This document shows positions 1 to 64,000 of a stretch of DNA of 64,000 nucleotides, piece by piece. The stretch lies in NCBI GenBank assembly GCA_043732185.1, contig JAYTHY010000006.1, positions 1 through 64,000 of the forward strand, in the 5' to 3' direction. The position numbers and the translations under genes are program-made. Source of the DNA: Fibrobacteria bacterium. GTDB lineage: Bacteria > Fibrobacterota > Fibrobacteria > UBA11236. The notes under the pieces are model-generated. The model saw only the letters and a program-made list of their open reading frames with translations, was not told the origin of the DNA and did no database searches. Every line of letters begins with the position of its first letter. The stretch's first letter is position 1.

Positions 1-99
1 CGGAGGCGAGAGGATTCAGGAACTATGAAAATTTCCGAGTCGCGATTCTTTTCCACTGTGGGGGGTTCAAATACTTTCCATTCAAAAGGGCGTAGCGCC
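1..99 (+). mobile_element. Right end of an ISL3-family IS: transposase C-terminus (stop 93-95) and terminal end, truncated by the window edge
   Basis: Frame from nt 3 reads EARGFRNYENFRVAILFHCGGFKYFPFKRA*, matching the ISL3 transposase C-terminal motif (ARGFRNxxNFRxAILFHCG). The element ends ...GTAGCGCC followed by AT-rich AAATAATG, a candidate 8-bp target duplication. Confidence 0.75.
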
Positions 100-471
100 A
101 AATAATGAATAGTTGCGACTGTTGACTACAGTCTTATAGATCATGTCTTGGTTTGTGGGAGGTTGAGCGAAAAGCGGAGTTGAAAGGAAGAGAGGAAGGA
201 ATGTTCGAATCATACTATTTAACGATTGGTTCATAAGCCCCCCGGTTAGAGATTAAGTAAATCGTAACCCTTTTCCAATCCTAAATCCCGGCGATTTCCC
301 AACTTACCTCTCGCAGGAATGCCGAAAATCGGTACCACACTTAATCTGAGTTAAAATGCAGGCTTGCAATTAACTGAATCCAGTTGCAGTCCGTTCTGGA
401 CCCAATATTGTCGCTGCTTCAAGTAGATTTTAAATATTTATTTTCGAGGTGGTAAAAGCGATGCGGTTGCT

Positions 472-1938
472 ATGATAAAGGAAAAGATGAGCGATACAAC
501 AGAAAATCGTAAAAAGTGGACGGCGTTCTACGTGGTATGCCTAGGTGCATTGATGATAGTCCTCGATACCACCATTGTGAATGTGGCCCTTCCATCCATC
601 CGCACGGATCTGCATTTTGATGAATCCTCTTTGGCTTGGGTGGTAAACGCATACATGCTAACCTTCGGTGGATTCCTATTGCTGGGAGGGAGGCTGGGAG
701 ATTTATTTGGCCACCGCCGTCTATTTCTGATCGGTATCACGTTGTTTACGGTGGCGTCCCTGGCTTGCGGCTTGTCGAGCACGCGTTATATGCTAGTCGT
801 GGCACGCGGAATCCAGGGTCTGGGAGGCGCGGTGGTATCGGCAGTGGCGTTGTCGTTGTTGGCCAATCTTTTTCCTGAACCAGTTGAACGAGCCAAAGCC
901 ATGGGCGTATATGGATTCGTGTGTGCCGGCGGCGGAAGTTTGGGAGTACTTCTCGGAGGCGTGCTCACCGATGCATTGAACTGGCATGCAATTTTTCTGG
1001 TTAACATCCCCGTAGGCGTGGTGGTCTTTACTCTCGCCCGGACGCTGTTGCCTGCAGTGCGGAATCATTCCGACCAGGGCCGCGTAGACTTTGCCGGAGC
1101 CCTCAGCGTTACTGCTTCCCTAACTCTCGCTGTGTACGCTATTGTCAATGGGAACAGCCTCGGTTGGGTTTCCACGCAAACCCTCGGCTTATTGACTATT
1201 TCCATCGCACTAATGTGTTTATTCCTTTGGATCGAAGCCAAGGTCCGTTCACCGCTTATGCCGCTCCACCTTTTCCGATCTCGAAATGTGGCCGCAGTCA
1301 ACGTGGTAGGAGTACTCTGGGCCGCAGCCATGTTCACCTGGTTTTTCCTCTCCGCCCTGTACCTGCAACTGGTACTCGGTTACAGCCCCTTGCAGGTCGG
1401 CCTCTCCTTCCTCCCCGCAAATTTGACTATGGCTGTTTTTTCCCTCGGCATTTCCGCGAAGCTCGTGACGCGTTTTGGCCTGCGCGCACCGTTGGCAGTG
1501 GGATTGCTTTTGGCTGCCAGTGGACTCGCGCTGTTTGCCCGGGCACCGGTGGACGGAAGCTTTATCGTCCATGTGCTCCCCAGTATGGTATTGCTGGGAG
1601 TCGGTTCGGGCGCAGCGTTTAATCCCTTACTCATGGCCGCAATGGGAAGCGTAGCACCTTCGGAGTCGGGATTGGCCTCCGGCGCCGTGAACACTTCGTT
1701 CATGATGGGTGGTGCCCTCGGGCTAGCCAGTCTTGCTAGCCTGGCAACTTCACGTACGTCTGGCCTTTTATCCGCGGGTACCAACCAAACGCTCGCACTC
1801 AACGGCGGCTACCACGCGGCTTTCCTCGCCGGTACCATCTTTGCTATTGTTGCGGCTGCGATTGGAGCTTATTTTATCAGTGAGAATACGATAGTTGAGT
1901 CTCATGAATCAGCCAGGCCTGCGGCTAAGAGAGGTTGA
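472..1938 (+). CDS. DHA2 (EmrB/QacA) family MFS efflux transporter, 14 TM
   Basis: LDTTIVNVALPSI, WVVNAYMLTFGGFLLLGGRLGDLFGHRR and ARGIQGLGGA motifs. Start may be ATG 487. Confidence 0.92.
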   Translation: MIKEKMSDTTENRKKWTAFYVVCLGALMIVLDTTIVNVALPSIRTDLHFDESSLAWVVNAYMLTFGGFLLLGGRLGDLFGHRRLFLIGITLFTVASLACGLSSTRYMLVVARGIQGLGGAVVSAVALSLLANLFPEPVERAKAMGVYGFVCAGGGSLGVLLGGVLTDALNWHAIFLVNIPVGVVVFTLARTLLPAVRNHSDQGRVDFAGALSVTASLTLAVYAIVNGNSLGWVSTQTLGLLTISIALMCLFLWIEAKVRSPLMPLHLFRSRNVAAVNVVGVLWAAAMFTWFFLSALYLQLVLGYSPLQVGLSFLPANLTMAVFSLGISAKLVTRFGLRAPLAVGLLLAASGLALFARAPVDGSFIVHVLPSMVLLGVGSGAAFNPLLMAAMGSVAPSESGLASGAVNTSFMMGGALGLASLASLATSRTSGLLSAGTNQTLALNGGYHAAFLAGTIFAIVAAAIGAYFISENTIVESHESARPAAKRG

Positions 1939-1939
1939 T

Positions 1940-2341
1940 ATGTTACAACGATTTTTGTCCCCGGGAACCGAAGCTACTTTTACTTTACTCCGTATCGTTA
2001 CAGGGCTAATTTTTGCTTTCCACGGAATGCAGGGTCTCTTCGGCTATCATATTCCGGTTGAATATATTCCGAAAATCGGCACACAGGGCTGGATTGGATC
2101 TGTCATTGAAATCTCCACAGGTCTGTTCATTGCTGCTGGAGCATTCACCACTTGGGCGTCCTTCCTGGCCAGCGGTACAATGGCCGTGGCTTATACCCAA
2201 TTCCATTGGAAGTTCCAACTGGGTGCCAATTTTTTCCCCCCGATAAACCAGGGCGAATTGGCTCTGCTGTATTGCGTGATATTTTTGTACTTCGCCTGTC
2301 GGGGCGGAGGCAAATTCAGCGTGGACGCATTTATTGACTGA
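1940..2341 (+). CDS. DoxX family membrane protein
   Basis: LLRIVTGLIFAFHGMQ, ASFLASGTMAVAY, NQGELALLY and GGGKFSVD motifs. ATG 1940 follows the MFS stop with a GAGG RBS. Confidence 0.88.
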   Translation: MLQRFLSPGTEATFTLLRIVTGLIFAFHGMQGLFGYHIPVEYIPKIGTQGWIGSVIEISTGLFIAAGAFTTWASFLASGTMAVAYTQFHWKFQLGANFFPPINQGELALLYCVIFLYFACRGGGKFSVDAFID

Positions 2342-3947
2342 ATGGTATCTGTGCAGTGAATTTCTTTGCTGATTGGTGATTGATCTGCCTTGGATTCTTG
2401 GTAAGGCGTGCACCATTGGCATTGAAAAGATGGGAAGCATCTGGGCCTTTAGTTGGGGCAACGCTACCTTGCCTTGAGCGATAAGGAATATCGGTCGAGT
2501 TTTTCAAACCGACCAATGCATTCATGCTCGTTAGAGAATACGTTTGATCTTCCCACATTTGCAAATCCAATGACAGAGGTCTGTTGTACGCACGTGCATT
2601 CGTTACCCAAGCTTGGAGCTGGCTTAAGGTCACCTGGCTAGTGATTAACTGATTGGCTGAATGGATGCCCCAATCATTTTCCAGAGTGAACATTCCGTGT
2701 CCAATAAGACCCTTCTGAGGCCCATCGGTAAACACCCCGTTGCCGCCTTTTGCCGAACTGCCGAATTGCGATTCCCCATGGTACCCTTCCCCAAATTGAA
2801 CATCTTGAAAATCCGTAAACCTCGCCGCGACCCAGGGGTTCCAAGAAATTAAGCGATTTGGATTTCCCATTCTTGCAATGGCTCCAAGTCGTTCAAAAGG
2901 TGCGGGATAATAGGTGCATCCATCATCAAAAAACCATCCGTCAAGATTTGTTCCGTAGCGAGTCCCGATTTCGCCGACAACGGCGCTCCAATTATTTATG
3001 AATGTCGAACGATCGCCTGAACCTGTCGCATCAAAATTTGCAGGCCAATTTTGTTTCGCAACCCACGCTGGCTCCTGTCCCATTCCGCTGTGGTAGTAGA
3101 GGAAAAGTTTAATTCCTTTATTATGCAGTGCCGAAGCAATTTCCCCAATCACATCACGGGTGGATGTATAACCGACAGTTCCAATGATACTGTCTACCGC
3201 GCGTATCGGAGCTACCAGCTTATATTCGAACCAGGTAATGGACCATATCACATACGACGCGCCCGTGGATTGAACCGTGTTCACGAATCGATTCACATCG
3301 AATCCATCAGCGAAATTCTGCAGGGGTTTTCGAGGGCCTGAGGGCGGATAGCCCCATGGACCAAATTGGAGCATCAGACCGTACCCGGCGTTGCTGAACC
3401 AAGTTGGAAACTTTTTGAAATTTGCAACTCTCGTTTCGTATGCAGGCTTATCCGTCTCACGAAGCAATTCCAGGGATTTGATCTCGATGTTACTGGCGAT
3501 GGCAGAATTTCTGACTAATTGTAATACATGCGTGCATGCGGGAATATTAATCACTCCCGCATCTAGCTTATCCCAACCGATTGCTCGAGTGGTGAAATCT
3601 AGGGTCGCAGCCTGACCAGCAATGGAAAGTTTTAAAGGCACGGCTGAACCGGAGTTCAGCAACGCCCATACATGATAATTGGCACCGGTCGCAAGACTGA
3701 CGTTCCATCGAAAATAATCATTTACGCTGTCATTAAAATTCGTCATCCACATGTGCTTTGTGGTTCCATAATTCGGTGCCGTCATGCCCGAGTTGTGATC
3801 TGCTGCGCCAGCCATAAGGAAAACCAGATTATCGATCGTCGCAGCTTGATCAAAAACGATTGGATTGGGCCCAACTTGGGGTACATCCGTATCGGCAAAA
3901 GTGGTCACACATATAAAGGCCATAAAAAATCCGAATTTAATTGACAT
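2331..3947 (-). CDS. Secreted GH29-like (alpha-L-fucosidase fold) glycoside hydrolase with an N-terminal beta-sandwich domain
   Basis: Signal peptide MSIKFGFFMAFICVTTFA; WFSNAGYGLML, FDVNRFV..TGASYVIW, GIKLFLYY and LDGWFFDD motifs of the GH29-like barrel. Start chosen at ATG 3947 (ORF track starts at 4019). Confidence 0.65.
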   Translation of the reverse strand: MSIKFGFFMAFICVTTFADTDVPQVGPNPIVFDQAATIDNLVFLMAGAADHNSGMTAPNYGTTKHMWMTNFNDSVNDYFRWNVSLATGANYHVWALLNSGSAVPLKLSIAGQAATLDFTTRAIGWDKLDAGVINIPACTHVLQLVRNSAIASNIEIKSLELLRETDKPAYETRVANFKKFPTWFSNAGYGLMLQFGPWGYPPSGPRKPLQNFADGFDVNRFVNTVQSTGASYVIWSITWFEYKLVAPIRAVDSIIGTVGYTSTRDVIGEIASALHNKGIKLFLYYHSGMGQEPAWVAKQNWPANFDATGSGDRSTFINNWSAVVGEIGTRYGTNLDGWFFDDGCTYYPAPFERLGAIARMGNPNRLISWNPWVAARFTDFQDVQFGEGYHGESQFGSSAKGGNGVFTDGPQKGLIGHGMFTLENDWGIHSANQLITSQVTLSQLQAWVTNARAYNRPLSLDLQMWEDQTYSLTSMNALVGLKNSTDIPYRSRQGSVAPTKGPDASHLFNANGARLTKNPRQINHQSAKKFTAQIPFSQ

Positions 3948-4194
3948 GGATATTCCCTTACATAAACCATTCCTATATCCCATACAGCCAATAAATATCG
4001 AAAAATGATATTCCTCCAAGGGTTAAGGGCTCTTATTTTCCACCCATTAAATAATTGGTAAGTATTTCTACTACTCCCGAATTTCTAAAGAGATTACAAA
4101 TGCTTGCGGTAAATCCATAGTCAGCAGGCTGACTTATCGCCCCACCTGCCAAACTGGAATCGAGTTCGCTTTACAGTCGAACGACGGTGGGCTT

Positions 4195-4516
4195 CAATTT
4201 CTCTCTTTTCTCGTCATTAACGCGTCCAAAGAAAAGCGATTTAAGTACGGAAGGCTCTTTTAAAGCAGCACCCTCCTAGCAATTCACCAGCACCATGGAC
4301 ATTTGCAGCGAATCCACCTGTTCGGGCAGTTCCTTACACAGCTTGGCCTCAGCCAAGCACTTGGCCAGATTTTCACCAATGGTTGAAAGACAGTGATCAA
4401 TTTTTTTGGCGAACAGATCACTTACAAACAACAATTCCTGCCCCAAACCGCCGAGCAAGCAGCCCAAGTAGCATCTTTAGGCCGGCTTCAAGCAAATGTT
4501 TTTTTGTAGCATGCAT
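4195..4516 (-). pseudogene. TetR/NemR-family regulator pseudogene (HTH deleted, frameshift, premature stop)
   Basis: ATG 4516 reads MHATKKHLLEAGLKMLL, then another frame gives YLGCLLGGLGQEL...LVNC*EGAAL (family motifs GCLLG and CWEGA, with W replaced by TAG). The 3' boundary is approximate. Confidence 0.7.
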
Positions 4517-4656
4517 CCTTTTGCGCTGCACCCGAACTTTTCACTCGAAAATCTGAAATTTAACCAAAGACGTCGGCTTGATGTTTCACCTGAACCTAGG
4601 TGCTTAGAAATGTATGACTTCTGAGCAGATATGTCTTCTAAGCAGATTATTCCAAT

Positions 4657-5250
4657 TTATTTTTTCCCAGGTGGAAGGAGCACTTTATCAATGATGTAGA
4701 CGATGCCGTTCGAGGCCATTACGCTTCCCACCACATTGGCATCATTTATCATGATTTTTCCGTCCTTATTTGAAATGGTTGCATTGTCGCCATTGGCCAT
4801 TCCCAACTTTTGGCCGTCTTTCAGCATATTTTCTTTCAACACCGGAACAGCAACATGGTATTGAAGAATATTAGCCAAGTCCTTTTTCTTATCTGGGGCG
4901 AGCAGACCTTCCACTGTCCCTTTTGGAAGCAAATCAAAGGCTGCATTTGTCGGTGCGAAAACAGTATAAGGACCTGAATTTGCCAGCACATCCACTAGAT
5001 CAGCGGCCTGCACGACTTTCACCAATGTCGTATGGTCTTTTGACCCAATGGCGACTTTTACCACATTCATTTGGGATTCATTGTCAGCAATGGTGGCCTG
5101 ACTTCCAGCTTTACCAACTTCTTCACTTTTCGGAGGCGCTTGCTGTTCCGATTTTTGCTCCGTTTTCCCATTACAGGCAATAAGAAAACCTGCTACTAAA
5201 ATCGAACCCAGTAAAAATTCTATTCTCAACGCACTTGTTTTGTTTTGCAT
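4657..5250 (-). CDS. Fasciclin (FAS1) domain lipoprotein
   Basis: Lipobox LIAC; GPYTVFAPTNAAF, ILQYHV and ASNGIVYIIDKVLLP motifs. Confidence 0.92.
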   Translation of the reverse strand: MQNKTSALRIEFLLGSILVAGFLIACNGKTEQKSEQQAPPKSEEVGKAGSQATIADNESQMNVVKVAIGSKDHTTLVKVVQAADLVDVLANSGPYTVFAPTNAAFDLLPKGTVEGLLAPDKKKDLANILQYHVAVPVLKENMLKDGQKLGMANGDNATISNKDGKIMINDANVVGSVMASNGIVYIIDKVLLPPGKK

Positions 5251-5364
5251 ATTACTTTTTCCTATTCACCTGGACAATTCCGGCAACTAGTAGCTTCCTC
5301 CTGTCTAAGAGATTAGGTAAAGAAAAGTCATTTTCCAATACGATTTTGCAGGACATTTTGACAA

Positions 5365-7158
5365 GTGCTTGCAAACAACCCGAAGTATCGGCTTGCAAAC
5401 ATCCAGAAGTATCGAGGAAGATTGCACCTCTTCCTTATTGTCTGCCGTTATGCTAAAATCGTTGGCATGACAGCCTCTTCGCTCAATAAAATGAGGGCAA
5501 CTACGTTTCTAATTTGGGTCATCGGATCGTTGACATTTCGATCCCGCCTTTGGGCTGCAGAGTCTTTCATAATTTGGGTTGCATTCATTTTATTCTCTTT
5601 TGGCATGAATGCGGCCAGTAGGAGCTATATACAGAAAGCATTCCGATTGGTACCCGGTACTATTGCGCCATTTCTCTTTCCAATTTTGGCGGGCACTCTG
5701 TTTACCATGTGGGGGATTTGGCAAACTTATTTACTTCGCGATCCAGGAGATTTCGATTTTTCCTGTTACACCAACGCTATATGGAATCTTACCCATGGAA
5801 GCCACTGGATGTCCATCGCAAAACGGGATATTTTTGGTAGCCACTCCAGTTATACATTGTGGGCATGGGTACCCGTATGGAGGTTAGTCGAACAGAGTAC
5901 AGGTCCAATTCATTCCGCATGGATCGCTCCACTATTCCTCAAAGGAATCCAAGGACTTTCATTGACGCTTGCGGGCTGTATTATCATTTCACCATTGCGA
6001 AATCGGGTATTGACGTGTAACCTACTCGGATTGGCCGTGATAATATCCCCATCTTTTGCCGCTAAATTTTTTTTCGGATTTCATCCTGAAGTGATCGGCG
6101 CGCCAATTCTTGCATGGATGATATTAAAATTCGCTGAATCGACAGCTTTTGCGAGAACGGGAAAACCAATGCCGATACTCCATTCAAATTTGAACCTATT
6201 CCTTCTGAGTGCCGCGGCCTTGTTTCTTTGCGCCACTAAGGAAACTTATTCCTTGGCAATCGCAGGCATTTTACTCTGCGAGTTTATGAATAGACTGGCA
6301 CCTACGAGAATACAAAGGCTTCATGGGAATTATTTTTGGAAAATAATCGGAATACTGAAGTCCGATCCCTATTTCTGGATACTTCCCCTGCTATGCACAG
6401 GCTACTTGGCTGCGTATTGGTTTTATTTTATTCCACTGGTCAACAACGGCAGCCCGATGCCATTGGCCACGGAACAGCCCCACTCCATAACCGAAATTCT
6501 AAACCTTTGGTTTCGTGCAGACACCGTAATGTTTATTCTGTGGGCTTTACTTCCCGTTGTGATCCTCTTTTTCAAATTGCCATGGCGGTTTCTGCTCTTG
6601 ATCTTTCCTTGGATACTTTTTTACGCCTCATTTCCGGATTGCAGTTACCGAGAGCTGTTCCGCCATTATTATTTTCCATTTATTTTGTTGGCCTATGGAG
6701 GCATAGCATGGCATCCTGGTCTTTTCCGAAAAACCTATGTGGCAGGTGGCCTGCTGACCGCATCCTTACTTTGCTTCCCACTGTCCAAACTGGTCTTTGT
6801 CGGCCCCATTCCCGGTACAAGACAAGCAAATGAAGCCATTGAAACGAAGAACAATTTGCTTGCTCTATTTTCACTTGTCCCAGTTGAAGGCAGACTCCTT
6901 TGCCATGGGCACTTTCAATACCTATGTGCATCCCGTCAAGAAGCAGAAAACTATGTGTACCGATATCGTCCCTCCCGAGATTTCGATTATATCCTATTTG
7001 ATACGCAGTGGAGGCAGCCCTGGATGCCAGCATTGACGGACTTGAAGCAGGATTTTTCCGATTTTATCCTTTCTGATACTTCCGCGGCTCGTTTCAAAAA
7101 TATGGCAGGACATTCTTCAGTAGAATTATGGAGCAGAGTGCATGCAGATTCCGAATGA
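5365..7158 (+). CDS. DUF2079-like polytopic membrane protein (putative GT-C glycosyltransferase)
   Basis: DFSCYTNAIWNLTHG, FGSHSS, GFHPE, TKET and HYY motifs with many TM segments. The true start is likely downstream (e.g. ATG 5604). Confidence 0.65.
   Translation: MLANNPKYRLANIQKYRGRLHLFLIVCRYAKIVGMTASSLNKMRATTFLIWVIGSLTFRSRLWAAESFIIWVAFILFSFGMNAASRSYIQKAFRLVPGTIAPFLFPILAGTLFTMWGIWQTYLLRDPGDFDFSCYTNAIWNLTHGSHWMSIAKRDIFGSHSSYTLWAWVPVWRLVEQSTGPIHSAWIAPLFLKGIQGLSLTLAGCIIISPLRNRVLTCNLLGLAVIISPSFAAKFFFGFHPEVIGAPILAWMILKFAESTAFARTGKPMPILHSNLNLFLLSAAALFLCATKETYSLAIAGILLCEFMNRLAPTRIQRLHGNYFWKIIGILKSDPYFWILPLLCTGYLAAYWFYFIPLVNNGSPMPLATEQPHSITEILNLWFRADTVMFILWALLPVVILFFKLPWRFLLLIFPWILFYASFPDCSYRELFRHYYFPFILLAYGGIAWHPGLFRKTYVAGGLLTASLLCFPLSKLVFVGPIPGTRQANEAIETKNNLLALFSLVPVEGRLLCHGHFQYLCASRQEAENYVYRYRPSRDFDYILFDTQWRQPWMPALTDLKQDFSDFILSDTSAARFKNMAGHSSVELWSRVHADSE
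5367..5414. repeat. 24-bp imperfect tandem repeat, 2 copies
   Basis: gcttgcaaacaacccgaagtatcg / gcttgcaaacatccagaagtatcg (22/24 identical). Confidence 0.85.
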
Positions 7159-7239
7159 TTTAGAGGTTCACTGGAAACTTCTTGCTAAGATGCAACAGCT
7201 CTTTTCTCATTTGAACTTTCCAAACTGAAAGGGGTAGCC

Positions 7240-7881
7240 TTGGGTCAAATTGAAACCGGCATCAGAAAAGTGTTATCAGCACCTGCGGTGTATGATTTTT
7301 TCCAGGAAATCGTTGGCGTGCGTCAGCTTCGGATACGCTGGATTAGGGACTGCCTTAAACCTTTCCCACATGCACGTATACTAGATATCGGATGTGGAAC
7401 TGCCGAAATACTGGCCCTGTTGCCGATGGATGTTGAATATACTGGCTTCGATATGAGTCCAAACTATTTGGAATCCGCTCGACAAAGGTTCGGGAAAAGA
7501 GCAATTTTTACTTGCGATAAAGTTAAAATGTTCCACTCTGATGACCCATTGGAATTCAAAAAGCATTTCGGAGAATTTGATTTCGTGATAGCATTAGGAG
7601 TATTGCATCATTTGAATGATGAGGAAGGAACGGAACTTTTTCAAACAGCTCGCAAAGCCTTAAAACCCAAGGGTAGGCTGTTAACTATGGATCCAACCTT
7701 TGTCCCTAATCAGTCCTTCCTATCTCAATTTTCGATATCACATGATCGCGGACAAAATGTGCGCAGTCCAGAAGCATATGCGGCTTTAGGAGAAGATTCC
7801 TTTACCCAAAGAAATCTAACCGTATGGAAAAATGCTTTATGGATACCCTATGATCACGCGCTACTGGATTGTCGCAATTAG
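7240..7881 (+). CDS. Class I SAM-dependent methyltransferase
   Basis: ILDIGCGTA, GFDMS and GVLHHL motifs; TTG start after a GGGG RBS. Confidence 0.88.
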   Translation: MGQIETGIRKVLSAPAVYDFFQEIVGVRQLRIRWIRDCLKPFPHARILDIGCGTAEILALLPMDVEYTGFDMSPNYLESARQRFGKRAIFTCDKVKMFHSDDPLEFKKHFGEFDFVIALGVLHHLNDEEGTELFQTARKALKPKGRLLTMDPTFVPNQSFLSQFSISHDRGQNVRSPEAYAALGEDSFTQRNLTVWKNALWIPYDHALLDCRN

Positions 7882-7894
7882 CCGGTCCAAACCT

Positions 7895-8875
7895 TTATCC
7901 AATACTATTAAGGTTTTGATTCGAGTCCAGACCAATGCCAATTTCCATGACATAGGCTGGCTTGGTCATCGATCGGGAATGCATTCGAGCCAAGTATTCT
8001 CCCATCACTCCAATAGCAAACAATTGAGCACCAGAAAAGATCGCAATGATGGAAGCCAAAAAAGGGAATCCGGGAACGTTCCGACCTTGAATAAAATAAA
8101 TGGATACCACGTAAACTAAAATAAAAATACCGAACATCGTAAAGGCGAAACCCATCCAACTTGCCAACCGCAATGGCATTGTACTAAAGCCAGTAACCAT
8201 GTTGAGTGCATGGGTCAACAATTTCGTAAGCGTATAATTGGAAACGCCAAGATTTCGCACATCGTGTCGAACAGAAATCGCGGCGAATCGAGTTGTAGCC
8301 CACGTCAATAAAACATCGATGGAAAGAAACGGACTATGAAAACGTTCAAATGCCATGCGCAACCGCGTACGGAAAACGCGGAAAGAACTGACCTTGCGGG
8401 CTGTAACGGCTCCCATAGTACCCTGAAGCACCATTTTTGTAATCACTGAAGCCATGTCTCTAAGGAATCCATGCCGCTCATGATCGGGGGTTCCATAAAC
8501 CACATCGAATCCCTGGGATAGTTTAGCTAAAAGCTTTGGAATTTCCTCAGGAGGATTTTGGAGATCATCATCAATAGTAATTAGGATATCCATAGACGCA
8601 GCGCGAATACCGCAGAGCAAAGCGTTATGCTGACCGTAATTTCTGCTTAATTTAATGGCTTTGATACGCTTATCGGAGGCGGCCAACGTTTGCAGATATT
8701 CCCAAGATCCGTCGTGCCCGCCGTCTTCCACTAAAATGATTTCGTACTCGCTACCCGTAGAAAGCATGCTATCCGTCAGCCTGCGATACAAGCCAGGAAG
8801 GCATTCCAAGCTTTTATAAATGGGTACAACGACGCTACAGCCCGGTTTTAGGTTCACCCTGTTATTATAAACCAA
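7895..8875 (-). CDS. GT2 polyprenyl-phosphate glycosyltransferase (ArnC/GtrB-like)
   Basis: SVVVPIY, VEDGGHD, SRNYGQHNALLCG and IDDDLQNPPEEI motifs, two C-terminal TM helices, GEYLAR. Confidence 0.9.
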   Translation of the reverse strand: MVYNNRVNLKPGCSVVVPIYKSLECLPGLYRRLTDSMLSTGSEYEIILVEDGGHDGSWEYLQTLAASDKRIKAIKLSRNYGQHNALLCGIRAASMDILITIDDDLQNPPEEIPKLLAKLSQGFDVVYGTPDHERHGFLRDMASVITKMVLQGTMGAVTARKVSSFRVFRTRLRMAFERFHSPFLSIDVLLTWATTRFAAISVRHDVRNLGVSNYTLTKLLTHALNMVTGFSTMPLRLASWMGFAFTMFGIFILVYVVSIYFIQGRNVPGFPFLASIIAIFSGAQLFAIGVMGEYLARMHSRSMTKPAYVMEIGIGLDSNQNLNSIG

Positions 8876-9049
8876 TTATCGGCGCACAAGTCAGGTGGAA
8901 ATGCCAAAATTTAAAAATTCGTGAGTGGAAATCAAACGCAGTCACATAGTAAACCGGGCCGAAGGAAATAAATGAGGTGTAACTGTGGAATCGAGCCGTT
9001 TTTAAACATATACTGACCATAAATAATTGAACGATGAATAAGGAGCAGC

Positions 9050-10018
9050 TTGGCCAATAAACCAAAGGTATGCATCATCGGAGGTTTTGGATTCATAGGT
9101 TCAAACCTCTTAGAACGGTTTCTGGCCTCTCAGAAGTACGAAATTATAGTTTTTGAATTCATGAATATCGCCCCCAAGAGGCAATCCCATACCAATGGGG
9201 TCAAAGTCTATTATGGCGATTTTCAGAATCCACGGGACTTAGAACATGTATTTATTGAAAACCAAATCGATATTGTCGTGCATTTAATTTGTACAACCGT
9301 TCCGGAAACCTCTAATGCCAATATCAATTATGATATTCAAACGAATTTAATGGATACGGTTCGCCTGTTGGATTTGATGCGAAAGCACAAAGTTAATCGA
9401 ATTGTTTTCCTGTCATCCGGGGGCACGGTTTACGGCTTACCGAAAGCATTGCCTTTTACAGAAGAATCACCAACCGACCCCATCTGCTCTTACGGGATTA
9501 CCAAGCTTGCCATTGAAAAATATTTACACTTATTCCACCACTTGTATGGCATTCAATATCTCATTTTAAGGCCTTCAAATCCGTATGGGCCTCTCCATAC
9601 TTCCAACAAACAAGGTTTGATAAATGTTTTGCTTCGTAAAATATTGGCTGATGAAACTATCACAATTTGGGGCAATGGCCAGGTAGTACGTGACTATATT
9701 TATATCAAAGACATGGCTGAAATTGTATTTCGATTAATTGACGAAAACGTAACGAATCAAATAGTAAATATAGGTTTTGGAAATGGACATTCAATTTTGA
9801 ATATCCTCGATATTCTAAAAGTTAGATTTCCACTATTGCGTGTTGAATTCCAACCTCCGCGTGGATTCGATGTGAGGCGTTTGGATATGAATGTCGACAA
9901 AATGAAATCGCTTTGCAATATCCCATTAGTTGACATCAATACTGGAATAGACCTAACGCATAAGTGGCTCATTAAAAATGCATCCGCAAATATTGACTTT
10001 TCCAATGGACAGAACTAA
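9050..10018 (+). CDS. NAD-dependent epimerase/dehydratase
   Basis: GGFGFIGS, SSGGTVYG, YGITK (YxxxK), NPYGP and RDYIYI motifs. Confidence 0.92.
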   Translation: MANKPKVCIIGGFGFIGSNLLERFLASQKYEIIVFEFMNIAPKRQSHTNGVKVYYGDFQNPRDLEHVFIENQIDIVVHLICTTVPETSNANINYDIQTNLMDTVRLLDLMRKHKVNRIVFLSSGGTVYGLPKALPFTEESPTDPICSYGITKLAIEKYLHLFHHLYGIQYLILRPSNPYGPLHTSNKQGLINVLLRKILADETITIWGNGQVVRDYIYIKDMAEIVFRLIDENVTNQIVNIGFGNGHSILNILDILKVRFPLLRVEFQPPRGFDVRRLDMNVDKMKSLCNIPLVDINTGIDLTHKWLIKNASANIDFSNGQN

Positions 10019-10079
10019 ACACTGATGAAAAAATAGCGGAAACTGAAGTTTCAGATCACGCTATAAAATTCCATTCTTA

Positions 10080-11324
10080 CTATGATCTATTTTTTCCGCT
10101 TTGGATTTTTACAATACGATTGACATTGAACATGAGAGCAATAGTTATGAGCATCGCCGTGGCAACTACGTAACCAAGTATGTTGTAGTTCCCTAAGGTT
10201 CCATCATCGTTTTGAATTACGATAAGCCCGGCAATGGAAGTGGCAATCCCACCGGAAATTTGTGCAGTTGAAGCGTTGATGGACATAAATGCCCCACGGT
10301 CTTGCGGTTTGGGTACGGCAGAGGCCAAAGCTTGCGAAGAAATCATCCTCGACATTATTGCGATAAATAGCACCACATTGATTACGATAACCCACCATAG
10401 CGGAGTAATACCCAATTGGCAATAATAAAGGACTATCGCTATGCCCAAAGTTGAACCGATCCAAAAGAGCTGAAACTTACCAATTCTGTCGCTAAATTTC
10501 CCAATCAATGGTCCCGCGATTATGGAGGAAAGGCCGGTAATTAAATATACGAGCGGCAAATTCTTCAAAGGAATACCCAAATTATGCACACTAAAGGCAC
10601 TACTGAATGGCATCAGCATAAACCCACCCGTGGCCAATAAAGTTGTGGCGGCAAATGCAGCCAGATAGTGCCCTTGGCTTACCGTTTTGAACAAGTGCTG
10701 CAAAGGGTTACGGTCCGATTTGATTTTAAGATGTTCGTTGATGGGCTGCAACTTAAATAGTATCAAGATTCCGACTAAAAAACTGACGCCGGTTATCATT
10801 AAAAAGGGTGCGTGCCAACCAAAATGATTCGATAGCAACAGACCCAGTGGAATGCCCAAAACCTGAGCAGCTGCGAAGGCAGTTTGGACAAAGCCCATGA
10901 CCCGGCCTCGGGTTTCAAAAACGAAGATGTCAGCAATGATGGCAAATATTATCGCCCCAATTACTCCGCCGAATATACCGGTTATTATTCTGGCGATTAA
11001 CAGCAAATGAAAAGTTGGTGCCAATCCACAAAAAAGGGTGCCCAACAAAAATCCGGCGTAAAAAAAGAGCAACAGTCTCTTGCGATCGAATTTATCAGCA
11101 AATCCCGCTGCTAAAATTCCTGAGGCTCCTGCGCTAAAGGCATAGGCGGAGACAACAAAACCAAATTGTTTGGTGGTAATACCCATGGATTGCATAAGAA
11201 TTGCGCCCAAGGGAGCTAGAATCATAAAATCGAGGATAATCGTAAACTGGAGAAAAGCCAAAATGGCTATGACTAAAATCTGGTAGGACGTAAAGGTAGG
11301 CTTTTCGCCTTTTTTGGATTGCAT
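10080..11324 (-). CDS. MFS transporter
   Basis: 12 TM pattern; ADKFDRKR motif A; GKFSDRIGK. Confidence 0.9.
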   Translation of the reverse strand: MQSKKGEKPTFTSYQILVIAILAFLQFTIILDFMILAPLGAILMQSMGITTKQFGFVVSAYAFSAGASGILAAGFADKFDRKRLLLFFYAGFLLGTLFCGLAPTFHLLLIARIITGIFGGVIGAIIFAIIADIFVFETRGRVMGFVQTAFAAAQVLGIPLGLLLSNHFGWHAPFLMITGVSFLVGILILFKLQPINEHLKIKSDRNPLQHLFKTVSQGHYLAAFAATTLLATGGFMLMPFSSAFSVHNLGIPLKNLPLVYLITGLSSIIAGPLIGKFSDRIGKFQLFWIGSTLGIAIVLYYCQLGITPLWWVIVINVVLFIAIMSRMISSQALASAVPKPQDRGAFMSINASTAQISGGIATSIAGLIVIQNDDGTLGNYNILGYVVATAMLITIALMFNVNRIVKIQSGKNRS

Positions 11325-11477
11325 TAAAAAATAATAGAAATAAGTAGGGTTCTTGATGGAATTAAACCTTCACACATTGCGCATAAAAAAGGCAGACCTT
11401 AGATGGCTTAGAACGTTGAAGCAATACTGAGTACATTTCTAAATTATTCCTCTTTGCCTTCAATATGGAAAACGAAA

Positions 11478-11894
11478 ATGAATATCCTGGATTCCAATTT
11501 GGATTTAAAGAAATGCTTTCCACTCATGAAGCAATTGCGACCTCATCTAACTTTGGAAAATTTTGAACAACAAGTTGAACGTCAGATTCATTCCTCTGGA
11601 TATACGCTCGCTGCCTTGGAAGTAAATAACGAATTAAAATCGTTAATTGGGTTTCGTGTAACAGAATATTTGGCGTGGGGGAAGATTTTATACATAGACG
11701 ATCTTGTGACAGATGAAGGCAATATGGGAAAAGGGTATGCTGGTACCCTATTGGATTGGGTGTTTAAAAAGGGAGCGGCATTAAATTGTCAGCAAATTCA
11801 CTTGGACTCTGGTTATCAAAGATATGATGCGCACCGCCTCTACCTAAATAAAAAAATGAAAATTGTCGGCCATCATTTCTGCAAAGAAGTTTGA
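11478..11894 (+). CDS. GNAT family acetyltransferase
   Basis: LYIDDLVTDE..GKGYA and HLDSGYQRYDAHRLY motifs. Start ATG 11478 (ORF track starts at 11454). Confidence 0.88.
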   Translation: MNILDSNLDLKKCFPLMKQLRPHLTLENFEQQVERQIHSSGYTLAALEVNNELKSLIGFRVTEYLAWGKILYIDDLVTDEGNMGKGYAGTLLDWVFKKGAALNCQQIHLDSGYQRYDAHRLYLNKKMKIVGHHFCKEV

Positions 11895-11916
11895 GAATCC
11901 TACCGTTTAAACTTTA

Positions 11917-12627
11917 TCACTCGCCATTGTTTTTTTCCTCAAATATTGACTCACCATCAGCATTGGTAGTCAGAACTTCGCTCATATAATTAAAAAATGG
12001 GCGTATGGTTTTAAATACTTCATTGGCTATCTTTAAAAAGTTCGCGTCCAGCACTTCTTTATCCGAAAAATCATGTCTAAAAATAAATTGTTTGTGTCGA
12101 ATCAAATCTATTGCCACATGATCTTTGGTGTATCCTCGCGGCACTGTGGGCACAACATCACCTTGTAATGCGCCGAAACTGCTGCTGATTTTTTTAGAGG
12201 TTAATAGCTTTCGCCAATCCTGAGCGTGCATGTCAATATCTTTTCTAATTCTAGCCAAATCGACGGGATTTGGAGCAAAAAATCCACAGGCAATAAAACT
12301 TCCGCCGGGATTAATATTTGCATAATACCCACCTCGCCTTAATTTTGTGGCTCGATTTAATTGAAAAGCAAATCGGGTTTTATAAGGGGTTTTATCCTTG
12401 CTGAATCGAACATCATTGTAGATGCGAAACAGACTTTCCTTTCCAGACGTATTTTCAATAACATCGTGCTTATTCATTTCAAAAATAAGCTGGTCAATGA
12501 ATGCATACATGTTCTCTTGAGCGGATTGAAATTTAGCCTTGTTGGCGTTAAACCATTCTCGATTATTATTCGAGGCAAGAGATTTTAAGAATTTTAAGGT
12601 TGAGCCATTGATGGTTTCTAGGGCCAT
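11917..12627 (-). CDS. DUF2461 family protein
   Basis: NNNREWFNANK and FRIYNDVRFSKDKTPYK motifs. Confidence 0.9.
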   Translation of the reverse strand: MALETINGSTLKFLKSLASNNNREWFNANKAKFQSAQENMYAFIDQLIFEMNKHDVIENTSGKESLFRIYNDVRFSKDKTPYKTRFAFQLNRATKLRRGGYYANINPGGSFIACGFFAPNPVDLARIRKDIDMHAQDWRKLLTSKKISSSFGALQGDVVPTVPRGYTKDHVAIDLIRHKQFIFRHDFSDKEVLDANFLKIANEVFKTIRPFFNYMSEVLTTNADGESIFEEKNNGE

Positions 12628-12703
12628 AGATTAGTGCCTACAATGAGTTAGATATTCGATTGCAACCGGAAGCGATTAATTTAATAACGTAAGCGGAATG
12701 TCG

Positions 12704-13378
12704 TCAGTGAATCTTTAGCACAATCCTACGATTCTTAGCCTGGTTGGCGGGAATGGAAATGCCCTCTGAATCTGTATTTGCAGACTTGGGCTTGGTGTCC
12801 GCATAACCTGCCGCTTTAAGCCGATCGGAAGTAATGCCTTTGCTAATCATGTACTTGACAATATTGGTGGCGCGTGAAACCGACAGTTCCCAATTTGATG
12901 GGAATTGAAGCGTCTTGATTGGGATATTGTCGGTATGCCCTTCAATATCCACTGCGAATTTGTAATACTCGATATTTTTGATGGCGTCCGTCACGATATC
13001 GATGTTTTCTCGTGCAGAAGGACCGATATCTGCTTTGCCGGGATCATAGATTGCTGAACTTGAGAATTCAAGTACGATACCTTCACGGGTCAAATCTATA
13101 CTGACTTCACCTCGCTTACGCTGTCCGGCAAGTAAAGAATCCAAATCGTGCTTGATTTCACCTAGAGGGGTTTTGACATCCTTATCCTTGCCAATATCGG
13201 TCCGCAAACCTTTTTTCATTTGTTCAAAGAGTACTGGGTCGACATGGGAGACGGATAACATCGTTAAAAAGAAGGCCATTAGCAGCGTCACGAGATCGGC
13301 ATAACTCATTAGCCAATCTTCTTCCGAGCCGTGCTGTTCGTTTACCCGATGGCGATTGGGATGTGCGTTGAGGGCCAT
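12704..13378 (-). CDS. motB: MotB-family stator B subunit with OmpA-like peptidoglycan-binding domain
   Basis: WLMSYADLVTLLMAFF (critical Asp kept), plug-like helix, IEGHTDNIPI, SNWELSVSRA, GYADTKP and NRRI motifs. Confidence 0.92.
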   Translation of the reverse strand: MALNAHPNRHRVNEQHGSEEDWLMSYADLVTLLMAFFLTMLSVSHVDPVLFEQMKKGLRTDIGKDKDVKTPLGEIKHDLDSLLAGQRKRGEVSIDLTREGIVLEFSSSAIYDPGKADIGPSARENIDIVTDAIKNIEYYKFAVDIEGHTDNIPIKTLQFPSNWELSVSRATNIVKYMISKGITSDRLKAAGYADTKPKSANTDSEGISIPANQAKNRRIVLKIH

Positions 13379-13393
13379 GGAACACTACCCTGA

Positions 13394-14209
13394 TTACTTT
13401 TTTGCCGCGTCCTTGGTGGACCCGGCCTTTTTTTCGAACATGGAATACTGTTCTTTACGATCAAGGTAGGAATTGAGTTTATCCTGTATGTACATGGCCT
13501 GTTTCTTATCCATGATCATGACTAAAGCCTCCAGTATCAGATAATGGCGAAATCGCTCGATGCTCAATGTCTGCCGTATTTTGGTAGATGCTGGCATAAA
13601 AACAAACCGAGCGAAAAGTAAGCCGTACAATGTGGCAGTCAATGCAAGCGAAAGCCCTGGACCCAATTTGGATGGGTCTTCCAATTTTCCGAGCATGACG
13701 ATAAGGCCCATCAATGTGCCGACCAATCCGAATGCGGGCGTCATCGAACCCATAGTGGTTAAAATGGTGCTTTCCTGCAGATGCCGGTAATAGTGTTCTT
13801 CGATGCTGGTGGTTCCCAATTCTCGGATTTCATCGGATTTATAACCGGTACTTGCCAAGTTGAAAATGTATTTGATGAACTCGTCCTTGCTCGACTTTGC
13901 AATAGTCTCATAGGTAGCCTGTCCATCCGACTGAAATTTTTTCTGCCAGTCGATTGCCGTTTTCACGTCTGCAATCAAGGTTTTTGAAGAAATGCTCTGT
14001 TTGAGGAATATCCTCAAGGTGGCAATAAAAGTGCTCCAGACGTACTTGAAACGGAATCCGATAAAGGTAACTGTAACGGTACCTCCGAAAACTATCGCCA
14101 AACTAGATGGACTTAGGAATACCTGCCAATCCTTGGTTTCATGCAAAATACCAGCAGCGATGATTATAAACCCAAATATGACTCCGAATACGGTGGAAAA
14201 AGAAATCAT
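13394..14209 (-). CDS. motA: MotA/PomA-family stator A subunit
   Basis: SLAIVFGGT, PAFGLVGTLMGLIVML and LGPGLSLALTATLYG motifs; full MotA length including the cytoplasmic loop. Confidence 0.9.
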   Translation of the reverse strand: MISFSTVFGVIFGFIIIAAGILHETKDWQVFLSPSSLAIVFGGTVTVTFIGFRFKYVWSTFIATLRIFLKQSISSKTLIADVKTAIDWQKKFQSDGQATYETIAKSSKDEFIKYIFNLASTGYKSDEIRELGTTSIEEHYYRHLQESTILTTMGSMTPAFGLVGTLMGLIVMLGKLEDPSKLGPGLSLALTATLYGLLFARFVFMPASTKIRQTLSIERFRHYLILEALVMIMDKKQAMYIQDKLNSYLDRKEQYSMFEKKAGSTKDAAKK

Positions 14210-14215
14210 AGCTGT

Positions 14216-15463
14216 CTATTTCCCCTTAGCCTTCTTGGTCGGAAAAACGGGCTTGCTCGGAGCATCTGCAGCGGCTGGTGGAACAGTAGGCACAGGTTTT
14301 TTTGCTTCAACCGATGCCTCAGGTTTCGTTTGTTCCTGAGGTTCGACTGACGCCTTTTCTGGAACAGGCGCAGCAGGTTTTTCAGCAGCGATATCGGGTG
14401 CAGGCTGCGGAGGAGGTGTAGGAGATGCAGATGGAGCTGGGGCTATGACTGGAGATGGAACCGCCATAGCTGGTTGTGCTATGGCAGGTGGACTAGAATT
14501 CTTTGGGGAACCGAGCCTACCCTCGCTATCGAATTTTTGAATTGACGTATTGTCGCCAGCGGCTTCTTCTGGAAAGGGTGCTCCATCTGCAACCTCAGGT
14601 CCGGCCGCTTCAATGACTGATGCGGGGGGTCGTGGAGCTGGGCGGGAAATTAGTGGTCTGGGAGCGGGTGAACCGCGTCCTCCTGGAGTGCGGGTGCGCT
14701 GCAGCATGTTTTCCACCGCTGGCATATCGGGATTTAGCCGCAGTGCGTCTTCCCAATGTCTTCGAGCCAAACCATTTTTTCCCATCATATAACTAATGCT
14801 TCCCGCCAAGGCATGACCTTCCGCCGTTGGCTGGGCGTCCAATGACTGCCGAACCATTGCCATGGCTTCCGGATATCGTTTTTGATAAAAAAGTTCCTGG
14901 GCTTTGCGGATCCCGGTTAAGACCTTGCTTGTAACATCCTCGTTACTGGACTGATCTTGATTGGCAGACTCCTCTTCAGAATCAGGCTTTGCTGCAGGCG
15001 GCTGGTGCTTTTCGGTTTTCGAAGACGTCTTCTCCGGTTTTTGTTCTTGTTTGGGTTCAGGCTTTTGTTCTTCCTGTTCTTGATCCTCCTGACCAGACTG
15101 GGCTGCTTGCTCCTGATTTCTATTTTTGGATGTAGGCTTACCGCGCTCCTTCTGAGGCGGAGGCTGCATAGCGGCCGCATCTTCAGCATTAGCCGGTCGT
15201 CCCGACATTTCCAGATAAACTTCCGTGGAACCAAGATCGATGCTCATGTGGGCGTCAGTGGTTTTATTTGCAAAGTGGAAATTGATTCCACCGGCCCCTT
15301 TTTCACCAGCTTGGTTTTGCGTTTCAACTTTCGTGGGTTCCCTTGTTTGCGCGCGCTCCGGAGGCGGAGCAGAGCCTCCACAACCCAGGAGAAGGGCGGC
15401 GGTCAGGCCAGCGACACCGGAGAACCGGGTACTAGAACGTATAGTGTAAGAAGGTAAGTTCAT
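14216..15463 (-). CDS. TPR-containing lipoprotein with Gln/Glu-rich and Pro/Ala-rich disordered regions
   Basis: Lipobox LLLGC; TPR-like helices KAQELFYQKRYPEA...ARRHWEDALRLNPD; low-complexity flanks. Confidence 0.75.
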   Translation of the reverse strand: MNLPSYTIRSSTRFSGVAGLTAALLLGCGGSAPPPERAQTREPTKVETQNQAGEKGAGGINFHFANKTTDAHMSIDLGSTEVYLEMSGRPANAEDAAAMQPPPQKERGKPTSKNRNQEQAAQSGQEDQEQEEQKPEPKQEQKPEKTSSKTEKHQPPAAKPDSEEESANQDQSSNEDVTSKVLTGIRKAQELFYQKRYPEAMAMVRQSLDAQPTAEGHALAGSISYMMGKNGLARRHWEDALRLNPDMPAVENMLQRTRTPGGRGSPAPRPLISRPAPRPPASVIEAAGPEVADGAPFPEEAAGDNTSIQKFDSEGRLGSPKNSSPPAIAQPAMAVPSPVIAPAPSASPTPPPQPAPDIAAEKPAAPVPEKASVEPQEQTKPEASVEAKKPVPTVPPAAADAPSKPVFPTKKAKGK

Positions 15464-16562
15464 AGGCAATAGGTTCCAGTGTCAAGAATCGTTCTGAATC
15501 TAGGCCCGTGCCTTGAATTTTTTTATTCAGCGGCAAAAACAAAATGCCCCCACCTAAAGTGAAATGTCGGCTGACACGGGATTTATATCCTACTGTGAGT
15601 GCGCTAATATGGCCGCGATTTAAAAAAGGAATGAACTCCTGCACGCCGATATAAGTCCCCAGCCAATAACCTAGATCGGGATTGGACTTCCGGAAAAATA
15701 TGCCCAGCATCTCAATGCCGAACTTTGCGGTTTGCATGTTGAAGTTGACGGCTAGACTATCCGGGCCACCAGAGCCATCCATGAATCCGTATCCCAAGGT
15801 CACTGAAAAAATCAGCCATTTGTCCGGGGTAACCGCTTCGCTAACCGTACCTTCAATGGCGTATTGGGTTAGGGACAAAGACTCAAGTGTGTCCAAAAGT
15901 GGTACACCATTGGTATCCGCTCGCGTGGTACTGGGTACGATTCCCCTGTGGATGGGAAACATTCGGACAGAAGAGGACGCGCTCCAATCCAGGTTCCAAA
16001 TATCCGGCTTTTTTTCATTTGGTCCCGCTACAAAACTCGCGGACCAAACCACTTCGCCCGTGCGATGCCGGAACACTTTGAGGTTTAAGATGACATCATT
16101 GTCTGCGCTCTTGGAACAAGATCCTTCGATGAATCCATCCACACGGAGTTTGTCCCCAAGTCTCCACAAGTCTTCCATGGAGGGAAGCGTATTGGAAAAT
16201 TTAAAAGAACTGTCGGTGGAAACCACCCGAAAAGTTCGGAGCTCCGGTGATGTCACAACGGTCTTACGGCCATCGCGCCGAAAGACCTCTTCCACCTGCG
16301 CCTGTATATAGCGCGATAGGCCGGGACTGAATTCAGCGGGATCAATTTTGATTTGGGATAGAGCAATGCGATCCATGCTGGGAGGAATATCCCCCATGGC
16401 CTTGGAAAGCCTCTGCATGATTTCAGCGATTTGTCGCAATCCTGTGGAACTGGGGGCGAAAGGATCAATGGCTGGAGCGGAGGCTGCTGAGACAGGTCCA
16501 GGATGGATACTGAGCAGCAGCGCCAGTATTACTCCGGCGCGTGCGGGGGTAATCCCCATCAT
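15432..16562 (-). CDS. Exported protein: CsgG/FlgO/LpoB-like alpha/beta domain plus putative outer-membrane beta-barrel
   Basis: Signal peptide (VSA-A); RLGDKLRVDGFIEGS...ILNLKVFRHRTGEVVWS pattern of the CsgG/TolB_N fold; alternating beta-strands ending YELTFLHYTF (terminal Phe). Confidence 0.6.
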   Translation of the reverse strand: MMGITPARAGVILALLLSIHPGPVSAASAPAIDPFAPSSTGLRQIAEIMQRLSKAMGDIPPSMDRIALSQIKIDPAEFSPGLSRYIQAQVEEVFRRDGRKTVVTSPELRTFRVVSTDSSFKFSNTLPSMEDLWRLGDKLRVDGFIEGSCSKSADNDVILNLKVFRHRTGEVVWSASFVAGPNEKKPDIWNLDWSASSSVRMFPIHRGIVPSTTRADTNGVPLLDTLESLSLTQYAIEGTVSEAVTPDKWLIFSVTLGYGFMDGSGGPDSLAVNFNMQTAKFGIEMLGIFFRKSNPDLGYWLGTYIGVQEFIPFLNRGHISALTVGYKSRVSRHFTLGGGILFLPLNKKIQGTGLDSERFLTLEPIAYELTFLHYTF

Positions 16563-18412
16563 GCCGGCCTCCCTGAATGTTTAATCTCATCGCGAATCCG
16601 ACTAAGCAGGCGACGCTGGGCAACTTCCGACTCCTTTGGTGTCACGTCCTTTGATCCTTCGATTCCTCCGGAGACCATCATCTGCATACGCTCCGGGAGC
16701 AAAGCCAAAATTTTAGTACGAATGGCTTCATCCACATGGATCAAGGCCAGGATCAGAGTTTCCTGGTCCAGGTTTTGGAGCACTCCGGACAGGAATTTAT
16801 CCGGCAATCCCGCAACTTCCGGCAGGGTAACGTACCGATTACGTATCTTTTCACCCAAACCCAAATCCATTTCGGAAATGGAATGGACGTAGTTGAATTG
16901 AAGATGAAGGGGAAGGCTGTCGATCAGTTCCAGAATGCTGTCTACGCCATCGGCGGCCACAAACCGCATATTTCCAACGTCCAATGCCTTAAGGGAAAGT
17001 CGATCGGCAATTTCTTTATACACATTGAGAGGGATATGGTCGATATTGCCCATTGCCAGCAGCAGTTTACCCCGGCTGTCCGGATCTACCTTTTGCAGAA
17101 TGCCACTGGCCATTTCTCCCTTAAGCTGCGCCATGACCAGTCCGGAAATGCCTTGGGATTCGTCGCGTAAAATATGCATGATCTGTTGCTCATTCAATTG
17201 ATGCAAGAATCCAAATAAATCCTTGTATTGATCCCCATTCGCAGATCCATTCGATAAATTCTGGAACTCGCGTTTGAATTCTTTGTATACGATGAGAAGT
17301 TCTTCCGGTGACGGAGCCTCGCCGGAATTCAAGTGGACTTCGAGCATCTGACTCAGTTCACGGCCAATCTCCGGAGTAAGCACACTCATGAGACGTGCAT
17401 CCAAACTCGCCACCATGGCGGCGGAATCACGTAGCCCTTTGTCCGGCTCGCGCTGGATCCAGCTTTTAATGATTTGACCACAGTGTTTTGGACTGCCCAC
17501 AAAACAGTTCAGTAAAAACGGACGGAAAGCTCCAAGTTCGGAGGGCTGGGCTTTGGCAGCTAGTCCTTTGCCAGTCTCAGCAGCAGGTTTTTGCGCCTCG
17601 GTGGGCAATGGCAGTATTGGTTGCGGCCCCTTGTCCTGTCTGTCCCGACCGCTCGCACCTACGATGGCGCGCGATACCATCCATACACAGGCTAGGATCA
17701 GCAAGCAGATTAGCAGAAGGGGAATCAAAGAAGGCAAGTGATCCATATAGGCGCTGAATGGGTTGGCAGCCGGTTTCTCTTTATCTCCGTATTTGTTCCT
17801 TCCGTCACGATCACTATTCGAATCGCTCTTGCTCTGTTGTGGCTGAGAGGCTAAAGGCGGAGGCGTTTCAGCAGGTTTGCGATAGGTGGACAAGGATCGG
17901 TTGTCCCGCGGAAATACGCCCTCATGCACCGCAACTCGGTCCCCGCGCAATTCATCTAAATGACAGGCCATACCAATTAGGTTGCGAATGAAATCCACAT
18001 CCTTATCGGAATAACCTGTATCCACCAATACGTCCAAGGTAACCGATTGGATGCCCCCGGATGTTTGCTGTTTGGTCTCTTTATCCGCAGCAGGTGGTTT
18101 CGGCTGCATCGTTTCTGGAAGAAAGGGAAGGCCCGGAAGTTGCGGTTGTGATTCCGTAGTTGCAGGCAATGCATCCTCATTGGACACATCAACTTCCGGC
18201 GAGGGCTCTGTTTCTACTTTTGCTTTGACAAGGAAGGTGGCTTCCTCGTAGTAACGCGATAAAGTCCGTGCAGCTAGGCTTTCATAATATTGTGCTAATT
18301 TTCCGGCTTGCTCTTCCTTACCAAAAACCTGCCGCGCGCCCTGTGCCATTGCGGATCCGGTAGCAAGACCCAACATCAACGTCATGGAAAATAATCTTAG
18401 AATTGTTAACAT
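16559..18412 (-). CDS. FliF C-terminal (RBM3-TM-C tail) / FliG fusion protein with signal peptide
   Basis: Signal peptide MLTILRLF...SAMA|Q; FliF-like GIQSVTLDVLVD...IRNLIGMACHLDELRGDRVAV, TM and PKHCGQIIKSWI; FliG-like AAMVASL, LFGFLHQL..ILRDE, DGVDSILELI, EKIRNRYVTL and TKILALLPER. Start ATG 18412 (ORF track starts at 18451). Confidence 0.8.
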   Translation of the reverse strand: MLTILRLFSMTLMLGLATGSAMAQGARQVFGKEEQAGKLAQYYESLAARTLSRYYEEATFLVKAKVETEPSPEVDVSNEDALPATTESQPQLPGLPFLPETMQPKPPAADKETKQQTSGGIQSVTLDVLVDTGYSDKDVDFIRNLIGMACHLDELRGDRVAVHEGVFPRDNRSLSTYRKPAETPPPLASQPQQSKSDSNSDRDGRNKYGDKEKPAANPFSAYMDHLPSLIPLLLICLLILACVWMVSRAIVGASGRDRQDKGPQPILPLPTEAQKPAAETGKGLAAKAQPSELGAFRPFLLNCFVGSPKHCGQIIKSWIQREPDKGLRDSAAMVASLDARLMSVLTPEIGRELSQMLEVHLNSGEAPSPEELLIVYKEFKREFQNLSNGSANGDQYKDLFGFLHQLNEQQIMHILRDESQGISGLVMAQLKGEMASGILQKVDPDSRGKLLLAMGNIDHIPLNVYKEIADRLSLKALDVGNMRFVAADGVDSILELIDSLPLHLQFNYVHSISEMDLGLGEKIRNRYVTLPEVAGLPDKFLSGVLQNLDQETLILALIHVDEAIRTKILALLPERMQMMVSGGIEGSKDVTPKESEVAQRRLLSRIRDEIKHSGRPA

Positions 18413-18576
18413 CGCACGGCAATTATACAACGAGGCATTTGTAGAGCGCATGTTTTTCTACGCAATTATTTTAAAATTATTTTGGCTAATCCTATTTGTT
18501 TCCTAAAGCTTCACGCCTTTCCTTCCGATAACTCTTTGTTGGACAGTAGAACCCAACTGATGCCTGGGAGAAGGAA

Positions 18577-20304
18577 TTGGACATGTCCTTGCGATTTTAT
18601 ATCGCGGTAATTTCGGTCCTCGGCTTATGGGCCTGTGATCCCGGGACAGTGCATGTGGTCCGGTCTTCAAACGGCAAAATTCGTCAGATGTGGACGGAAA
18701 AGGGGCCTCCCGGCCAACGCTCGGTACGCGAAGGGCTTTTTAAATCACTACTGCCAGATGGACGAATGGAAAGCACCATTGAATACCATGACGGAATGAA
18801 AAATGGGGATGCGAATTTCTGGTCCAAGGATGGGCATCTCAGTTTCCAAGGAAGATACCAAGAAGATTTTCTTGTCCATGAAAAACGTTTCAATCCACTA
18901 GGTGAGTTATTGCTAGATCGATCTTTTAAGGTCAAAAAAGCAGAAGTGAAGGCATTGGGACCGGAAGGCGATTCGATTTTGGCCGGCGAAACGTGTGCCT
19001 GGACAGATGAAAAAAACTCGCCGCCGTTGCGGCATGGGCTTTGCAAGTTAACCTATGCAAATGGAATGCAACTCGCGAATCGATATTACCAATTCGGTCA
19101 TTTACAAGGAGAGGTCACAGCCTGGTTTCCTAATGGAAAGGTTTGGATGGCAGGTGCGTACGAGCGTGACATTCCAACGGGTACGTGGAAAAACTGGACT
19201 CCCGGTGGCAAGCCACTCTGGTCATTTACTTATTCGCAAGGAGTGAAAAACGGACTTTCCGAGGAATGGTTTCCGGATGGCAAAGTCAAATCAAAAGGTT
19301 TCTTCAAGCAGGGTAAACAGGAGGGACCGTACCAGGAATGGTACCCTAATGGAAAAATTCGCGCCCAAACCGAATATCAATTGGGCAAACGCATTGGTCA
19401 GGAAGCGACCTGGTATCCGGATGGCACAAAGCTCTATACCGCTGCATATTGTAGCAGTAGCGGAAAGCTTGAAGGCGATTTTTATCAATGGTATCCCGGT
19501 GGTCGTATGCGACTGCATTGCCGCTTTCACGATGGAAAAAAGGAAGGGCTAAGCCGCGTTTGGTATCGGCAGGGCACGATTTTGGAACAGGCGAATTTTC
19601 ACCAGGGTCGCTTGAATGGACCTTATCGAACTTGGGGCCCAGAGGGAAATCCCCTGTCCTCGAAGGAATTTCGGGATGGCACGGTCGCCTTCGATTCCAA
19701 AGCCAAGGAATTGTTGGAACTGCTGGGAGCTGATCAAATTCGGGTACCTGTCGGTCTGCTAGGATTCTATTGGGGCATGTCATTAAAAGACTGTCGTTCC
19801 AACCTTTCCTTATTGCAGGCAACCAATATACACGCCGGTCAAGATGAAATAACCGCCCACTTAGTAGCCTTTGGTGATCGCCATCCTTCGGAAGCCAAGG
19901 TGCGGGTGCAGTTCAATGCCCAAGGAGAACTATGGGGAATCAAATTGGATGTGTTGCAAAAAAATTCCGCGGACTGTTTCACCATATGCGAGAATTTGGA
20001 AACTGAAATCGGCAGTGAACTTGGCACAGCGGGGCTACGCAAAGGTGAAGGCGCCGGCCAATACTATATGACGCGAAAAAAAGCATGGGGCAAATTTACC
20101 GTGACTACCGGGACAGGTGAAGATTCCTCTGCTGCCATTTCCGCTGTTCTTCCAGTGGTAAGCGCCGAGGCTTTCAGCCCAGGAGACAAAGGCTGGTTCC
20201 GATTTTCTTTAGCCAACCACTTGTATCGGGAATACGCCAATCCGGCGAATGCTGAAATAACTCCACCGAGCTGGCCGGAAGAAGCCTTCCTGGCCGGCCG
20301 GTAA
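18577..20304 (+). CDS. MORN-variant (YwqK-like) repeat lipoprotein
   Basis: Lipobox GLWAC; many G..xW(Y/F)P(N/D)GK repeats; unrecognised C-terminal domain. Confidence 0.8.
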   Translation: MDMSLRFYIAVISVLGLWACDPGTVHVVRSSNGKIRQMWTEKGPPGQRSVREGLFKSLLPDGRMESTIEYHDGMKNGDANFWSKDGHLSFQGRYQEDFLVHEKRFNPLGELLLDRSFKVKKAEVKALGPEGDSILAGETCAWTDEKNSPPLRHGLCKLTYANGMQLANRYYQFGHLQGEVTAWFPNGKVWMAGAYERDIPTGTWKNWTPGGKPLWSFTYSQGVKNGLSEEWFPDGKVKSKGFFKQGKQEGPYQEWYPNGKIRAQTEYQLGKRIGQEATWYPDGTKLYTAAYCSSSGKLEGDFYQWYPGGRMRLHCRFHDGKKEGLSRVWYRQGTILEQANFHQGRLNGPYRTWGPEGNPLSSKEFRDGTVAFDSKAKELLELLGADQIRVPVGLLGFYWGMSLKDCRSNLSLLQATNIHAGQDEITAHLVAFGDRHPSEAKVRVQFNAQGELWGIKLDVLQKNSADCFTICENLETEIGSELGTAGLRKGEGAGQYYMTRKKAWGKFTVTTGTGEDSSAAISAVLPVVSAEAFSPGDKGWFRFSLANHLYREYANPANAEITPPSWPEEAFLAGR

Positions 20305-20313
20305 AGGCTTTTA

Positions 20314-20652
20314 TTACATCAATTTCTTCAATGTTTTTTGCACCGCACCCAATTGTTTTTTAAGGGCTTTTAGCGCCGACATCGCTGCATGAACGCTTTT
20401 AAGTTTACGACCGTCCAAACTCTTGACCTTTGCAGGTCGACCCAATTTTTTTTCTTCGCCATTGGAATTCATCCAACGTTTAAGGGCAACGTACGATACA
20501 CCGAATTTCTTACATGCCGCGGAAATTCCACCACGGCCACGGCTTTTCACAAAGCTGAGAATGATTTTCTTTTGCGATTTGGAATACCTTTTTCCAGTAT
20601 TCCCTTTTTTTTTGCTTTTTTTTCTGCTTTTTTTCGCTACTACAGTCGCCAT
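20314..20652 (-). CDS. Small Lys-rich HTH DNA-binding protein
   Basis: KRYSKSQKKIIL...GISAACKKFGVSYVALKRW HTH, very basic N-tail and C-terminal coiled coil. Start ATG 20652. Confidence 0.7.
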   Translation of the reverse strand: MATVVAKKSRKKSKKKGNTGKRYSKSQKKIILSFVKSRGRGGISAACKKFGVSYVALKRWMNSNGEEKKLGRPAKVKSLDGRKLKSVHAAMSALKALKKQLGAVQKTLKKLM

Positions 20653-20759
20653 GCTATTTCCCTTTTTAATAAACATTTATTTCTATAAAAATACTAATAC
20701 TAATAATAAAATATATTTCTGTTCTATTCGGAACAGCTATCTATTTAAAGGAGAATTCC

Positions 20760-21500
20760 ATGCTTTGCAAAGAAGATTTCGTTGATGTCAAGACAGAAAG
20801 CGGCCTGATGCGCATCCACAGGTTCTTCCCATCAGGCAATGGACTCTATCCAGGTCTGGTACTTTTTTCCGAAATCTTTCAGGTAACCGGCCCCATACGG
20901 CGCACGGCGCGCTTTTTGGCATCTCATGGGTATATCGTGGCTGCACCGGAAATTTATCATGAGTTCGAACCGGCTGGTTGCGCACTGGCATATGATCAAG
21001 CAGGTACGGACAAAGGTAATCGCTATAAAATCGAAAAAGATCTCGCTGCTTTTGATGCGGACGCCCGCGCTGTCATCGCGCACTTACAAGGCTTACCTAC
21101 GTGTACGGGTCGACTTGGTTCCATCGGGATCTGTCTTGGTGGCCACCTTAGCTTTCGATGCGCGATGAATCCGGAGATTCTTGCCGGAGCCTGTTTTTAC
21201 GCCACGGACATTCACAAGCGCAGTCTGGGGAAGGGGCTAAAAGACGACTCGCTCGATCGCATACCGGAGCTAAAGGGAGAGATGCTGATGATCTGGGGCA
21301 AACAGGATCCACACATTCCCCAAGCAGACCGCGAACTTATTTACGGAGCCATGACCAACGCGAATGTGAATTTTACCTGGCATGAATTCAATGCCCAGCA
21401 CGCTTTTATCCGTGACGAAGGCCCCAGGTACGATGCCGCCCTGGCGCAGATTTGCTTTTCAATGGTGTTGGAGATGTTCAGCCGTCGGCTTTTAGCCTAA
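20760..21500 (+). CDS. Dienelactone hydrolase family protein
   Basis: SEIFQV, GICLGG nucleophile elbow, QDPH and HAF motifs; GGAG RBS. Confidence 0.92.
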   Translation: MLCKEDFVDVKTESGLMRIHRFFPSGNGLYPGLVLFSEIFQVTGPIRRTARFLASHGYIVAAPEIYHEFEPAGCALAYDQAGTDKGNRYKIEKDLAAFDADARAVIAHLQGLPTCTGRLGSIGICLGGHLSFRCAMNPEILAGACFYATDIHKRSLGKGLKDDSLDRIPELKGEMLMIWGKQDPHIPQADRELIYGAMTNANVNFTWHEFNAQHAFIRDEGPRYDAALAQICFSMVLEMFSRRLLA

Positions 21501-21517
21501 TCTGGACCGGATACCAC

Positions 21518-22621
21518 TCAAAGATTTATAGCCTTTGCTAAATCCTTATAGACGCGACCCACGCGTTCTACTTGGCCCTTGGCTGGAAATCTTTCAAAAA
21601 AGCCTTCGCAGCGGAAGGACTTCTTGAGTTCCGTCCAAGGCTGCAAGAGTTCTATCCAGCGTTTGACGCGGCCTGTAGATACCGAATCTTTGTCGGAAAG
21701 ATCGGCGCAGATACGCACCAATGCTTTTAGGGTAACCGGTTTGGTGACCATATAATTTCCATTGCCCCAGGCATCCCCCCAAACATTGGCACAGGCCTTG
21801 AGAAAATCCCGAAGAATTTCGTAATAAAATTCTGCTTGGTGCATGGGAGAAAGATCTTCCTTGAAGTCCCATTCCGATTTGACCCAACGGTTCACTTCAT
21901 TGAAAAGTTCAGCCTGGAGAATCCATTTTTCGGCCTTGCTTTTTCCACCGAGCCGGTTGATGCGATATTGAAGCGGGCTGTCGTCATTGCCATAAAGGCA
22001 TTCCACCACGCGCGCGCAACAGCGCTTATCCGGTGAGGCAAAAGAGACTTTTTCGTAAAGGTCGACCAGATGGCTTTTGTTGATACGGGTCGGCGTGGAG
22101 TTGATGATGACGAACATCTCCGTGGCAAAATCCTCACTTCGACCATCGAATATAATGCAGGGGACGTTGATGGTCGCGGCTTCAGCGGGGCGTTCCCGGA
22201 AGTAGAAATGCAAGGCAGCCAAGCGGTGCTGGCCGTCGATGATCAGATATTTATCGTCGGGTTCTTGTAAATTGCCAACGCTGTCCTGTTCCGGAAGGGC
22301 TCGAAAACGGAGTTTTTCCGGTGTAAAAAGCAAAATTGTACCTGGAATAGGGGGCTGGGTACTGGCGGTTTCGTAAAAATTGCGAATGGCCCTGATCTTC
22401 TCCCGCGCCATAGTGCGCTGAAAAGCTTTATCAGAATGTTCGATTTTTGAGATGAAACGGGCGATATCGTCTTCGGCCTTGGGTGCCTCTGCCGCGATTG
22501 GAGTGCCTTCATCATAGAAACGCGTGCTGAATCGCACCTTTTCTAGAAGTGCTTTCGCCGGATACGCGGCGAAAAAGAAAAGTGCGTCTTTTTGGCGGAC
22601 CTGGGTAGCAAGCATAGTCAT
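21518..22621 (-). CDS. DGQHR domain protein (DndB/ParB-like)
   Basis: FQR, IIDGQHRLAAL and FVIINSTP motifs. Confidence 0.88.
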   Translation of the reverse strand: MTMLATQVRQKDALFFFAAYPAKALLEKVRFSTRFYDEGTPIAAEAPKAEDDIARFISKIEHSDKAFQRTMAREKIRAIRNFYETASTQPPIPGTILLFTPEKLRFRALPEQDSVGNLQEPDDKYLIIDGQHRLAALHFYFRERPAEAATINVPCIIFDGRSEDFATEMFVIINSTPTRINKSHLVDLYEKVSFASPDKRCCARVVECLYGNDDSPLQYRINRLGGKSKAEKWILQAELFNEVNRWVKSEWDFKEDLSPMHQAEFYYEILRDFLKACANVWGDAWGNGNYMVTKPVTLKALVRICADLSDKDSVSTGRVKRWIELLQPWTELKKSFRCEGFFERFPAKGQVERVGRVYKDLAKAINL

Positions 22622-22822
22622 CCCGTGTAATTAGGTGGTTCCATTCCCTATGGCATTCAATGGCCAAAAGATACCTAGACCACGCTAATCTGTATAGCGA
22701 TATTGTGAGGTAAGTCTTGATGGGGGGAATCCGCTATGGTACGGAAACCTACCCGTGGAGTCCAGTTGAGGTGAGCCAATTAAGGCTGAAAAAACTACCT
22801 TTTAACCTAGCACGGAAGCGAT

Positions 22823-24016
22823 ATGGATCCCGGAAAATTTCCAGATAGATGGGGCCGATTTGGCCAATTTGGGGGAAAATTTGCTCCCGAAGTGCTCATG
22901 CCTGCCCTGGAAGAACTTGAAACGCATTACCTGGCCCTGATTGGGAATGCCTCTTTTCAGGCCGAGCTTAAGGGTCATCTACAGGATTATGTGGGTCGGC
23001 CGTCGCCACTTTATTTCGCCGAGCGTTTAACCAAGCACTGTGGTGGCGCCAAAATCTATCTCAAGCGGGAAGATTTGAATCATACCGGCGCGCATAAAAT
23101 CAACAATTCCCTGGGTCAAGTGCTCATTGCCAAACACATGGGCAAGAGACGGATTATTGCCGAAACCGGTGCTGGTCAGCATGGCGTGGCTACTGCTTCC
23201 GCAGCCGCCAAGTTTGCCATGGAATGCGTCATTTATATGGGCCGCGTAGACATGGAACGTCAGGCGACCAATGTGCAACGCATGGAATTGCTCGGCGCCA
23301 CGGTAGTGCCCGTGGAATCGGGAAGTCGCACGCTTAAAGACGCCATCAACGAAGCCATCCGGGACTGGGTGACCAACATTGGCGAAACCCATTATGTATT
23401 CGGTTCGGCTCTCGGCCCCCACCCCTACCCGCGTATCGTTCGGGATTTTCAAAAAATTATTGGGGAAGAGGCGGAGCGCCAAATTCAGGACAAGGAAGGC
23501 CGACTACCCGACTATTTGGTGGCCTGCGTGGGTGGCGGCAGCAATGCCATCGGTTTGTTCTACAATTTCATCAACAAACCTCAAGTCAAAATGCGTGGAG
23601 TGGAAGCGGGTGGTCATGGCATTCTAACCGGCCTGCATGCGGCCCGTTTCGCCGGCGGCACTTTGGGCGTATTGCACGGGGCCAAAAGCTATGTGCTGCA
23701 AACACCGCAAGGCCAAATAGCCGAAACCCATTCCATTTCCGCGGGCCTAGACTATGCCAATGTGGGTCCAGAACACGCCATGTACAGGGATTTGGATCGG
23801 ATCCAGTACACTTCAGCTACGGACACAGAAGCCTTGAAGGCCTTTCACTTGCTCAGTCGAACGGAAGGCATTATTCCAGCTTTGGAAAGCGCTCATGCCG
23901 TTGCTGAAGCTGTTCGGTTGGCCGCCACCTTATCCGCGGACAAAATCATTGTAGTCAATCTTTCCGGGCGTGGCGATAAAGACATGGCCACTGTGATTGG
24001 AGCCGCGTCTCCATGA
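22823..24016 (+). CDS. trpB: Tryptophan synthase beta chain
   Basis: [32 protein letters not shown] and NLSGRGDKD motifs. Confidence 0.98.
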
Positions 24017-24819
24017 ACCGCATTGACAAGGCCTTCACCAACCTGAGGACCCAAAAGAAAAAAGCCTTTATACCTTACGTGGTTGCGGGCGTACCAGGCA
24101 TCGAAGAAACAGTGGAACTGGCCCTTGCATTGGAAAAACTCGGGGCCGATATCATCGAATTGGGCTATCCTTTTTCGGATCCCATGGCTGACGGGGTAGT
24201 CAATCAGGCAGCCGCCAATCGAGCATTGGAATTGGGTGTGGATGCGGACATTTATTTTTCCATCGTGGAAAAAATCCGGCAACGCTCCCAGGTTCCCTTA
24301 ATCGCCTTTTCTTATTTAAACCCCTTGTTCAAGCTGGGCTTTGAAGTCTTTGTGAAGCGAGCCAAAAATGCAGGCATGGATGGGATTCTAATCGTCGACA
24401 TGCCTGTAGAGGAAGCGGAAGAAATGCAAGCACTCTGCCGCCGCGAGGACTTGTCCTTAATTTTCCTAGTGGCCCCGACTACTACTCCGGACAGACTCGC
24501 CTTGGTTCTAAAAGCTGCGAGTGGTTTTCTCTATTATATCTCTCGAACCGGTATTACCGGCGAACGCGACAGCTTTCAAACCGGTTTCGAAAGCAAAGTT
24601 TCCACACTTAAAGCGGCTTCAAAATTGCCCGTGGTCGTAGGCTTCGGAATTTCCAAACCGGATCAAGTTCGTACGGTTTGCCAACTCACGGATGGCGTAG
24701 TCGTCGGCAGTGCATTAGTGCGCCGTACCCTGGAAAGCCAGCCTTTTACTACCATGCTAAAGGAAATCAGCGACTTCGCCGCACCACTTATCGCTCCCAC
24801 CAAGGAAACATGGACCTAG
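24013..24819 (+). CDS. trpA: Tryptophan synthase alpha chain
   Basis: [22 protein letters not shown] and DGVVVGSA motifs. Confidence 0.97.
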
Positions 24820-25073
24820 ACGATTGGCGTCGGAGCATCGATGCTCTTAATCTCCAATTGGTGGAGATCCTCAATGTTCGCGCAGGTTGCGCACTCGCTA
24901 TCGCAGAACTCAAGCAGAAGAAAAATCTCCCCGTGTACGATCCCGTTCGTGAGAAACAGGTCTTGGATGCCGTCTTGGCTGGAAACAAAGGTCCACTTTC
25001 CAACGATGCCGTCCTACGAATATTCGCCTGCATTATCGCGGAACATCGTCTATTAGAGGAATCGGCAGGATGA
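24810..25073 (+). CDS. Chorismate mutase (AroQ type)
   Basis: [14 protein letters not shown]...LNVRA...K...YDPVREKQV motif; ATG 24810 overlaps the trpA end. Confidence 0.88.
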   Translation: MDLDDWRRSIDALNLQLVEILNVRAGCALAIAELKQKKNLPVYDPVREKQVLDAVLAGNKGPLSNDAVLRIFACIIAEHRLLEESAG

Positions 25074-26224
25074 ATGGGAATGCCGGTCGCATCCATTGGC
25101 ACTCTTCACATATAGCCGTAGTCGGCCTGGGACTGCTGGGAGCCTCCTTATTGGAAGCGGCACGCAAGCGGTGGCCGGGTATCAAGGTGACGGGTGTTTC
25201 TTCCGCTGCAACTTTAGAGAAGGCCAAACTAGAGGGACTTTTGGATAAGGCCTATGGCTATTCCGATATCGATGTAGCCTGCGCGGATGTCGATCTGATT
25301 CTGCTCTGTACTCCCATCGATGCCATTTTAAATCAGCTTAAAGCCTGGGCCAAATCTCCCCTGCCTTGCAAACCAGGATGCGTGGTCACGGATGTGGGCA
25401 GCACCAAGGTTGAAATCTGCGCTGAAGGACTGAAGGCTTTTCCGGCTTCGCAAAGCGGAGCGATTTTTATCGGATCGCATCCGATGGCCGGCAGTGAAAA
25501 GACGGGCTGGGAAGCACGTGATGCGTGGCTTTTTCAAAATGCTTCGTGGGTGATCTGTCCCACAGATGCGACAGAGGCCTCAAACGCCAACAACGCTTTG
25601 GCAAGAATCGAAAGCTTTGCGCAAGGGGTGGGTGCCCGTACCACGCATATGTCGGCGGAGCTACACGACGAGGTGGCAGCACATGTTTCCCACCTGCCCC
25701 AAATGCTTTCCACCGCTTTAGCCAGTTATATTGGCGGCCGCAGCAGCGTAGTGGAAAATTGTCTGCAAATAGCGGGCGGTGGCTTCCGGGATATGACCCG
25801 GCTGGCAGCCTCCTCTTTCAAGGTATGGGAACCAATTCTGCGCACCAACCGCGCCACCATTAAAAGTGTTGTATCCGGATTTCGTGCCCATTTGAAAGTT
25901 CTCGAAGCAGCCATGGACACGGATTTGGGTGCAAACCAGTTTAACAGTGGCAACCGATTGCGTAATCAGGTAGCCGTTGCGAAGAAAGGCTTCGCGTCCC
26001 CTTTGGCGGAAGTGCTTGTCGATTTGGAGGACAAGCCCGGTGTCCTTTTGCGTGTATTCCAGCCATTGGCCGAAAAGGGTATCAATGTATTGGATGTGGA
26101 AATATTAAAAGTCAGAGAAGGCGAAGACGGCACCTTGATGATAGGCTTTCATGGAAACAATGAGGCAGATATGGCATTAGACTGTTTGACCAAGGCGGGG
26201 TTTCGTGCCCGACTTCGACATTAG
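25070..26224 (+). CDS. tyrA: Prephenate/arogenate dehydrogenase with C-terminal ACT domain
   Basis: GLGLLGAS, DVGSTK, HPMAGSE, SHLP, GFRDMTRLA motifs; ACT DKPGVL. Confidence 0.93.
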   Translation: MNGNAGRIHWHSSHIAVVGLGLLGASLLEAARKRWPGIKVTGVSSAATLEKAKLEGLLDKAYGYSDIDVACADVDLILLCTPIDAILNQLKAWAKSPLPCKPGCVVTDVGSTKVEICAEGLKAFPASQSGAIFIGSHPMAGSEKTGWEARDAWLFQNASWVICPTDATEASNANNALARIESFAQGVGARTTHMSAELHDEVAAHVSHLPQMLSTALASYIGGRSSVVENCLQIAGGGFRDMTRLAASSFKVWEPILRTNRATIKSVVSGFRAHLKVLEAAMDTDLGANQFNSGNRLRNQVAVAKKGFASPLAEVLVDLEDKPGVLLRVFQPLAEKGINVLDVEILKVREGEDGTLMIGFHGNNEADMALDCLTKAGFRARLRH

Positions 26225-26228
26225 CACC

Positions 26229-27692
26229 ATGGAGGTTGGGTTGGAGAGTTCGGTTGAAATCAAACGGAGCAAACGTCTCAAGGGTCAACCGATTCTGCAA
26301 GGCGACGGTTTGGCGGGATTCCAAGCCCTATTGCTAAGCTGTTTGGCGGAAGGGCCTTCCCGACTCGAAAATCTCCCGGCTACTCCTTGGTTTCAAGATA
26401 TTCTGGAAGACTTTATCCGCATGGGCTATGCCCAGCAGGCTCTAGATGGACAATGGCTCATCCATGGAGGTAGCGCGCCGGTTTCGGGTCCGGAGCCGAT
26501 AAGGATTAGGCATGAAGCGGAGCTGTTACCCATGGCGGCGTTTCTAGCCGCGCAAGGTTGCCAAAGAACTTTAGAAGTGAACGCCGATTGCGTCTCCGGC
26601 GAAGCACTGGAAATTTTAGGGAAAATTCTTCAGATGGAAAAGTCCCCCATCCTGGAAAGCCATCCCGAAACTGCGGTTGAAAATGAGAATCAGACTTTTC
26701 TGATTGAAGCGCCCACAGGACTGACTCCGCGGGCTACAGCATTGCTGCGCAACTCCAATTCCCAAACTGGAGCTTCCACCAAGCCGGCGGATTTGGGTTG
26801 GGATGAATATCTGGCCAAGTTAACTTTATTGACCTATCACATTTCCGTCGGGCAGCCGCTGGATATTTCTCTGACGAAAAGCGGTCCGGATCTCATCGAT
26901 GGCTTGGCGGCCCACTTTGAATTGCCGATAAAAATCGATCGCAATGAGGCCCCGGAAGGCGATGAATTGGCGCGTAGAATCGCCCGGCAGATGCGTGCGG
27001 CCGGTAAAACAGAGCCGGTCCTTCGACTTCGATTGGCAGCGGGCTCGAAGCCTAAACCTCAGACGTATTCCATTCCCGCTGACTTAACCCAGGCTTCGGC
27101 TTTTTGTCTGGCGGCAACTTTGATTAAGGGTTCCGATATCACACTGGAAAACATCCCCCTCAACCCCTCCCGGGCGGGATTCATTTCAGCCCTGCGCCGG
27201 ATGGGGGCGGATATTGAAGTGGTGTCTCGACGTGAACGACACGGTGAAGGCTTTGGACTATTGCGCATTCGCACCGCCGACCTCATCGGCAAACGATTTG
27301 GCGGAGATTCCATTTCAACCTTACGCGACGAAATATTCCTTTTGATGGTGGCCGCTGCCTTTGCCGAAGGGGAAACCGTCATACGGGACATTGCCCATCT
27401 GCGCCGCCATCGCCGCGACCTGCTCAAAATTTTTGTCGCCAACTTGAGATCCGCCGGAGTTGAAATCGGAGAAATAGAGGATGGACTCGTAATCCGTGGC
27501 CGTGCCGATTACGACGGGAGCGCCTATGATGCTTTGGGTCATCCTGGCCTGGGACTGGCATGCCTGGTGATGGGACTGAAATCCCACGGAACCTCGCTGC
27601 TCTGGGGCGCCGGCTGCCTCGCAGGAAAATATCCAGGAATGGTGGAACAAATGGCCACTCTTGGACAAGTCGCGGCCGGAGAAAAGCCATGA
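26229..27692 (+). CDS. EPSP synthase (AroA)-like protein with degenerate active site
   Basis: AroA scaffold kept (LKG, LAEGPS, LNPSRAG..L.RMGADI, AEGETVI, DGLVI.G) but catalytic motifs altered (see findings). Start ATG 26229. Confidence 0.8.
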   Translation: MEVGLESSVEIKRSKRLKGQPILQGDGLAGFQALLLSCLAEGPSRLENLPATPWFQDILEDFIRMGYAQQALDGQWLIHGGSAPVSGPEPIRIRHEAELLPMAAFLAAQGCQRTLEVNADCVSGEALEILGKILQMEKSPILESHPETAVENENQTFLIEAPTGLTPRATALLRNSNSQTGASTKPADLGWDEYLAKLTLLTYHISVGQPLDISLTKSGPDLIDGLAAHFELPIKIDRNEAPEGDELARRIARQMRAAGKTEPVLRLRLAAGSKPKPQTYSIPADLTQASAFCLAATLIKGSDITLENIPLNPSRAGFISALRRMGADIEVVSRRERHGEGFGLLRIRTADLIGKRFGGDSISTLRDEIFLLMVAAAFAEGETVIRDIAHLRRHRRDLLKIFVANLRSAGVEIGEIEDGLVIRGRADYDGSAYDALGHPGLGLACLVMGLKSHGTSLLWGAGCLAGKYPGMVEQMATLGQVAAGEKP

Positions 27693-28636
27693 CCAAAAAA
27701 ATTGGTTCTACACCAATTCCTTACATCACCCATCCGGAGAAGGACGTTACCAGCATTGGAATCGTAGCCTTTGCTGGAAATATGAAACCGGCGCTGGATA
27801 TTCTGCGCCGCTGGTCGGAAGAAAACCCCACAATCCGCCTCTATATCAATAGCTATCTCAAACCCTTTGCCCGTGGTCGCATCAAAGTCAAACCGGATTC
27901 CTATCTGCGCTCAAGCGTCGATTTGCTGTTATCGCTGGGTGGCGACGGCACCTTTTTGGCCGCAGCCCGCATGGTCCGGGGCGCGAATACACCTATACTC
28001 GGTGTCAATCTGGGCAGAGTGGGATTTCTTGCCGATGTCGCGCTGGAAAGCCTGGAGCGCATCCTCGGAGAAATTCTTCGCCGCGAATACAGCTACCGGA
28101 AACGCATGTTCCTGCAGATCGAAGTTTTTATCGGCAATAAGCGCGTACAAGAAGATATTGCCATGAATGAAGTGTCCTTCACCGGGCAAATGGGTCATCA
28201 AATGGTGGATCTCAAAGTATCAGCCCAGGGGCAATTCCTGACTGATTACTGGGTGGATGGGCTTTTGATTTCCTCACCAACTGGATCCACAGCGCATTCC
28301 TTGTCCGCCGGGGGACCGATTATCCATCCCTCCGCCGACTCACTATTGATAACGCCCATCAACCCCACCTCGCTGTCTGTGCGCCCCTTGATTCTGCCCG
28401 ACTATATGACCATCGGCGTCCGCAGCAACATGGGCCGGGGCATGCAAGCCAATATGTTTGTGGACGGACGCAACCAATTCAAACTGAAGCCCGAGCATTC
28501 CGTTCACATTCGTAAACATGATCACTCCGTATTGCTGGTCAGACCCAAGGGCACATCCTATTTCGAATCACTCAGGAACAAACTGGGGTGGACGGGAACC
28601 AGGCGCTCCCGAGATACCCTACCCAACCCGTCTTGA
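27689..28636 (+). CDS. nadK: NAD(+) kinase
   Basis: GGDGT, NLGRVGFL, NE and DGLLISSPTGSTAHSLSAGGPI motifs; ATGA overlap with the aroA-like gene. Confidence 0.95.
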   Translation: MTKKIGSTPIPYITHPEKDVTSIGIVAFAGNMKPALDILRRWSEENPTIRLYINSYLKPFARGRIKVKPDSYLRSSVDLLLSLGGDGTFLAAARMVRGANTPILGVNLGRVGFLADVALESLERILGEILRREYSYRKRMFLQIEVFIGNKRVQEDIAMNEVSFTGQMGHQMVDLKVSAQGQFLTDYWVDGLLISSPTGSTAHSLSAGGPIIHPSADSLLITPINPTSLSVRPLILPDYMTIGVRSNMGRGMQANMFVDGRNQFKLKPEHSVHIRKHDHSVLLVRPKGTSYFESLRNKLGWTGTRRSRDTLPNPS

Positions 28637-28660
28637 AACGCTTTTTCTTGGGAGTTGCCT

Positions 28661-30379
28661 ATGTTGCGTGAAATCTCGATTCGGAACCTCGTCATCATTG
28701 AATCCGCCCAACTAAAATGGGGCCCGGGTTTTACTGCCGTTACGGGTGAAACTGGCGCGGGAAAATCCATCCTAATGGGCGCCCTCAAATTCATTCTTGG
28801 TGCCAAGGTCAAAGCCGATATCATTCGCCAGGGCGCGGACAAGCTAAGAGTAGAGGCCGTTTTCGATACTCCGCCCGCCAAAGGTTTCAAAGCCACGCTC
28901 GAGCGCCTGGAAATCGACTCGGAAAACGAGGAGATCGTTCTGGAACGCGAGCTGACGCCTGCAGGCAAAAACCGCTGCCGTGTAAATGGTTCGATTGTGA
29001 CCACGGCGGCTTTGGAGGAAATCGGCGCCCATCTGGTGGATTTACATGGCCAACACCAACAGCAATCCTTGAACAATCCCGCCACCCATCTCGACTTCCT
29101 GGACGGGTTTGCCCATTTGGAAACCGCTGCCGATACGTATTATGCGCGTTACCTAGATTGGAAAACCTTGGGGGAGAAACTCAAAGCGTCCGAAGAGAAC
29201 GCCCGTCGCGTGCGTGAACAGTACGATTTCCTGAAATTCCAAGCTAAGGAATTGGAAAAAGCCCCACTGGCATTGGGGGAAGAGGAGCGCATCGAATCCG
29301 AACTCAAAATGCAAAGCTCCATGGAAAAAATCACCCTGGGATTGCAAGCCTCGCTCTCGCTCCTGGATGGAGAAGAAGCCGACCTGCTGGGAGGCCTGGT
29401 AAAATTGCAGCGTGAGATTCAGGGGTTGGAAAAATGCCTTTCACCGAATCCTTTTACGGAATTTCTCCCCAACTTGGAAATGGCCCGAGATGGACTCGCC
29501 GAATTGCGCAATGCGCTACGCAATTTCCGACTGCCGCAAAGCGCGGATGCAGCCAAGCTCGACGAATTGAATGCCAAACTCTCGTTGATCCAAAAACTGA
29601 AGGCCAAATACCATTTGGACATGGCCGGCTTGGTTGCCCTACGCGACACACGCCATCAAGAACTGGCCGATTTTGAAAATTCCGAAAGCGATATCGAAAG
29701 CTTAAAGGTAGAATGGGCGGAAGCGTATAGCAAAGCCGCAAACCTAGCCCGTGGTCTTAGCAACAAACGAAGGGATGCCGCAAAGGCTTTTGATCTGGAA
29801 GTCAATTCCAGGCTGCAAGCCCTAGCCATGGAAGGCGCCATTTTCCAAACCCGCTTTCAAGTTCTGGCACAAGGCCAAAGTTCAGGCCATGCCCCCGCTC
29901 CAAAATCCACAAACCCACTTCCACTCACCCCAACGGGTTTTGATCAACTGGAATTCTTTTTAACCTCCAATGCCGGCGAGACCAGCAAGCCCCTGCGGCA
30001 AATCGCATCAGGTGGAGAAATATCCCGCATCATGCTCGCCATCAAATCAGCCTTGGCGCAAAGCGATCCCCGGCCATTGCTGGTATTCGACGAACTGGAT
30101 ACCGGTATCGGCGGAGTAACGGCCAACCGCGTGGGTGAGGCGCTTCAGGAATTAGCCAAACACCATCAACTGATTGTAATTACGCATCTCCATCAAGTGG
30201 CTGCCCAGGCCTCGGCGCAGCAGAAGGTGGTCAAAGAATTGGAATCGGGGCGTACAGTGACGCGTGTAGTGGCTCTTTCGCCTAAGGAGCGCGTACAGGA
30301 GTTGGCTCGGATGATGGGTGATGACACCTCACAGGCGGCCTTAAAACATGCCAAGGAACTGCTCGCCCAGCGTGCCTAG
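28661..30379 (+). CDS. recN: DNA repair protein RecN
   Basis: TGETGAGKS, HGQH, ASGGEISR, FDELDTG and ITHLHQVA motifs. Confidence 0.97.
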   Translation: MLREISIRNLVIIESAQLKWGPGFTAVTGETGAGKSILMGALKFILGAKVKADIIRQGADKLRVEAVFDTPPAKGFKATLERLEIDSENEEIVLERELTPAGKNRCRVNGSIVTTAALEEIGAHLVDLHGQHQQQSLNNPATHLDFLDGFAHLETAADTYYARYLDWKTLGEKLKASEENARRVREQYDFLKFQAKELEKAPLALGEEERIESELKMQSSMEKITLGLQASLSLLDGEEADLLGGLVKLQREIQGLEKCLSPNPFTEFLPNLEMARDGLAELRNALRNFRLPQSADAAKLDELNAKLSLIQKLKAKYHLDMAGLVALRDTRHQELADFENSESDIESLKVEWAEAYSKAANLARGLSNKRRDAAKAFDLEVNSRLQALAMEGAIFQTRFQVLAQGQSSGHAPAPKSTNPLPLTPTGFDQLEFFLTSNAGETSKPLRQIASGGEISRIMLAIKSALAQSDPRPLLVFDELDTGIGGVTANRVGEALQELAKHHQLIVITHLHQVAAQASAQQKVVKELESGRTVTRVVALSPKERVQELARMMGDDTSQAALKHAKELLAQRA

Positions 30380-30452
30380 AGATGTAGGAAAGCGTGACTT
30401 CCATAGAATCATGGCCATTGAATCACCCCTTTAATCGTATTCGATACATTGA

Positions 30453-31190
30453 TCACTCCGATTTCATTTTCAAGATCCGGAACATGGGCAACAAGTGCTT
30501 GCGCAACTCTGCAACCACCGCTGGCAAATCACCCATGGGTACGGTCAGCCGGCTTTTTTTGACGAAAGCGTTCCACTGATTTTGTTTGAGTGGATCTGCG
30601 GAAAAATCCTTCATCCTGGAATTGGCCATATCGAGCACGACCATGGCTTGAAATTTTTCGGCGATGGCGGTATACGGCGGATAAGCCAATAGCACCGGTG
30701 CCGGGCCATCCAACAAGGTTGGAAAGGTGATTCGCTCAGGCTCCGGTGTAATCGCATCCCCGAATCCTACATCCACTTGCAAATCAATCCGAGATTTGCC
30801 CAGCAAGGCCCGAAGTAAAATACGCACCCCTTGGTAATCCTGATCTTCCTTGATGCGATTGACGCGCACCGTCTCCGCTTGGAAAACCAGCCCATCCACA
30901 GCCAAGGTATCGGGTATGCAGAGTTCACGAAAAAGTTGGGCGATGGCTTCCAAATCCGAAGAACCTACGCCCAGCAAATCCACATCTCGGGTCGTACGAA
31001 AAGCATGCCCGAACCAAACGAGGAAAAGGCTGGCCCCTTTAAGGACAAAGCGGCTGCCAAGTTCGGACTGGGAGAGACGGTACAGCAGGCGCTCAACGCC
31101 ATAACGAGCGAGAACGAAATTGTATTCTTCTTGATGGGTTTTGCTGAAATTTAGGAGACGCTGGGCCACGGAATGGGAAATATCGGTCAT
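30453..31190 (-). CDS. abiEii: AbiEii-family nucleotidyltransferase toxin with an apparent in-frame internal deletion
   Basis: ERLLYRL, FVLKGA, RTTRDVD, QVDVGFGD, AEK and NSRMKD motifs. ATG 31190 overlaps the antitoxin stop. Confidence 0.85.
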   Translation of the reverse strand: MTDISHSVAQRLLNFSKTHQEEYNFVLARYGVERLLYRLSQSELGSRFVLKGASLFLVWFGHAFRTTRDVDLLGVGSSDLEAIAQLFRELCIPDTLAVDGLVFQAETVRVNRIKEDQDYQGVRILLRALLGKSRIDLQVDVGFGDAITPEPERITFPTLLDGPAPVLLAYPPYTAIAEKFQAMVVLDMANSRMKDFSADPLKQNQWNAFVKKSRLTVPMGDLPAVVAELRKHLLPMFRILKMKSE

Positions 31191-31789
31191 GACGCCGCTT
31201 CCATTTCCAAATACGGGCGCATGATTTTTTCCATGCGACAAACCTTGGCCATTTTCACTATTTCGGCCCGACTGGCTTTCTTGGATTTTAGTGCTTCCAA
31301 CAGGGCTTCCATCGCCACATCGAGTCCCACCTTGTTCCTCATTTTGAACAGGTCCGCTACGGTCTTGGCCACGCTGTATACTCGCAAGGTGACGCCGTCG
31401 ACTTTATATTTTTCAATACCCTGCGTAAAAGCAGCTCCAGAAAAACGAGCGACCTTCAAGGATGGATACGCTAGTTTGGGTGCTCGGGCAAGGCCCTCAA
31501 CTGCGATCCAAACCTGATGGGGAAGTTGGGATGTCAACCCATGGTAATTCAAAGCCGAGAGCAGACAAAGCACCACCCTAGGTGCACGCAGAAATACCTC
31601 GGTATAACTGGGATGGGTTAGTATCGGAGCCTTCGCAACCTGATACACTCCTCGCGTGAGGCGTTCGACACTTCCCGTTTTGATCAGGTACTGCAAGTCC
31701 TGCCTACGGAACCCTGCTGTCTCCAGTTCACGCACTCGGCAGGGTCCGTGTTTTTTCAAAAAGGAAACGGTATCTTTAAGCTGGCTCAT
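31187..31789 (-). CDS. abiEi: AbiEi-family antitoxin / transcriptional regulator (type IV TA)
   Basis: wHTH with RLTRGVY, CLLSALNYHGLT and YSVAKTVADLFKMRNKVG motifs. Confidence 0.9.
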   Translation of the reverse strand: MSQLKDTVSFLKKHGPCRVRELETAGFRRQDLQYLIKTGSVERLTRGVYQVAKAPILTHPSYTEVFLRAPRVVLCLLSALNYHGLTSQLPHQVWIAVEGLARAPKLAYPSLKVARFSGAAFTQGIEKYKVDGVTLRVYSVAKTVADLFKMRNKVGLDVAMEALLEALKSKKASRAEIVKMAKVCRMEKIMRPYLEMEAAS

Positions 31790-31837
31790 TCTTCAAAATG
31801 TACAATTATATTCATATTTATAGGCATTATGAAGAAT
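31788..31837. promoter_or_regulatory. Imperfect inverted repeat over the abiE promoter (candidate AbiEi operator)
   Basis: attcttcaaaatg (31788-31800) matches the reverse complement of cattatgaagaat (31825-31837) at 12/13. Confidence 0.6.
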
Positions 31838-32045
31838 ACGAAAAATCTCATTTTGCCTATAAAAAGCTTTCCTTTACCGATTCCCGGGCACTTTTTGTAG
31901 TTCAAACCTATTCGAGTCAATTTCTGGCATTTCGATCGTTTGGCTTGAGTACACCAGCTTGATTGGGTAAACGGGTGAGTTGAAGTGTACTGGAAAGCGG
32001 ATCGCCAGCCTAGTCCAGGTATAGGAAATTCCTATACTTAATTGC

Positions 32046-33269
32046 ATGGAATCCAATCCACTAGGGCTGCCCCCGGCAACCCCTCCAGCCCTAGAGACTT
32101 CGGAATCCTTAGAGCCCCAGCGCAAGGCCGGACGCATCTGGGTCCTGACCAAAATGGGTGCCTTTGTCGCTACCCTAGCTTGCCTTTTTCTCAATCGAAA
32201 TCTTTCCGCCACCCTCTTTCTGTCCCTGTCGCTGTGCATGGGGTTTTACGCATCGTTCAAGCTCAGTCATGAGGATATCGAACGACCTCTAACATTGTTC
32301 TGGTTGGAACTGGGTGAAAAGCTGCTAGGTAATCTGATATTCCTGGTTCTCTTCCTCCGTCTGGCCTGGGATCCGAATGAACTCTTCCCCACTATGCTAT
32401 GCGCGGGGCTCATCGCGCTTACCCTGCGCAATGTCTTCTACCTAATCTTTTCCATCGCACTCCTCAAAGAGAATCGAGCATTACCTCTTAAATCCATCTG
32501 GGGTAAAATTACCACCCTTGCATTGAATATCACCATGCTCCTCTACGTCTGGAACTCGGAGCATTATTCCCGCATCATGATGGTGGTTAGCGAGCTGCTT
32601 ATTATCGCTACCAGCGTAGGCTATCTGTATTTCTATTATCGGGATGAGAAGTCCCGTCAACCCGTCTCCTTGGCTACCCAGGTCACCTTCAGCCGGATTT
32701 TTCTGACTCCCGTTTTCATCTGGGTCTTCTTTTACGACAACAATCTCAGCTATCAAGACAACCACCTTGTTTTCAAAATCCTAGCGGCGCTATTGGCTAT
32801 TTTTTTCGTAGCCAGCGACGGACTGGACGGTTATCTCGCGCGCAAACGCGGTGAGGTCACGCAGCTCGGAAAATTTCTAGACCCATATTCCGACAAGATT
32901 TCCAATATGGGGATCTTCCTCTGTTTTCTCGCATCTGGTTATGCGGCCGTGTGGATGGTTGCCGTAATATTCTTCCGCGAATCCACCATTGAAACCTTAC
33001 GTACGCTGGGTGCCGCATCCGGTGTAACCATCGACGCACGAAAAAGCGGAAAATGGAAAACGGCATTGCAAGGAATTGCGATTATCGCTATCCTCGTACT
33101 GGAAATCGTGGACACGCTTGTCCGTCGTTTTAACCCCGAGCCAACCTTATGGTCCGATATTTGGGCGTACCTGCCCTATTCATTGATGTGCGTGGTGACA
33201 GGAGTTACGCTGCTATCCGGCGTGGATTACTTTGTAGCCAATAAAAAAGTGCTTAAGCGCTACTTTTAA
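32046..33269 (+). CDS. CDP-alcohol phosphatidyltransferase (PgsA-like) with a degenerate duplicated N-terminal domain
   Basis: C-terminal half has SDGLDGYLARKRGEVTQLGKFLDPYSDK and GKWKTALQ. N-terminal half echoes these (LELGEKLL, WGKITT). Confidence 0.85.
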   Translation: MESNPLGLPPATPPALETSESLEPQRKAGRIWVLTKMGAFVATLACLFLNRNLSATLFLSLSLCMGFYASFKLSHEDIERPLTLFWLELGEKLLGNLIFLVLFLRLAWDPNELFPTMLCAGLIALTLRNVFYLIFSIALLKENRALPLKSIWGKITTLALNITMLLYVWNSEHYSRIMMVVSELLIIATSVGYLYFYYRDEKSRQPVSLATQVTFSRIFLTPVFIWVFFYDNNLSYQDNHLVFKILAALLAIFFVASDGLDGYLARKRGEVTQLGKFLDPYSDKISNMGIFLCFLASGYAAVWMVAVIFFRESTIETLRTLGAASGVTIDARKSGKWKTALQGIAIIAILVLEIVDTLVRRFNPEPTLWSDIWAYLPYSLMCVVTGVTLLSGVDYFVANKKVLKRYF

Positions 33270-33322
33270 CGCCATTAACAAAAACAATCCCTCTTCTTAA
33301 AACAGAAGTGAACTTTTCAAAA

Positions 33323-34354
33323 TTAATGATTGTGCCGGTGATGAATATCGGGTAAATGGGCATGGGAATGTGCCAAAGCGCTATGCGTGTGCCGATGGGA
33401 ATGATAGGTAGAGGCAAGCATTCCAGAATGCTCGTGCGCATGGTGTCCATCGTCGTGGCGATGGCCATGGACATGCTCTGTACTTTCATGCGAATGAAAA
33501 TGCGCGTGCCGATCTCGGAACAGCAAGGCAAGGCTTCCTGTAAACAATAAAGTGGCAACTCCATGAATCCACGTCAGATCTTCCCTGAGCAGAATAGAGG
33601 AGATGAGCAGACCGAAAAAGGGCGCTGCGGAGAAAATCATCTGACTCCGCGTAGCGCCCAGAACCTGTGCGGCACGAATGTACAGGGCTATGCTGGCGCC
33701 ATAAGAAAACGCCCCCAAAGCGAGTCCCCAGATTAGAGTCATAACGGCGGGGTGGAAAGGCGTGACAAGGATGCCGACAGTTAGATTTGCGCTACCTGCG
33801 GTCAATCCTTTCCAGAATGTGGTTTGCAGAGGATTTAGTCCGTCGATTAAGGCTGTCAAGTGATTATCCAATCCCCAGCAAAGACAAGCCAAGGTCACCC
33901 ATGCCCCAGCCCTAAGGCCGGCAGAGCCTTCACCCACGGATAGCAGTACACTTCCGGATAAGCATCCCACTCCTCCAATCCAGCCCCAAACGCCCAAATT
34001 GTCTTTGAAAAAAAAATGTCCTAACAGAACCGTCAGGACCATTTCCAGGATCAGCCATAAGGAAACCGATCCGGCTGCGGCTAGTTGCAGACCATTGAGT
34101 AAAAACAGTGGACCGAGGACACCACCAAAAAATATGGCAAAAGTCAAACGGATTCGGTTACGGCTCCCCAGATGGCCCGAGAATCCAAAGGATCCCCTGC
34201 TTATGAGAAGAACCAGGGCAACCGCCAAGGCTGCTCCTAAATACAATATTCCTGCAAGCTGGAAGGCAGAAAATGAGCCAAGCAAGATTTTGCTGAACGG
34301 CGCAGCTGCGCCGAACAATAGCGCCGCGAAGAAGGCCTGAAGAATCGGGTTCAT
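33323..34354 (-). CDS. DMT/EamA transporter with His-rich C-terminal tail
   Basis: 10 TM, WGLDNHLT and LGATR motifs; tail HAHFHSH...PDIHHRHNH. Confidence 0.88.
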   Translation of the reverse strand: MNPILQAFFAALLFGAAAPFSKILLGSFSAFQLAGILYLGAALAVALVLLISRGSFGFSGHLGSRNRIRLTFAIFFGGVLGPLFLLNGLQLAAAGSVSLWLILEMVLTVLLGHFFFKDNLGVWGWIGGVGCLSGSVLLSVGEGSAGLRAGAWVTLACLCWGLDNHLTALIDGLNPLQTTFWKGLTAGSANLTVGILVTPFHPAVMTLIWGLALGAFSYGASIALYIRAAQVLGATRSQMIFSAAPFFGLLISSILLREDLTWIHGVATLLFTGSLALLFRDRHAHFHSHESTEHVHGHRHDDGHHAHEHSGMLASTYHSHRHTHSALAHSHAHLPDIHHRHNH

Positions 34355-34392
34355 GCTAAAGTCACATCCTTATTGTGGATAAGGCTTACAGC

Positions 34393-37300
34393 CTAAAAAA
34401 CCGTCACCCTTTTCAGGAACGCAGTCCGACCCAATCTCTTTATTTTCACTACATACACACCCCTGTCAAGGCCCGGTAGCGTGAGCTGCCCGACATCACT
34501 AGCGGCCCCAGCGATCACTTTCCGAACTACAGCCTGCCCGCGAAGATTGATCAGTTCCACAACCAACACCTGCCCCTCCAGACGCCCGAACGTTAAATTT
34601 ATGCCACCGTTTATCAGCTTGGCGGAAATACCACCATATTCTTTGTGCAATGAAATGTGCGGATTTGTCTCAGTCGTCGCATCTGCATAAATAGGGACAT
34701 CATAAAACGTGAGCGCAGCAATATCATTCGCCCCATAGAGGATATTGTCCTCACTCCATGAACGACTGTCGAGGTAGGTAATTTTTGTTGCCGTGGACGC
34801 GGCGTTGAGTGCGAGGGTGAGCGTATTTCCAGATATTGCACCGGAGGCCACTTTTCCGCTCACACCATCCAGATAGAACTGTGAAATGAGAGACGTGGTC
34901 CATTTTACCGCCTGATCGAATTCCAAAGTGATCGCAGTTTTTCCGGTACTGGTGTAATAAGCCCTTTTAATGTTGGGCGGTGTAATGGAGGTGGTGAAAA
35001 CCTTGCCGTAATTGTCCCTTTCCACCAGCGGACTCATTAGGCGGACAAACTGCATATAGCCATCCGCCGAGGTATGGCAGCCCACTCCGGGTCGAACACC
35101 GATGGTCGACATGATACCCATATTCGAATACAGATTGGGTAAGGTCCTCTGTACCTCCCGAAGAATATTGTCCTGTCCTCCAATACCGCCTTGGGCACAA
35201 CCGTTCGGCCAGATTTGGAAAATGTAGTAGTGCTTGATATTGGGATAATCCTCTTTCCATGCCGATGACATATCCACAAAGTACTGTAGATAAGTCTGCC
35301 AGCCCCACAGGCCGCTCGGCCCATCCGAGTTCTGATCGGCCTCGCCTTGATGCCAGAGCACTCCTCGAATGCTGTGCGTCATTTTCGCGCGCTGGAGACG
35401 CGTCAGCAATCGGCCATAAATTGTGTTCGAATCCGTTGGGTTCGTCAGGCTGCGTTGGTGCAAATCGATGCGAGTGCCGCCTACAGCGCCATTGAAGAAG
35501 CAAATTGGAATTTTATACGTTGCGGCCAATTGCCGGCCAAGCTCCAGACCCCAGTATCCGATAGTTGCAGCGCCTCCCCCCGCGGCATGAACGGCATTGG
35601 CCCATCCGCTCCCGGGATTGCCATCACCGCTATTGCCGAAGGTTCTGACCCATTCGCTCGTGGTAGGATTCAGGTCTGTTCCAAAGGTCGTGCCCACGGC
35701 ATTGGATTGCCCTTCGATAATATAGGCGTCGCCGCAAAGCACGTTTGTCACTGTGCTGAGCACAGTCTCAGTCCCACTCGTTTTAGATCCGAATTCGAAT
35801 TTGTATTCCACGAGTCCAGGATCGATGTTTGGAGAAAAATCATAGGCGCCGGACGACATTTTCTGCGCTACGCGCTTAAAAAGGGTGGCGCCGGCATACA
35901 CATTCAAGTAAACGGAATCCGGTGTGGAGGTAAGTGCGCCCTTGTAATAGACAGTGCAAACATTTTTATCATCACGCGCATAGAATTGATTGTTCTCGGG
36001 TTTTTCAATGGCTCCGGGGGTGCGGTACACCCAGGAGTCCACATTCGGTTCCGTTACAACGATATCCGCTGAGTGGGTTACAGTCATACCACCATTGTTT
36101 ATGGAAAGAGTAACGGTCATCTTGCCAGTGCCTTGGGATCGTGTAAGCGTGAGCTTGCCCGGGGTTATTTGTTTACCCGCAGCGATATTGGCGACATTCC
36201 AAGCATAGGAAAGCGCGCCCACACCTTTCGCGTCCAATGCGGCTTGATTGGCGACCTGGGCGACCACGTTTATGGGGTCCCGGCCGTTCCAAGTGGCGGG
36301 AGCCGTCAAAGAGAATATGGGATCTGCTTGGTCTTCCTTGACGGTAATAGTGATATCCTGAGTCTTGACCTCAGTGGGATAAACGGCTTTTAACTGTATG
36401 ACGATATTTTTGTCACCGGTGACGCGCCCGGCAGAATAGGTATAGTTCAATTGGTCCACGGCCAGGATAACTCCCGCCCCGGTATCTTTAAGGATCCAAT
36501 ATATTTTCTGTGCACCCCCGGCCGTTGCCGTCAAAGTCGCGTTTTTCCCTTCGAGCACCGTGATTTGCGTCTGGGAGGCGGAAAAGGTCGTTCCGGTTGG
36601 AACAAGCGGACCCGCCAATGTTTGCATCGGCTTCTGATTTTCATAGGCAAGCTTCATCCACGCCGCGCTCCGCGTTTTGCTGGAGATGACGGCTTCGTCG
36701 ATGCTTCCATTGAAATAAAATCCATGCGATTGATTGCGACCGATATTCGTATTCTCTAAAGGCATTCCTAGTGGACCATTAAAAGTAGCGGTTTGCGAAA
36801 CTTGTGCCCCATTGATGTACGTGCGAATGGTTTTGTCCGACGCGCTCCAGGTAAATCCGACTAAATGCCATTGGCCGATGGAGGGAAAGGCATTATCGCT
36901 GTAAACCAATTCACCCGACCGTTGTGTATGGATGCGCGTTTTATAGGCTGTTCCATTTTTAAGCAGGAAGAGGGAATATCCCGGATCCGACCAACCGCCT
37001 CCGGAACCAAGAACTTGACCTTCTCCACCCAAGATATTTACCCAAGCAGAAACGGAAACATTTCCGGAAATCCTTTGGCTGGTCTTGTCGCCGCAATCGA
37101 TAAAGCTACTGGTACCGTTGAAAGCCTGGGCGCGTCCGACCATGCCTGTAATGTTGGATGCCCCTGTCATGGATGCACCTGTTCCGTTATTGGCATTGGC
37201 GGTAGCGTCTTTGTAAGCTCCAGCCGTGGTACTACCGGCCTCGTTTAAATGCCAGACTCCCTCGAAGCCGTTTGCCGTATCAAACACGGCGGCGCCGTTC

Positions 37301-37689
37301 GATTCACTCGCTGCTGCAGGATTCCCCCAGAACATTTTGATGCCTTGGCGTGCATTGCCGGTAATAGTCGGGATGCGAACCCAGATGGCGGCTTTGCCGT
37401 TGAAAACGTCCCACTCTTCCAATTGGTATGGTAGAGTAGCGCCCGCCATAGTGGAAAAACGGATGTCCTCACCATTGGTTTTCGCCTGGCTGAAGGTGAA
37501 GAAGTCCTTGTCCAACCGTACGAGAACGGGGAAACCGGTTTCGGTAACCCCAGCCGGTAGGTTTGCACCATCCGGAGTGGTGAGGATGAACAAGGAATCG
37601 GAATTGGACCAACCGGGATATTGGGCAAAGCCGTTTCCGCACAGAAATGCAGCGGCAAAAAGCATCATAAAACAGGCATTGTGCTTCAT
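34393..37689 (-). CDS. Secreted DUF2341 + LamG + SASA (SGNH acetylesterase) protein with T9SS-type C-terminal domain
   Basis: Signal peptide; GEDIRFS..LPYQLEEW (DUF2341); FNGSIDE (LamG); GQSNA and WHQGEAD (SASA); LINLRGQAV...GVYVVKI CTD. Confidence 0.82.
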   Translation of the reverse strand: MKHNACFMMLFAAAFLCGNGFAQYPGWSNSDSLFILTTPDGANLPAGVTETGFPVLVRLDKDFFTFSQAKTNGEDIRFSTMAGATLPYQLEEWDVFNGKAAIWVRIPTITGNARQGIKMFWGNPAAASESNGAAVFDTANGFEGVWHLNEAGSTTAGAYKDATANANNGTGASMTGASNITGMVGRAQAFNGTSSFIDCGDKTSQRISGNVSVSAWVNILGGEGQVLGSGGGWSDPGYSLFLLKNGTAYKTRIHTQRSGELVYSDNAFPSIGQWHLVGFTWSASDKTIRTYINGAQVSQTATFNGPLGMPLENTNIGRNQSHGFYFNGSIDEAVISSKTRSAAWMKLAYENQKPMQTLAGPLVPTGTTFSASQTQITVLEGKNATLTATAGGAQKIYWILKDTGAGVILAVDQLNYTYSAGRVTGDKNIVIQLKAVYPTEVKTQDITITVKEDQADPIFSLTAPATWNGRDPINVVAQVANQAALDAKGVGALSYAWNVANIAAGKQITPGKLTLTRSQGTGKMTVTLSINNGGMTVTHSADIVVTEPNVDSWVYRTPGAIEKPENNQFYARDDKNVCTVYYKGALTSTPDSVYLNVYAGATLFKRVAQKMSSGAYDFSPNIDPGLVEYKFEFGSKTSGTETVLSTVTNVLCGDAYIIEGQSNAVGTTFGTDLNPTTSEWVRTFGNSGDGNPGSGWANAVHAAGGGAATIGYWGLELGRQLAATYKIPICFFNGAVGGTRIDLHQRSLTNPTDSNTIYGRLLTRLQRAKMTHSIRGVLWHQGEADQNSDGPSGLWGWQTYLQYFVDMSSAWKEDYPNIKHYYIFQIWPNGCAQGGIGGQDNILREVQRTLPNLYSNMGIMSTIGVRPGVGCHTSADGYMQFVRLMSPLVERDNYGKVFTTSITPPNIKRAYYTSTGKTAITLEFDQAVKWTTSLISQFYLDGVSGKVASGAISGNTLTLALNAASTATKITYLDSRSWSEDNILYGANDIAALTFYDVPIYADATTETNPHISLHKEYGGISAKLINGGINLTFGRLEGQVLVVELINLRGQAVVRKVIAGAASDVGQLTLPGLDRGVYVVKIKRLGRTAFLKRVTVF

Positions 37690-37730
37690 AGATAATAGCT
37701 CCTATAGGTTAGACATTCGATTCAATTTGC

Positions 37731-39503
37731 TTACAGGCTCTTTTTGGCTCGAATACTGAAGACGGGTCCACTTAAATACTTTTCTCCGATGGGCCAGCTT
37801 AAATTGATATGGTTGACGACTTTCTGCGTGGATTTGCTGGCGCCAAGGCGCAATCCAAACCCCAGGGAATAATGCAGCTTATCGGGATCAAATTTCGAAT
37901 AATTTGGAAAAGTATTGCCGGCATTAGCGAACAATGCAAATGCGGGAACCACGGTACCGACTTCCAGACTTGGAAAAAATCTTTGCTCTGCTTCTAAAAG
38001 CAACCGTGCCTGACCGGCATAATAAAGATTGGGATAGCCGTTCAAGCCGTTGTCCTCACCTAGCAAAATTTGCTGCGCCTGCTCGGACGCAAAATAATTG
38101 GACCACCCCATCGAAAGGAAGGTAGAAGTCAGCATGATAGGCTTCCACTGTAACTCACTGGCGGCGGCGGCATAACCATCATCAAACTTTCCCGCTGGTG
38201 AAATAAAATACCTTAGGGACCCGCTGGTGTGAAAATAAACCGCATCCCAAAAAGCATTGTTGTAAACTGCGGAATGACTGAGATAAAAATCATTATTGTC
38301 TGCGCCCATCCACTGTTGGTTCAACGCCACCTTACTGGAAATTCTCCAACCCGTTTCCAAAGTTTCGCTCCATTTCAAATTATTGAAATTTTGCACGGTT
38401 TTATAATTGTACTGGTACACACTGAAGCTCAATCCTAGGAGATCATCTAATCGCGTATCCGGTACCAGAGCCGTAGGGGCCAGTGGCAATTCTAGCAGAA
38501 TCTTGCCCGGGCTCCCGCCATAGGTATAAGTGTGGCCATCATTATAGCGATCGTGTCGGTCGAAGGTAGGACTTACATTGAATTTGGTCTTATACCCATA
38601 AGAACGTGTGAGGCTTAAATTGAAATCGTGCGTGGCTACCCGATCAAACCGACGCAAGGAAAAGGCTTGCCCTCCTATCGAATCCGCCAGACTGGATCGG
38701 ATTCGACTCAGCTGATTGGCGTCAAAGTACACATACTCGGAAAATTCTACCGCGGAAATGGATGCGGTAAAGGAATAGCGGTCGGTGCGTGTTTCCAGCG
38801 GTTTGGATAAGGATACCAAGGTGGAATAACCATCCGATAACCAAGCTGTATGGGCGGTTAAATGTAGCCTTTGTGCCAATAGTGCATTGTTGTTGTAATC
38901 GAGCCAGCGGGTGTCGCGAAATTGATCGTGCCCGACAAAAAAACCTATTCTTTGGCCGGTGCCAAGTAGGTTGCTTTCTACGGGACCGAACCAGTAGATC
39001 CACTCCCCTCCAAGCCTTTGCAGGCTTACACCCGGCACCGTGGTCCATTGATCATACGTAGTTACAATAACATGTACCGTTCCATCTTTCCAAGCCATCA
39101 CTTCTATGATTGCATCGGCCAGAAATTCCTCAGCCCGAAGGATTTTTTCCGTTTCTAACAAAACGCCTTTGGTGATCACCTCACCTTCTTTGAACAGCAG
39201 TCTCCGACGGATGGTACCTGGACGGGATTCGATATGCAATTTGTTGCCCATATCGAAAAAATATTGCTCCGCATCGCTGTGGACAGTCGTGCCTTCAAAG
39301 GCATCATTGATTTCAAGTTGAATGGAGCGGACTTTGCCGGTAAAGTTTTCCGGTAGATCCTTGGCGCGGGTAAATCCTTCCGTAGGTTTAAAGAAGCGGT
39401 CTGCCTGCGCTTCAACGACAAAGGGGAAAGCCACGGCCGCTACAAACAAAAAAACCGCGATCCGATTGGATATTTTTTGAAATGAAAATTGCATGCGCTT
39501 CAA
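37731..39503 (-). CDS. Omp85/BamA-TamA family outer-membrane protein with POTRA
   Basis: IRRRLLFKEG..ETEKILR POTRA, ESNLLGTGQ, LNGY (L6 motif variant) and SLGFGLRL. Confidence 0.8.
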   Translation of the reverse strand: MKRMQFSFQKISNRIAVFLFVAAVAFPFVVEAQADRFFKPTEGFTRAKDLPENFTGKVRSIQLEINDAFEGTTVHSDAEQYFFDMGNKLHIESRPGTIRRRLLFKEGEVITKGVLLETEKILRAEEFLADAIIEVMAWKDGTVHVIVTTYDQWTTVPGVSLQRLGGEWIYWFGPVESNLLGTGQRIGFFVGHDQFRDTRWLDYNNNALLAQRLHLTAHTAWLSDGYSTLVSLSKPLETRTDRYSFTASISAVEFSEYVYFDANQLSRIRSSLADSIGGQAFSLRRFDRVATHDFNLSLTRSYGYKTKFNVSPTFDRHDRYNDGHTYTYGGSPGKILLELPLAPTALVPDTRLDDLLGLSFSVYQYNYKTVQNFNNLKWSETLETGWRISSKVALNQQWMGADNNDFYLSHSAVYNNAFWDAVYFHTSGSLRYFISPAGKFDDGYAAAASELQWKPIMLTSTFLSMGWSNYFASEQAQQILLGEDNGLNGYPNLYYAGQARLLLEAEQRFFPSLEVGTVVPAFALFANAGNTFPNYSKFDPDKLHYSLGFGLRLGASKSTQKVVNHINLSWPIGEKYLSGPVFSIRAKKSL

Positions 39504-39524
39504 AATATAACCTTACTCATAAAA

Positions 39525-40003
39525 GGGAAGCGGATCTATAAGCCGGGTTCTGTCTCAGACTCTCGGGCAAGCCCGATCGTATGGGATGATTATCCATCTG
39601 GGACAACGGTTACCCGTTGCCTCAAGCAACCTACCCGATGACCGTCCGGAGCGGAACACTCCGGGAACGCTTGGACTTACGTCCAAGAATTCTGGCCACC
39701 CTATTTGGTCTTGCACCGGATGGGGTTTACCCTGCCATCCCTGTCACCAGGAACGCGGTGAGCTCTTACCTCGCCTTTTCACCCTTACCGGGGAAGGGCC
39801 TTGCGGCCATTCCTTGGAGTTCCGCTTGCGCGGAACTCCACAGCCAGGTTTCCCTGATTGCGGCGGTATATTCTCTGTGGCACTTTCCATCCCGTTACCG
39901 GGTCTGGCCGTTAGCCAGCATCCTATCCTGTGGTGCCCGGACTTTCCTCCAAGAGATTCAGGCCAAAGCCTGAATCTCCCAGCAACCATCCGACCCGCTT
40001 CCC
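39525..40003 (-). ncRNA. rnpB: RNase P RNA (bacterial type A)
   Basis: GAGGAAAGTCCGGGC, AGTGCCACAGA, GGTAAGAGC, GGTAAACCC and ACAGAACCCGGCTTA motifs; P1 pairs gggaagcgggtc with gatccgcttccc. Confidence 0.96.
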
Positions 40004-40035
40004 AAAAGCGTCCGTCCAAGATAACAAATACCGAG

Positions 40036-40602
40036 TTACAGGGTCTTGGATTTTGAAGCTTGATACCGATTCCACAGCTTTTGATAGCCTTTATCGGCGC
40101 GGATCGCTTTATCCAACTCCACGCGCCTTTTTTGTTCGCCGTCCAGACATTGCTTACCGCGCGAAGTGGCTGTAAATCGGTCATCGCAGGCCTTTTCCAA
40201 TAGGAACTTTTTCTGCAATAGAGCTTGAATGGCCGGATCATTAGGGTTGGCGCTGTTCCGTTTCGCCTCATTCAATCGCTCGTCCACCTCGGCTGTAGCC
40301 GGTTCGGCCTTTCGGCATTGTTTTAGAAATTCGGTTTTTTCCCGATCACACGCGCGAATTTCCTTTTTGTCCGTTGCGCTCAAAATACGAGTGCTGATGG
40401 CCCGCCGAGCCGAATCGACGCTCGCCATTTCTGCCATTGAGGCTGGTTCCATCACATCGGAGCTACCTGCAACCTCGGTAGTTGCTGTTGTCTGAGATTC
40501 ATTCAATGCGGAAAGTGAATGTTGCATTGGCGGATTCGCCGAGATGAGGCTTGCTTTGAAAAAAACGAGTACAGCCAAACACAAATTGGATCCAGTCTGC
40601 AT
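40036..40602 (-). CDS. Hypothetical secreted helical protein
   Basis: Signal peptide-like N-terminus, four Cys in a charged helical domain, GGATAGG RBS-like sequence. Confidence 0.6.
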   Translation of the reverse strand: MQTGSNLCLAVLVFFKASLISANPPMQHSLSALNESQTTATTEVAGSSDVMEPASMAEMASVDSARRAISTRILSATDKKEIRACDREKTEFLKQCRKAEPATAEVDERLNEAKRNSANPNDPAIQALLQKKFLLEKACDDRFTATSRGKQCLDGEQKRRVELDKAIRADKGYQKLWNRYQASKSKTL

Positions 40603-40618
40603 ACCTATCCGCCCTTCA

Positions 40619-41305
40619 TTATAATTTTGGAAATTTTAAGCGTGCCAGGAAAAGGCAGCCTATAGATGCAAATATCAGAAACATCAAACACGCCGCAAAA
40701 AAGATCCAGGAACCGAAAATAAAACTGGAACCGGCCATTACCGCAAAGAAAACCCCCAGCATAGCAAGACTTGTGATCTGTGTCGCGCCTCTTACAGAAT
40801 CCGACACCAAGGACATCCACGTCGCAAAGGCGCACAAGAAGAATCCCACTACAGGGGTGAGCAGCAATGCTTTAATCGTTGACGGGATAAAATCAGATGA
40901 GAGAAGGCCACGGCTGGAAAGGATCGTTAACATGGTGCATTGACCCAGCCAGCCCATGAGTACCGGAAGCGGATAGACCCCAAGCACCTTTCCCCAAAAC
41001 AATGAGCCGAGATCGACCGGTAAACAAAGCAAAATTTCCAGCGTATTGCGTTCCTTCTCACCGGCAAAACTATCCGCGCCTAGTGGCACACTTGCACTAG
41101 GCGCCAGTACCGCCAGCATCAACAATAGCGCGCGAGCCAAAAGTAAAGTTTCTTCATTCGATCCGAACGGACGAAAATAAACCGCAAAGCTTTGAACCCC
41201 TATGAGCAGCAGGGGCGTCAACAAGAAGGGAATGAGAAAACGCGGCTCCTTGAGGATAAGCCGCCATTCGTGCTGGGCGATACGTCGGACATGGGAAAAT
41301 TTCAT
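40619..41305 (-). CDS. ABC-2 type permease
   Basis: DSFAGEKERNTLEILLCLPV..GK motif; TAATG coupling to the ATPase gene. Confidence 0.88.
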   Translation of the reverse strand: MKFSHVRRIAQHEWRLILKEPRFLIPFLLTPLLLIGVQSFAVYFRPFGSNEETLLLARALLLMLAVLAPSASVPLGADSFAGEKERNTLEILLCLPVDLGSLFWGKVLGVYPLPVLMGWLGQCTMLTILSSRGLLSSDFIPSTIKALLLTPVVGFFLCAFATWMSLVSDSVRGATQITSLAMLGVFFAVMAGSSFIFGSWIFFAACLMFLIFASIGCLFLARLKFPKL

Positions 41306-42315
41306 TACACAACCCACCGTGCATAGGCATCGGCCAAAGTGGGTCTTAGGGGTTCCACCCGGGTAATTGGTACATTCCGATATACTAAAAACTGGATGAT
41401 AGCCGGTATTTTTTCCAATAAGTTCAAACCACTGACTAAGATCTTGTCGTTCTTTTCAAAATGGATTTCAATTCCAAATTCTTTCGCCAATCCATCCAAT
41501 TCACCCGTTAACGAAGCGCGTGCGAATCCCATTCGAACCTGGGTTTTAACATCGGCCTGACTCAATATCTCTTCCCGGCTTCCCGTGCGATTGAGTTTAC
41601 CCTTGGAAAGAAAACCAAAATGGCTGGCCACGGTTTCCATCTGTTCCAATCGGTGAGTGGCTACTATGGCGGTTGCGCCCGTAGTATCTAGGTAACTGCG
41701 CAGGTATCCTAGCACTTGACGCTGCGAAACCGGATCGAGGTGATCGGTCGGTTCATCCCAAAGCAGGAGATCGGGCTGGTGCAACAGGCTGCGTGCGAGT
41801 TGCAGTTTCTGGCGATTCCCTTGCGAAAGTTTGGCAACCGGTTTATTGTCCAATGAAAGTCCCAGTTCACCACAGAGCCTGGTGATACGAGCGTCTAATC
41901 CTTGGATGGCATAGAAGGCTCCGAAAAATTCCAAGTATTCCCGCGCATTCAGGCGGCCGTACAGGCCCGGATTTTCAATCAGCACACCTAAACGGGACAA
42001 TAGCGCGTTGCGCACTTTAGATTTGGCTTTCAATGAGGCTTCCGTTTTCAATGAGGCTTCCGTTGTGTCGTCCACCGTGCCGGAAGCACCGACCATGGTT
42101 TCCCCAAAAACCGTCAGCGAACCGCGTTCCGGCTGAACCAAACCGGTGATGCAGCGTAGCAAAGTGGTCTTGCCCGCGCCATTTGGACCCAGCAGAACAT
42201 AAAGGGCGCCGGATGGTATTTCCAAATTGATTTCGTCTAAGGCGGGAACACTTGCTAGACCCGATGGAAAGGAAACCTGCACATCCCGGAAGTTGAGAAC
42301 AGAATCGGCAGGCAT
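41305..42315 (-). CDS. ABC transporter ATP-binding protein
   Basis: GPNGAGKTT, LSQG, LLLWDEPT and TH motifs. Start ATG 42315. Confidence 0.9.
   Translation of the reverse strand: MPADSVLNFRDVQVSFPSGLASVPALDEINLEIPSGALYVLLGPNGAGKTTLLRCITGLVQPERGSLTVFGETMVGASGTVDDTTEASLKTEASLKAKSKVRNALLSRLGVLIENPGLYGRLNAREYLEFFGAFYAIQGLDARITRLCGELGLSLDNKPVAKLSQGNRQKLQLARSLLHQPDLLLWDEPTDHLDPVSQRQVLGYLRSYLDTTGATAIVATHRLEQMETVASHFGFLSKGKLNRTGSREEILSQADVKTQVRMGFARASLTGELDGLAKEFGIEIHFEKNDKILVSGLNLLEKIPAIIQFLVYRNVPITRVEPLRPTLADAYARWVV
42028..42063. repeat. Perfect 18-bp tandem duplication inside the ABC ATPase gene
   Basis: tttcaatgaggcttccgt x2, encoding TEASLK-TEASLK. Confidence 0.9.
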
Positions 42316-42331
42316 GGAATCGCCGGATGGC

Positions 42332-43696
42332 CTAGCCGGCCACGAACATGGATTCCACCAACAGATCCGGCACTTTAACCGAAGAGAAAGAATCCGAATA
42401 CTCTCGGGACAGCCCCCGGATGGCCAGGAGCAAGTCAAAAAAATTGGAGTTCAAAGTCAACTTGTCCACAGGTTTGATGCGCTTTCCCTGTTCGTACCAA
42501 AACCCTTGCGCGCCTATCGAGATTTCTCCGGAAATGGCAGAGCAGCCCGAACCACCATCCAGCTTGGTGACTAGCAAGCACTCAGGATAAGCGGAAAGCA
42601 AATCATTTAAATCTTCATCGCCTTTGGCTACTATATAATTTGAAAATCCAGTGCCGGCCTTTCCGGAATAACCACGTGAGCCATTACCCGTGGGCCTGCA
42701 ACCCGCCTTTTTTGCCGACTCCAAATTATAGAGATAGGTTTGGAGGATACCGTCCTTGACGATTTCCAGCGCCGAAGTCACCACGCCTTCGCCATCAAAA
42801 AGATGCGAACCGGGCGCCCCGGGAATATGCGGATTGCAAGTGATATTAAGTTTGGGAACCGCAATGGCCTGACCTACTTTTCCCGCAAGCCTGCTTTGGC
42901 CTTTCTGCACCGCATCGGCAAAGAAAGGAGAGCCGAACATGGACAAAATGGAACCGCTCACCCGATTGGAAAAAACCACCGGATAACGACCACTGGGAAT
43001 GGTTTCCGCACCCAAAAGCTCCACGGCCCGTTCCACGGCCTTGCCTGCCATGAAGGTCGCATTGAAGTCGAAGCTGCGCCCACCATTTGAATAGACGCCC
43101 ATCTTTTTGTTCTCGCCCTCTTTTGCCACCACGCCGATGCCGGCGCTCACTACATTGGACCGCGAAGAAAAAACGACACCTTTGGAATTCCGCACCATTG
43201 ACATTCCGGAAGAACGACTGGCACCAAGATAAGGAATATTATCGATACGCTTGTCAGCATCCCGTGCAAGCGATTCCAGCTCAAGCCCCAGGGCTTTCAT
43301 ACGGTCGAGACCAATATCTTCAAGCGCAGGATTGAATGATTTTAAATCGATGTCCGGTAAAGGTTCCGGATCCGGTAAATCCATATCCACCGCATCAGTA
43401 ATCAACGTATGACTCATGGCGTCCTTGACCGTCTGCCTAATCGCCTCTTTGGACATCTTTTCCGTAAAGGCGAATCCAGGACTTCGATTCTTGAACAGCC
43501 GGATGCCAATCCCTCTGGAGTTGGAGATTTCCGTACTTTTAACCTGACCTTCGAAAAGCTCTAAACCCATGCTTTCCGATTCCCCGACTACGGCATCAAA
43601 TTGCTCAGCCCCTTGCCGAGTCGCTTCGCTGCACATAAAATCAATGGCATCGATGGGTTTCAAGGACTCACCACCATCCATGGTCGGATTAGCCAT
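42332..43696 (-). CDS. pmbA: TldE/PmbA family protein
   Basis: GIGIRLF, FDGEGV, TGNGSR and SGEIS motifs; lacks HExxxH. Start ATG 43696. Confidence 0.88.
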   Translation of the reverse strand: MANPTMDGGESLKPIDAIDFMCSEATRQGAEQFDAVVGESESMGLELFEGQVKSTEISNSRGIGIRLFKNRSPGFAFTEKMSKEAIRQTVKDAMSHTLITDAVDMDLPDPEPLPDIDLKSFNPALEDIGLDRMKALGLELESLARDADKRIDNIPYLGASRSSGMSMVRNSKGVVFSSRSNVVSAGIGVVAKEGENKKMGVYSNGGRSFDFNATFMAGKAVERAVELLGAETIPSGRYPVVFSNRVSGSILSMFGSPFFADAVQKGQSRLAGKVGQAIAVPKLNITCNPHIPGAPGSHLFDGEGVVTSALEIVKDGILQTYLYNLESAKKAGCRPTGNGSRGYSGKAGTGFSNYIVAKGDEDLNDLLSAYPECLLVTKLDGGSGCSAISGEISIGAQGFWYEQGKRIKPVDKLTLNSNFFDLLLAIRGLSREYSDSFSSVKVPDLLVESMFVAG

Positions 43697-45081
43697 CAGC
43701 GTCCGCCTACCAGGATATTGTCCACTTTGAGAGTCGGTTGGCCAACCATGACGGGAATGGAACCGGAAGCGGCCCCGCACATCCCTGCAGCCATTTCCAG
43801 ATCGTCGCCGACCATGGAAATGAGCGGCAGTATTTCCGGTCCCTTGCCGAGCAAAGTTGCTCCACGCACCGGTTCCATGATTTTTCCACCGCGAATCACA
43901 TAGGCTTCTTCCACCGAAAAATTGAATTCCCCGGTGGCCGGATTAACCGAGCCGCCGCCCATTTTTTTGGCGTACAAACCGTTCTCGATTCCGCCTATCA
44001 TGCTCGCAAGCGAAGAGGTCCCTCTATCGATGTAGGTATTGCGCATTCGAGATACTGGCGCGTATTGATAGGATTCCCGGCGCGAACTTCCAGTGATGCC
44101 TACCCCCGTTTCCTGCGCGCCAACCCGGTCGGACATGTAGCTCTGAAGAATACCGTCTTTGATCAGCACGGTTTTCTGCACCGCATTGCCCTCATCATCC
44201 ACGTTCAAGGATCCCCAGGCGTTCTGAATCGTTCCATCGTCGATAGCCGTTACCGCGGAATGGGCGATTTTTTCCCCGACTTTGCCCGCAAAGGGTGTGG
44301 CCTTGCGTCTCACTGCTTCCGTTTCCAGCAAATGCCCGCATGCTTCATGGAAGATCACCCCGCCGAAGCCGTTGCCCATAACCACCGGCATCTTCCCGCC
44401 CTTTACGTAACCGGATGACAGCATCAAGATGGCGCGCTCAGAGGCCTGCTTGGCAAAATGGGCGATGTCCAGGCTTTCAAAAAATTCGAATCCGCGCATG
44501 GTGCCCGGTGACTCGCTAGCCACAAAAATTTCCCCACCGGATTCCGCCGTGACATTGACCGTAAACCGGCAACGCGTGCGCGTGTCCTCCGTCCAAAGCC
44601 CTTCGCTATTGCAGATGAGCACATGCGAAACCACGTCTCCCGCACGTGAACTCACTTGGACGATTTTATCCGAATAACTTCTCGCCACCTGATCGGCGAG
44701 TTTGATGAGGTCCAGTTTTCTTTCTTGTCCGATTTCCCTGGGATCCTTGGTGATTTTATGGCGATTTTCAAATACCTTGCCGACCAGTTTTACCGTAGGC
44801 TCAGAGCTATGGTTGACGGCTATCCCTCGGCTCATAGCCAGATTGTCGATCAGCTTTATAATGTGGTTCTCTTCATCATTGCTGGAATGCGCATACAAGA
44901 CTTCCGTGCCATATACCAGGCGAATACCAAGCCCGTAATCGGTGCCTGCTGTCGCCGATTCCACTTTTCGGTCCCGGAAGGATACCGACGCGTTACGGGT
45001 CTCTTCTTGAAAAATTTCGACGAAGTCGGCTTTCCGATCCAAACCGGCTTGTAGTATCCGTTCCGCCTTAATTTTATCCAT
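43696..45081 (-). CDS. tldD: TldD metalloprotease
   Basis: FHEACGH, DDEG, SRMRNTYI, GGSVNPATGEF and GMCG...GQP motifs. Confidence 0.93.
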   Translation of the reverse strand: MDKIKAERILQAGLDRKADFVEIFQEETRNASVSFRDRKVESATAGTDYGLGIRLVYGTEVLYAHSSNDEENHIIKLIDNLAMSRGIAVNHSSEPTVKLVGKVFENRHKITKDPREIGQERKLDLIKLADQVARSYSDKIVQVSSRAGDVVSHVLICNSEGLWTEDTRTRCRFTVNVTAESGGEIFVASESPGTMRGFEFFESLDIAHFAKQASERAILMLSSGYVKGGKMPVVMGNGFGGVIFHEACGHLLETEAVRRKATPFAGKVGEKIAHSAVTAIDDGTIQNAWGSLNVDDEGNAVQKTVLIKDGILQSYMSDRVGAQETGVGITGSSRRESYQYAPVSRMRNTYIDRGTSSLASMIGGIENGLYAKKMGGGSVNPATGEFNFSVEEAYVIRGGKIMEPVRGATLLGKGPEILPLISMVGDDLEMAAGMCGAASGSIPVMVGQPTLKVDNILVGGR

Positions 45082-45136
45082 TATTTTCCTATGCCGTTTA
45101 GGCTATTTATGCATGCGCTGAAATTGATAACACGAT

Positions 45137-45622
45137 TTACTTGTCGCCGGGAAAGAGTGCGTCGAATTGGTCCGAGATCTGGTTTCCAGTCGTCCCTTCC
45201 GGCGGAAAATCTTCGACTTCATTGTTCTTTATGTCCATCAGCACTTCGTTCAGTTTTGCTTTTGCTTTTCCAGCAATCAGCTTGACTAATCCCAAATTGG
45301 TTCGATCATCGAAAATAAGCACCATGATCACATCTTCATCGACAAGAGAAATGTGGATATTCTCTTTTTCGCCTTGGTGGAACATCATCGAAAACTCAGT
45401 CTCACCGATCAAAGTCGCAATGGCCTTGGTCGAAGCGAAACTGCCGGCAGCTAGAGCCGCCAAAGTTGTTGCGTTTATTTTAGGGCTGAAGCCGACTTGG
45501 GAAATAAGATTCCCGTCTTTATTGATAAGGAGCACATACGAGGATGCCGACTCGGTAATAAGATGCGACAGGATTTTGTTGATCCGATCGATATCCTCTT
45601 TGTACAGGACAAAATCGCCCAC
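45137..45622 (-). CDS. mglB: MglB-like Roadblock/LC7 GTPase-activating protein
   Basis: LINKDGNLI, LAALAAGSFASTKAIATLIGE.EF...FHQGE, FDDRTNLGLV and C-terminal helix ISDQFDALF. Confidence 0.9.
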   Translation of the reverse strand: MGDFVLYKEDIDRINKILSHLITESASSYVLLINKDGNLISQVGFSPKINATTLAALAAGSFASTKAIATLIGETEFSMMFHQGEKENIHISLVDEDVIMVLIFDDRTNLGLVKLIAGKAKAKLNEVLMDIKNNEVEDFPPEGTTGNQISDQFDALFPGDK

Positions 45623-45624
45623 GC

Positions 45625-47268
45625 CTATTTTTCTTTTTTGAAAAGCCCGTCGAAGAATCCTTTTTTCTTCTCATTGGGATGCGGTAGCTTTTTGGTTTTG
45701 AAGGAATCGTTTTTGGCCATGTCCTCATAGGTGGTCACAATACCGCTGCGATCCACCTCACCAGGCACACCGCCACCACCGGAAGGCGTTGGCCCAGCCG
45801 TGGAAGGAGTAGGCGGCGTCGCTATCGGAAGGGGAGGAGGAGTCGGACTTGAAACCCGTTCACCAAAGGGTGTGGTCGGGAACGCGGCTCCAGGTTGTCC
45901 AGGAAATACTGGCATGGAGCTGGGCATAGGGCTTGGAGAGCCGCCAAATGGGTTCCCGGGGTTGGGGCTAGATTGTCCACCAAAATTTCCCTGGCCGAAA
46001 TTCGGCTGGGCGGGTGGCGCCATTCCCGGCGCCGGAGGTCGATTGGGAGCATTGCCAAAGCCAGGCATACCGGGTGGTAAACCTTGGTCTCCTGGTCGCC
46101 CACCCAAATTAAAAGCCGGTGGAGGCTGGCCAAAGCTTTGAATGCCAGGGCTGGTACCAATGGGATCTAAGGGTTTGGGTGTCAAGCTTGGCCCACCCGC
46201 CGACGGTGTGCCTGGAAATGCTGATTTTGGGGTTTGAAAGCCCTGTAGAAAAGGTGAAACTGGAATGCCAGAGGGTGGCGGTGTGAATCCACTTGGCGGT
46301 GGCGTAAAACCTGCAGGCCCATCCGATTTTGGAGGAAAGGCAGGTGGCGTGCCTGGGCTTTTACTGGCAAAAGGATTGTTGGCGGCAAAAGGATTATTAG
46401 CAGCGAAAGGATTCGCGCTCGGCGCGGCAAGCGGGTTGGCTTGTGGCGCACTGGTTGGGGGCCGAAAGCCGGGATCCGGTGGTCGGGATACTGGGTTCTG
46501 TGGCCCTGGAAAGGAAGGCCGAGCGGCGGGTCCACCAAAGCCAGGAAAAGGTTGGGGCGCGCTTATGGGAGGACGCATAGCAGGCGCCGCGGGCGAAGCT
46601 TGTTGTGTGGGCTTGGCAGCCGAGGCGCCTAACGAGGCCGCATCACCTGGACGAGCGGTGCGTCGAGTCCCTTGAAAGCCCGCGTACTTGGCATTGAACT
46701 TATCGATTACGTATTTTCCAATTCCCTTTAAAGTTGTAAAAACACCCACACCTGTTGCAGCAACTGCTTCATAATGAGGCAGTTTTAATTTATTCAGCAA
46801 TTCATTGAGCTGATCCACGGAATACACATTGGGTAAATCGCGTTTGTTGTACTGAAGCACCAAGGGAATGTTTTCGATGGAATGTCCATATTCCCTTAGG
46901 TTCTCTTGCAGGTTGGCAAAACTTTCCAGGTTTTCCTGAAGCTTATCCACTTGTGAGTCCACTACAAAAACCACGCCATCCACCCCGCGTAGCACAAGTT
47001 TTCGGGTGGCATTGTAATAGACCTGGCCTGGCACGGTATACAATTGGAACTTGGTCGAAAAGCCCTTAATGGATCCCAAATCGAGGGGAAGAAAATCGAA
47101 AAATAGAGTCCGGTCCGTTTCCGTGGCCAAGGACACCATTTCACTTTTATCCTTGTCCGGTATTTTTCGATGAATAATCTGTAAATTAGTGGTTTTTCCG
47201 CTCAGCCCAGGACCGTAATAGACGATCTTGCAGCTGATTTCCCGGGTTGCGTAATTAATAGATGCCAC
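45625..47268 (-). CDS. mglA: MglA small GTPase with long Pro-rich C-terminal extension
   Basis: KIVYYGPGLSGKTTN, TETDRTLFFD, TVPGQ and NKRD motifs; about 350 aa tail rich in P/G/F. Confidence 0.93.
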   Translation of the reverse strand: MASINYATREISCKIVYYGPGLSGKTTNLQIIHRKIPDKDKSEMVSLATETDRTLFFDFLPLDLGSIKGFSTKFQLYTVPGQVYYNATRKLVLRGVDGVVFVVDSQVDKLQENLESFANLQENLREYGHSIENIPLVLQYNKRDLPNVYSVDQLNELLNKLKLPHYEAVAATGVGVFTTLKGIGKYVIDKFNAKYAGFQGTRRTARPGDAASLGASAAKPTQQASPAAPAMRPPISAPQPFPGFGGPAARPSFPGPQNPVSRPPDPGFRPPTSAPQANPLAAPSANPFAANNPFAANNPFASKSPGTPPAFPPKSDGPAGFTPPPSGFTPPPSGIPVSPFLQGFQTPKSAFPGTPSAGGPSLTPKPLDPIGTSPGIQSFGQPPPAFNLGGRPGDQGLPPGMPGFGNAPNRPPAPGMAPPAQPNFGQGNFGGQSSPNPGNPFGGSPSPMPSSMPVFPGQPGAAFPTTPFGERVSSPTPPPLPIATPPTPSTAGPTPSGGGGVPGEVDRSGIVTTYEDMAKNDSFKTKKLPHPNEKKKGFFDGLFKKEK

Positions 47269-47282
47269 AGGATTTTCCTCGG

Positions 47283-47624
47283 TTACTTAATTAAGGGGCT
47301 GACTTGAGCGATTTCCACCCGGATCAAGCCGGTATTGGCCTGGCTGTCCGCAAGCACAACCAGATAGCCTAATTCTACAACCTGGACAAAGAACTTGCCA
47401 TCGCTTGCTTCAATCATTGTCTGCATCAGTTGACCCGCCTGTGCATTTGCAACAATTTTATTGGCCACCTGCTGTACCGAAACGATAAGGGCGCTGATGA
47501 ATTCTGAAGGAACCGGAGTCCTGAAGTGGGACACAATCTCAATCCCGTCCGGACTGACGATACTCGAACCTTTGACGCCCTTGATCTGGTTTATTCTCTC
47601 CAATATAGTAAGCATTCCATTCAA
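47283..47624 (-). CDS. Roadblock/LC7 domain protein
   Basis: GVKGSSIVSPDGIEI, IEASDGK and NTGLIRVEI motifs. Confidence 0.85.
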   Translation of the reverse strand: MNGMLTILERINQIKGVKGSSIVSPDGIEIVSHFRTPVPSEFISALIVSVQQVANKIVANAQAGQLMQTMIEASDGKFFVQVVELGYLVVLADSQANTGLIRVEIAQVSPLIK

Positions 47625-48049
47625 CTCCGTATATAGCCACGTTCATGTAAGAGGCGGGCAATGGCAAGGGCCCCGCGGTCTATCCGAAATTTGAATAAAT
47701 CATAACTTCCCCGGGTTCCGGCGACGACGAGAAAGAATAAGTCCAATTGTCCCAAATTGACTATCAAGTGAAAATGATGTTCATCAAACGACACAGAATG
47801 TTCCAATGGGCCCATCCCCAGCATTCTGTATTGAGCCAACGATTCCTGAAAACTGGCTAGAAAATAAGGGGATTCGATAAAATGGTTTTGCTGGCTCTCC
47901 TCTCCCCAGGCCACGACCAACCCTTCGCGACTGTAGAGAATGGCTCCGGTAATACCCTTCACCAGACTTAAGTATCCAAGGCATCGGTCCAAATCCTGTG
48001 ACTCAACGAGCTTGTTGATGTCAGTGGGTGCCAGATCGAGTTTACTCAT
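47621..48049 (-). CDS. Divergent Roadblock/LC7-like protein
   Basis: GITGAILYSREGLVVA and LGMGPLE..V pattern; ATGA overlap with the next gene. Confidence 0.6.
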   Translation of the reverse strand: MSKLDLAPTDINKLVESQDLDRCLGYLSLVKGITGAILYSREGLVVAWGEESQQNHFIESPYFLASFQESLAQYRMLGMGPLEHSVSFDEHHFHLIVNLGQLDLFFLVVAGTRGSYDLFKFRIDRGALAIARLLHERGYIRS

Positions 48050-48920
48050 GAGTCAAATTACCTACTGCGTGAGGCCCCATATTGGCGCGCACTTTGGCCG
48101 AAGCGGCCTGTTTTTGAAAAATATTTTCCGCTCGTACCATGGTCAGCAGGGATTGGTTGATGTTTCCAGTTACAAGCTCGAGACATTCTGCGCCCATATG
48201 CAGAGAGGTCACCGTCAAATTCTGGAAGGAAAAACAGATCTTGTGAATTTCTCCACCCTCCAACGCATCACACGTATTGGCAATGGCACCCGGAAGAATT
48301 TGTGGCAGTAAGTTGACCAAGGAGGCGAGATTCGAATTTCGGCTGGTGGACTTGTATCGGTTTTGCGCCTGATTTCCAAGAACCAATGCCTGCGTATTGT
48401 CATCCATCACTAAACTTTGATAGATACCAAAATCTCCCTCACCGAGCTCGAAGGCCGCCATATTAGGTGTGGAAATTGCCGGAGGAACCGGAAGAATGCT
48501 GGCTGCCGCCGAAAAAGAGGCCACTGGAGTGACTGCACCCAATGAGTTCGCGGGAACTTCTGATGGCCGTCCTTGCCATGCCATCCATTCTAAATAGATA
48601 CTCGATTCGAGCAGTGACAAAGCCACCAAATCGTTGGGATGCCGGTGCAGGTGCGAAACCAGCTTCTGTTTCACCTGTTGGTGTTCACCGGTTTCAATCC
48701 CGATTTGGGTCTGTAAGTAAAAAACCATATCCTTGAATCGCGTAGTTTGCTTGCCTTCCAAACTTTGCAAAACATGATTGGCCAAATCGTATTTCTTGCG
48801 CCGAATAAGCAGACATGCATACGCTAGAGTACTCGAACTTTGAATAAAACTCTGGCATATCACATCCCCCATGAGGACGCTTTCGGCGGTTTTAACTTCG
48901 TGCTGGGTTGCCGTGGACAT
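48042..48920 (-). CDS. TPR-like N-terminal domain plus Roadblock-like C-terminal domain protein
   Basis: Helical repeat ending HPNDLVALSLL, Pro/Ala linker, then LEGGEIHKICF...LELVT. Confidence 0.5.
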   Translation of the reverse strand: MSTATQHEVKTAESVLMGDVICQSFIQSSSTLAYACLLIRRKKYDLANHVLQSLEGKQTTRFKDMVFYLQTQIGIETGEHQQVKQKLVSHLHRHPNDLVALSLLESSIYLEWMAWQGRPSEVPANSLGAVTPVASFSAAASILPVPPAISTPNMAAFELGEGDFGIYQSLVMDDNTQALVLGNQAQNRYKSTSRNSNLASLVNLLPQILPGAIANTCDALEGGEIHKICFSFQNLTVTSLHMGAECLELVTGNINQSLLTMVRAENIFQKQAASAKVRANMGPHAVGNLTHE

Positions 48921-48928
48921 TCAAATTC

Positions 48929-50020
48929 TCATTTAAGTTGGTAAGTTTTTTTGGTGATTTTCTTATACACCGGTTTATTTCCAATCGGGCCGCTGACCTC
49001 GTTTGGAACCAATGCCCCCTCTTCAACCAGCACTTTTAGAGTCGCAGGTAGATTGTTTTGCCTATCCGCATGATCCACCAGTAGCACTTCAATATTATCG
49101 TACGCAAAATGATTCGCTATTTTCATTGCATACCCTCCCTGTGAGCTCTGCTTGGAAGTCGATGAAAGGTCTAGGCTGAGGAACCAATAGGAAACGAACC
49201 GCAAGACCAGGGCCAGCAGCAAAAACATGAAAGCCGTACCCAGTACCATGGCCGTTTTCCTATCCTTTTCATTTTGGGGATCGGCAGCGGCAGGCAAATC
49301 GATTTCCTCGACCGAATCCGCCACTGGGGCGACAAACCCACCCTCCCATAAATTTACAAGGCATTCGGAGAGTCGGAAAGAGCCAAAGGGAACTTGTTTG
49401 GCGATTTGTGCCACGCTCTTCCGTCCATCAACCAGCCCCAACACCAAATAGTCCCAGCCTAATTGGTCGCCGTCATAGGTTTTTTCCATGAGGTTGAAAA
49501 CGACTTTGGGATCGGGTATGGACTCCTTAAGTCGCGGCCACTCATCTATGCGCCGCATTCCCTCCATACAGGCAAATTCTGTGGAAATATTCAGTTGCAT
49601 GGAAATGGAGGATTGCGCCTTTAGTCCGGTCCCAAAATCATATTGCCCTTTGAGCCATCCAAACAGTTCACAAACCATGTCCTCGGAAATGATCTGTAGC
49701 CATTCTTTCTTGTCCTCATCGGTCAAATGACCTTTGGCGGCCAAGGTTGTCAGCAAGGGACGATTCATTTCTCTGGACATGGACTCCAGTTCATGCATCT
49801 CATCCTTTTCCACCTTGCCGGAGGCGATCAGCATTTCTTTGATAATATCCTCGGGCATCTCGCCATTCACTCTAACTCCATTGACATTGCCAGCGGAGAT
49901 GAAAATTTCAGCCTTTTCTTTCCCGTTAACCAAATTGAGCACACCGGACTTGCGCTGTTGCAACAATAGTTGCAGGACATCGGCCAGAGAGAAGTCTTTT
50001 AAATCCCCGGAAAGCTTCAT
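48929..50020 (-). CDS. DUF4388 (PatA_N) membrane protein
   Basis: LSGDLKDFSLADVLQLL..QRKSGVL, LFGWLKG and MEGMRRIDEW motifs; one TM. Confidence 0.88.
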   Translation of the reverse strand: MKLSGDLKDFSLADVLQLLLQQRKSGVLNLVNGKEKAEIFISAGNVNGVRVNGEMPEDIIKEMLIASGKVEKDEMHELESMSREMNRPLLTTLAAKGHLTDEDKKEWLQIISEDMVCELFGWLKGQYDFGTGLKAQSSISMQLNISTEFACMEGMRRIDEWPRLKESIPDPKVVFNLMEKTYDGDQLGWDYLVLGLVDGRKSVAQIAKQVPFGSFRLSECLVNLWEGGFVAPVADSVEEIDLPAAADPQNEKDRKTAMVLGTAFMFLLLALVLRFVSYWFLSLDLSSTSKQSSQGGYAMKIANHFAYDNIEVLLVDHADRQNNLPATLKVLVEEGALVPNEVSGPIGNKPVYKKITKKTYQLK

Positions 50021-52236
50021 CGAAAAGTCTCCTTTTCGACGGCAGCGGAAGCAGCCATCAGTTCACCGACATTGACGGGAGTGCGGAGGAGCTTGATATT
50101 GAACAAAAGATAAAATAGCGCGATAGGTAGCCAAGGCAACCAGTGGAAAGGGCCAATCACAAAGCTGGGATACTCCATGAGGAGGTGGTTCACTTGCCAA
50201 AGGCCGCCCATCAGAAATCCTGTTGCCAGAATCCAAACAAACCGCCCCGTGCCCAAACCTAAAAACAAAAGTCCGGTCCCTGGCCAAAGCGAATTAAGCA
50301 CGGCTCCGATACGCAAGCGTTGTACGGTCGAGCGCATGCGCATACGTTTTACCATTTCCATTTTCACCCGGTTATCATGAATTCCGGAAACTGTTTTAAA
50401 ACATGTGTGACAATGCACGCCTTTACGACAAAGACGGCACATGACCCGGTTACAAATTTTGCAGTCGAACAAATCCTTCCCATGGCTATGTTGAGAATGA
50501 TGTCGAAAGCGGAAATGCAGCAACAAGGCGACGATACCGACCATGGCGAGCAGCCAACCACCCATAATTTCATAAATTCCGGTACTGACCCACACACCTA
50601 GAAAATCCAATCCAATCAAAGAATTCCACGCTGCGGTCCAAGCCAACCGATTTCTCAACATGGGATCCATCGCCTTACGTGTGGCCGGATACTCAGGAAA
50701 ATATTCGTCGTTGTCCTTCAAAAACTGGTTGACCCATTGTGGGTCCACCTCGGCTGCTCGATCCAGGTATTTTTTATGCCGAGTCGAATTGTTGGAATAC
50801 AATTCCGCCTGACTGGAGTTGAACCATGTTTCCACCATGTTGGGCGCAATTCTACGGGCTTCTGTGAAAGCGGTGGACGCGCCGGTGTAATCAAATCCCA
50901 CCATAGCCAGATTCCCATTATTGAGAAGCACATACGGATTGGAAGGTTCAATTTGAGACGCCAAGCGGCCAAATTCTCCTGCCTTAATATATTCTCCTTG
51001 CTTTTTATAGGTCAAGGAATAGGCCAGGCTGCGATAAAGACTGTCTTCCTGGGTTTTGGCTTTGAAGGCTTCCATTCGCGTGATTAGGGGTGCTTCATAT
51101 CCGCGATTATAGGCGCGGTGATAAAGATTGACTCCCAGGGTATCATCCAGGTGACGCACCATGGTTTGCTCCCACATAAAGAGGAATGGGATCAAGGCCA
51201 GACCCGTCATCAGGACTTTTAGAAAAGTTTTTTCTTGATTGGTCACATGTTTCCAGAGCAGCATGGTAAAGGCCAGGCCCAATGCCACATACCCCAATCC
51301 ACCTATCATCAGGCTTAAAGGAAGGAGGGCCAAAGCGAAATATCGGATCCAGATTTCCACTTGATTCGGAAGCCGCTCGACCCATAAATGGGTGATGCGC
51401 GAAAAGTATTTTCCGAAGAGAACCAGCAAGGCAACTGCGCCAAAAAAGGCCAGGCCCATGCGAAAGGCACGAGACATATTGACTATGAAAAGAGATTGGC
51501 TGTCGTAATATTGCAGCAATCTGGCAGCCTCGGTGAGCCGCGTCCAAGCGGCGCTCAAATCCCAATTGAGCGGGGGCTTTTCCCGGAACTCCATCTCCAT
51601 CAATATAAAAGGAACCCAAGGACAGAGCGGATCGAGCTTTCCAGCAAACTCGGCAGCCTGTCTCGCGACCAAATATAAGCCCTGGCCCATCGCCTCACGG
51701 GCACGGAGCAATTCCAGCTTCGCGAGTTCGGGAACCTTGATATAGCCTTTTTCCAGCATGTTGCGCTGAACTTCCAGTTGTAATAAATGCGCTCTTTGGT
51801 ACAGCCCGTTTTGGGTAAGAATCCTAGCCATTTCATAGTTAACGGCAATGTTACCTTTGGCCAATTGGGTTGCCATGAGGAGTTCCGTCTCGCCATTGCC
51901 AGCCTTGGTTTTGTCCAAAGCGAGACCCACGCTGAAATTGGCCCATAAATCGGCAAAGGTCGGCGCCTCCGGATTGGTCACGGCTGCAGGATGTGCTTCA
52001 CGCACATGCTGGATAAGGACCGGGAGCTCTGTCGCACTGATGGAATTGGCGAAAAGTTTTATGCTGGGGGGGAAACGTTCTTGAAAATCCCAACGCGAAA
52101 ACACGGTTTCCCGCAGCGATTCCAATACTTGAACTTGGGCCATAAGAGGAGCCGCCAGGCAAAGCAGCAGCCTGATACATCTAATAGGGTTGATCAAATC
52201 ACTCCCAATCCAGGGTGAAACAAGACAAGCCTCCAA
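50017..52236 (-). CDS. Polytopic membrane protein with TPRs and a Cys-rich zinc-finger-like motif
   Basis: TPR (NNGNL..GFDY), several TM segments, CKIC..MCRLC....HCHTC and WPGTG. Start may be TTG 52194. Confidence 0.7.
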   Translation of the reverse strand: MEACLVSPWIGSDLINPIRCIRLLLCLAAPLMAQVQVLESLRETVFSRWDFQERFPPSIKLFANSISATELPVLIQHVREAHPAAVTNPEAPTFADLWANFSVGLALDKTKAGNGETELLMATQLAKGNIAVNYEMARILTQNGLYQRAHLLQLEVQRNMLEKGYIKVPELAKLELLRAREAMGQGLYLVARQAAEFAGKLDPLCPWVPFILMEMEFREKPPLNWDLSAAWTRLTEAARLLQYYDSQSLFIVNMSRAFRMGLAFFGAVALLVLFGKYFSRITHLWVERLPNQVEIWIRYFALALLPLSLMIGGLGYVALGLAFTMLLWKHVTNQEKTFLKVLMTGLALIPFLFMWEQTMVRHLDDTLGVNLYHRAYNRGYEAPLITRMEAFKAKTQEDSLYRSLAYSLTYKKQGEYIKAGEFGRLASQIEPSNPYVLLNNGNLAMVGFDYTGASTAFTEARRIAPNMVETWFNSSQAELYSNNSTRHKKYLDRAAEVDPQWVNQFLKDNDEYFPEYPATRKAMDPMLRNRLAWTAAWNSLIGLDFLGVWVSTGIYEIMGGWLLAMVGIVALLLHFRFRHHSQHSHGKDLFDCKICNRVMCRLCRKGVHCHTCFKTVSGIHDNRVKMEMVKRMRMRSTVQRLRIGAVLNSLWPGTGLLFLGLGTGRFVWILATGFLMGGLWQVNHLLMEYPSFVIGPFHWLPWLPIALFYLLFNIKLLRTPVNVGELMAASAAVEKETFR

Positions 52237-52255
52237 AAATCCCTGAGCCGTAGCA

Positions 52256-53659
52256 TCAGGATTGCGCTTTTAAACCGTATCGTTCAATCTTCCTATAAAG
52301 CGTGGAAATATCCAACCCCAGAATCTTGGCTACGGTCGGTTTATGCCACTGATTTTCGGTAAGCACCCAAAAAATATAAGCCTTTTCGATGTCGTTGAGG
52401 GTCGGTGATACGCCGACCCCAAAGGCGCGTTCCCCAGCTGGCATGGAACCGGAACCTTCCATTTTCCCTGTCCGTGGCAAGGTGTGGCCCTGATCCAGTT
52501 CAGTCACTGTTGTGCTGGGCAAGTCCAGCTCCAACGTTTCAATAGATTCACTGGTACTGAAGGCAATAGCCCTCTCTACCGCATTTTCCAATTGTCGTAC
52601 ATTTCCAGGCCAGGCATAGGCTTGAATTTGCTCTAGAGCGGTTGCGGTGAAAGACTTACGGCCTCCGCTTTTTCTTTGTAAAAAATAGTTTGCGAGCAGA
52701 ATGGAATCTTCACTCCGCTCAGCCAAAGCCGGTGTATTGATACGCAGCACATTGAGCCGATAGTACAGATCTTCCCGAAATTGTCCCTGCGCTACTGCAT
52801 CCTCAAGGTTCACATTGGTCGCGGCTAAGATACGGACGTCGATTCGAGAGGAAGCTGTGCCGCCAACCTGAGTGATTTCCCGCTCCTGGATGACCCTCAA
52901 AAGCTTGACCTGAGTGCGGAGCGGCATTTCCCCGATCTCGTCCAGGAACACGGAGCCACCGTTGGCAACGGCGAATAAGCCATCCTTGTCGGCATGTGCC
53001 GAAGTAAACGATCCTTTCACATGACCGAATAATTCCGACTCCAGCAAACTCTCGGAAAGCGAAGAGCAATTGACCACTACAAATGGTTTTAAGGAACGCA
53101 AGGATTTTTGATGGATGAGCTTTGCCACCAGTTCTTTGCCGGTCCCGCTCTCCCCTGTAATGAGCACTGTGCTTTCCGAGGAGGCGATGGCGTTGATCCG
53201 GTCCTTAAGTTGGAGAAAAATCGGAGATTGACCGATTAACTCAACGCCTTGCCGTCGAATGAAGTCCTTCAGCTCACGGTTTTCAGTTTCCAGTGTCCGC
53301 GTTGCCACGGCCTTCTCGACCACTTTTCCCAAAAAAACCATTTCGAAAGGTTTGGAAATAAAATCAAATGCTCCCAGCTTTACAGCCTCAACGGCCTTTT
53401 CAACTGTCCCATAGGCAGTCATGACAACCACAGGAACCCGCGGGAAGCGGTCGAGCAGCGCCTTGACTAGGGTGAGTCCTGAACCTTGACCTAAAGCCAA
53501 ATCAACCATGGCCAATAAGGGCTCAGGGCCATCCAAGAGCTTGAGTCCGGCTTCAACGCTATGGGCGGAAACCGTCGCATACCCTTTTTTTTCGAAAAAC
53601 ACTTCTAGCAGCGCACAAAGCGATACTTCGTCATCAACGATGAGTACTTTAGGTTTCAT
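52256..53659 (-). CDS. Sigma-54-dependent response regulator (NtrC family)
   Basis: Receiver domain (IVDDE, D, KPF), GESGTGKE, ESELFGH, GSFTSA, WPGNVRQL and Fis-type HTH. Confidence 0.95.
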   Translation of the reverse strand: MKPKVLIVDDEVSLCALLEVFFEKKGYATVSAHSVEAGLKLLDGPEPLLAMVDLALGQGSGLTLVKALLDRFPRVPVVVMTAYGTVEKAVEAVKLGAFDFISKPFEMVFLGKVVEKAVATRTLETENRELKDFIRRQGVELIGQSPIFLQLKDRINAIASSESTVLITGESGTGKELVAKLIHQKSLRSLKPFVVVNCSSLSESLLESELFGHVKGSFTSAHADKDGLFAVANGGSVFLDEIGEMPLRTQVKLLRVIQEREITQVGGTASSRIDVRILAATNVNLEDAVAQGQFREDLYYRLNVLRINTPALAERSEDSILLANYFLQRKSGGRKSFTATALEQIQAYAWPGNVRQLENAVERAIAFSTSESIETLELDLPSTTVTELDQGHTLPRTGKMEGSGSMPAGERAFGVGVSPTLNDIEKAYIFWVLTENQWHKPTVAKILGLDISTLYRKIERYGLKAQS

Positions 53660-53722
53660 CCCGGCAATTATCTCACTTTATTCGAATACTGTCTGTTGGC
53701 CAAATGGAAAAGAGTACATAAC

Positions 53723-53747
53723 AAAAACCCGCCCAAAGAGGCGGGTT
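53723..53747 (-). terminator. Rho-independent terminator after rpsT
   Basis: Minus strand aacccgcc-tctttg-ggcgggtt followed by a T-run. Confidence 0.75.
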
Positions 53748-53805
53748 CAACTACCGAAAATTAAGTTTAGCTCCACTCCTATTGGTGAAACCGTCGAATG
53801 CCACC

Positions 53806-54069
53806 TTACGCGGACTTGGCTGCAACGAGCTTGTGGATCTTACGTTTGTAGTTGGAAGCCGTGTTTTTGGTAATGCCGGCTCGACCATTTTGGGCAGCTT
53901 TATCGAGCATGGAAAAAAGATGGGGCATTTCTGCGACCATGGTCTCCTTTTTATCGGCCGTACGTATCTTCTTTAACGTGCTGCGAATGGCCGAACGAAC
54001 GGCGCGATTGGCCAAACGGGATTTTTCTGCGGTAATGACCCTCTTTTGGGCGGATTTGTTCTTGGCCAA
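53806..54069 (-). CDS. rpsT: 30S ribosomal protein S20
   Basis: KSAQKR...N...RSAIRS, LDKAA..G.I.KNTAS motifs; GGAGG RBS. Confidence 0.95.
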   Translation of the reverse strand: MAKNKSAQKRVITAEKSRLANRAVRSAIRSTLKKIRTADKKETMVAEMPHLFSMLDKAAQNGRAGITKNTASNYKRKIHKLVAAKSA

Positions 54070-54226
54070 AATTTCCTCCAGTAGCTTTCTAATTCGGAGG
54101 CTAAATCTATCAAATCACGTGGTTTTTTGCAATCCAGAAGCCTAAAAGCGGCAAAGATTCCCAGCTATACAGCTAGGTCCAGAAGGTGTTGACTGAACCT
54201 TCAAAAGGTGTTTGACGGAACCCTAA

Positions 54227-54880
54227 TCAGCCGGGATAAAACTGGAACGGCACCCTAAAAAGGGCTAAAATCGGATAAATTAGCGGTTTCCAGAACCGAA
54301 ACCAAAGGTCGATCAGTCCAAAACCGGAGCCCAAAGATTCAAAAATCACAATGGCAATCAACGGATACATCCCCAAAGCAGCCATTTTAGCTTCATAGAC
54401 ATCCGCCACCCGGTCCGGCATGAATGTGGTGATGATTTTGGACCCGTCCAAAGGAAATACCGGCAATAAATTGAAAATCGCCAATGAAAAATTGATGAGA
54501 ATGAAGTCTTGCAGCATCAAATACCAACCGGAATTATCGAGGCCATACCCGACAAAGAAATAAACCAGACAGCCAACCAGGGCCAAGATCAGGTTGGACA
54601 ATGGACCCGCAAACGAAACCAAGGGCATGGCGGCACGAGGATTTCTCAGTCTACCTGGATTGACAGGAACCGGCTTGGCCCAACCCAGGGGCATTCCGGT
54701 AAGCATCATCAAGGACCCAACCAGATCCATGTGCACCAGGGGATTCAAGGATAGCCGCCCTAAACGTTTGGCAGTGTCATCCCCTAGCCGGAAGGCTGTC
54801 CACGCATGGGCAGCCTCATGGAAGGATAAAGAAATCGACAAGACGAAAAAGCGCATCAATAATACGGGAAGGATCTCCAT
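54227..54880 (-). CDS. Site-2 protease (M50 family)
   Basis: HEAAH, GWAKPVPVN, AGPLSN and FNLLPVFPLDG motifs. Confidence 0.93.
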   Translation of the reverse strand: MEILPVLLMRFFVLSISLSFHEAAHAWTAFRLGDDTAKRLGRLSLNPLVHMDLVGSLMMLTGMPLGWAKPVPVNPGRLRNPRAAMPLVSFAGPLSNLILALVGCLVYFFVGYGLDNSGWYLMLQDFILINFSLAIFNLLPVFPLDGSKIITTFMPDRVADVYEAKMAALGMYPLIAIVIFESLGSGFGLIDLWFRFWKPLIYPILALFRVPFQFYPG

Positions 54881-54924
54881 AATAAGGTAAAGCTAGCAAA
54901 CTAACAGAATCCCTTTAGAGGCTT

Positions 54925-56319
54925 TTAATGCTCGGCGGCAAACTGCTGAAACCAGTCCAGGCCCGGATAATAGGGCAGTAACATCGGGATGACCTCACCG
55001 AGCAAGTACAAAGAACCGCATACTACAACTAGATCGGGAAGTACTGGATCCGAAGATGTTGGGTGGTCAGAATTTGCTCCGGAAGGAAGGCTGAGCAGGG
55101 CACGCAAGCTTTCCGGCTGTAACTCAATGGGTTGTACCTTAATTCGCTCCGAAGGCTCCATGGCATGCACGAGTTCCGAGTACCGCAAGGCTCGGGGATA
55201 CTTTGCTTCCAGAGATACAAAACGGACTTCCGAGGCAAAACGCAAGACGCTCTCGATCACGGCAGAAAAATCCTTGTCCCGCATCACAGCGAATAGGACG
55301 AGTATGCGTCGACCGGGAAACGCCCGTTTAATATGCGCCTCAAGGGCTGTCGTACCGCCAGGGTTATGAGCTCCATCCAAAAGCACCGGTAACATACCTG
55401 TTCCCTCCAGTAACTGCGTGCGTCCTGGCAGTTTGGCGGAGCGAAGAAATGGAATGAGGACGTCCGAAGAAGGCAGGGGTCCCGAAAGAAATGTTTCCAT
55501 TGCCAGCAAGGATAGGCAAAGGTTTTCCACTTGATGGGCTTCCGGTCTCAACTCTGAGGGAAACCTATACGTGGCATATCTCCCCGTAAATTGAATTTCC
55601 GCTCCGGCCCCCGTGTCACGCACATACTCTCCCAAAAGTACCAGCGGGCTTCCCAAGGCTGAAGCCTTGTTTTCCAGTACCGACAGAAGTGGTGCCCGAT
55701 GTTCTTGCACCACCATAGGTACACGTGCCTTGAGAATGCCGATTTTTTCACCCCAAATTTCAGCAATGGTTTGCCCTAAAATAGCTGTGTGATCAAATGA
55801 TATTGATGTCACCACAGTCACGGCGGGAAGGACGGCATTGGTGGCGTCCAGTCTGCCTCCCAATCCGGTTTCCAACACGACCGCTTCACAATCCATGGAA
55901 CGGAAGAAGTCTAAGGCCAATGCCGTGACGCATTCGAAATAGGTGGCGTTGAGTTCCAGAATTATTTTTTGCGCGCCGCGCAACCAGCTCAGCACATAGT
56001 CCGCGGGGATAGGTACGCCATCGACCAGGATACGTTCACGAAAGCTGACGAGATGCGGCGACGTGTACAGTCCGACGCGCCGATGGCCAGTGGCCGATAG
56101 CAATGCGGCGAGATTGGCACACACACTCCCCTTACCGTTGGTGCCGGCCACATGCAAAAAAATCAAACCGGTATCCGGTCGGCCCAGCCTATCCAATAGC
56201 GCGTTGATATTCTCCAGCCCCAATTTGATGGAAAACTGATTGCGGGCGTAAAAAAAATCCAGGCAGTCCTGGAAGGACTCGGGCAATCGTGGTGGAGAGG
56301 ATGGCGATAGGTCCGACAT
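54925..56319 (-). CDS. folC: Folylpolyglutamate synthase / dihydrofolate synthase
   Basis: HVAGTNGKGS, YTSPHL, ETGLGGRLDATN, LDGAHN and GSLYL motifs. Confidence 0.96.
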   Translation of the reverse strand: MSDLSPSSPPRLPESFQDCLDFFYARNQFSIKLGLENINALLDRLGRPDTGLIFLHVAGTNGKGSVCANLAALLSATGHRRVGLYTSPHLVSFRERILVDGVPIPADYVLSWLRGAQKIILELNATYFECVTALALDFFRSMDCEAVVLETGLGGRLDATNAVLPAVTVVTSISFDHTAILGQTIAEIWGEKIGILKARVPMVVQEHRAPLLSVLENKASALGSPLVLLGEYVRDTGAGAEIQFTGRYATYRFPSELRPEAHQVENLCLSLLAMETFLSGPLPSSDVLIPFLRSAKLPGRTQLLEGTGMLPVLLDGAHNPGGTTALEAHIKRAFPGRRILVLFAVMRDKDFSAVIESVLRFASEVRFVSLEAKYPRALRYSELVHAMEPSERIKVQPIELQPESLRALLSLPSGANSDHPTSSDPVLPDLVVVCGSLYLLGEVIPMLLPYYPGLDWFQQFAAEH

Positions 56320-56372
56320 GGTACCCGGTTGAAATTTTTTAGGCGGGAGCGAGACTCAAATTCTAAGTGGCA

Positions 56373-57209
56373 TCAATGGAGATGGGAGAGCAAGGAGGCC
56401 AGAGTCTCCTTCATTTCCGCTCGCGGGACTATCATATCCAGCATGCCTTTTTCCAACAGGAACTCGGCTCTTTGGAATCCAGGCGGAAGGTTTTGCCGAA
56501 TGGTTTCGCGAATCACTCTTTCCCCGGCAAATCCAATTAGCGCACCGGGCTCGGCGATATTGACATCCCCAAGCATGGCGAAGCTGGCAGTCACACCGCC
56601 TGTAGTGGGATTGGTCAGCACGGCAAAGTAAGGAATACGCGCCTGTGACAACTGTGCGATTAAGGCCGAGGTTTTTCCCATTTGCATGAGGGACAAGACA
56701 CCCTCTTGCATGCGAGCGCCGCCAGATGCCGTAACTACAATAGCGGGAATTTTCTGTTCCAAGGCCCGCTTGAGCACCCGAGCGATTTTCTCGCCCTCCA
56801 CCGAACCCATGGAGCCGCCGATAAAGCGGAAATCCATAACTGCCAGGCTAACCTTGATGCCTTTGATTTCACCTTGGCCGGACACCACGCCGGAAAAGGC
56901 GCCCGTATTCTTCTCAGCATCGTGCAAGCTGTCCTTGTATTTCTTCTTGGCGGAAAACTTAAGAGGATCGATGGACTTGAGGTTGGCATCCAAAACCTGC
57001 CAAGTGCCTTCGTCAATTAGGAGCTTAACATAGTCGTTCGCGCCGATGCGAAAATGAAATCCGCAATGTTCGCAAACATACCGATTGGCAGCCAATTCTT
57101 TTCGATAAAGGATTTCTTTGCAGCCGTCGCATTTGACCCATAGATCGACGGGCGTATCCCTCTTGATGAGGGTGCCGATGCCGGATTTTGCCTTGCGGAA
57201 CCATTCCAT
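56373..57209 (-). CDS. accD: Acetyl-CoA carboxylase carboxyltransferase beta subunit
   Basis: N-terminal zinc finger, FIGGSMGSV, SGGARMQEG and PTTGGVTASFA motifs. Confidence 0.97.
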   Translation of the reverse strand: MEWFRKAKSGIGTLIKRDTPVDLWVKCDGCKEILYRKELAANRYVCEHCGFHFRIGANDYVKLLIDEGTWQVLDANLKSIDPLKFSAKKKYKDSLHDAEKNTGAFSGVVSGQGEIKGIKVSLAVMDFRFIGGSMGSVEGEKIARVLKRALEQKIPAIVVTASGGARMQEGVLSLMQMGKTSALIAQLSQARIPYFAVLTNPTTGGVTASFAMLGDVNIAEPGALIGFAGERVIRETIRQNLPPGFQRAEFLLEKGMLDMIVPRAEMKETLASLLSHLH

Positions 57210-57422
57210 TAGCTAGCTTGCCGGTCCTTTGAAAACGAGGGGCAATCCAAGATAGCCAAACCGAAAAAGGCTGTCACCTTAGCTGGAAAGTGGCCTTCTC
57301 GTGCTATTTTCCCAACATTGACTTCCACTTTGAGATTTTGGAACCGGGTAATCGAGTGTGAAATTCTAAAAAGTCTCCTTCACGCCGCATGATTTTTTTA
57401 ACTAGGATTCGGGAGGAAATAC

Positions 57423-57875
57423 ATGTCGAAAAACGTGGGTCGACAGGGTCGAAGACTCGAAGCCTTGCTGGCGGGTTTGCTATTCCTTAGCTTTTTTCTG
57501 CCGTGGGTGTACTCCATGGGCGTTCCCGTTCCAGCGCATCAGATACGTGATCGCTTAGCAGGACCGCATCGTTTGGTTTCGGTATTTACATCTGGCTCTC
57601 GACTATCACGAGATTATTCCCTAGCGCTATATCTGTATGCCATTCCCATTTGGGCAATGGTCATTTTGATTCTTTTGTTTTTAAGGCGCTTCCAAGCCTG
57701 GGCGGCCTTTCTAGCTGGGGCGATTTCAGTAGGCGCTTTTATTTTTCTGCGCGGGGAGGTAGACAGCTACCCCATGCACCGCTTGGCCGCGGGAGCATAC
57801 TTAGCCCTAGCCTCCGGCTTGGGACTGGCAGTCTTGCCTCTTTTTCGATTAGGCACCGGAGCCAAGCGAGGCTAA
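57423..57875 (+). CDS. Hypothetical membrane protein
   Basis: GGGAGG RBS; FFLPW motif and 4 hydrophobic segments. Confidence 0.65.
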   Translation: MSKNVGRQGRRLEALLAGLLFLSFFLPWVYSMGVPVPAHQIRDRLAGPHRLVSVFTSGSRLSRDYSLALYLYAIPIWAMVILILLFLRRFQAWAAFLAGAISVGAFIFLRGEVDSYPMHRLAAGAYLALASGLGLAVLPLFRLGTGAKRG

Positions 57876-57967
57876 TACCAAAGCTTTTTTTAAGTCAGGT
57901 TACATTGGTTAATAGGTTGTTGAATAGAAGGAATATCACCTATATGAATATTACCTCTCCGCATCGC

Positions 57968-58969
57968 ATGCAAAAACATCTACACCGGTTTTTCTGGAAT
58001 ATTTTATGCGTAGTGGTTTTCGCCAACGCGCAATCCCCCGCCTTGCGCTTGCAGTCCGCATTGGAAAAAATCATGGGCCCGATCGATACTACCGGTCTCA
58101 CAAATCCCAAGCCATTGCAAATCGCCTGGGTTTACAGTACGCCGTCCGAAGCAGCAGACAGCCATAATTTTGAAGCGCAGATGAATATTTGGAAACCCCT
58201 GTTCAGTACATTGAAAAGCGTAACCTTCACTCCGGTATTGAACTGGCCATCCCCAACGATTTGGAAAAGCGCTGACATCGTAGTCTTTAATTTTCGATTC
58301 GGCCTTCACAAAATATTAAGCGATTCCCAGTATGTGGATCTGGATGCGTATCTCGACCGCGGCAAAGCCTTGATTCCCATTCATGTGGGAGTAGCCTTGC
58401 AAGATGAGGCGCCTAAGCGCTATGCACCCTATATCGGCCTCAGTTGGCAATGGGCAAACACTGGCAACATCAATTCTTCGGACCGAGCCGGAGAAATGAT
58501 TTATACCCGACGCCCCAATCATCCCTTAGCTGTTAACCTGCCGGATACCATGCACTTGACGGAAGAAACCTATTTCAATCTGTACGGCGACACGGCCCAG
58601 ATTCAAATCCTCAACACCTCGCTTGAGAATACGGGAGCGGGAATGGCAGCCGTACCCGTGATGTGGACCAAGTTGTCCCGCAATGGAAAAGTGTTTGCTT
58701 CCGGAGCTGGCCATTATACGAGCACCCACAACGACGCCTATTTCCGCTTGCTTCTGCTTCGAGGTATGGCGTGGGCCTCGGGAGAAAAATTCGACCGCTT
58801 TCGCAGCTTGGTCACTTTAAATGCCAATGTGAAAAATGATGTCGTGAAACTTAAACCCCAAGTACCGAAATCCACTGTTGGTAAAAAATCTGTGACTGGC
58901 TTGTCGTCTGGAATTATTTTTCGCCACGCGCAGAAAAAGTACGGCATAGGCGGTCGATTCACGCCTTGA
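57968..58969 (+). CDS. Secreted ThuA-like domain protein
   Basis: Signal peptide (ANA|Q); RGKALIPIH, HPL, EETY, PVMWT, GKVFA..AGH and RGMAWA motifs. Confidence 0.75.
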   Translation: MQKHLHRFFWNILCVVVFANAQSPALRLQSALEKIMGPIDTTGLTNPKPLQIAWVYSTPSEAADSHNFEAQMNIWKPLFSTLKSVTFTPVLNWPSPTIWKSADIVVFNFRFGLHKILSDSQYVDLDAYLDRGKALIPIHVGVALQDEAPKRYAPYIGLSWQWANTGNINSSDRAGEMIYTRRPNHPLAVNLPDTMHLTEETYFNLYGDTAQIQILNTSLENTGAGMAAVPVMWTKLSRNGKVFASGAGHYTSTHNDAYFRLLLLRGMAWASGEKFDRFRSLVTLNANVKNDVVKLKPQVPKSTVGKKSVTGLSSGIIFRHAQKKYGIGGRFTP

Positions 58970-58981
58970 TGGCTGGAATTT

Positions 58982-61579
58982 TTACGTGCGATTCAAGGAC
59001 AACAAGGCCCGTAGCGGTTGACCCATTCCACGGTATGCTGCATAAACGGCGCAAAGGATTCCCAATGCAAAGGATCCTCCCAGGCAAACGTATAAGATTC
59101 GCAAGTCCGGTACCCAAGGCACCTGCCAGATAACCTGGTTGATAGCCAAGGTTGCGGCGAGGCTCAGTCCGTAACCGGTAAGACCCGCCGCCAGGCACAG
59201 GCCGGAATAATGCATCAGGAAAAGCCGAATTAATTTGGCGCGGGGTTCACCCAGCGCGCGTAGCAACAGAATAGTTTTAAGGTTCTCGGAGACCAGCGCC
59301 TCCACGATAAGCCACAGAATGGTCAACCCAATCAATAAGGCAAATCCGGAAAGAAAACGGACCAACCAAACGAGCTTGTCCAAACTATCAATGGTGCGTC
59401 GGATCACATCTTTTAGATTGAGCAATGTGACATTAGGAAAGGCTTCACTCACCTGGGCCTGGAAGGCTTCAGCCTCAGCCATCGGAATCCCATTCACCGT
59501 TCCCAGAAAAGTTTTCGGTGCATCTTCCAAGGCACCGGGTTGGAACAACACAAAAAAGTTGGGTTGAAAAGAAGCCCAGCGAACCTGGCGAAAACTGGTA
59601 ATATGGCCTTGCACTTCCACGCCTTGAACGTCAAAGGAAAGCGTGTCGCCCAGCTTAAGTCGGAGCCGCTTGGCAAAATCCTTTTCTATGCTGACCTCGG
59701 GCAATTTGCCTTCCTGAACGGCTCCAGTCCACCAAACGCCGGAAATCAATTTCTCCGCATCAGAAAGTGTGTCCCGGTAACTCAAGTTGAATCCACGATT
59801 GCGGAATTGCCTTCGGTTGCGATCCTCCAAAGTTTCCTTACCGGATTTGGATTTTTCTCCAGCATCAGCATTCTCGTCCCGCTTGAACGGAAGGCCATTG
59901 ACTTTTTCCAAGCGCGCCCGAATCATGGGCGAGGGCTGCGCAAACGTCTGACCACGGCTACGGATAAGATCCGTAAGGCCTGGCAGCTGTTCTTCTTGGA
60001 TGTCGAACAGAAAAAGTTGGGGAATGATGCGTCCCTTGGGCACGCTGATTTCATTCAAGATGAGGCTTTGCAATTGAGGAATAAGCGTCAACGAGAAGGC
60101 CACAAAACCCAAGGCCGAAAAGGCTAAGAGCGATTTTTCGCGACCCCAGCGAATGGACCCAAGCACAATACGTATGGCATATCCAAACTTGGATCGCATG
60201 CTCCACAATGCGGCAAACAAGGCCCATCCCAAACCGCCCAAAAGCAAAAAGGCCGCCACCATAGAACCCACGGAAAGCGCACTCAAGGTCCATGAATGGC
60301 TATTGCTCATGGCAAAGGCAAAGAAAAATCCGCTCTGGGCCAGACCCATTCCCAGCCGAGGCCAAAGCCCCAGCGGCGCACTTTCCAGTGGCTTGAGCAA
60401 TGTAGCTGGAAGAATTTTACCTAATCCCGCCAATGCAGAAATGCCAAAGAGCAGCGATGTAGAAATCGCCATGAAAACTCCTAGCCAAAGAGTGCTCATC
60501 GGCAACGCAGAGGGAATGGTCACTTGATACAGGCGTGCAATGACTATGGGCAAGCCCTGGGCCCAAAAAGCGGCCAGCAACATGCCGGTTACGGCAGCCA
60601 GTGTCGCGAGAAACAGGTTCTGGGCCAGATAAAGGGAAAGGATTCTGGCGCGGCTGGATCCAAGTACAGTCAGCACGGCTACGGTTTTTCGCTCTCCGAC
60701 CAAGTGGTTTCGGAAAAAAAAGGCCGCACCCACGGCGGCCAAAAGAAAGGACGAAAGGCTTAGCAGTTTAAGGAAAGCAGTCACCATTTGAAAGCTGCGG
60801 CCAAGGTCCGATCCGGATTCCGTATACTCCGTAATCTCGATTTCCGGATCCGGGAGCGCGACATTCAAAGCCACCCGAAGCGCCTGAGTATCGGTTCCCG
60901 GAGGCAGTAGATAAAATCGGTAGCGGAAAATGCGACTGCCCTTTTGGTCGAGCCCGGTAGCTGCCATGTCCGCTATGGGAATGTAGACGCGGCTGCCCAT
61001 CTCCCAAAACTCGAAGTTCCCACCAGGGCGATGGCTGTACGCATCCTTGATGACAAAGTTCTGATTGCCCAAACGAACCGTATCCCCCACGCTCACTTTG
61101 AGTGCCAGAAACAATTCCTTAGGAAAGAGTATTTCGCCAGTGTGCAAATCCGCAATACGACCGGACCAATGATTAGGTTTTGCAACTGAACCTGCAACTG
61201 CACCTGCGCTGGAAAAAGTAAAGTCACCAACCAAGGGGTATGTCGTGGAAATCGCTTTCACCTGAACCAGTCGACTGGTGTTTGCGCCTTCGTGCGAGCG
61301 GGCGCGCAACATGGAAAGAAACCCCCATACCTCCGCGCTACGTGCGCCTGACGGCAAGTGTTTTTTCAGGATTTTCTCTTCCGAATCCGTTAAGGGCCTG
61401 CGCAATTGGATGCGTAGTTCTCCTTCCAACAATTCCTTAGACTGGGATTGAATCTCGGCTTGAAAATTCTTGGAAAGACCGTCGACGACTAAAAATACCG
61501 AAAGCCCCAAGGCATAAATAGCCACAAACGCGATCCAATTTCCCCGACGGTGTTTGAGCAAACGGAGAAACAGCGGCAT
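58982..61579 (-). CDS. FtsX-like ABC permease (YbbP-type)
   Basis: YPLVG, PQLFLFDIQ, SPMIRARL and RQVRWASFQPNFFVLF motifs; two FtsX halves. Confidence 0.88.
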   Translation of the reverse strand: MPLFLRLLKHRRGNWIAFVAIYALGLSVFLVVDGLSKNFQAEIQSQSKELLEGELRIQLRRPLTDSEEKILKKHLPSGARSAEVWGFLSMLRARSHEGANTSRLVQVKAISTTYPLVGDFTFSSAGAVAGSVAKPNHWSGRIADLHTGEILFPKELFLALKVSVGDTVRLGNQNFVIKDAYSHRPGGNFEFWEMGSRVYIPIADMAATGLDQKGSRIFRYRFYLLPPGTDTQALRVALNVALPDPEIEITEYTESGSDLGRSFQMVTAFLKLLSLSSFLLAAVGAAFFFRNHLVGERKTVAVLTVLGSSRARILSLYLAQNLFLATLAAVTGMLLAAFWAQGLPIVIARLYQVTIPSALPMSTLWLGVFMAISTSLLFGISALAGLGKILPATLLKPLESAPLGLWPRLGMGLAQSGFFFAFAMSNSHSWTLSALSVGSMVAAFLLLGGLGWALFAALWSMRSKFGYAIRIVLGSIRWGREKSLLAFSALGFVAFSLTLIPQLQSLILNEISVPKGRIIPQLFLFDIQEEQLPGLTDLIRSRGQTFAQPSPMIRARLEKVNGLPFKRDENADAGEKSKSGKETLEDRNRRQFRNRGFNLSYRDTLSDAEKLISGVWWTGAVQEGKLPEVSIEKDFAKRLRLKLGDTLSFDVQGVEVQGHITSFRQVRWASFQPNFFVLFQPGALEDAPKTFLGTVNGIPMAEAEAFQAQVSEAFPNVTLLNLKDVIRRTIDSLDKLVWLVRFLSGFALLIGLTILWLIVEALVSENLKTILLLRALGEPRAKLIRLFLMHYSGLCLAAGLTGYGLSLAATLAINQVIWQVPWVPDLRILYVCLGGSFALGILCAVYAAYRGMGQPLRALLSLNRT

Positions 61580-61600
61580 GATGATTGAACCTTTGGATCT

Positions 61601-62254
61601 TTAGCTGAATCGGCCCAAATGCAAGGTCTTCATTTCCGAACATCGACCCGCCAACTCGCGATTGTGCGTGACGATTACAGCCGTAAGACCTTCCTCTGCG
61701 ATTATGGAAAAAATCAGGGCTTCAACTTCCTGGGCAGTGGTTTCATCGAGATTGCCGGTGGGTTCATCGGCAAAGAGGATTTGAGGTTTAGTTGCCAAAG
61801 CCCTTGCAATGGCGACGCGCTGCTGTTCGCCGCCGGAGAGTTGATGGGGATAGTGATGGCCACGCGAGGCAAGTCCAACACGATCCAGCAGGGATTCCGC
61901 TCGGACACGGCTTTGTTTTTCACCTTGTATTTCCATGGGCAAAGCCACATTTTCCTTAGCCGTCAAGGAAGGCACCAGATGGTATTCCTGAAATATGATG
62001 CCCATGGAACGTCCACGCCAACGCGCCAGGGCATCGACACTTAAAGCGCCCAAGTCCTGGCCCTGAAAAAAGATCTGGCCTGTATCGGGTTGTTCCAGGC
62101 CCGCCAATAGACTGAGCAAAGTGGTTTTTCCGCTGCCCGACTGGCCTAAAATAGCGACGCTCGCGCCGGCCTCGATATCCATATTGAGGCCGTGCAGCAC
62201 CTGAGTGGAGCCATAGGTTTTGGACAGATTGCGGGCAGAAAGAATAACGGTCAA
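61601..62254 (-). CDS. ABC ATP-binding protein (YbbA/LolD-type)
   Basis: GQSGSGKTT, QLSGGEQQRVAIARA and ADEPTGNLD motifs. Start probably TTG 62254. Confidence 0.92.
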   Translation of the reverse strand: MTVILSARNLSKTYGSTQVLHGLNMDIEAGASVAILGQSGSGKTTLLSLLAGLEQPDTGQIFFQGQDLGALSVDALARWRGRSMGIIFQEYHLVPSLTAKENVALPMEIQGEKQSRVRAESLLDRVGLASRGHHYPHQLSGGEQQRVAIARALATKPQILFADEPTGNLDETTAQEVEALIFSIIAEEGLTAVIVTHNRELAGRCSEMKTLHLGRFS

Positions 62255-62303
62255 TCGGTTTCCCGGAAAACGGGTGGCTGAAGTTTGGTGCCCCTTAAAA
62301 TAC

Positions 62304-62334
62304 AAAACCCCGACGCATTCCTGCATTGGGGTTT
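62304..62334 (-). terminator. Rho-independent terminator after the MFS gene
   Basis: Minus strand aaaccccaatgca-ggaa-tgcgtcggggtttt. Confidence 0.65.
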
Positions 62335-62388
62335 CGAAAGGAAGAAAAAGACAAGGGCTCTCAGGCGGTTACACCGCCCAAGTCGATA

Positions 62389-63642
62389 TCACGCATTTGC
62401 ATAGGCCGGCGTCTTGGTGCCGGTGCTAGTCGTGCTATTTTTGTTGGCCTTATTTTTTTTGACCCAGAAAAGGAGTACGGTAAACAGGACAACCAACAAG
62501 GCGGGAAAGATAACCATGGTCCCTAAGGTCGCTTGGCCAGCTGCCAATTCAAGATTGTCACCGGTTAAGCCTTTGGCGGCAGCGGCAGCCTTGTCCCCAT
62601 CGATCCATCCGCCGATAATGGGCTGGAAAATGGAGGAGGAAAACATCCCCACGGCTCCAATGACTGACATTCCGATGGCACCACTTTTAGGAATTTTATC
62701 GGCGATAAAACCAATCATATTGGGCCAGAAATAAGCGATTCCAAGCGCATAAATGATTGCTGCAGCATAGGCTCCTGCACCAGTCTGGGTGCTGAAAAGG
62801 TAGACACCAATGGTGCCCAAAATGGCTGAACCAAGTAGTACGCCCGTCTGATCAAACTTTCCAACCATGCTGCCGCCAAAAAAGCGAGCTACAGCCATCA
62901 AGCCGGTGACCAAGGCCAAAATTAGCATGGGCTGTGCGCCGCTCTTGGACAGAATCAAGCCGACCCATTGCTGCGGTCCAAATTCCGAAATGGCGGTCAT
63001 CGACATGCAAACGAACATGAAAAGAAACATTGGTGAAAACATGGCCTTAACATTGGTAGCCAAGGAGTTCGCTTCCATGAGTTTCGATTTTGGAAAGGTC
63101 TGTCCAAAAAAGAGCAGCGCGTAGGCAATGGTTGGGACGAGAATAACCGCGATTTGAGCTTGCCAAGCAAGGTTCATATCCGTCATGAATTTGGAAACCA
63201 GGGCACCGATAACGATTCCTCCCGGGAACCACATATGGAAACGATTCATCTTAGAACTCATTTCAACACCTTCATAGGCGTCAGCAATCATTGGATTGCA
63301 AGCCGCTTCCGTACAGCCATTTCCAAGGCCAATCAGGAAGGTGGAGATAAGCAACCCTACGTAGCTGTTGGCAAATAGAGTTAATAGGATTCCCAATGTA
63401 TGGGCAAAAAAAGCAAACTGCATGATTTTCTTTGGTCCGACCGAATGGTAAAGGAGGCCACCAATGAGCATGGAGAGAGGAAAGCCTAAAAACCACATGC
63501 TATTAATGAAGCCGAGTTGATGTGCCGTGAAATTCAATTCCCTACCCAGCTGGCCCAAAATACCAGCACGAATGCTGAAAGAGAATGCTGTGGTAATCAA
63601 GGCAAAACAGCTGGCGTAGAATAGTCTGTTTTTATTTTCCAT
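62389..63642 (-). CDS. MFS transporter (sugar-type)
   Basis: GNGCTEAACNP, FHMWFPGGIV and YFWPNMIG motifs; 12 TM. Confidence 0.9.
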   Translation of the reverse strand: MENKNRLFYASCFALITTAFSFSIRAGILGQLGRELNFTAHQLGFINSMWFLGFPLSMLIGGLLYHSVGPKKIMQFAFFAHTLGILLTLFANSYVGLLISTFLIGLGNGCTEAACNPMIADAYEGVEMSSKMNRFHMWFPGGIVIGALVSKFMTDMNLAWQAQIAVILVPTIAYALLFFGQTFPKSKLMEANSLATNVKAMFSPMFLFMFVCMSMTAISEFGPQQWVGLILSKSGAQPMLILALVTGLMAVARFFGGSMVGKFDQTGVLLGSAILGTIGVYLFSTQTGAGAYAAAIIYALGIAYFWPNMIGFIADKIPKSGAIGMSVIGAVGMFSSSIFQPIIGGWIDGDKAAAAAKGLTGDNLELAAGQATLGTMVIFPALLVVLFTVLLFWVKKNKANKNSTTSTGTKTPAYANA

Positions 63643-63808
63643 TTGTATTCCTTCTCCGTTAGAAATGAAAGTTTGAGAAGAGTAAAGTTAATGTATCTGG
63701 GGAGAATGTTCTAGGTCTGGGTAGGGTAAAATTGACGTTTGTGGATTTCTGGCTGCTAAAATTCGAAAAAAGCGCCAGATCTTGAATAATCAAACCAGCC
63801 CTAAAGCT

Positions 63809-63845
63809 AAAAAGACCCACTTTTCGCAATTTGGAAAAGTGGGTC
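63809..63845 (-). terminator. Rho-independent terminator after the partial MFS gene
   Basis: 12-bp stem gacccacttttc / gaaaagtgggtc with a T-run on the minus strand. Confidence 0.75.
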
Positions 63846-63868
63846 CTTGGTCTAAAAAAGAGGCAGTA

Positions 63869-64000
63869 TCAACCTTCGAACTTGATGACCTTGTAACCGC
63901 CTTGGGTTTTGAAGTACAAGGCAATGATAATGTAAATACCCGCCATGGCCAACGGAATAAACGAATCCGCGGCCAAAGTCTTTCGATCACCGGTTTGGTC
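63869..64000 (-). CDS. C-terminal fragment of a probable MFS transporter (runs off the window)
   Basis: Minus frame DQTGDRKTLAADSFIPLAMAGIYIIIALYFKTQGGYKVIKFEG*, a last TM helix with a YF...GGYK ending; not in the ORF track. Confidence 0.65.
   Translation of the reverse strand, partial: DQTGDRKTLAADSFIPLAMAGIYIIIALYFKTQGGYKVIKFEG

Follow-up and report, generated by a model that had tools for sequence, protein, structure and literature searches.

Can the rotor and stator parts of a flagellar motor make up an envelope machine of their own outside the flagellum? The question is raised by a five-gene operon in the order FG-B-T-MotA-MotB on the minus strand (12704-18451) of the window, a 64,000-nucleotide stretch of a freshwater Fibrobacteria genome; all coordinates given below for the five genes and their domains are on that strand. 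A preliminary description of the locus had proposed a stand-alone, non-flagellar motor encoded by five co-oriented, tightly packed genes. The open reading frames were confirmed along with the overlaps or gaps of 6-15 nt, as FG and B overlap by 4 nt, B and T overlap by 38 nt with a TTG start, T and MotA are separated by 6 nt, and MotA and MotB by 15 nt. The location was also correct, but the span of 12704-18412 stopped at the second in-frame ATG of FG, whose reading frame runs to 18451. As had been claimed, the window gave no further match to a flagellar or chemotaxis family by Pfam in a scan of 51 of its 53 non-overlapping ORFs of at least 100 aa, with 20423-20785 on the plus strand and 24788-25102 on the minus strand left out. 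Genes for the FliM/N, export gate, rod, hook, and filament of the flagellum are absent from the cassette, which carries an outer-membrane barrel protein and a TPR lipoprotein instead.

FG (16559-18451, 630 aa, alternative start at 18412) was described as a FliF-FliG fusion, a reading borne out, with RBM3 as the FliF part, by an AlphaFold2 model (pLDDT 80.9) and fold matches, together with the ORF, Pfam matches, and full-length orthologues. Pfam FliG_M (42 bits) and FliG_C (56 bits) both scored over cut-off, YscJ_FliF_C scored slightly under it (21.9 vs 23.8 bits), and the FliG model TIGR00207 gave 69 bits, under its cut-off of 226.7. A hydrophobic helix at residues 9-35 followed by ...GSAMAQ, seen in both sequence and model, lies in an N-terminal signal peptide or anchor (residues 1-37, 18341-18451), and the second ATG at 18412 opens a typical signal peptide; these features indicate probable export by a signal peptide that would be cleaved. 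The ring-building domain that follows (residues 40-181, 17909-18334), identified by VIA-align, Foldseek, and invariant residues, shares the RBM3 fold of the flagellar motor core, matching Salmonella FliF 228-438 (6scn_K) with Z 13.5 and an rmsd of 1.6 Å over 95 residues and Vibrio FliF with Z 12.1 by VIA-align, and FliF by Foldseek with E 5e-3 to 2e-2. A single transmembrane helix (residues 239-266, 17654-17737), modeled with pLDDT of about 94 in a hydrophobic stretch, precedes a full-length FliG-like part (residues 337-630, 16562-17443) assigned by fold matches, TIGR00207, and motif comparison. This part shares the three-domain FliG fold (Salmonella FliG 4-327, 8umx_B, Z 15.7), and its FliG_C superimposes at 1.6 Å rmsd on both 1qc7_B and MotAB-bound FliG (8ucs_H). 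The model places FG in the inner membrane, with the RBM3-like domain on the periplasmic side and all three FliG domains (N, M, and C) on the cytoplasmic side, and helices 303-334 may occupy the place of the C-terminal FliG-binding helices of FliF.

Several features set FG apart from its flagellar counterparts. Unlike in the flagellar motor core, FliF and FliG are joined in one polypeptide. In place of the RBM1/RBM2 domains and first transmembrane helix of canonical FliF, FG has the signal peptide; RBM1/2 was not found in it, as PF01514 matches canonical FliF alone in this genome. The beta-collar is cut down to an insertion of 52 residues (82-133), which splits the RBM3-like domain at the FliF collar site and carries an LPGxPxxP motif in which L105, P106, G107, P109, and P112 are invariant, with P106 and D171 invariant over 86 diverse members. 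Relative to canonical FliG, the FliM-binding EHPQ motif is replaced by ESQG, the MFXF motif is missing (the MFVF position reads YVTL), and the torque helix lacks its Asp-Asp pair. An engineered FliF-FliG fusion in Salmonella is reportedly a deletion-fusion. An engineered Vibrio fusion reportedly forms rings in the membrane (PMC10941966), and the 945-aa fusion has been solved as an S-ring (PDB 8z4d/8z4g). FG likewise joins FliF head-to-tail with FliG but, unlike these laboratory constructs of full-length FliF that sit inside a flagellum, occurs in nature, is shorter by about 300 residues, and is encoded in a non-flagellar operon.

The predicted outer-membrane barrel protein, B (15432-16562, 376 aa), was also supported, as its model (pLDDT 78.7), fold matches, and C-terminal outer-membrane signal ...LHYTF are those of a protein with a signal peptide, a periplasmic domain, and a barrel. 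The 8-stranded barrel (residues 188-376, 15435-16001) matched NspA (Z 14.2) and OprF-N (Z 14.0), and the periplasmic domain (residues 43-181, 16020-16436), of the LpoB-C/TolB-N/PelC/FlgT type, matched LpoB-C (Z 12.2) and FlgT (Z 7.7). By the model, B is an outer-membrane barrel whose periplasmic domain has a fold known from PelC and FlgT, where it forms rings beneath the outer membrane. The B of the window itself has no Pfam match. T (14216-15469, 417 aa) has a readable lipobox, LLLGC, consistent with the TPR lipoprotein originally proposed, with weak TPR matches (Pfam TPR_2, 25.6 bits, under the cut-off of 27, at about residues 185-260, 14690-14917) and long low-complexity stretches rich in Pro, Glu, and Gln. 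Its orthologues, of roughly 200-230 aa, retain its lipobox and TPR together with a short block at the N terminus. The fold of the B periplasmic domain and its TPR partner are also reminiscent of flagellar accessory rings (FlgT/FlgO, MotX, PflB).

By sequence, the last two genes encode flagellar-type stator proteins that have the channel Asp, the plug, and an anchor for peptidoglycan, in keeping with the first reading of the locus. MotA (13394-14209, 271 aa) matched Pfam MotA_ExbB with 81 bits and PDB MotA structures with E 8e-28; its top NCBIfam models were MotA, MotP, and PomA (128-135 bits, under their cut-offs), while TolQ or ExbB models reached at most 24 bits. MotB (12704-13378, 224 aa) matched MotB_plug (58.5 bits) and OmpA (57 bits) in Pfam and the NCBIfam MotD model with 171.7 bits, under the cut-off of 283, and the channel Asp is kept as D28 (13295-13297) in ...SYADLVTLLMAFF. 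In a tree, all 21 cassette MotAs formed a single clade (support 99) adjoining the four canonical MotAs and separate from four Tol/Exb-like paralogues. At the predicted rotor interface, whose columns were matched to E. coli residue numbers by motif reading rather than by an E. coli alignment, the FG Arg aligned with the torque-helix Arg of canonical FliG is invariant in 10 of 10 FG sequences and the acidic partner position in MotA holds E or D in all 11 sequences, whereas the second canonical pair, Asp-Asp in FliG and Arg in MotA, is replaced on both sides. The MotA charge pattern is not conserved in a marine subclade, which weakens the idea of a private interface.

These proteins could instead form a non-rotary force transducer, in which FG acts like TolA or TonB and is pulled or remodeled by the MotAB-type unit, the FliG part is a docking site, and B and T serve envelope maintenance or division in a Tol-Pal-like manner. 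The best Foldseek matches of B, TolB (E 7.5e-6) and LpoB, point this way, as does a SPOR septal-peptidoglycan domain (72.4 bits) on the MotB-like protein of the marine subclade, checked in one of 12 complete loci (L062); T would presumably be the counterpart of the TPR protein CpoB. We consider this rather improbable, since the FG periplasmic domain fits the ring-forming FliF RBM3 far better than the next unrelated fold (Z 13.5 vs 9.5), the stator is of the flagellar rather than the Tol/Exb type, and the genome has separate TolQ-like genes, one of them beside a weak TolB_N match. Weak matches of MotB to ZorB models (at most 64 bits) would accord with a Zorya-like anti-phage system that uses the MotAB-type unit as a sensor of envelope damage. 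To this we give almost no credence, as MotB scores far better with flagellar MotB/MotD models, ZorA, ZorC, and ZorD models match none of the five proteins, the cytoplasmic part of MotA lacks the long ZorA-type tail, and the cassette is vertically conserved family-wide rather than patchy or island-like.

The host genome was searched for flagellar genes, and a full set was found outside the window. Canonical fliF (560 aa) and fliG (352 aa) are adjacent on contig C56, separate motA/motB genes that score over the NCBIfam cut-off lie on contig C50, and flhA and flagellins are present elsewhere. Unlike the flagellar motor core, the cassette therefore coexists with a canonical motor in one genome, and since the flagellum has its own fliF, fliG, motA, and motB as well as flhA and flagellins, the cassette is neither a displaced flagellar motor nor a substitute for the flagellum; both possibilities were rejected.

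Conservation of the cluster across genomes was likewise found. The five genes are kept in the same order at 10 of 11 loci from three Fibrobacteria families, the 11th ending at a contig edge, with no neighbor beyond the five shared across families and no flagellar gene as a conserved neighbor. They are co-inherited and under strong purifying selection, with dN/dS of 0.015-0.18 for all five against two close relatives. The FG family comprises 190 clusters (50% identity, E<=1e-30), mostly of about 600 aa. Related cassettes occur on marine metagenome contigs, and a second metagenome group has FG-B-T without adjacent MotAB (seven loci, several of them near-duplicates). Decay of a duplicated flagellar motor into a functionless remnant would fit the fact that every NCBIfam equivalog score is under its cut-off, and flagellar remnants are known from non-motile species (PMC12199754). 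That explanation was already disfavored and is highly improbable given this selection, the five ORFs intact at every locus with enough DNA, the constant gene order among lineages with identity as low as 28%, and the diversity of full-length clusters.

The distribution of the cassette bears on whether it works apart from flagella. With related genomes counted singly, so that the counts are not independent samples, FG is present in 36 of 296 Fibrobacterota genomes and FlhA in 133 of 296. FlhA occurs in 32 of the 36 FG carriers and rod genes in three of the remaining four, placing flagellar genes in 35 of 36, so the cassette may be linked to flagellar motility in this phylum. Conversely, 101 of the 133 FlhA-positive genomes lack FG, indicating that the cassette is not needed for flagella; the 159 genomes without FlhA and without FG give no support for independence. 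The one FG carrier without a flagellum (G032) is a single contig of 1.6 Mb, 98% complete, with all five ORFs intact, in which FlhA, FliP, a rod protein (Flg_bb_rod), canonical FliG, and canonical MotA were not found; its cassette is the most diverged (FG identity 28%). The proposal of a stand-alone motor is partly supported: synteny in a non-flagellated genome was seen, though only once in the phylum, and the flagellar genes of the other carriers speak against a clean non-flagellar reading.

The cassette might then be a flagellum-linked accessory with no job of its own, such as an auxiliary or alternative rotor-stator, a ring acting as scaffold, or a device that stores or brakes stator units. 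Stators are scaffolded by TPR proteins in Vibrio and Campylobacter motors, MotX and PflB being TPR/Sel1 scaffolds, and here the TPR lipoprotein T adjoins MotAB. The B periplasmic domain, with its FlgT/PelC/LpoB fold (Z 7.7-12.2), resembles FlgT of the Vibrio H-ring and components of the FlgT/FlgO/FlgP H-ring and basal disk, a distant B orthologue (P0282, one of five scanned B-family sequences) has a Pfam FlgO match of 26.3 bits, and the cassette of one genome (G047) has rod genes at a distance of about 15 kb. Together with the near-universal flagellar genes among carriers, this keeps the accessory role a contender, if an unlikely one. Against it stand the intact cassette of the flagellum-less genome, the many flagellated genomes without it, the absence from FG of RBM1/2 for holding an export gate, the lost FliM-binding motif, the lack of conserved flagellar neighbors, and the separation of the cassette MotA clade from canonical MotA. 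In contrast to the periplasmic accessory rings of high-torque flagellar motors, namely the H-ring, basal disk, MotX/MotY T-ring, and PflA/PflB, moreover, the periplasmic domain of B is joined to an OmpA-like 8-strand barrel, and the cassette has no P/L-ring or rod genes.

On balance, we lean toward the operon encoding a self-contained, autonomous flagellar-type rotor-stator machine of the envelope that acts outside the flagellum. In such a machine, FG would oligomerize via RBM3 into a ring bearing a FliG ring, and dedicated MotA5B2-type units fixed to peptidoglycan would use ion flow to rotate it via the FliG_C torque helix. The rotor would not switch, because the FliM-binding motif is lost and the operon has no FliM/FliN. 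The periplasmic face of the ring, with its short collar-site insertion and the LPGxPxxP motif there, would transmit movement or force to an outer-membrane B/T complex; ring formation, rotation, and contact of FG with B or T are all predicted steps. TolQRA-TolB-Pal-CpoB, ExbBD-TonB, GldLM/T9SS, AglRQS-Glt, and ZorAB similarly couple an inner-membrane MotAB-family unit to partners in the periplasm or outer membrane. Among the cassette proteins, B has a domain resembling TolB-N/LpoB, and T is presumably comparable to the TPR proteins CpoB or PorE. To our knowledge, none of these systems uses a FliG or RBM ring. Unlike these other 5:2 ion-driven machines, the cassette has a stator that belongs to the flagellar clade and bears a plug and an OmpA domain; it also lacks the ZorA/C/D of ZorAB systems and stands apart from the Tol-like genes of its host. 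No published description of such a cassette was found in a literature search, and it looks like an undescribed motor assembled from flagellar parts. Its logic would be akin to that of Tol, Ton, and GldLM, in which inner-membrane ion energy serves an outer-membrane task, with a flagellar rotor as the engine, and its output may be surface motility, secretion, or outer-membrane transport, as first suggested.

The five-gene rotor-stator operon proposed in the preliminary description is present at 12704-18451 on the minus strand, where it runs from FG, a predicted fusion of the RBM3 domain of FliF with FliG (16559-18451, 630 aa), through B, a periplasmic domain joined to an outer-membrane barrel (15432-16562, 376 aa), and T, a TPR lipoprotein (14216-15469, 417 aa), to the stator subunits MotA-like (13394-14209, 271 aa) and MotB-like (12704-13378, 224 aa). 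FG and B overlap by 4 nt and B and T by 38 nt, followed by gaps of 6 nt between T and MotA and 15 nt between MotA and MotB, and FG, MotA, and MotB match the Pfam families expected of them. The absence of other flagellar or chemotaxis genes nearby also held, as none was found in a scan of 51 of the 53 non-overlapping window ORFs of at least 100 aa. A scan for promoters and terminators returned fewer sites than in shuffled sequences and was uninformative. Divergent from FG, on the plus strand at 18577-20304, is a gene for a 575-aa MORN-repeat protein (MORN_2, 63 bits) with a weak match to the Leptospira LIC20035 adhesin family. This gene was rejected as a member of the module because it is conserved beside FG within the genus only; a weak MORN relative lies 3 kb past MotB in genome G034.

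FG matched FliG_M (42 bits) and FliG_C (56 bits) above the Pfam cut-offs and YscJ_FliF_C (PF08345) at 21.9 bits, just below the cut-off of 23.8, scored 69 bits against the FliG equivalog TIGR00207 (cut-off 226.7), and is 19% identical to the genome's own FliG. An AlphaFold2 model built with 86 diverse homologues (pLDDT 80.9) contains an N-terminal hydrophobic helix (residues 9-35, ending ...AMAQ), an alpha-beta-beta-alpha-beta domain (44-178) into which a poorly ordered segment (82-133) is inserted, a disordered linker, a single transmembrane helix (239-266), and an all-helical cytoplasmic part (303-626). In comparisons with the PDB, residues 40-181 of the model matched residues 228-438 of Salmonella FliF, the RBM3/S-ring region, with a Z of 13.5 and an rmsd of 1.6 A over 95 residues at 17% identity, and Vibrio FliF with a Z of 12.1, while the best unrelated fold reached 9.5. 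Residues 337-630 matched Salmonella FliG 4-327, the full-length protein, with a Z of 15.7, so that the three-domain FliG_N/M/C fold is present in the model, and the C-terminal 88 residues fit the MotAB-bound FliG_C (8ucs_H) at 1.6 A, the FliG_C rmsd being 1.6 A over 88-89 aa. On this model anatomy and these fold matches, FG is a naturally occurring fusion in which a reduced FliF, comprising a signal peptide, RBM3 only, and one transmembrane helix, is joined to a complete FliG. The model, with its signal-peptide helix, one RBM, and one transmembrane segment, does not have the two transmembrane helices of FliF. RBM1 and RBM2 of FliF house the export gate; their family, PF01514, was not found in FG, and its sole match in the genome is the canonical FliF. 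The insertion at 82-133 occupies the site of the FliF beta-collar and carries the family's most strongly conserved motif: L105, P106, G107, P109, and P112 do not vary among 10 sequences, and P106 is unchanged across 86. This reading of FG corrects routine public annotation, which names the protein 'flagellar motor switch protein FliG', 'FliG-like protein', or 'hypothetical protein'.

B, annotated publicly as 'hypothetical protein', gave no Pfam match even at E ≤ 10, and FlgO (PF17680) was matched by one of five scanned proteins of the B family (P0282, 26.3 bits). Its model (pLDDT 78.7) consists of two parts, a periplasmic domain at 43-181 with the fold of LpoB-C, TolB-N, PelC, and FlgT (Z 12.2 for LpoB and 7.7 for FlgT, the latter inside the range of common arrangements; Foldseek E 7.5e-6 for TolB) and an eight-stranded barrel at 188-376 resembling NspA (Z 14.2) and OprF-N (Z 14.0), with a beta-signal (...LHYTF) at the C-terminus. 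T has the lipobox LLLGC and a TPR region with weak Pfam TPR matches. A complex prediction with the periplasmic part of FG (40-236) and mature B (36-376) gave a score of 0.00 and a mark of 0.32 and no verdict either way.

The stator subunits are of the flagellar type. MotA scored 81 bits against MotA_ExbB in Pfam, 128-135 bits against the MotA/MotP/PomA models of NCBIfam versus at most 24 bits for the TolQ/ExbB models (the best equivalog score, 135.3, is below its cut-off of 340), and matched MotA in the PDB with an E of 8e-28. MotB retains the transmembrane Asp, which is D28 in SYADLVTLLMAFF, the plug (MotB_plug, 58.5 bits), and the OmpA-like peptidoglycan-binding domain (OmpA, 57 bits), and its highest NCBIfam scores, to MotD/MotB models, reached 171.7 bits against a cut-off of 283. 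In a quick FastTree analysis of 29 MotA-family proteins, drawn without outside reference sequences and after five long or duplicate paralogues had been dropped, all 21 cassette MotAs (11 from Fibrobacterota and 10 metagenomic) formed one clade with a support of 99, and this clade stood beside four canonical MotAs and apart from four Tol/Exb-like paralogues (support 98).

These comparisons bear on two readings in which the cassette is not a rotary motor of flagellar type. The first, a non-rotary transducer resembling Tol, we consider quite unlikely. The cassette does not have the make-up of the Tol-Pal system, with its TolQ/TolR-type stator, TolA, TolB, and Pal: B shares only the N-terminal fold of TolB and has a barrel where TolB has its beta-propeller, and the cassette stator is not of the TolQ type (24 bits with the TolQ model). 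Replacement of Tol-Pal by the cassette was rejected because Tol-like genes exist elsewhere in the genome, where a weak TolB_N match accompanies separate TolQ/TolR-like genes. The second, a Zorya-like defence system, is scarcely credible and was rejected on the PADLOC result, which gave weak ZorB matches of at most 64 bits for MotB but no match for FG, B, T, or MotA. Unlike Zorya, the cassette has no ZorA with a long cytoplasmic tail and no ZorC/ZorD-type effectors.

The cassette does not stand in for a missing flagellum. The assembly, 4.46 Mb in size and rated 100% complete, carries the window on one contig (C6) and a canonical FliG (352 aa, FliG_C 157.7 bits) adjoining a canonical FliF (560 aa) on another (C56), as well as FlhA outside the window, three flagellin-type genes, and a MotA/MotB pair on a third contig (C50) that passes its NCBIfam cut-off (289.3 versus 237 bits); MotA_ExbB matches in the whole genome number 11. 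A flagellum elsewhere without its own FliF, FliG, and MotA/MotB would have made the cassette its displaced motor, and as the genome holds separate canonical FliF, FliG, FlhA, flagellins, and MotA/MotB, the cassette is not a displaced flagellar motor. One of the three flagellin-type genes, of the flagellin-N type (398-aa frame, 73.6 bits), lies outside the window on C6 at 93653-94051, about 75 kb from the cassette.

The cluster is conserved beyond the window's genus, which answers the concern that it might be an isolated arrangement. Full-length FG orthologues occur in 13 of the 14 genomes of the genus and also in two other families belonging to the class, and the order FG-B-T-MotA-MotB was found in 10 of 11 loci from three families, the eleventh stopping at a contig end after B; among the loci compared, no other window gene was a neighbour shared across families. 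That the cassette is a decaying relic is very improbable. Comparison of the window genes with two close relatives (dS 0.45-0.86) gave dN/dS values of 0.057 and 0.086 for FG, 0.053 and 0.068 for B, 0.158 and 0.177 for T, 0.015 and 0.015 for MotA, and 0.015 and 0.020 for MotB. A profile of 10 FG orthologues, searched against 1.84 billion representatives, retrieved at E ≤ 1e-30 a total of 190 clusters defined at 50% identity, which were mostly about 600 aa long and matched end to end.

Across 296 Fibrobacterota genomes, in which related genomes are not independent samples, FG (E ≤ 1e-20) was found in 36, one of them (G151) with a partial and doubtful match, and FlhA in 133; 32 genomes had both, 101 had FlhA without FG (the counts include the unpublished genome G011, FG-negative and FlhA-positive, which carries none of the conclusions), four had FG without FlhA, and 159 had neither. 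Flagellar genes were present in 35 of the 36 carriers, and every carrier checked except G032 also had a separate canonical MotA, so within Fibrobacterota the cassette is almost confined to flagellated lineages, as would be expected if it were an accessory linked to the flagellum. Three of the carriers without FlhA have rod genes (G002, 78% complete; G038, 66%; G047, 92%), and canonical FliG is also present in G038 and G047. The fourth, G032, is a single 1.6-Mb contig, 98% complete, that encodes the five cassette genes intact and tightly packed (621, 383, 203, 252, and 233 aa), and a search of it for FlhA, FliP, Flg_bb_rod, canonical FliG, and any MotA beyond that of the cassette found none. 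From this genome and the 101 flagellated genomes without FG, it follows that flagella do not need the cassette and that the cassette can persist after their loss, and we regard a flagellum-linked accessory as unlikely. Among the FlhA matches themselves, two relatives from the genus of the window had more than one full-length FHIPEP/FlhA match (two in G013 and three in G014, about 890 and about 700 bits), a pattern suggesting that some relatives have an additional flagellar or type III export system. In four genomes of family f4 (G039, G041, G043, and G053), FlhA was matched in open frames of 915-1629 aa compared with the usual ~700 aa, which could be fusions or read-through frames.

The FliG of this genome was aligned with the C-terminal halves of seven FG proteins. 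The EHPQR/EHPQ motif of FliG_M, which we take to be the FliM-binding site, reads KEHPQT in the canonical protein versus (R/K)(D/E/G/R)E(S/A/D)xG in the FG family (for example, ESQG), only the Glu being kept (7 of 7), and the canonical MFVF is replaced by YVTL or similar. On the torque helix, the Asp-Asp of canonical FliG has become SG, GG, SS, SA, or ES, while the Arg (R588) is invariant and a Glu (E598) two residues past the lost Asp pair is nearly invariant. Among the cassette MotAs, the position of the acidic residue in the canonical ...ALE is E or D in all 11 sequences, the canonical Arg three residues before a conserved Gly is replaced by Q, S, T, or similar, and a dibasic pair is found three residues upstream. 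The pairs MotA R90-FliG D288/D289 and MotA E98-FliG R281 are among those given in the available portion of PMC12505986, and the equivalence of our positions to these E. coli residues (R281, D288, and D289 of FliG; R90 and E98 of MotA) is by motif only and not by alignment to E. coli. The sequences thus hint that one charged pair has been kept and the other lost on both the FliG and MotA partners. A one-turn register shift of the charged pairs on MotA and FliG was also considered and was dropped because it rests on the aligner's placing of a three-residue indel and because a marine metagenomic subclade does not keep the cassette MotA charge pattern.

Related cassettes exist outside the phylum sample. 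When metagenomes were scanned with a distant subclade of FG, 23 loci were obtained, several of them near-duplicates, of which 16 belong to that subclade. Twelve of these encode FG, a small TPR protein, MotA, and a long MotB, two are cut within MotA, and two are cut after FG; in 14 of the 16, the T profile is matched by an upstream ORF, whose full length, in loci that extend far enough, is about 1000 aa. In the one subclade locus scanned with Pfam (L062, from a marine metagenome), the large upstream protein has Ig-like domains, and the 501-aa MotB-like protein (10205-11710, plus strand) carries an OmpA domain followed by a SPOR domain (72.4 bits), which hints at recruitment to septal peptidoglycan. 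The remaining seven loci (L078-L084) encode FG-B-T with no MotA or MotB in flanks extending up to 7 kb, and in one of them (L080, FG-B-T at 7010-10799) the genes that come next in place of MotAB encode a MarR regulator and a TonB-dependent receptor resembling SusC. In a protein atlas, the FG proteins of the window and of L062 fell nearest to clusters of 500-840-aa FliG_M/FliG_C proteins labelled most commonly Balneolota, Pseudomonadota, Elusimicrobiota, Bdellovibrionota, and Bacteroidota; the assignment of FG to taxa outside Fibrobacterota rests on these cluster labels, which are leads and not alignments. A profile search with the diverse FG alignment returned only proteins named as Fibrobacterota, and looking up the clusters of 10 distant matches yielded no organism names.

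Several other features of the window were recorded. An operon-like run on the minus strand at 45625-53659 encodes a 547-aa protein with a small-GTPase domain (Arf/Gtr1 matches), two Roadblock/LC7-type proteins (113 and 142 aa), an unknown 292-aa protein, a DUF4388 protein (363 aa), an unknown 739-aa protein, and a sigma-54 response regulator, and resembles the MglA/MglB-type polarity modules of gliding bacteria. An AbiEii toxin/AbiEi antitoxin pair and a DndB-like protein are encoded at 30453-31789 and 21518-22621, both on the minus strand. A 1098-aa protein at 34393-37689 (minus strand) combines DUF2341, laminin-G-like, and SASA esterase domains; DUF2341 is named in the accessible text of PMC12505986 as an extra domain on A subunits of the MotA family.

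Given the architecture of FG and the flagellar character of its stator, we lean towards an autonomous machine in which a dedicated stator turns the ring and the output goes to a B/T complex. FG would build an inner-membrane ring through RBM3 that carries FliG, peptidoglycan-anchored stator units of flagellar type would turn this ring, and the output would be passed by contact to B and T, the two outer-membrane partners, in a machine with no switch, export gate, or axle. The fuller proposal, on which we are evenly divided, is that the cassette is an autonomous rotary engine that descends from the flagellum, or else a lineage sister to the core of the flagellar motor, in which a FliF-RBM3/FliG fusion ring is spun by its own MotAB without axle, export gate, or filament and is wired to a TPR lipoprotein and a barrel in the outer membrane, powering an outer-membrane task in several phyla. 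We likewise give an even chance to the cassette taking its place as a machine in its own right among the ion-driven rotor-stator envelope machines. To our knowledge, FliG and the MS-ring are known solely as parts of the flagellum, and the other MotAB-family motors that we know of (Tol, Ton, Gld, Agl, and Zor) all push on quite different partners. Full-text searches of the literature found no account of such an operon, and the cassette is not described in the available portions of PMC12505986 on MotAB evolution, PMC12199754 on motility loss, or the preprint PMC13277936 on the flagellum of the LBCA.

If true, this would be the first non-flagellar use of a FliG rotor and a living example of a functional 'half a motor'. 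A conserved and selected ring, rotor, and stator joined to outer-membrane proteins would show that the torque core works, or once worked, without a secretion apparatus or filament. The Fibrobacteria cell holds this module together with a complete canonical motor, which implies that two rotor-stator pairs are kept apart and therefore would make it a natural test bed for stator-rotor specificity.

Follow-up and report, generated by a model that had tools for sequence, protein, structure and literature searches.

A natural fusion of a shortened FliF with FliG, encoded in the 64,000-nucleotide stretch of Fibrobacteria bacterium DNA analysed here (the window), is in our judgement, on balance, the rotor subunit of an ion-driven rotor-stator module that would work independently of the flagellum. 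We name it FFG, for FliF(RBM3)-FliG fusion. This reading builds on domain homologies, a five-gene linkage, gene co-occurrence, purifying selection and one genome that keeps the cluster apart from flagellar genes. FFG is the first gene of the cluster, followed by P0083, a TPR lipoprotein, MotA and MotB. Its open reading frame encodes 630 amino acids, and the second ATG (Met14), where the homologues begin in the alignment, is the likely true start. The features of the cluster are as follows.

16559..18451, minus strand: FFG gene (open reading frame, Pfam, 76 full-length homologues; start at 18412 from the alignment)
18344..18412, minus strand: signal-peptide-like N-terminus, residues 14-36, ...GSAMA/Q (sequence and family-wide heuristic)
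18212..18316, minus strand: RBM3a-like helix and strand, residues 46-80 (aligned by hhalign with E. coli FliF 232-270; for the topology of RBM3 see PMC11481574)
18056..18211, minus strand: 52-residue insert with 10 Pro, at the position of the FliF beta-collar
18125-18139, minus strand: invariant LPGLP within the insert, residues 105-109
17909..18055, minus strand: RBM3b-like strand-helix-strand with invariant RGD, residues 133-181 (Pfam YscJ_FliF_C, hhalign)
17672..17737, minus strand: single transmembrane helix, residues 239-260, then an Arg/Lys-rich cytoplasmic start (hydropathy, sequence)
17441..17524, minus strand: motif like the FliF C-terminal tail, residues 310-337, ...SPKHCGQIIKSWIQRE (hhalign)
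17222..17440, minus strand: FliG_N-like region, residues 338-410, weakly supported
16970..17188, minus strand: FliG_M domain, residues 422-494, with EHPQ reduced to D-E-S-x-G
16586..16882, minus strand: FliG_C domain with torque helix, residues 524-622
15432..16562, minus strand: P0083, a 376-residue predicted secreted protein with a signal peptide and a beta-rich C-terminal half ending ...YTF
14216..15469, minus strand: TPR lipoprotein with lipobox LLGC, long linkers of low complexity and a TPR-like domain at the C-terminus
13394..14209, minus strand: dedicated flagellar-type MotA
12704..13378, minus strand: dedicated MotB with plug, OmpA-like peptidoglycan-binding domain and conserved channel Asp

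An earlier note on this DNA had described a single-frame protein with a split RBM3-like region lacking RBM1/RBM2, one transmembrane helix, a FliF tail motif and FliG-like domains, and sequence and profile evidence bear this architecture out. All the peptides it quoted are present in the translation: SAMA/Q at residues 33-37, YYESLAARTLSRY..FLVKAKVE at residues 55-80, GIQSVTLDVLVD..IRNLIGMACHLDELRGDRVAV at residues 132-175 and QIIKSWI at residues 326-332, together with RGD at residues 169-171 (nucleotides 17939-17947). Its span of 16559..18412 ends at the Met14 start codon, but the note missed that the gene lies on the minus strand and that the frame is open to 18451. It also missed the context, a fixed operon with a dedicated MotA/MotB pair and two envelope proteins. 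The cleavable signal peptide that it proposed is upheld as a signal-peptide-like N-terminus. Among members with a detected N-terminal hydrophobic run, a small-x-small pattern came after a hydrophobic core of some 13-14 residues in 72/73 close members, and the same heuristic held in 98/123 distant ones; cleavage itself is predicted, and probable.

The periplasmic part of FFG has a modest likeness to the RBM3 fold of FliF. The Pfam model YscJ_FliF_C (PF08345) matched residues 125-177 with E 2.6e-4 and 21.9 bits, below its cut-off of 23.8 bits, and scored 23.9 bits in a six-frame search; at E <= 0.01 it matched 13 of 51 scanned family members and missed the other 38. With hhalign, residues 46-345 were collinear with residues 232-552 of E. 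coli FliF (probability 91.6, P 8e-7). The periplasmic part matched the RBM3 segment of FliF with P 3.8e-5 and a modest probability of 71% (range 66-74%), while it did not match the RBM1-2 segment (P 0.26). Matches were also absent for FliF in reverse (P 0.24-0.63) and for each of three unrelated alignments (P 0.085-0.86). At the level of sequence profiles, these controls show the match to be RBM3-specific.

In FliF, RBM1 and RBM2 form the inner ring that houses the type III export gate, whereas RBM3 forms the S-ring and the beta-collar that adds to it. The N-terminal YscJ_FliF model (PF01514), which covers RBM1-RBM2, is absent from FFG in the Pfam search, and its only match in the whole genome was the canonical FliF on contig C56. 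The collar is also missing; as previously noted, a short Pro-rich insert takes its place, with 52 residues against about 104 in E. coli FliF (residues 271-374). FFG does have counterparts of the second transmembrane helix and the C-terminal FliG-binding tail of FliF, the latter matching the FliF tail with P 1.6e-4. When this tail was compared together with the FliG_N-like region against a profile of the FliF end and FliG start, the match strengthened to P 1.7e-5 (P 0.32 for the reversed control). A register that placed QIIKSWI on helix 1 of FliG_N, obtained by hhalign with a two-sequence FliG profile, was dropped, as deeper profiles gave the FliF-tail register.

Pfam FliG_C (residues 524-622, E 5.5e-15) and FliG_M (residues 422-494, E 1.1e-10) both matched FFG above cut-off and were present in 51/51 scanned members, and the family profile matched solved FliG chains with E 2.6e-18. 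The FliG_N-like region gave weaker signals. On its own, the stretch 338-404 matched a 26-sequence FliG_N profile with only P 0.012 in hhalign, a PDB profile gave 7.6 bits, and the Pfam FliG_N match falls at residues 439-506, in the M region. At 69 bits, the whole protein falls short of the 226.7-bit cut-off of the FliG equivalog TIGR00207. The FliM-binding motif EHPQ(R), carried by the genome's own FliG, is not kept in FFG, where it reads D-E-S-x-G and only the Glu is retained (77/77 close and 110/130 distant members). Arg588, the equivalent of R281 in E. coli FliG, is kept; this position is Arg in 77/77 close members, and among 130 distant members 103 have Arg and 23 have Lys. The positions of the torque-helix aspartates D288/D289 are Gly/Ser in the Fibrobacterota clade including FFG, and partly Glu or Asp in distant members. 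With EHPQ and these two aspartates not kept, the FliG-like part may not act like FliG. It shares 21-23% identity with the genome's own FliG and with E. coli FliG, which share 37.7% with each other. A quick tree, rooted at the midpoint only and disregarding two mis-extracted rows, separates all 53 FFG rows from 20 rows of canonical FliG, among them E. coli, with an SH-aLRT of 85.

The other four genes accompany FFG consistently. P0083 overlaps the FFG stop by 4 nucleotides at its start, and among 201 Fibrobacterota genomes the 22 with FFG are also the 22 with P0083. All five genes were found in unchanged order at 16 of 21 genome loci, the remaining five ending at contig edges, and the gene set shared by 12/12 diverse loci consists of exactly these five. 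The Cys following a hydrophobic leader in the lipoprotein is likewise found in 12/12 loci. As a lead, the N-domain of P0083 may be LpoB/FlgO/CsgG-like; the FlgO Pfam model matched just 2/27 family members, and a PDB profile search with the family gave nothing below E 0.15. A promoter and terminator scan was uninformative, as it gave fewer sites than shuffled sequences.

The stator encoded by the cluster looks flagellar-type and working. MotA best matched the NCBIfam models for MotA/MotP/PomA at about 130 bits, against about 24 bits for TolQ/ExbB, although its top model (135 bits) does not reach the equivalog cut-off of 340. A MotA_ExbB domain is present, as are the plug, channel Asp and OmpA-like domain of MotB, and residues equivalent to D32 of MotB and to P173, P222 and E98 of MotA are conserved. 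PADLOC found no ZorA; its matches were generic ZorB/MotB ones and confined to MotB, the other four proteins of the cluster having none. We therefore rejected a Zorya defence system, which combines ZorA, ZorB and effector genes.

The interface between rotor and stator appears to be re-tuned. Using the MotA-FliG charge pairs assigned for E. coli in PMC12505986, both partners of the pair MotA E98 - FliG R281 are kept in the cluster. The pair MotA R90 - FliG D288/D289 is neutral on both sides in 11/12 loci, where the R90 position is Q, S or T, but charged on both sides in the twelfth (Arg and Glu, in genome G042). As this co-variation concerns a single lineage, it counts as one event. The resident flagellar MotA keeps Arg at the E-8 position, and the rotor-facing charges of the cluster MotA differ from it.

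In the wider FFG family, around 170 clusters at 50% identity match at E <= 1e-30. A homologue search with 24 distant members gave six matches, one of them from a Pseudomonadota MAG. Language-model look-alikes came from Balneolota, Bdellovibrionota, Bacteroidota, Elusimicrobiota, Myxococcota and Pseudomonadota. These are leads only, and given the six matches of the homologue search, the wider taxonomic range depends on them. A metagenome search for FFG loci gave only canonical FliG-like loci, with 23% identity.

As fliF and fliG are normally adjacent, a frameshift or mis-join could imitate a fusion, and the earlier note had named an assembly chimera as what would refute it. We give practically no credence to this, nor to FFG being the remnant of a decaying fliF-fliG operon. 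Of 81 homologue matches, 76 have the identical single-frame layout in 578-672 amino acids, and the same architecture occurs at 21 genome loci. Contigs from three other runs (X3, X4 and X5) span the transmembrane, tail and FliG_N region as well as the junction with the next gene, and together these results exclude a chimera. FFG is under purifying selection (dN/dS 0.057 and 0.086 overall, 0.010-0.016 for the FliG part), an in-frame stop occurs in only one of 22 genome copies (G174), and an intact, separate fliF-fliG pair is found in the same genome. This pair encodes a canonical FliF (560 amino acids) and FliG (352 amino acids) on contig C56, while a second MotAB lies on contig C50. Another reading places FFG in the flagellar motor as an accessory or alternative component, for example a further rotor ring or a ring recruiting stators, that would act only together with the canonical flagellum. 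Some flagellar genes are indeed present in 21/22 carrier genomes (20 have canonical FliG, and G187, another carrier, has FliF and FlhA), and TPR and FlgO-type proteins are flagellar motor accessories in other bacteria, although the FlgO match here is limited to the two P0083 family members. We nevertheless regard such a role as quite improbable. G042 (1.6 Mb in one contig, 98% complete) retains all five cluster genes, yet none of six flagellar markers was found in it (FliF-N, FlhA, FliM, rod proteins, flagellin and canonical FliG, searched with PF01514, PF00771, PF00669, PF00460, PF02154 and canonical FliG). A further 72 of the 201 sampled genomes showed no FFG and gave matches of the canonical FliG type alone, which means that the flagellum can do without FFG. 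Flagellar genes never adjoin the cluster in the 12 loci compared, and the cluster has its own stator with rotor-facing charges unlike those of the resident flagellar MotA. Since 21 of the 22 carriers have flagellar genes, the case for independence from the flagellum comes from one genome, G042. The presence of the cluster in a genome without a flagellum makes it look like a rotary-motor module for a use other than swimming.

It is also conceivable, if unlikely, that FFG is not a rotor at all but a non-rotary force transducer. As a monomer or small oligomer, its FliG_C domain would be gripped by the MotA pentamer, and ion-driven force would pass across the membrane to the periplasmic domain, then on to the lipoprotein and an outer-membrane partner, in a manner similar to Ton or Tol but with cytoplasmic coupling. 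As in Tol-Pal and Ton systems, an energiser pair of the inner membrane is combined here with a lipoprotein and with what is probably an outer-membrane protein, and the loss of the collar in favour of a Pro-rich insert also fits. However, the stator has a plug and is of the flagellar type, unlike TolQR/ExbBD, and the periplasmic domain of FFG resembles a ring-building motif. To our knowledge, the M and C domains of FliG have been described solely as ring subunits.

For the rotor reading that we prefer, we infer ring formation, rotation, the roles of the envelope proteins and the cellular output. FFG would be exported by Sec and, after probable cleavage of its signal peptide, held in the inner membrane by its one transmembrane helix. 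The RBM3-like domain would oligomerise, and its homology to a ring-building motif suggests an open-centred ring, with neither the RBM1/RBM2 inner ring nor a beta-collar or rod socket. With no inner ring, a type III export gate would have nowhere to sit. The earlier note's proposal that FFG has no role in type III export gains support from the missing export-gate region and from the retention of the cluster in G042, still as something we infer. On the cytoplasmic side, the covalently joined FliF tail and FliG N-, M- and C-like domains would form the torque ring. The peptidoglycan-anchored MotA/MotB of the operon would push the torque helix of FliG_C by ion flow, through the re-tuned charge interface. 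The LPGLP insert, the TPR lipoprotein and P0083 may place the stators, carry the output to the outer envelope, or both. No axle, filament or adhesin-like output structure was identifiable in the cluster.

More tentatively, as a possibility we would not yet lean towards, the cluster may be a minimal rotary motor undescribed so far: a FliF-RBM3/FliG ring with flagellar-type MotAB, but no type III core, rod, hook or filament, tied to outer-envelope partners and occurring across several phyla. Such a motor would descend from, or preserve the logic of, a rotor-stator unit workable apart from a secretion apparatus. As far as we know, flagellar rotor proteins are thought to act only inside the flagellum. 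A survey describes rotor proteins in non-motile species and, in its account, leaves their other function open (bioRxiv 10.1101/2024.12.05.626484). The FFG cluster is a concrete, conserved and compact candidate, comprising a single rotor gene, a stator pair and two genes for envelope proteins. With it one could ask whether an RBM3 domain alone builds a ring, whether a FliG ring can be driven without FliM/FliN and the export gate, and what such a motor turns. The cluster is also relevant to the question of how the flagellum came to combine its rotor-stator and secretion parts.

Among known systems, Tol-Pal, Ton, GldLM/T9SS, AglRQS and Zorya similarly combine an ion-driven energiser of the 5:2 type with envelope components. 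However, we know of none that uses a FliG-like partner, and the stator of the FFG cluster is flagellar-type. Canonical FliF and FliG share with FFG the RBM3-like domain with RGD, TM2, the tail motif, FliG N-, M- and C-like domains in fliF-fliG order and the R281 Arg, but FFG is one fused chain without RBM1/RBM2, the beta-collar, EHPQ or D288/D289. Engineered Salmonella and Vibrio FliF-FliG proteins are also joined end-to-end in one chain (PMC10941966, PMC11481574). As described, such fusions assemble rings and support motility, and the Salmonella fusion works in the motor (PMC10941966); these are laboratory-made with full-length FliF inside a flagellum, whereas FFG is natural, truncated and in its own operon. 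SpoIIIAG-type proteins of the sporulation channel resemble FFG, by their description, in having an RBM3-like ring motif with an insertion between its first two strands in a non-flagellar setting (PMC4768692, PMC11481574), but they have no FliG part and no stator. We found no published description of the FFG family in a search whose coverage left out subscription journals, and the closest known case is the shorter FliF-FliG fusion of Chlamydiaceae (Bergeron 2016, PeerJ, PMC4768692). This too is a natural single chain of a shortened FliF and a FliG-like part, with an N-terminal signal sequence, in bacteria without a flagellum. As described there, it has about 330 amino acids with an RBM2-like domain, one more RBM and two transmembrane helices; it lacks a SpoIIIAG-like (RBM3) domain, has only a FliG_M-like part and is discussed with the injectisome. 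We rejected a Chlamydia-type identity for FFG, which has neither the RBM2-like domain, the restriction to FliG_M nor the length of about 330 residues. By that description, FFG is set apart by an RBM3-like domain with no RBM1/2, one transmembrane helix after the signal peptide, FliG N-, M- and C-like domains and a MotAB of its own.

FFG, the FliF(RBM3)-FliG fusion protein, is the product of one minus-strand open reading frame, and four genes on the same strand lie directly 3' of it:

16559-18451, minus strand: FFG, 630 aa
second gene, minus strand: P0083, a 376-aa protein whose start overlaps the FFG stop, with no Pfam family
third gene, minus strand: a lipoprotein with a TPR-like C-terminal domain
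fourth gene, minus strand: MotA
fifth gene, minus strand: MotB, with plug and OmpA-like domains

Since close homologues begin in alignment at the second ATG of the frame (18412, Met14), this is the likelier translation start over the first ATG. All peptides quoted by the earlier note are found in the translation, and the RGD codons lie at 17939-17947, where it had placed them. It had also proposed a cleavable signal peptide. Among members with a detected hydrophobic run at the N-terminus, a core of about 13-14 residues is followed by a small-x-small site in 72/73 close and 98/123 distant members, making cleavage plausible.

Pfam places YscJ_FliF_C on FFG residues 125-177 with 21.9 bits, just below the 23.8-bit cut-off, and matches it in 13 of 51 aligned family members (best E 6.8e-6). 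The FliF part was also examined by profile-profile comparison, using an alignment of E. coli FliF and 30 canonical FliF proteins from Fibrobacterota. FFG residues 46-345 are collinear with E. coli FliF 232-552 (probability 91.6%, P 8e-7), and a comparison restricted to the periplasmic part hits the RBM3 segment (P 3.8e-5, probability 71%). No such match was obtained with RBM1-RBM2 (P 0.26), with the reversed controls of RBM3 (P 0.63) and FliF (P 0.24), or with three unrelated control alignments (P 0.085-0.86). The RBM3 match reproduces the topology published in PMC11481574 (helix-strand, insertion, strand-helix-strand), and its insertion point is the exact beta-collar site of FliF. Here FFG carries 52 residues, including 10 prolines and an invariant LPGLP; the corresponding E. 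coli insert is about 104 residues long. Only about 10 residues separate the signal-peptide-like N-terminus from the first RBM3 helix, and RBM1 and RBM2 are therefore absent. The earlier note's loss of RBM1/RBM2 and its short Pro-rich insert in place of the collar are thus borne out; its split RBM3-like region is supported by profile comparison and falls just short in Pfam.

A single hydrophobic helix (residues 239-260) is followed by Arg/Lys and, past a linker of about 45 residues, by the tail motif ...SPKHCGQIIKSWIQRE (residues 310-337), which matches the extreme C-terminus of FliF (profile-profile P 1.6e-4). On their own, the roughly 70 residues after it give a weak match to the FliG start (P 0.012, 26-sequence FliG_N profile; 7.6 bits in comparison with solved structures). 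Against a composite profile of the last 45 FliF and first 115 FliG residues from the same genomes, FFG 312-405 is collinear with P 1.7e-5 (reversed control, P 0.32), and the best reading of FFG is therefore the distal half of FliF fused end to end to FliG. An alignment placing the tail motif on FliG_N itself was set aside, as it rested on a two-sequence profile.

Further on, FliG_M (422-494, E 1.1e-10) and FliG_C (524-622, E 5.5e-15) are both above the Pfam cut-off and are matched in 51/51 aligned family members. The family profile finds the M and C domains of solved FliG structures (Aquifex 3hjl, E 2.6e-18; Thermotoga 1lkv, 3.7e-18). Of the order proposed earlier, the TM helix, tail, M and C domains stand, while FliG_N is weak on its own. 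The FliG part is divergent, with 21-23% identity to canonical FliGs, which share 37.7% with each other across phyla. It scores 69 bits against the NCBIfam FliG equivalog (cut-off 226.7), and no model for FFG was found in NCBIfam. The EHPQ motif is reduced to D-E-S-x-G, and FliM binding is therefore unlikely.

The fusion is not an artefact. The earlier note had allowed for an assembly chimera, which is contradicted by contigs of further sequencing runs, including one of a separate study; these contigs span the TM-tail-FliG_N stretch (17232-17842; 17031-17705) and the boundary between FFG and P0083 (15915-17029). FFG is in one frame at all 21 genome loci found, whose titles all read Fibrobacterota, Fibrobacteria, Fibrobacterales or Fibrobacteraceae, and 76 of 81 database matches (578-672 aa) share its layout, the other five being fragments. 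Two close orthologues give whole-gene dN/dS values of 0.057 and 0.086; the periplasmic domain taken separately gives 0.04-0.08, and the FliG part 0.010-0.016. An artefact or remnant is hardly conceivable. The copy in genome G174 (C133:25700-27580) has one in-frame TAG, which may be a sequencing error or mark a broken copy.

The gene order of the cluster is constant at 16 of the 21 loci, the remaining five being interrupted by contig ends. When 12 diverse loci were compared all against all, precisely these five genes and no others were common to all. At E <= 1e-52, FFG-type matches occur in 22 of 201 sampled Fibrobacterota genomes and P0083 in the same 22; neither was matched in G194, an unpublished genome in this sample. 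P0083 has a signal peptide, a conserved N-domain of about 140 residues (Pfam FlgO in 2/27 family members) and a C-terminal half that is rich in beta structure and has ...YTF as its last residues. As a lead only, a language-model search puts the N-domain near LpoB/CsgG/TolB_N-type and OMP beta-barrel clusters. In the lipoprotein, a hydrophobic leader precedes a Cys at 12/12 loci.

Divergent from the cluster lies a 575-aa MORN-repeat (LIC20035 adhesin-like) protein (18577-20304, plus strand), kept beside it in nine genus-level loci (L007-L015); among more distant loci, L017 alone has a match, which is weak at 26% identity and lies some 6.5 kb away from FFG. Within a few kb are a small transposase-HTH-like protein (20314-20676, minus) and a DndB/GmrSD_N-like protein (21518-22621, minus). 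A 495-aa frame (26205-27692, plus) matches EPSP synthase only over residues 280-482 (profile 222-416 of 417); its called start or N-terminal half may be wrong or unusual.

An exhaustive profile search over 1.84 billion representatives gave 170 proteins at E <= 1e-30 and 1100 at E <= 1e-10, the latter presumably mostly ordinary FliG. Most of the best 150 measure 560-780 aa and match from end to end; one distant member is labelled a Pseudomonadota MAG. Across 130 distant full-length representatives, the LPG motif keeps its P in 122 and G in 117, and RGD its G in 124 and D in 126. In a quick, midpoint-rooted FliG M-C tree (two mis-extracted rows ignored, careful search unfinished), 20 canonical FliGs including E. 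coli stand opposite all 53 FFG rows (SH-aLRT 85), with Fibrobacterota FFGs nested within distant ones. Language-model searches gave leads, rather than findings, for look-alike clusters of FFG (Balneolota, Pseudomonadota, Bdellovibrionota, Bacteroidota, Elusimicrobiota) and P0083 (Balneolota, Myxococcota, Bdellovibrionota). Two Elusimicrobia MAG proteins outside the window (P0304, P0305; 655-678 aa), with TPR repeats, FliG_M and FliG_C, are a further non-canonical FliG fusion type.

How does the cluster relate to the flagellum? On another contig, the window's genome carries a fliF (560 aa) and a fliG (352 aa) of canonical type, and it has a second motAB pair, so the cluster is a paralogous system; flagellin, rod and FliM genes are also present. 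Flagellin-like and rod/hook-like matches lie on the same contig as the cluster (C6 of genome G000) but past the window, at C6:93653-94051 and C6:95678-95761, about 75 kb from the cluster and non-adjacent. FFG carriers are mostly flagellated, with canonical FliG in 20 of 22 and FliF and FlhA in one more, and FFG could be imagined as an accessory ring of the flagellar motor, a reading we consider quite improbable. The flagellum has no need of the cluster; 72 further genomes of the 201 have canonical-FliG-type matches only. In at least one lineage the cluster also does without the flagellum: the genome G042 (1.6 Mb in one contig, completeness rated at 98%) has all five genes with key motifs intact, and searches of it for PF01514, FlhA, flagellin, rod proteins, FliM and canonical FliG found none.

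A non-rotary, Ton/Tol-like force transducer is another reading, and one we find rather unlikely. The cluster MotA is of flagellar type (about 130 bits with MotA/MotP/PomA models vs about 24 with TolQ/ExbB); the channel Asp of MotB and the equivalents of MotA P173, P222 and E98 are kept. In E. coli, rotor and stator meet through two charge pairs, MotA R90-FliG D288/D289 and MotA E98-FliG R281 (PMC12505986). The second is retained here: FFG Arg588, the R281 equivalent, is Arg in 77/77 close members (103 Arg and 23 Lys among 130 distant ones), and all 12 operon MotAs have E or D at the position of E98. The first is gone from both partners in 11 of 12 loci (Q/S/T in MotA, G/S/A at both FFG positions); G042 (L028, G042:C1:929000-945000) has this pair on both, with MotA Arg eight residues before the E98 equivalent and FFG Glu eight after the R281 equivalent. 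The flagellar MotA and FliG of the window's genome keep the canonical charges and EHPQ. This matched change is confined to one lineage, yet it is what one would expect of a dedicated MotA-FFG interface. The homologies, gene linkage, co-occurrence, selection and, in one genome, independence from flagellar genes are established here. We lean towards a flagellum-independent rotor-stator module, and infer ring formation, rotation, partner roles and cellular purpose along these lines: the RBM3-like domain would build an inner-membrane ring with a covalently attached FliG-like torque ring beneath it, which dedicated MotAB units would drive via the re-tuned interface, while the LPGLP insert, TPR lipoprotein and P0083 may keep the stators in place or relay the output towards the outer envelope.

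Searches of full-text literature, with few subscription journals among it, turned up no account of the family or its cluster, and the only natural FliF-FliG fusion found in print is chlamydial (PMC4768692). As described there, the chlamydial protein differs from FFG in keeping RBM2 and lacking the RBM3/SpoIIIAG-like domain, and it has a FliG_M-like part only and no stator. Engineered full-length FliF-FliG fusions assemble and function, according to two reports (PMC10941966, PMC11481574). The FFG cluster presents flagellar parts in a new stand-alone arrangement, and it has a substantial probability of being a machine of a wholly new category.

Follow-up and report, generated by a model that had tools for sequence, protein, structure and literature searches.

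An mglA gene on the reverse strand of the window (the whole 64,000-nt stretch of DNA that was analysed) encodes a protein in which a Ras-like G domain is followed by a long, low-complexity linker and a short, conserved C-terminal module (Table 1). The 4.46-Mb genome gave no other MglA match. As read from the sequences, it lies in a conserved operon with the genes for two predicted membrane proteins, a single-span PATAN protein and a polytopic TPR-like protein. No type IV pilus genes were found by the mglA locus within the 64,000-nt window.

Table 1. Features of the tailed mglA locus and its neighbours (coordinates are those of the window)
Feature	Coordinates	Strand	Remarks
mglB (GAP, Roadblock/LC7), 161 aa	45137..45622	(-)	Starts 2 nt after the mglA stop
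Tailed mglA	45625..47268	(-)	547 codons plus stop, GTG start
MglA G domain, residues 1-192	46693..47268	(-)	P-loop, Arg53, TVPGQ with Gln82, NKRD
Pro/Gly/Ala/Phe-rich linker, predicted disordered, residues 193-500	45769..46692	(-)	AF2, composition, dN
18-nt tandem repeat encoding NPFAAN units	46366..46413	(-)	2.7 copies
Three-part C-terminal module, residues 501-547: SGIVTTYEDM, FKTKKLPHP, KKKGFFDGLFKKEK	45628..45768	(-)	Alignment, profile matches, dN
Terminal cationic amphipathic peptide KKKGFFDGLFKKEK, residues 534-547	45628..45669	(-)	Putative membrane-targeting helix
Roadblock/LC7 protein, 113 aa	47283..47624	(-)	Pfam; 90-99% identical in the family where the whole gene was matched
Roadblock-like protein, 142 aa	47621..48049	(-)	Pfam MAPKK1_Int
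292-aa protein, no known family	48042..48920	(-)	Kept in the operon
DUF4388 (PATAN) protein	48929..50020	(-)	One hydrophobic span, about 254-285
739-aa polytopic protein	50017..52236	(-)	TPR-like region; six invariant Cys (C592...C612)
Sigma-54-dependent response regulator	52256..53659	(-)	Head of the conserved array

Residues 1-191 aligned with residues 1-191 of Myxococcus xanthus MglA (5ymx_A, E 5.7e-77), the alignments with M. xanthus MglA 6h17/6hjh were likewise end to end (E about 6e-77), and Thermus thermophilus MglA 3t12 was matched at E 7e-71. All of the catalytic motifs were found (GPGLSGKT as the P-loop, DRTLFFD with Arg53, TVPGQ with Gln82, and NKRD), and the domain was folded in the full-length AF2 model. 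Its dN was 0.03-0.05 relative to family members, and its dN/dS was 0 against two close relatives. According to the accessible part of the small-GTPase survey by Wuichet and Sogaard-Andersen (2014, PMC4316618), group-1 MglA is recognized by a TVPGQ G3 motif together with an intrinsic Arg beside the conserved G2 Thr. Both are present here, the latter as Arg53 of DRTLFFD, and the coupled MglB of group 1 is present as the adjacent 161-aa Roadblock/LC7 gene. The length of 547 aa exceeds the 240 aa to which the same survey, in its accessible part, restricted its sequences, a limit that is an operational cut and not a biological criterion. Its G domain, which has an intrinsic Arg finger and a catalytic Gln, marks the protein as a genuine member of MglA group 1. 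The MglA chains of M. xanthus and T. thermophilus in the PDB are 195-203 aa in length and without a tail, whereas the tailed MglA has about 355 extra residues.

The mglB product matched Pfam Robl_LC7 (E 1e-11) and M. xanthus MglB 6h5b over residues 4-157 (E 3.4e-28), and scored 87 bits with the NF052242 MglB model, below the 200-bit cut-off of that family. An adjacent mglB, with homology over the full length, is shared with group-1 MglA; unlike at known loci, mglA precedes mglB here, and another three Roadblock-like genes lie upstream. The DUF4388 gene stood beside mglA at every locus with an amphipathic end that reached that far upstream, with the exception of L063, and the gene for the polytopic TPR/Cys protein was conserved upstream of it. 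A PATAN-protein neighbourhood is described for some group 1 and group 5 MglA genes in the accessible part of PMC4316618.

The tail (about 356 aa) was rich in Pro (23.9%), Gly (13.5%), Ala (11%), Ser (8.7%) and Phe (7.6%), and charged residues made up 22 of the 311 positions that precede its last 45. The full-length AF2 model showed no secondary structure beyond residue 199, the chain being coil from residue 200; mean pLDDT was 38-56 in every 10-residue block between residues 201 and 530, and no docking of the tail onto the G domain was seen. Repeats included the 18-nt tandem array and two tandem copies of GFTPPPS. A preliminary description of this DNA had read an intact MglA domain (Arg in DRTLFFD, Gln in TVPGQ), set it beside a Myxococcus MglA of about 195 aa, and reported a long, disordered, low-complexity tail with repeated NPF(AAN) and GFTPPPS units; the motifs, chain lengths, model and repeats given above bear it out on each of these points.

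Relative to family members, dN in the linker was 0.59-0.68, and its rate of evolution was about 15-fold that of the G domain. Because its dN/dS was 0.15-0.23 against two close relatives, and because the C-terminal module was in frame with the G domain at all complete loci, the tail is taken to be coding and under selection. Across 41 proteins with an amphipathic-type end, tail length ranged from 250 to 527 aa, and the contents of Phe (6.4-8.9%) and Pro (20-30%) were held despite the drift in sequence and length. The linker is predicted to be without fixed structure, a segment whose sequence and length drift quickly and whose composition is kept.

These properties could be taken to mean that the linker carries the main function, with Phe, Pro and Gly as "stickers and spacers" that self-associate into a condensate at the pole or membrane, so that the protein would form its own polar scaffold and the end helix would only nucleate it. 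The retention of Phe and Pro over such different tail lengths, the constraint visible in dN/dS and the scarcity of charges would all suit such a role, but the evidence for it is solely compositional. Against it, median Phe was 2.6% (n = 37) in tails with the ...PTRRMP... end of the sister family f8, tails of the Fibrobacter type reach only about 120-150 aa, and the NPFAAN-type repeats look like recent slippage. A condensate formed through spaced Phe residues and the replacement of a separate polar scaffold, both put forward as possibilities in the preliminary description, would draw on composition only, the former on the Phe content kept in the 41 amphipathic-end tails, and it is weakly supported. 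As the main function of the tail we consider it improbable, and it is compatible with tethering to the membrane.

The module that ends the protein behaved differently from the linker, with a dN of 0.08-0.18 among family members as opposed to 0.59-0.68, and purifying selection on it was clear. Among the closest complete matches (P0002-P0027), four were set aside: P0020 and P0023, with ends suggestive of a frameshift or truncation, and also P0021 and P0025, which end GFFGGLF/GLFGGLF. All 22 others ended in K-G-[FL]-F-D-G-[LF]-F. Among the best 120 long matches, the amphipathic pattern was present in 69 and variants of it in 5, while 29 ended in ...PTRRMP..., 5 in ...LRPYxPK and 12 otherwise. A profile of the module (52 positions) retrieved 86 cluster representatives among 1.84 billion, 73 of which had the whole module at the extreme C-terminus. 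The MglA motif TVPGQ was found in 22 of the 23 profile matches of at least 440 aa, the remaining one being an N-terminally cut call. In this genome, a single frame out of 59,091 matched the profile (74 bits; next best E 0.71), and within the Fibrobacterota it was matched in 80 of 296 genomes (a count that takes in the unpublished genome G254), always as a single copy; these genomes belong to families of two classes. Wherever the module was found in these genomes it formed the C-terminus of MglA, to which it is exclusive.

Residue preferences were tabulated for 139 distinct termini, chosen with a regular expression that required hydrophobic residues at +1, +2, +5 and +6, so that only residue identity is informative at those positions. 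Counted in this way, K was present at -1 in 111, G at 0 in 115, F at +1 in 123, F/L at +2 in 128, L/F at +5 in 133, F at +6 in 133 and K/R at +8 in 127. Both residues that separate the hydrophobic pairs varied freely, D versus K included. The core was placed 2-10 residues before the C-terminus, and over the last 20 aa the median net charge was +3. The preliminary description had made its case for a terminal motif depend on conservation, and the 80 genomes and 139 termini establish that conservation. Its choice of the last 14 aa as the unit holds in part: these residues are conserved, but the conserved unit is the 47-residue, three-part module.

Two further candidates were dropped. The module was considered as a generic tag that also occurs on MglB, but the end of the MglB at locus L060 scored only 4-7 bits against the profile and failed the locus scan at E <= 1; a likeness of the first sub-motif to an internal MglB strand amounted to only 0.4-3.8 bits. 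As a separate observation, some MglB proteins of the other class of the phylum (which we take to be Chitinivibrionia) bear long extensions of their own, the one at L060 ending LYFTS...NGIFSRFFNR.

MglA was found in 245 of 296 Fibrobacterota genomes, and the listed open frames were mostly 300-850 aa in length; going by these predicted frames, a long-tailed MglA is the rule across the phylum. The amphipathic end module was found in none of the 151 genomes of family f6, none of the 12 of f8 and none of the 6 of f2. The largest genus of f6, presumably Fibrobacter, carried MglA in 100 of 101 genomes, and the Fibrobacter-type tail (about 120-150 aa) ends ...DDEIVLRPYKPKDK, without the amphipathic module. 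In f8, the second sub-motif persists as ...PTRRMP... without the end helix. Since whole lineages with a long-tailed MglA are without the amphipathic end, the putative anchor must be dispensable or replaceable. The 313-aa MglA at locus L053 is assumed to be the Fibrobacter succinogenes entry of Fremgen et al., which has the same length. Fremgen et al. (2010, PMC3000849) count this 313-aa protein among their "Group 2" MglA-like proteins, and their paper gives no composition, disorder or membrane motif.

The tail might, on the other hand, be a tolerated low-complexity expansion without any role in localisation, the end of which serves as a turnover signal or in intramolecular regulation of the G domain. 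A fast-evolving linker, slippage repeats and the exchange of the end motif in several lineages would be expected of such an expansion, but long tails have been kept in most of the MglA-bearing genomes, the module is under clear purifying selection, and the tail does not dock onto the G domain in the AF2 model. The end motif is unlike any degron known to us, and we regard this explanation as very improbable.

In order to judge what the end peptide may do, it was compared with the C-terminus of Escherichia coli K-12 MinD, which ends EEEKKGFLKRLFGG in the K-12 record and thus holds the KKGFLKRLF helix that the preliminary description had used for comparison. MinD binds membrane by way of such a C-terminal amphipathic helix (accessible part of PMC8155659). 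KKGFLKRLF and KKGFFDGLF were identical at 7 of 9 positions; they share the hydrophobic spacing i, i+1, i+4, i+5, the Gly cap and flanking Lys, and lie 2-5 residues from the C-terminus in both proteins. Hydrophobic moment and hydrophobicity were equal in the two, the best 9-mer of the MglA peptide having a moment of 0.663 (H 0.48) versus 0.616 (H 0.44) for KGFLKRLFG of E. coli MinD. The moment of the whole 14-mer was reached by 3438 of 10,000 shuffles and was not significant; it is because of its conservation, not its hydrophobic moment, that the motif exceeds chance. When the module was folded alone with AF2, residues 538-546 formed a helix (block mean pLDDT 76), whereas in the full-length model the end peptide was non-helical (pLDDT about 58-60). 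As modelled alone, the peptide would have the features of a MinD-type targeting sequence, namely an amphipathic C-terminal helix with one hydrophobic face and flanking basic residues. The MinD-like character first ascribed to this terminus is thus upheld in its physicochemistry and in the module-only model.

The likeness to MinD is one of functional analogy and not of homology. MinD is a SIMIBI ATPase with the motif directly on its fold, whereas MglA is a TRAFAC Ras-like GTPase with the motif placed after a 300-aa linker, and no true MinD was found above the cut-off in this genome (best 70.7 bits versus 212.9). The ATP-dependent dimer of MinD provides a second copy of the motif, and one copy of the E. 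coli motif is too weak for significant membrane binding, so that dimerisation is needed (accessible part of PMC8155659); no such dimer is known for tailed MglA, and MglA is given as monomeric in the accessible part of PMC4316618. Because MinD needs two copies and MglA is monomeric, a single copy may bind only weakly or transiently, unless Lys residues, clustering or partners add avidity. By sequence and by analogy, tailed MglA is probably leashed to the cell membrane; the binding, its strength and its purpose are what we infer from this comparison.

In a reading that is just as classical, the module could be a protein-docking peptide, comparable to that of FtsZ, which would bind to the PATAN protein, to the TPR protein or to a dimer of Roadblock proteins and have only an indirect link to the membrane. 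Its 47 residues and three sub-motifs are more than a lipid anchor needs, it sits on MglA only, where a generic membrane tag might sit on several proteins, and f8 retains the second sub-motif and the operon partners although it has lost the end helix. Peptides at the C-terminus are classical ligands of TPR domains, and a protein with a TPR-like region is conserved nearby. A single conserved hydrophobic face is as compatible with binding to protein as with binding to lipid. Against this, K-K-G-F-[FL]-x-x-[LF]-F with its flanking Lys nearly equals a proven lipid-binding sequence, and the polar positions of the helix vary freely, charge reversal included, which is commoner in lipid-binding helices. 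The partners named are candidates. A complex prediction of the 52-aa module with two MglB, DUF4388 residues 1-250 and TPR protein residues 360-552 gave a score of 0.00 (mark 0.32), a result that counts neither for nor against binding. In families f8 and f2 the TPR and DUF4388 genes still lie next to mglA, whereas neither is nearby at Fibrobacter-type loci. The end helix and the operon partners are thus not lost in step, and co-loss does not separate docking from lipid binding. Docking alone is a reading that we rate as possible, if rather unlikely.

On balance, we think it probable that the single MglA polarity or motility GTPase of this uncultured bacterium consists of a G domain, a disordered linker and a membrane-targeting module. 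On touching the inner leaflet of the cytoplasmic membrane, KKGFFDGLFKK would most likely form a short cationic amphipathic helix, the four Phe/Leu side chains of which would insert while the flanking Lys bind anionic lipids, as in MinD. Such tethering would keep the GTPase within a layer of some tens of nanometres under the membrane and would raise the local concentration at which it meets the operon's membrane proteins (PATAN/DUF4388 and the polytopic TPR/Cys-cluster protein). Upstream of the helix, the hydrophobic-T-T/S-Y/V-acidic sub-motif and the basic-Pro one would probably serve for docking at the membrane, and the MglB GAP encoded just behind mglA presumably turns MglA off. A broader proposal is that the ancestral Fibrobacterota MglA was a membrane-tethered small GTPase, comparable in prokaryotes to Ras with a hypervariable region and polybasic anchor, whose module both inserts and docks on the PATAN/TPR proteins and whose linker self-associates into a membrane condensate, a polar scaffold of its own without a RomR-type landmark; taken as a whole, this is unlikely.

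To our knowledge, mechanistic work treats MglA, the textbook Ras-like polarity switch, as a small soluble protein recruited to the poles by partners. No description of a tailed or membrane-anchored MglA was found in the literature searched, the coverage of which left most subscription journals outside. Tailed MglA has stayed outside the comparative picture because the main survey excluded sequences of more than 240 aa (PMC4316618, accessible part). A leashed form across a phylum would change where to look for the mechanisms that position bacterial polarity switches, and tails of 250-527 aa with the same end module would amount to a natural series on tether length for a membrane-bound switch.

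Among known systems, FtsZ has a GTPase domain, followed by a disordered linker that varies and by a conserved C-terminal peptide, to which the membrane tethers FtsA and ZipA bind. The same architecture is found here, with a nucleotide-binding domain, a biased linker of variable length and sequence (pLDDT 38-56; tails 250-527 aa) and a short conserved end peptide (dN 0.08-0.18 in the module versus 0.59-0.68 in the linker). The FtsZ peptide, however, binds FtsA/ZipA and not lipid, and FtsZ is a tubulin-fold polymer as opposed to a monomeric MglA switch. In Ras and Rho, a hypervariable region carries a polybasic or lipid anchor, and Arf and Sar1 use N-terminal amphipathic helices coupled to nucleotide state. 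Tailed MglA is like Ras/Rho in being a Ras-superfamily GTPase whose membrane association, putative here, lies in a terminal extension that is variable and contains both basic and hydrophobic elements. It is unlike Ras in that the extension is about 15 times longer than the hypervariable region and is without a CAAX box, since the protein ends ...GLFKKEK with no C-terminal Cys and no Cys in the tail, and unlike Arf/Sar1 in that its peptide is C-terminal, whereas their nucleotide-coupled helices are N-terminal. If the membrane leash is real, tailed MglA would parallel, in prokaryotes, the way in which eukaryotic Ras, Rho and Rab are anchored to membranes through their hypervariable tails.

The tailed mglA gene (see table) encodes a protein whose residues 1-191 were aligned without notable gaps to the crystal-structure sequences of Myxococcus xanthus MglA (5ymx, 6h17 and 6hjh; E ~6e-77), and also to Thermus thermophilus MglA (3t12; E 7e-71). 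The G-domain motifs are intact (P-loop, DRTLFFD with Arg53, TVPGQ with Gln82, and NKRD), and it is by such features that group-1 MglA is defined (PMC4316618); the intact domain read in the preliminary description, with its Arg and Gln, was thereby found in place. No second MglA-like gene was found in the 4.46-Mb, 139-contig genome. The 161-aa mglB gene begins 2 nt past the mglA stop and matches M. xanthus MglB over its full length (E 3e-28). By all sequence criteria, the window protein is a member of the MglA family with a complete catalytic set, next to its GAP. Its C-terminal architecture is not described in the literature searched: no membrane motif, disordered linker or conserved C-terminal module on MglA was found in full-text articles (mostly outside subscription journals), and the survey of Wuichet and Sogaard-Andersen (2014) left out sequences of more than 240 aa (PMC4316618). 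Fremgen et al. (2010) had counted a 313-aa Fibrobacter succinogenes protein among their 'group 2' MglA-like proteins (PMC3000849).

Coordinates of the features discussed (loci labelled L are mglA loci of relatives)
Feature	Position	Strand	Remarks
Tailed mglA	45625..47268	-	single open frame, 547 codons, GTG start
113-aa Roadblock protein	47283-47624	-	directly upstream of mglA
739-aa polytopic protein	50017-52236	-	upstream of PATAN gene
Five-gene row	12704-18451	-	MotB-like (MotB_plug + OmpA), MotA/ExbB-like, two without Pfam family (417 and 376 aa), FliG-like (630 aa, FliG_M + FliG_C at C-terminus)
AbiEii/AbiEi-type toxin-antitoxin pair	30453-31789	-	Pfam labels only
DndB-like gene	21518-22621	-	Pfam label only
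MglB with C-terminal extension	L060:8376-9245	+	
MglB with C-terminal extension	L071:2616-3431	-	
MglB with C-terminal extension	L062:2849-3595	-	
MglB with C-terminal extension	L072:2459-3145	-	

The 356-residue tail is composed of 24% Pro, 13.5% Gly, 11% Ala, 9% Ser and 7.6% Phe, with only 22 charged residues in its first 311 positions. Its NPFAAN units form an 18-nt tandem repeat and GFTPPPS occurs twice. All that the preliminary description had observed in the sequence was borne out. In a full-length AlphaFold2 model built with a 74-sequence alignment, the G domain was folded and residues 200-547 were coil, with no docking of the tail onto the G domain; mean pLDDT was 38-56 in each 10-residue block across residues 201-530 and ~58-60 over the last 17 residues, in agreement with the disorder proposed beforehand. 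Compared with two close relatives, whose overall identity is 98% and 90%, linker dN/dS was 0.15 and 0.23 and the G domain carried zero amino-acid changes. Against more distant family members, dN was lowest in the G domain (0.03-0.05), intermediate in the final 47 residues (0.08-0.18) and highest in the linker (0.59-0.68), ranges that cover six of eight pairs; the pair furthest apart, with locus L013, gave 0.085, 0.258 and 0.657, respectively. In all complete loci, a single reading frame joins the G domain to the C-terminal module, and the 41 tails of this type span 250-527 aa with a narrow composition (Pro 20-30%, Gly 9-24%, Phe 6.4-8.9%, charged 6.5-11.5%). The tail is a genuine coding extension of the gene and is disordered, and its linker is constrained in composition. 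Two close homologues, P0020 (910 aa, containing a Robl_LC7 domain) and P0023 (425 aa), share a 92-94% identical G domain and have unrelated ends; both have the appearance of frameshifts or misassemblies that read through the low-complexity tail into mglB.

The protein terminates in KKKGFFDGLFKKEK. Conservation of the last 14 residues, proposed earlier as a check, was confirmed in that the closest complete homologues, with two exceptions (GFFGGLF and GLFGGLF), end in K-G-[FL]-F-D-G-[LF]-F, and homologues from the other class of the phylum, labelled at source as Fibrobacter sp., Chitinivibrionales or Chitinispirillaceae, end in Q-K-G-F-L-S-K-[FL]-F-N-K. An alignment of 22 termini (A2) resolved three sub-motifs: hydrophobic-T-[TS]-[YV]-acidic (GIVTTYED / MYFTSVDTD), basic-Pro (FKTKKLPHP / KKPVKRPVNPK) and the amphipathic end. 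A search of 1.84 billion cluster representatives with the A2 profile (E <= 0.001) gave 86 matches, 73 of them with the entire module at the extreme C-terminus. Among the 23 full-module matches of at least 440 aa, 22 contain the TVPGQ of MglA and the other, P0175 (452 aa), is a call cut short at its N-terminus. The 50 matches below that length are without TVPGQ and resemble partial gene calls, and no Pfam family was found in the 32 matches scanned (P0175 and shorter ones of 134-429 aa). Of the 13 residual matches, four are likewise variants of the end or fragments of the tail, and nine are unrelated proteins (four with Sel1 repeats, one with a C2 domain, three with no family, one with sub-threshold matches to four unrelated families), eight of which have repeated partial matches. 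Within the window's genome, a single frame of 59,091 was hit (74 bits; next best E 0.71). The end module is strongly conserved and exclusive to MglA. Separately, MglB carries its own 70-160-aa C-terminal extension in several other-class genomes; the L060 protein ends ...EYLYFTSMNYLKNKAKE...NGIFSRFFNRSKHQS, which resembles the MglA tail module, yet scores only 4-7 bits against the module profile.

Across the phylum, the A2 module was detected in 80 of 296 genomes (a count including the unpublished genome G254), in single copy in each; where MglA rows are listed for the genome, module and MglA share one contig and one open frame. It is present in 19/31 genomes of the window's family (window's genome left out), in the one genome of family f3 and in 59/80 of families f11-f18, which belong to another class; none was found in families f6 (0/151), f8 (0/12) or f2 (0/6). 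Since MglA is present in 245/296 genomes in open frames nearly always of 300-850 aa (approximately 311-352 aa for the largest genus), a long tail is characteristic of the phylum. Two distant parts of the phylum have the amphipathic end, and different ends are found in other lineages (...DSYPTRRMPLGPGQ in f8, ...DDIELRPYxPKxK in Fibrobacter-type loci). Its occurrence in two classes suggests that the module may be ancestral, with several replacements since. In one genus of the window's family (g6), an MglA match at E <= 1e-30 is missing from 10 of 12 genomes (2.0-2.7 Mb, completeness 74-100%) and found in the other two, which may reflect gene loss in a reduced-genome lineage.

The array reads sigma-54 response regulator, 739-aa TPR-like protein, DUF4388/PATAN protein (a single hydrophobic span), 292-aa unknown, 142-aa Roadblock-like, 113-aa Roadblock, mglA and mglB; every gene is present in 17/17 close Fibrobacteria MAG loci wherever the locus sequence extends to it. 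Of 11 loci sampled from the other class, 10 retain the core TPR - DUF4388 - mglA - mglB, L063 having mglA and mglB only, and the two membrane-protein genes were not found near mglA in Fibrobacter-type loci. The association of PATAN with MglA/MglB was already known (PMC4316618). Hydrophobic spans of the 739-aa protein lie at about 14-41, 255-356 and 553-577, around a TPR-like stretch (371-506), and its six invariant cysteines (C592, C595, C600, C603, C609 and C612) suggest a zinc ribbon. The 113-aa Roadblock protein is 90-99% identical among 13 family loci with a whole-gene match (MglB, 78-99%); this level of conservation equals that of the MglA G domain, exceeds that of MglB and suggests a direct, tightly constrained GTPase partner. 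No type IV pilus genes lie within the 64-kb window; elsewhere in the genome there are four PilT-family genes above the cut-off and three flagellin genes. The stator pair and oversized FliG-like protein of the five-gene row are remote from the window's other flagellar genes and may form a separate rotary or motility device.

It is somewhat probable that the end helix would partition into the inner membrane and tether the G domain close to it, with the two upstream sub-motifs acting as docking sites there. A disordered chain of 300 residues has an end-to-end distance of ~10-20 nm by scaling law and a contour length of ~110 nm, and the operon neighbours with predicted membrane spans (739-aa polytopic and DUF4388/PATAN) are conserved. 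The main rival, that the entire module is a docking peptide comparable to that of FtsZ, appears rather unlikely; a complex-structure prediction of the module with candidate partners (score 0.00, mark 0.32) speaks neither for nor against it. Condensate formation by the tail, suggested by its composition, would fit either membrane anchoring or docking and is quite improbable, and a non-localising role is the least likely of all.

Anchoring by the end helix would resemble that of Escherichia coli MinD, as the preliminary description had proposed. The K-12 protein ends ...EEEKKGFLKRLFGG, and its KKGFLKRLF shares 7/9 positions with KKGFFDGLF of the window MglA; for the best 9-residue stretch, hydrophobic moment and mean hydrophobicity come to 0.663/0.48 in MglA and 0.616/0.44 in MinD. 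When the module was modelled alone with its alignment, helices formed at 514-524 and 538-546, the latter in the top-scored block (pLDDT 76). These results uphold the proposed helix in part; against it, the full-length AlphaFold2 model has no end helix and the moment of the terminal 14-mer is no higher than in shuffles. Across 139 distinct termini, the Gly cap, four hydrophobic positions and flanking Lys/Arg are kept, with variation (S/D/G/K/N/R) at the two sites that separate the hydrophobic pairs; at the four hydrophobic positions only residue identity is informative, because the selection pattern demanded hydrophobic residues there. In its physicochemical properties, the last part of the module matches a helix proven to bind lipid. 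A single copy of the E. coli MinD motif is too weak for significant binding (PMC8155659), and tailed MglA would therefore need avidity from elsewhere.
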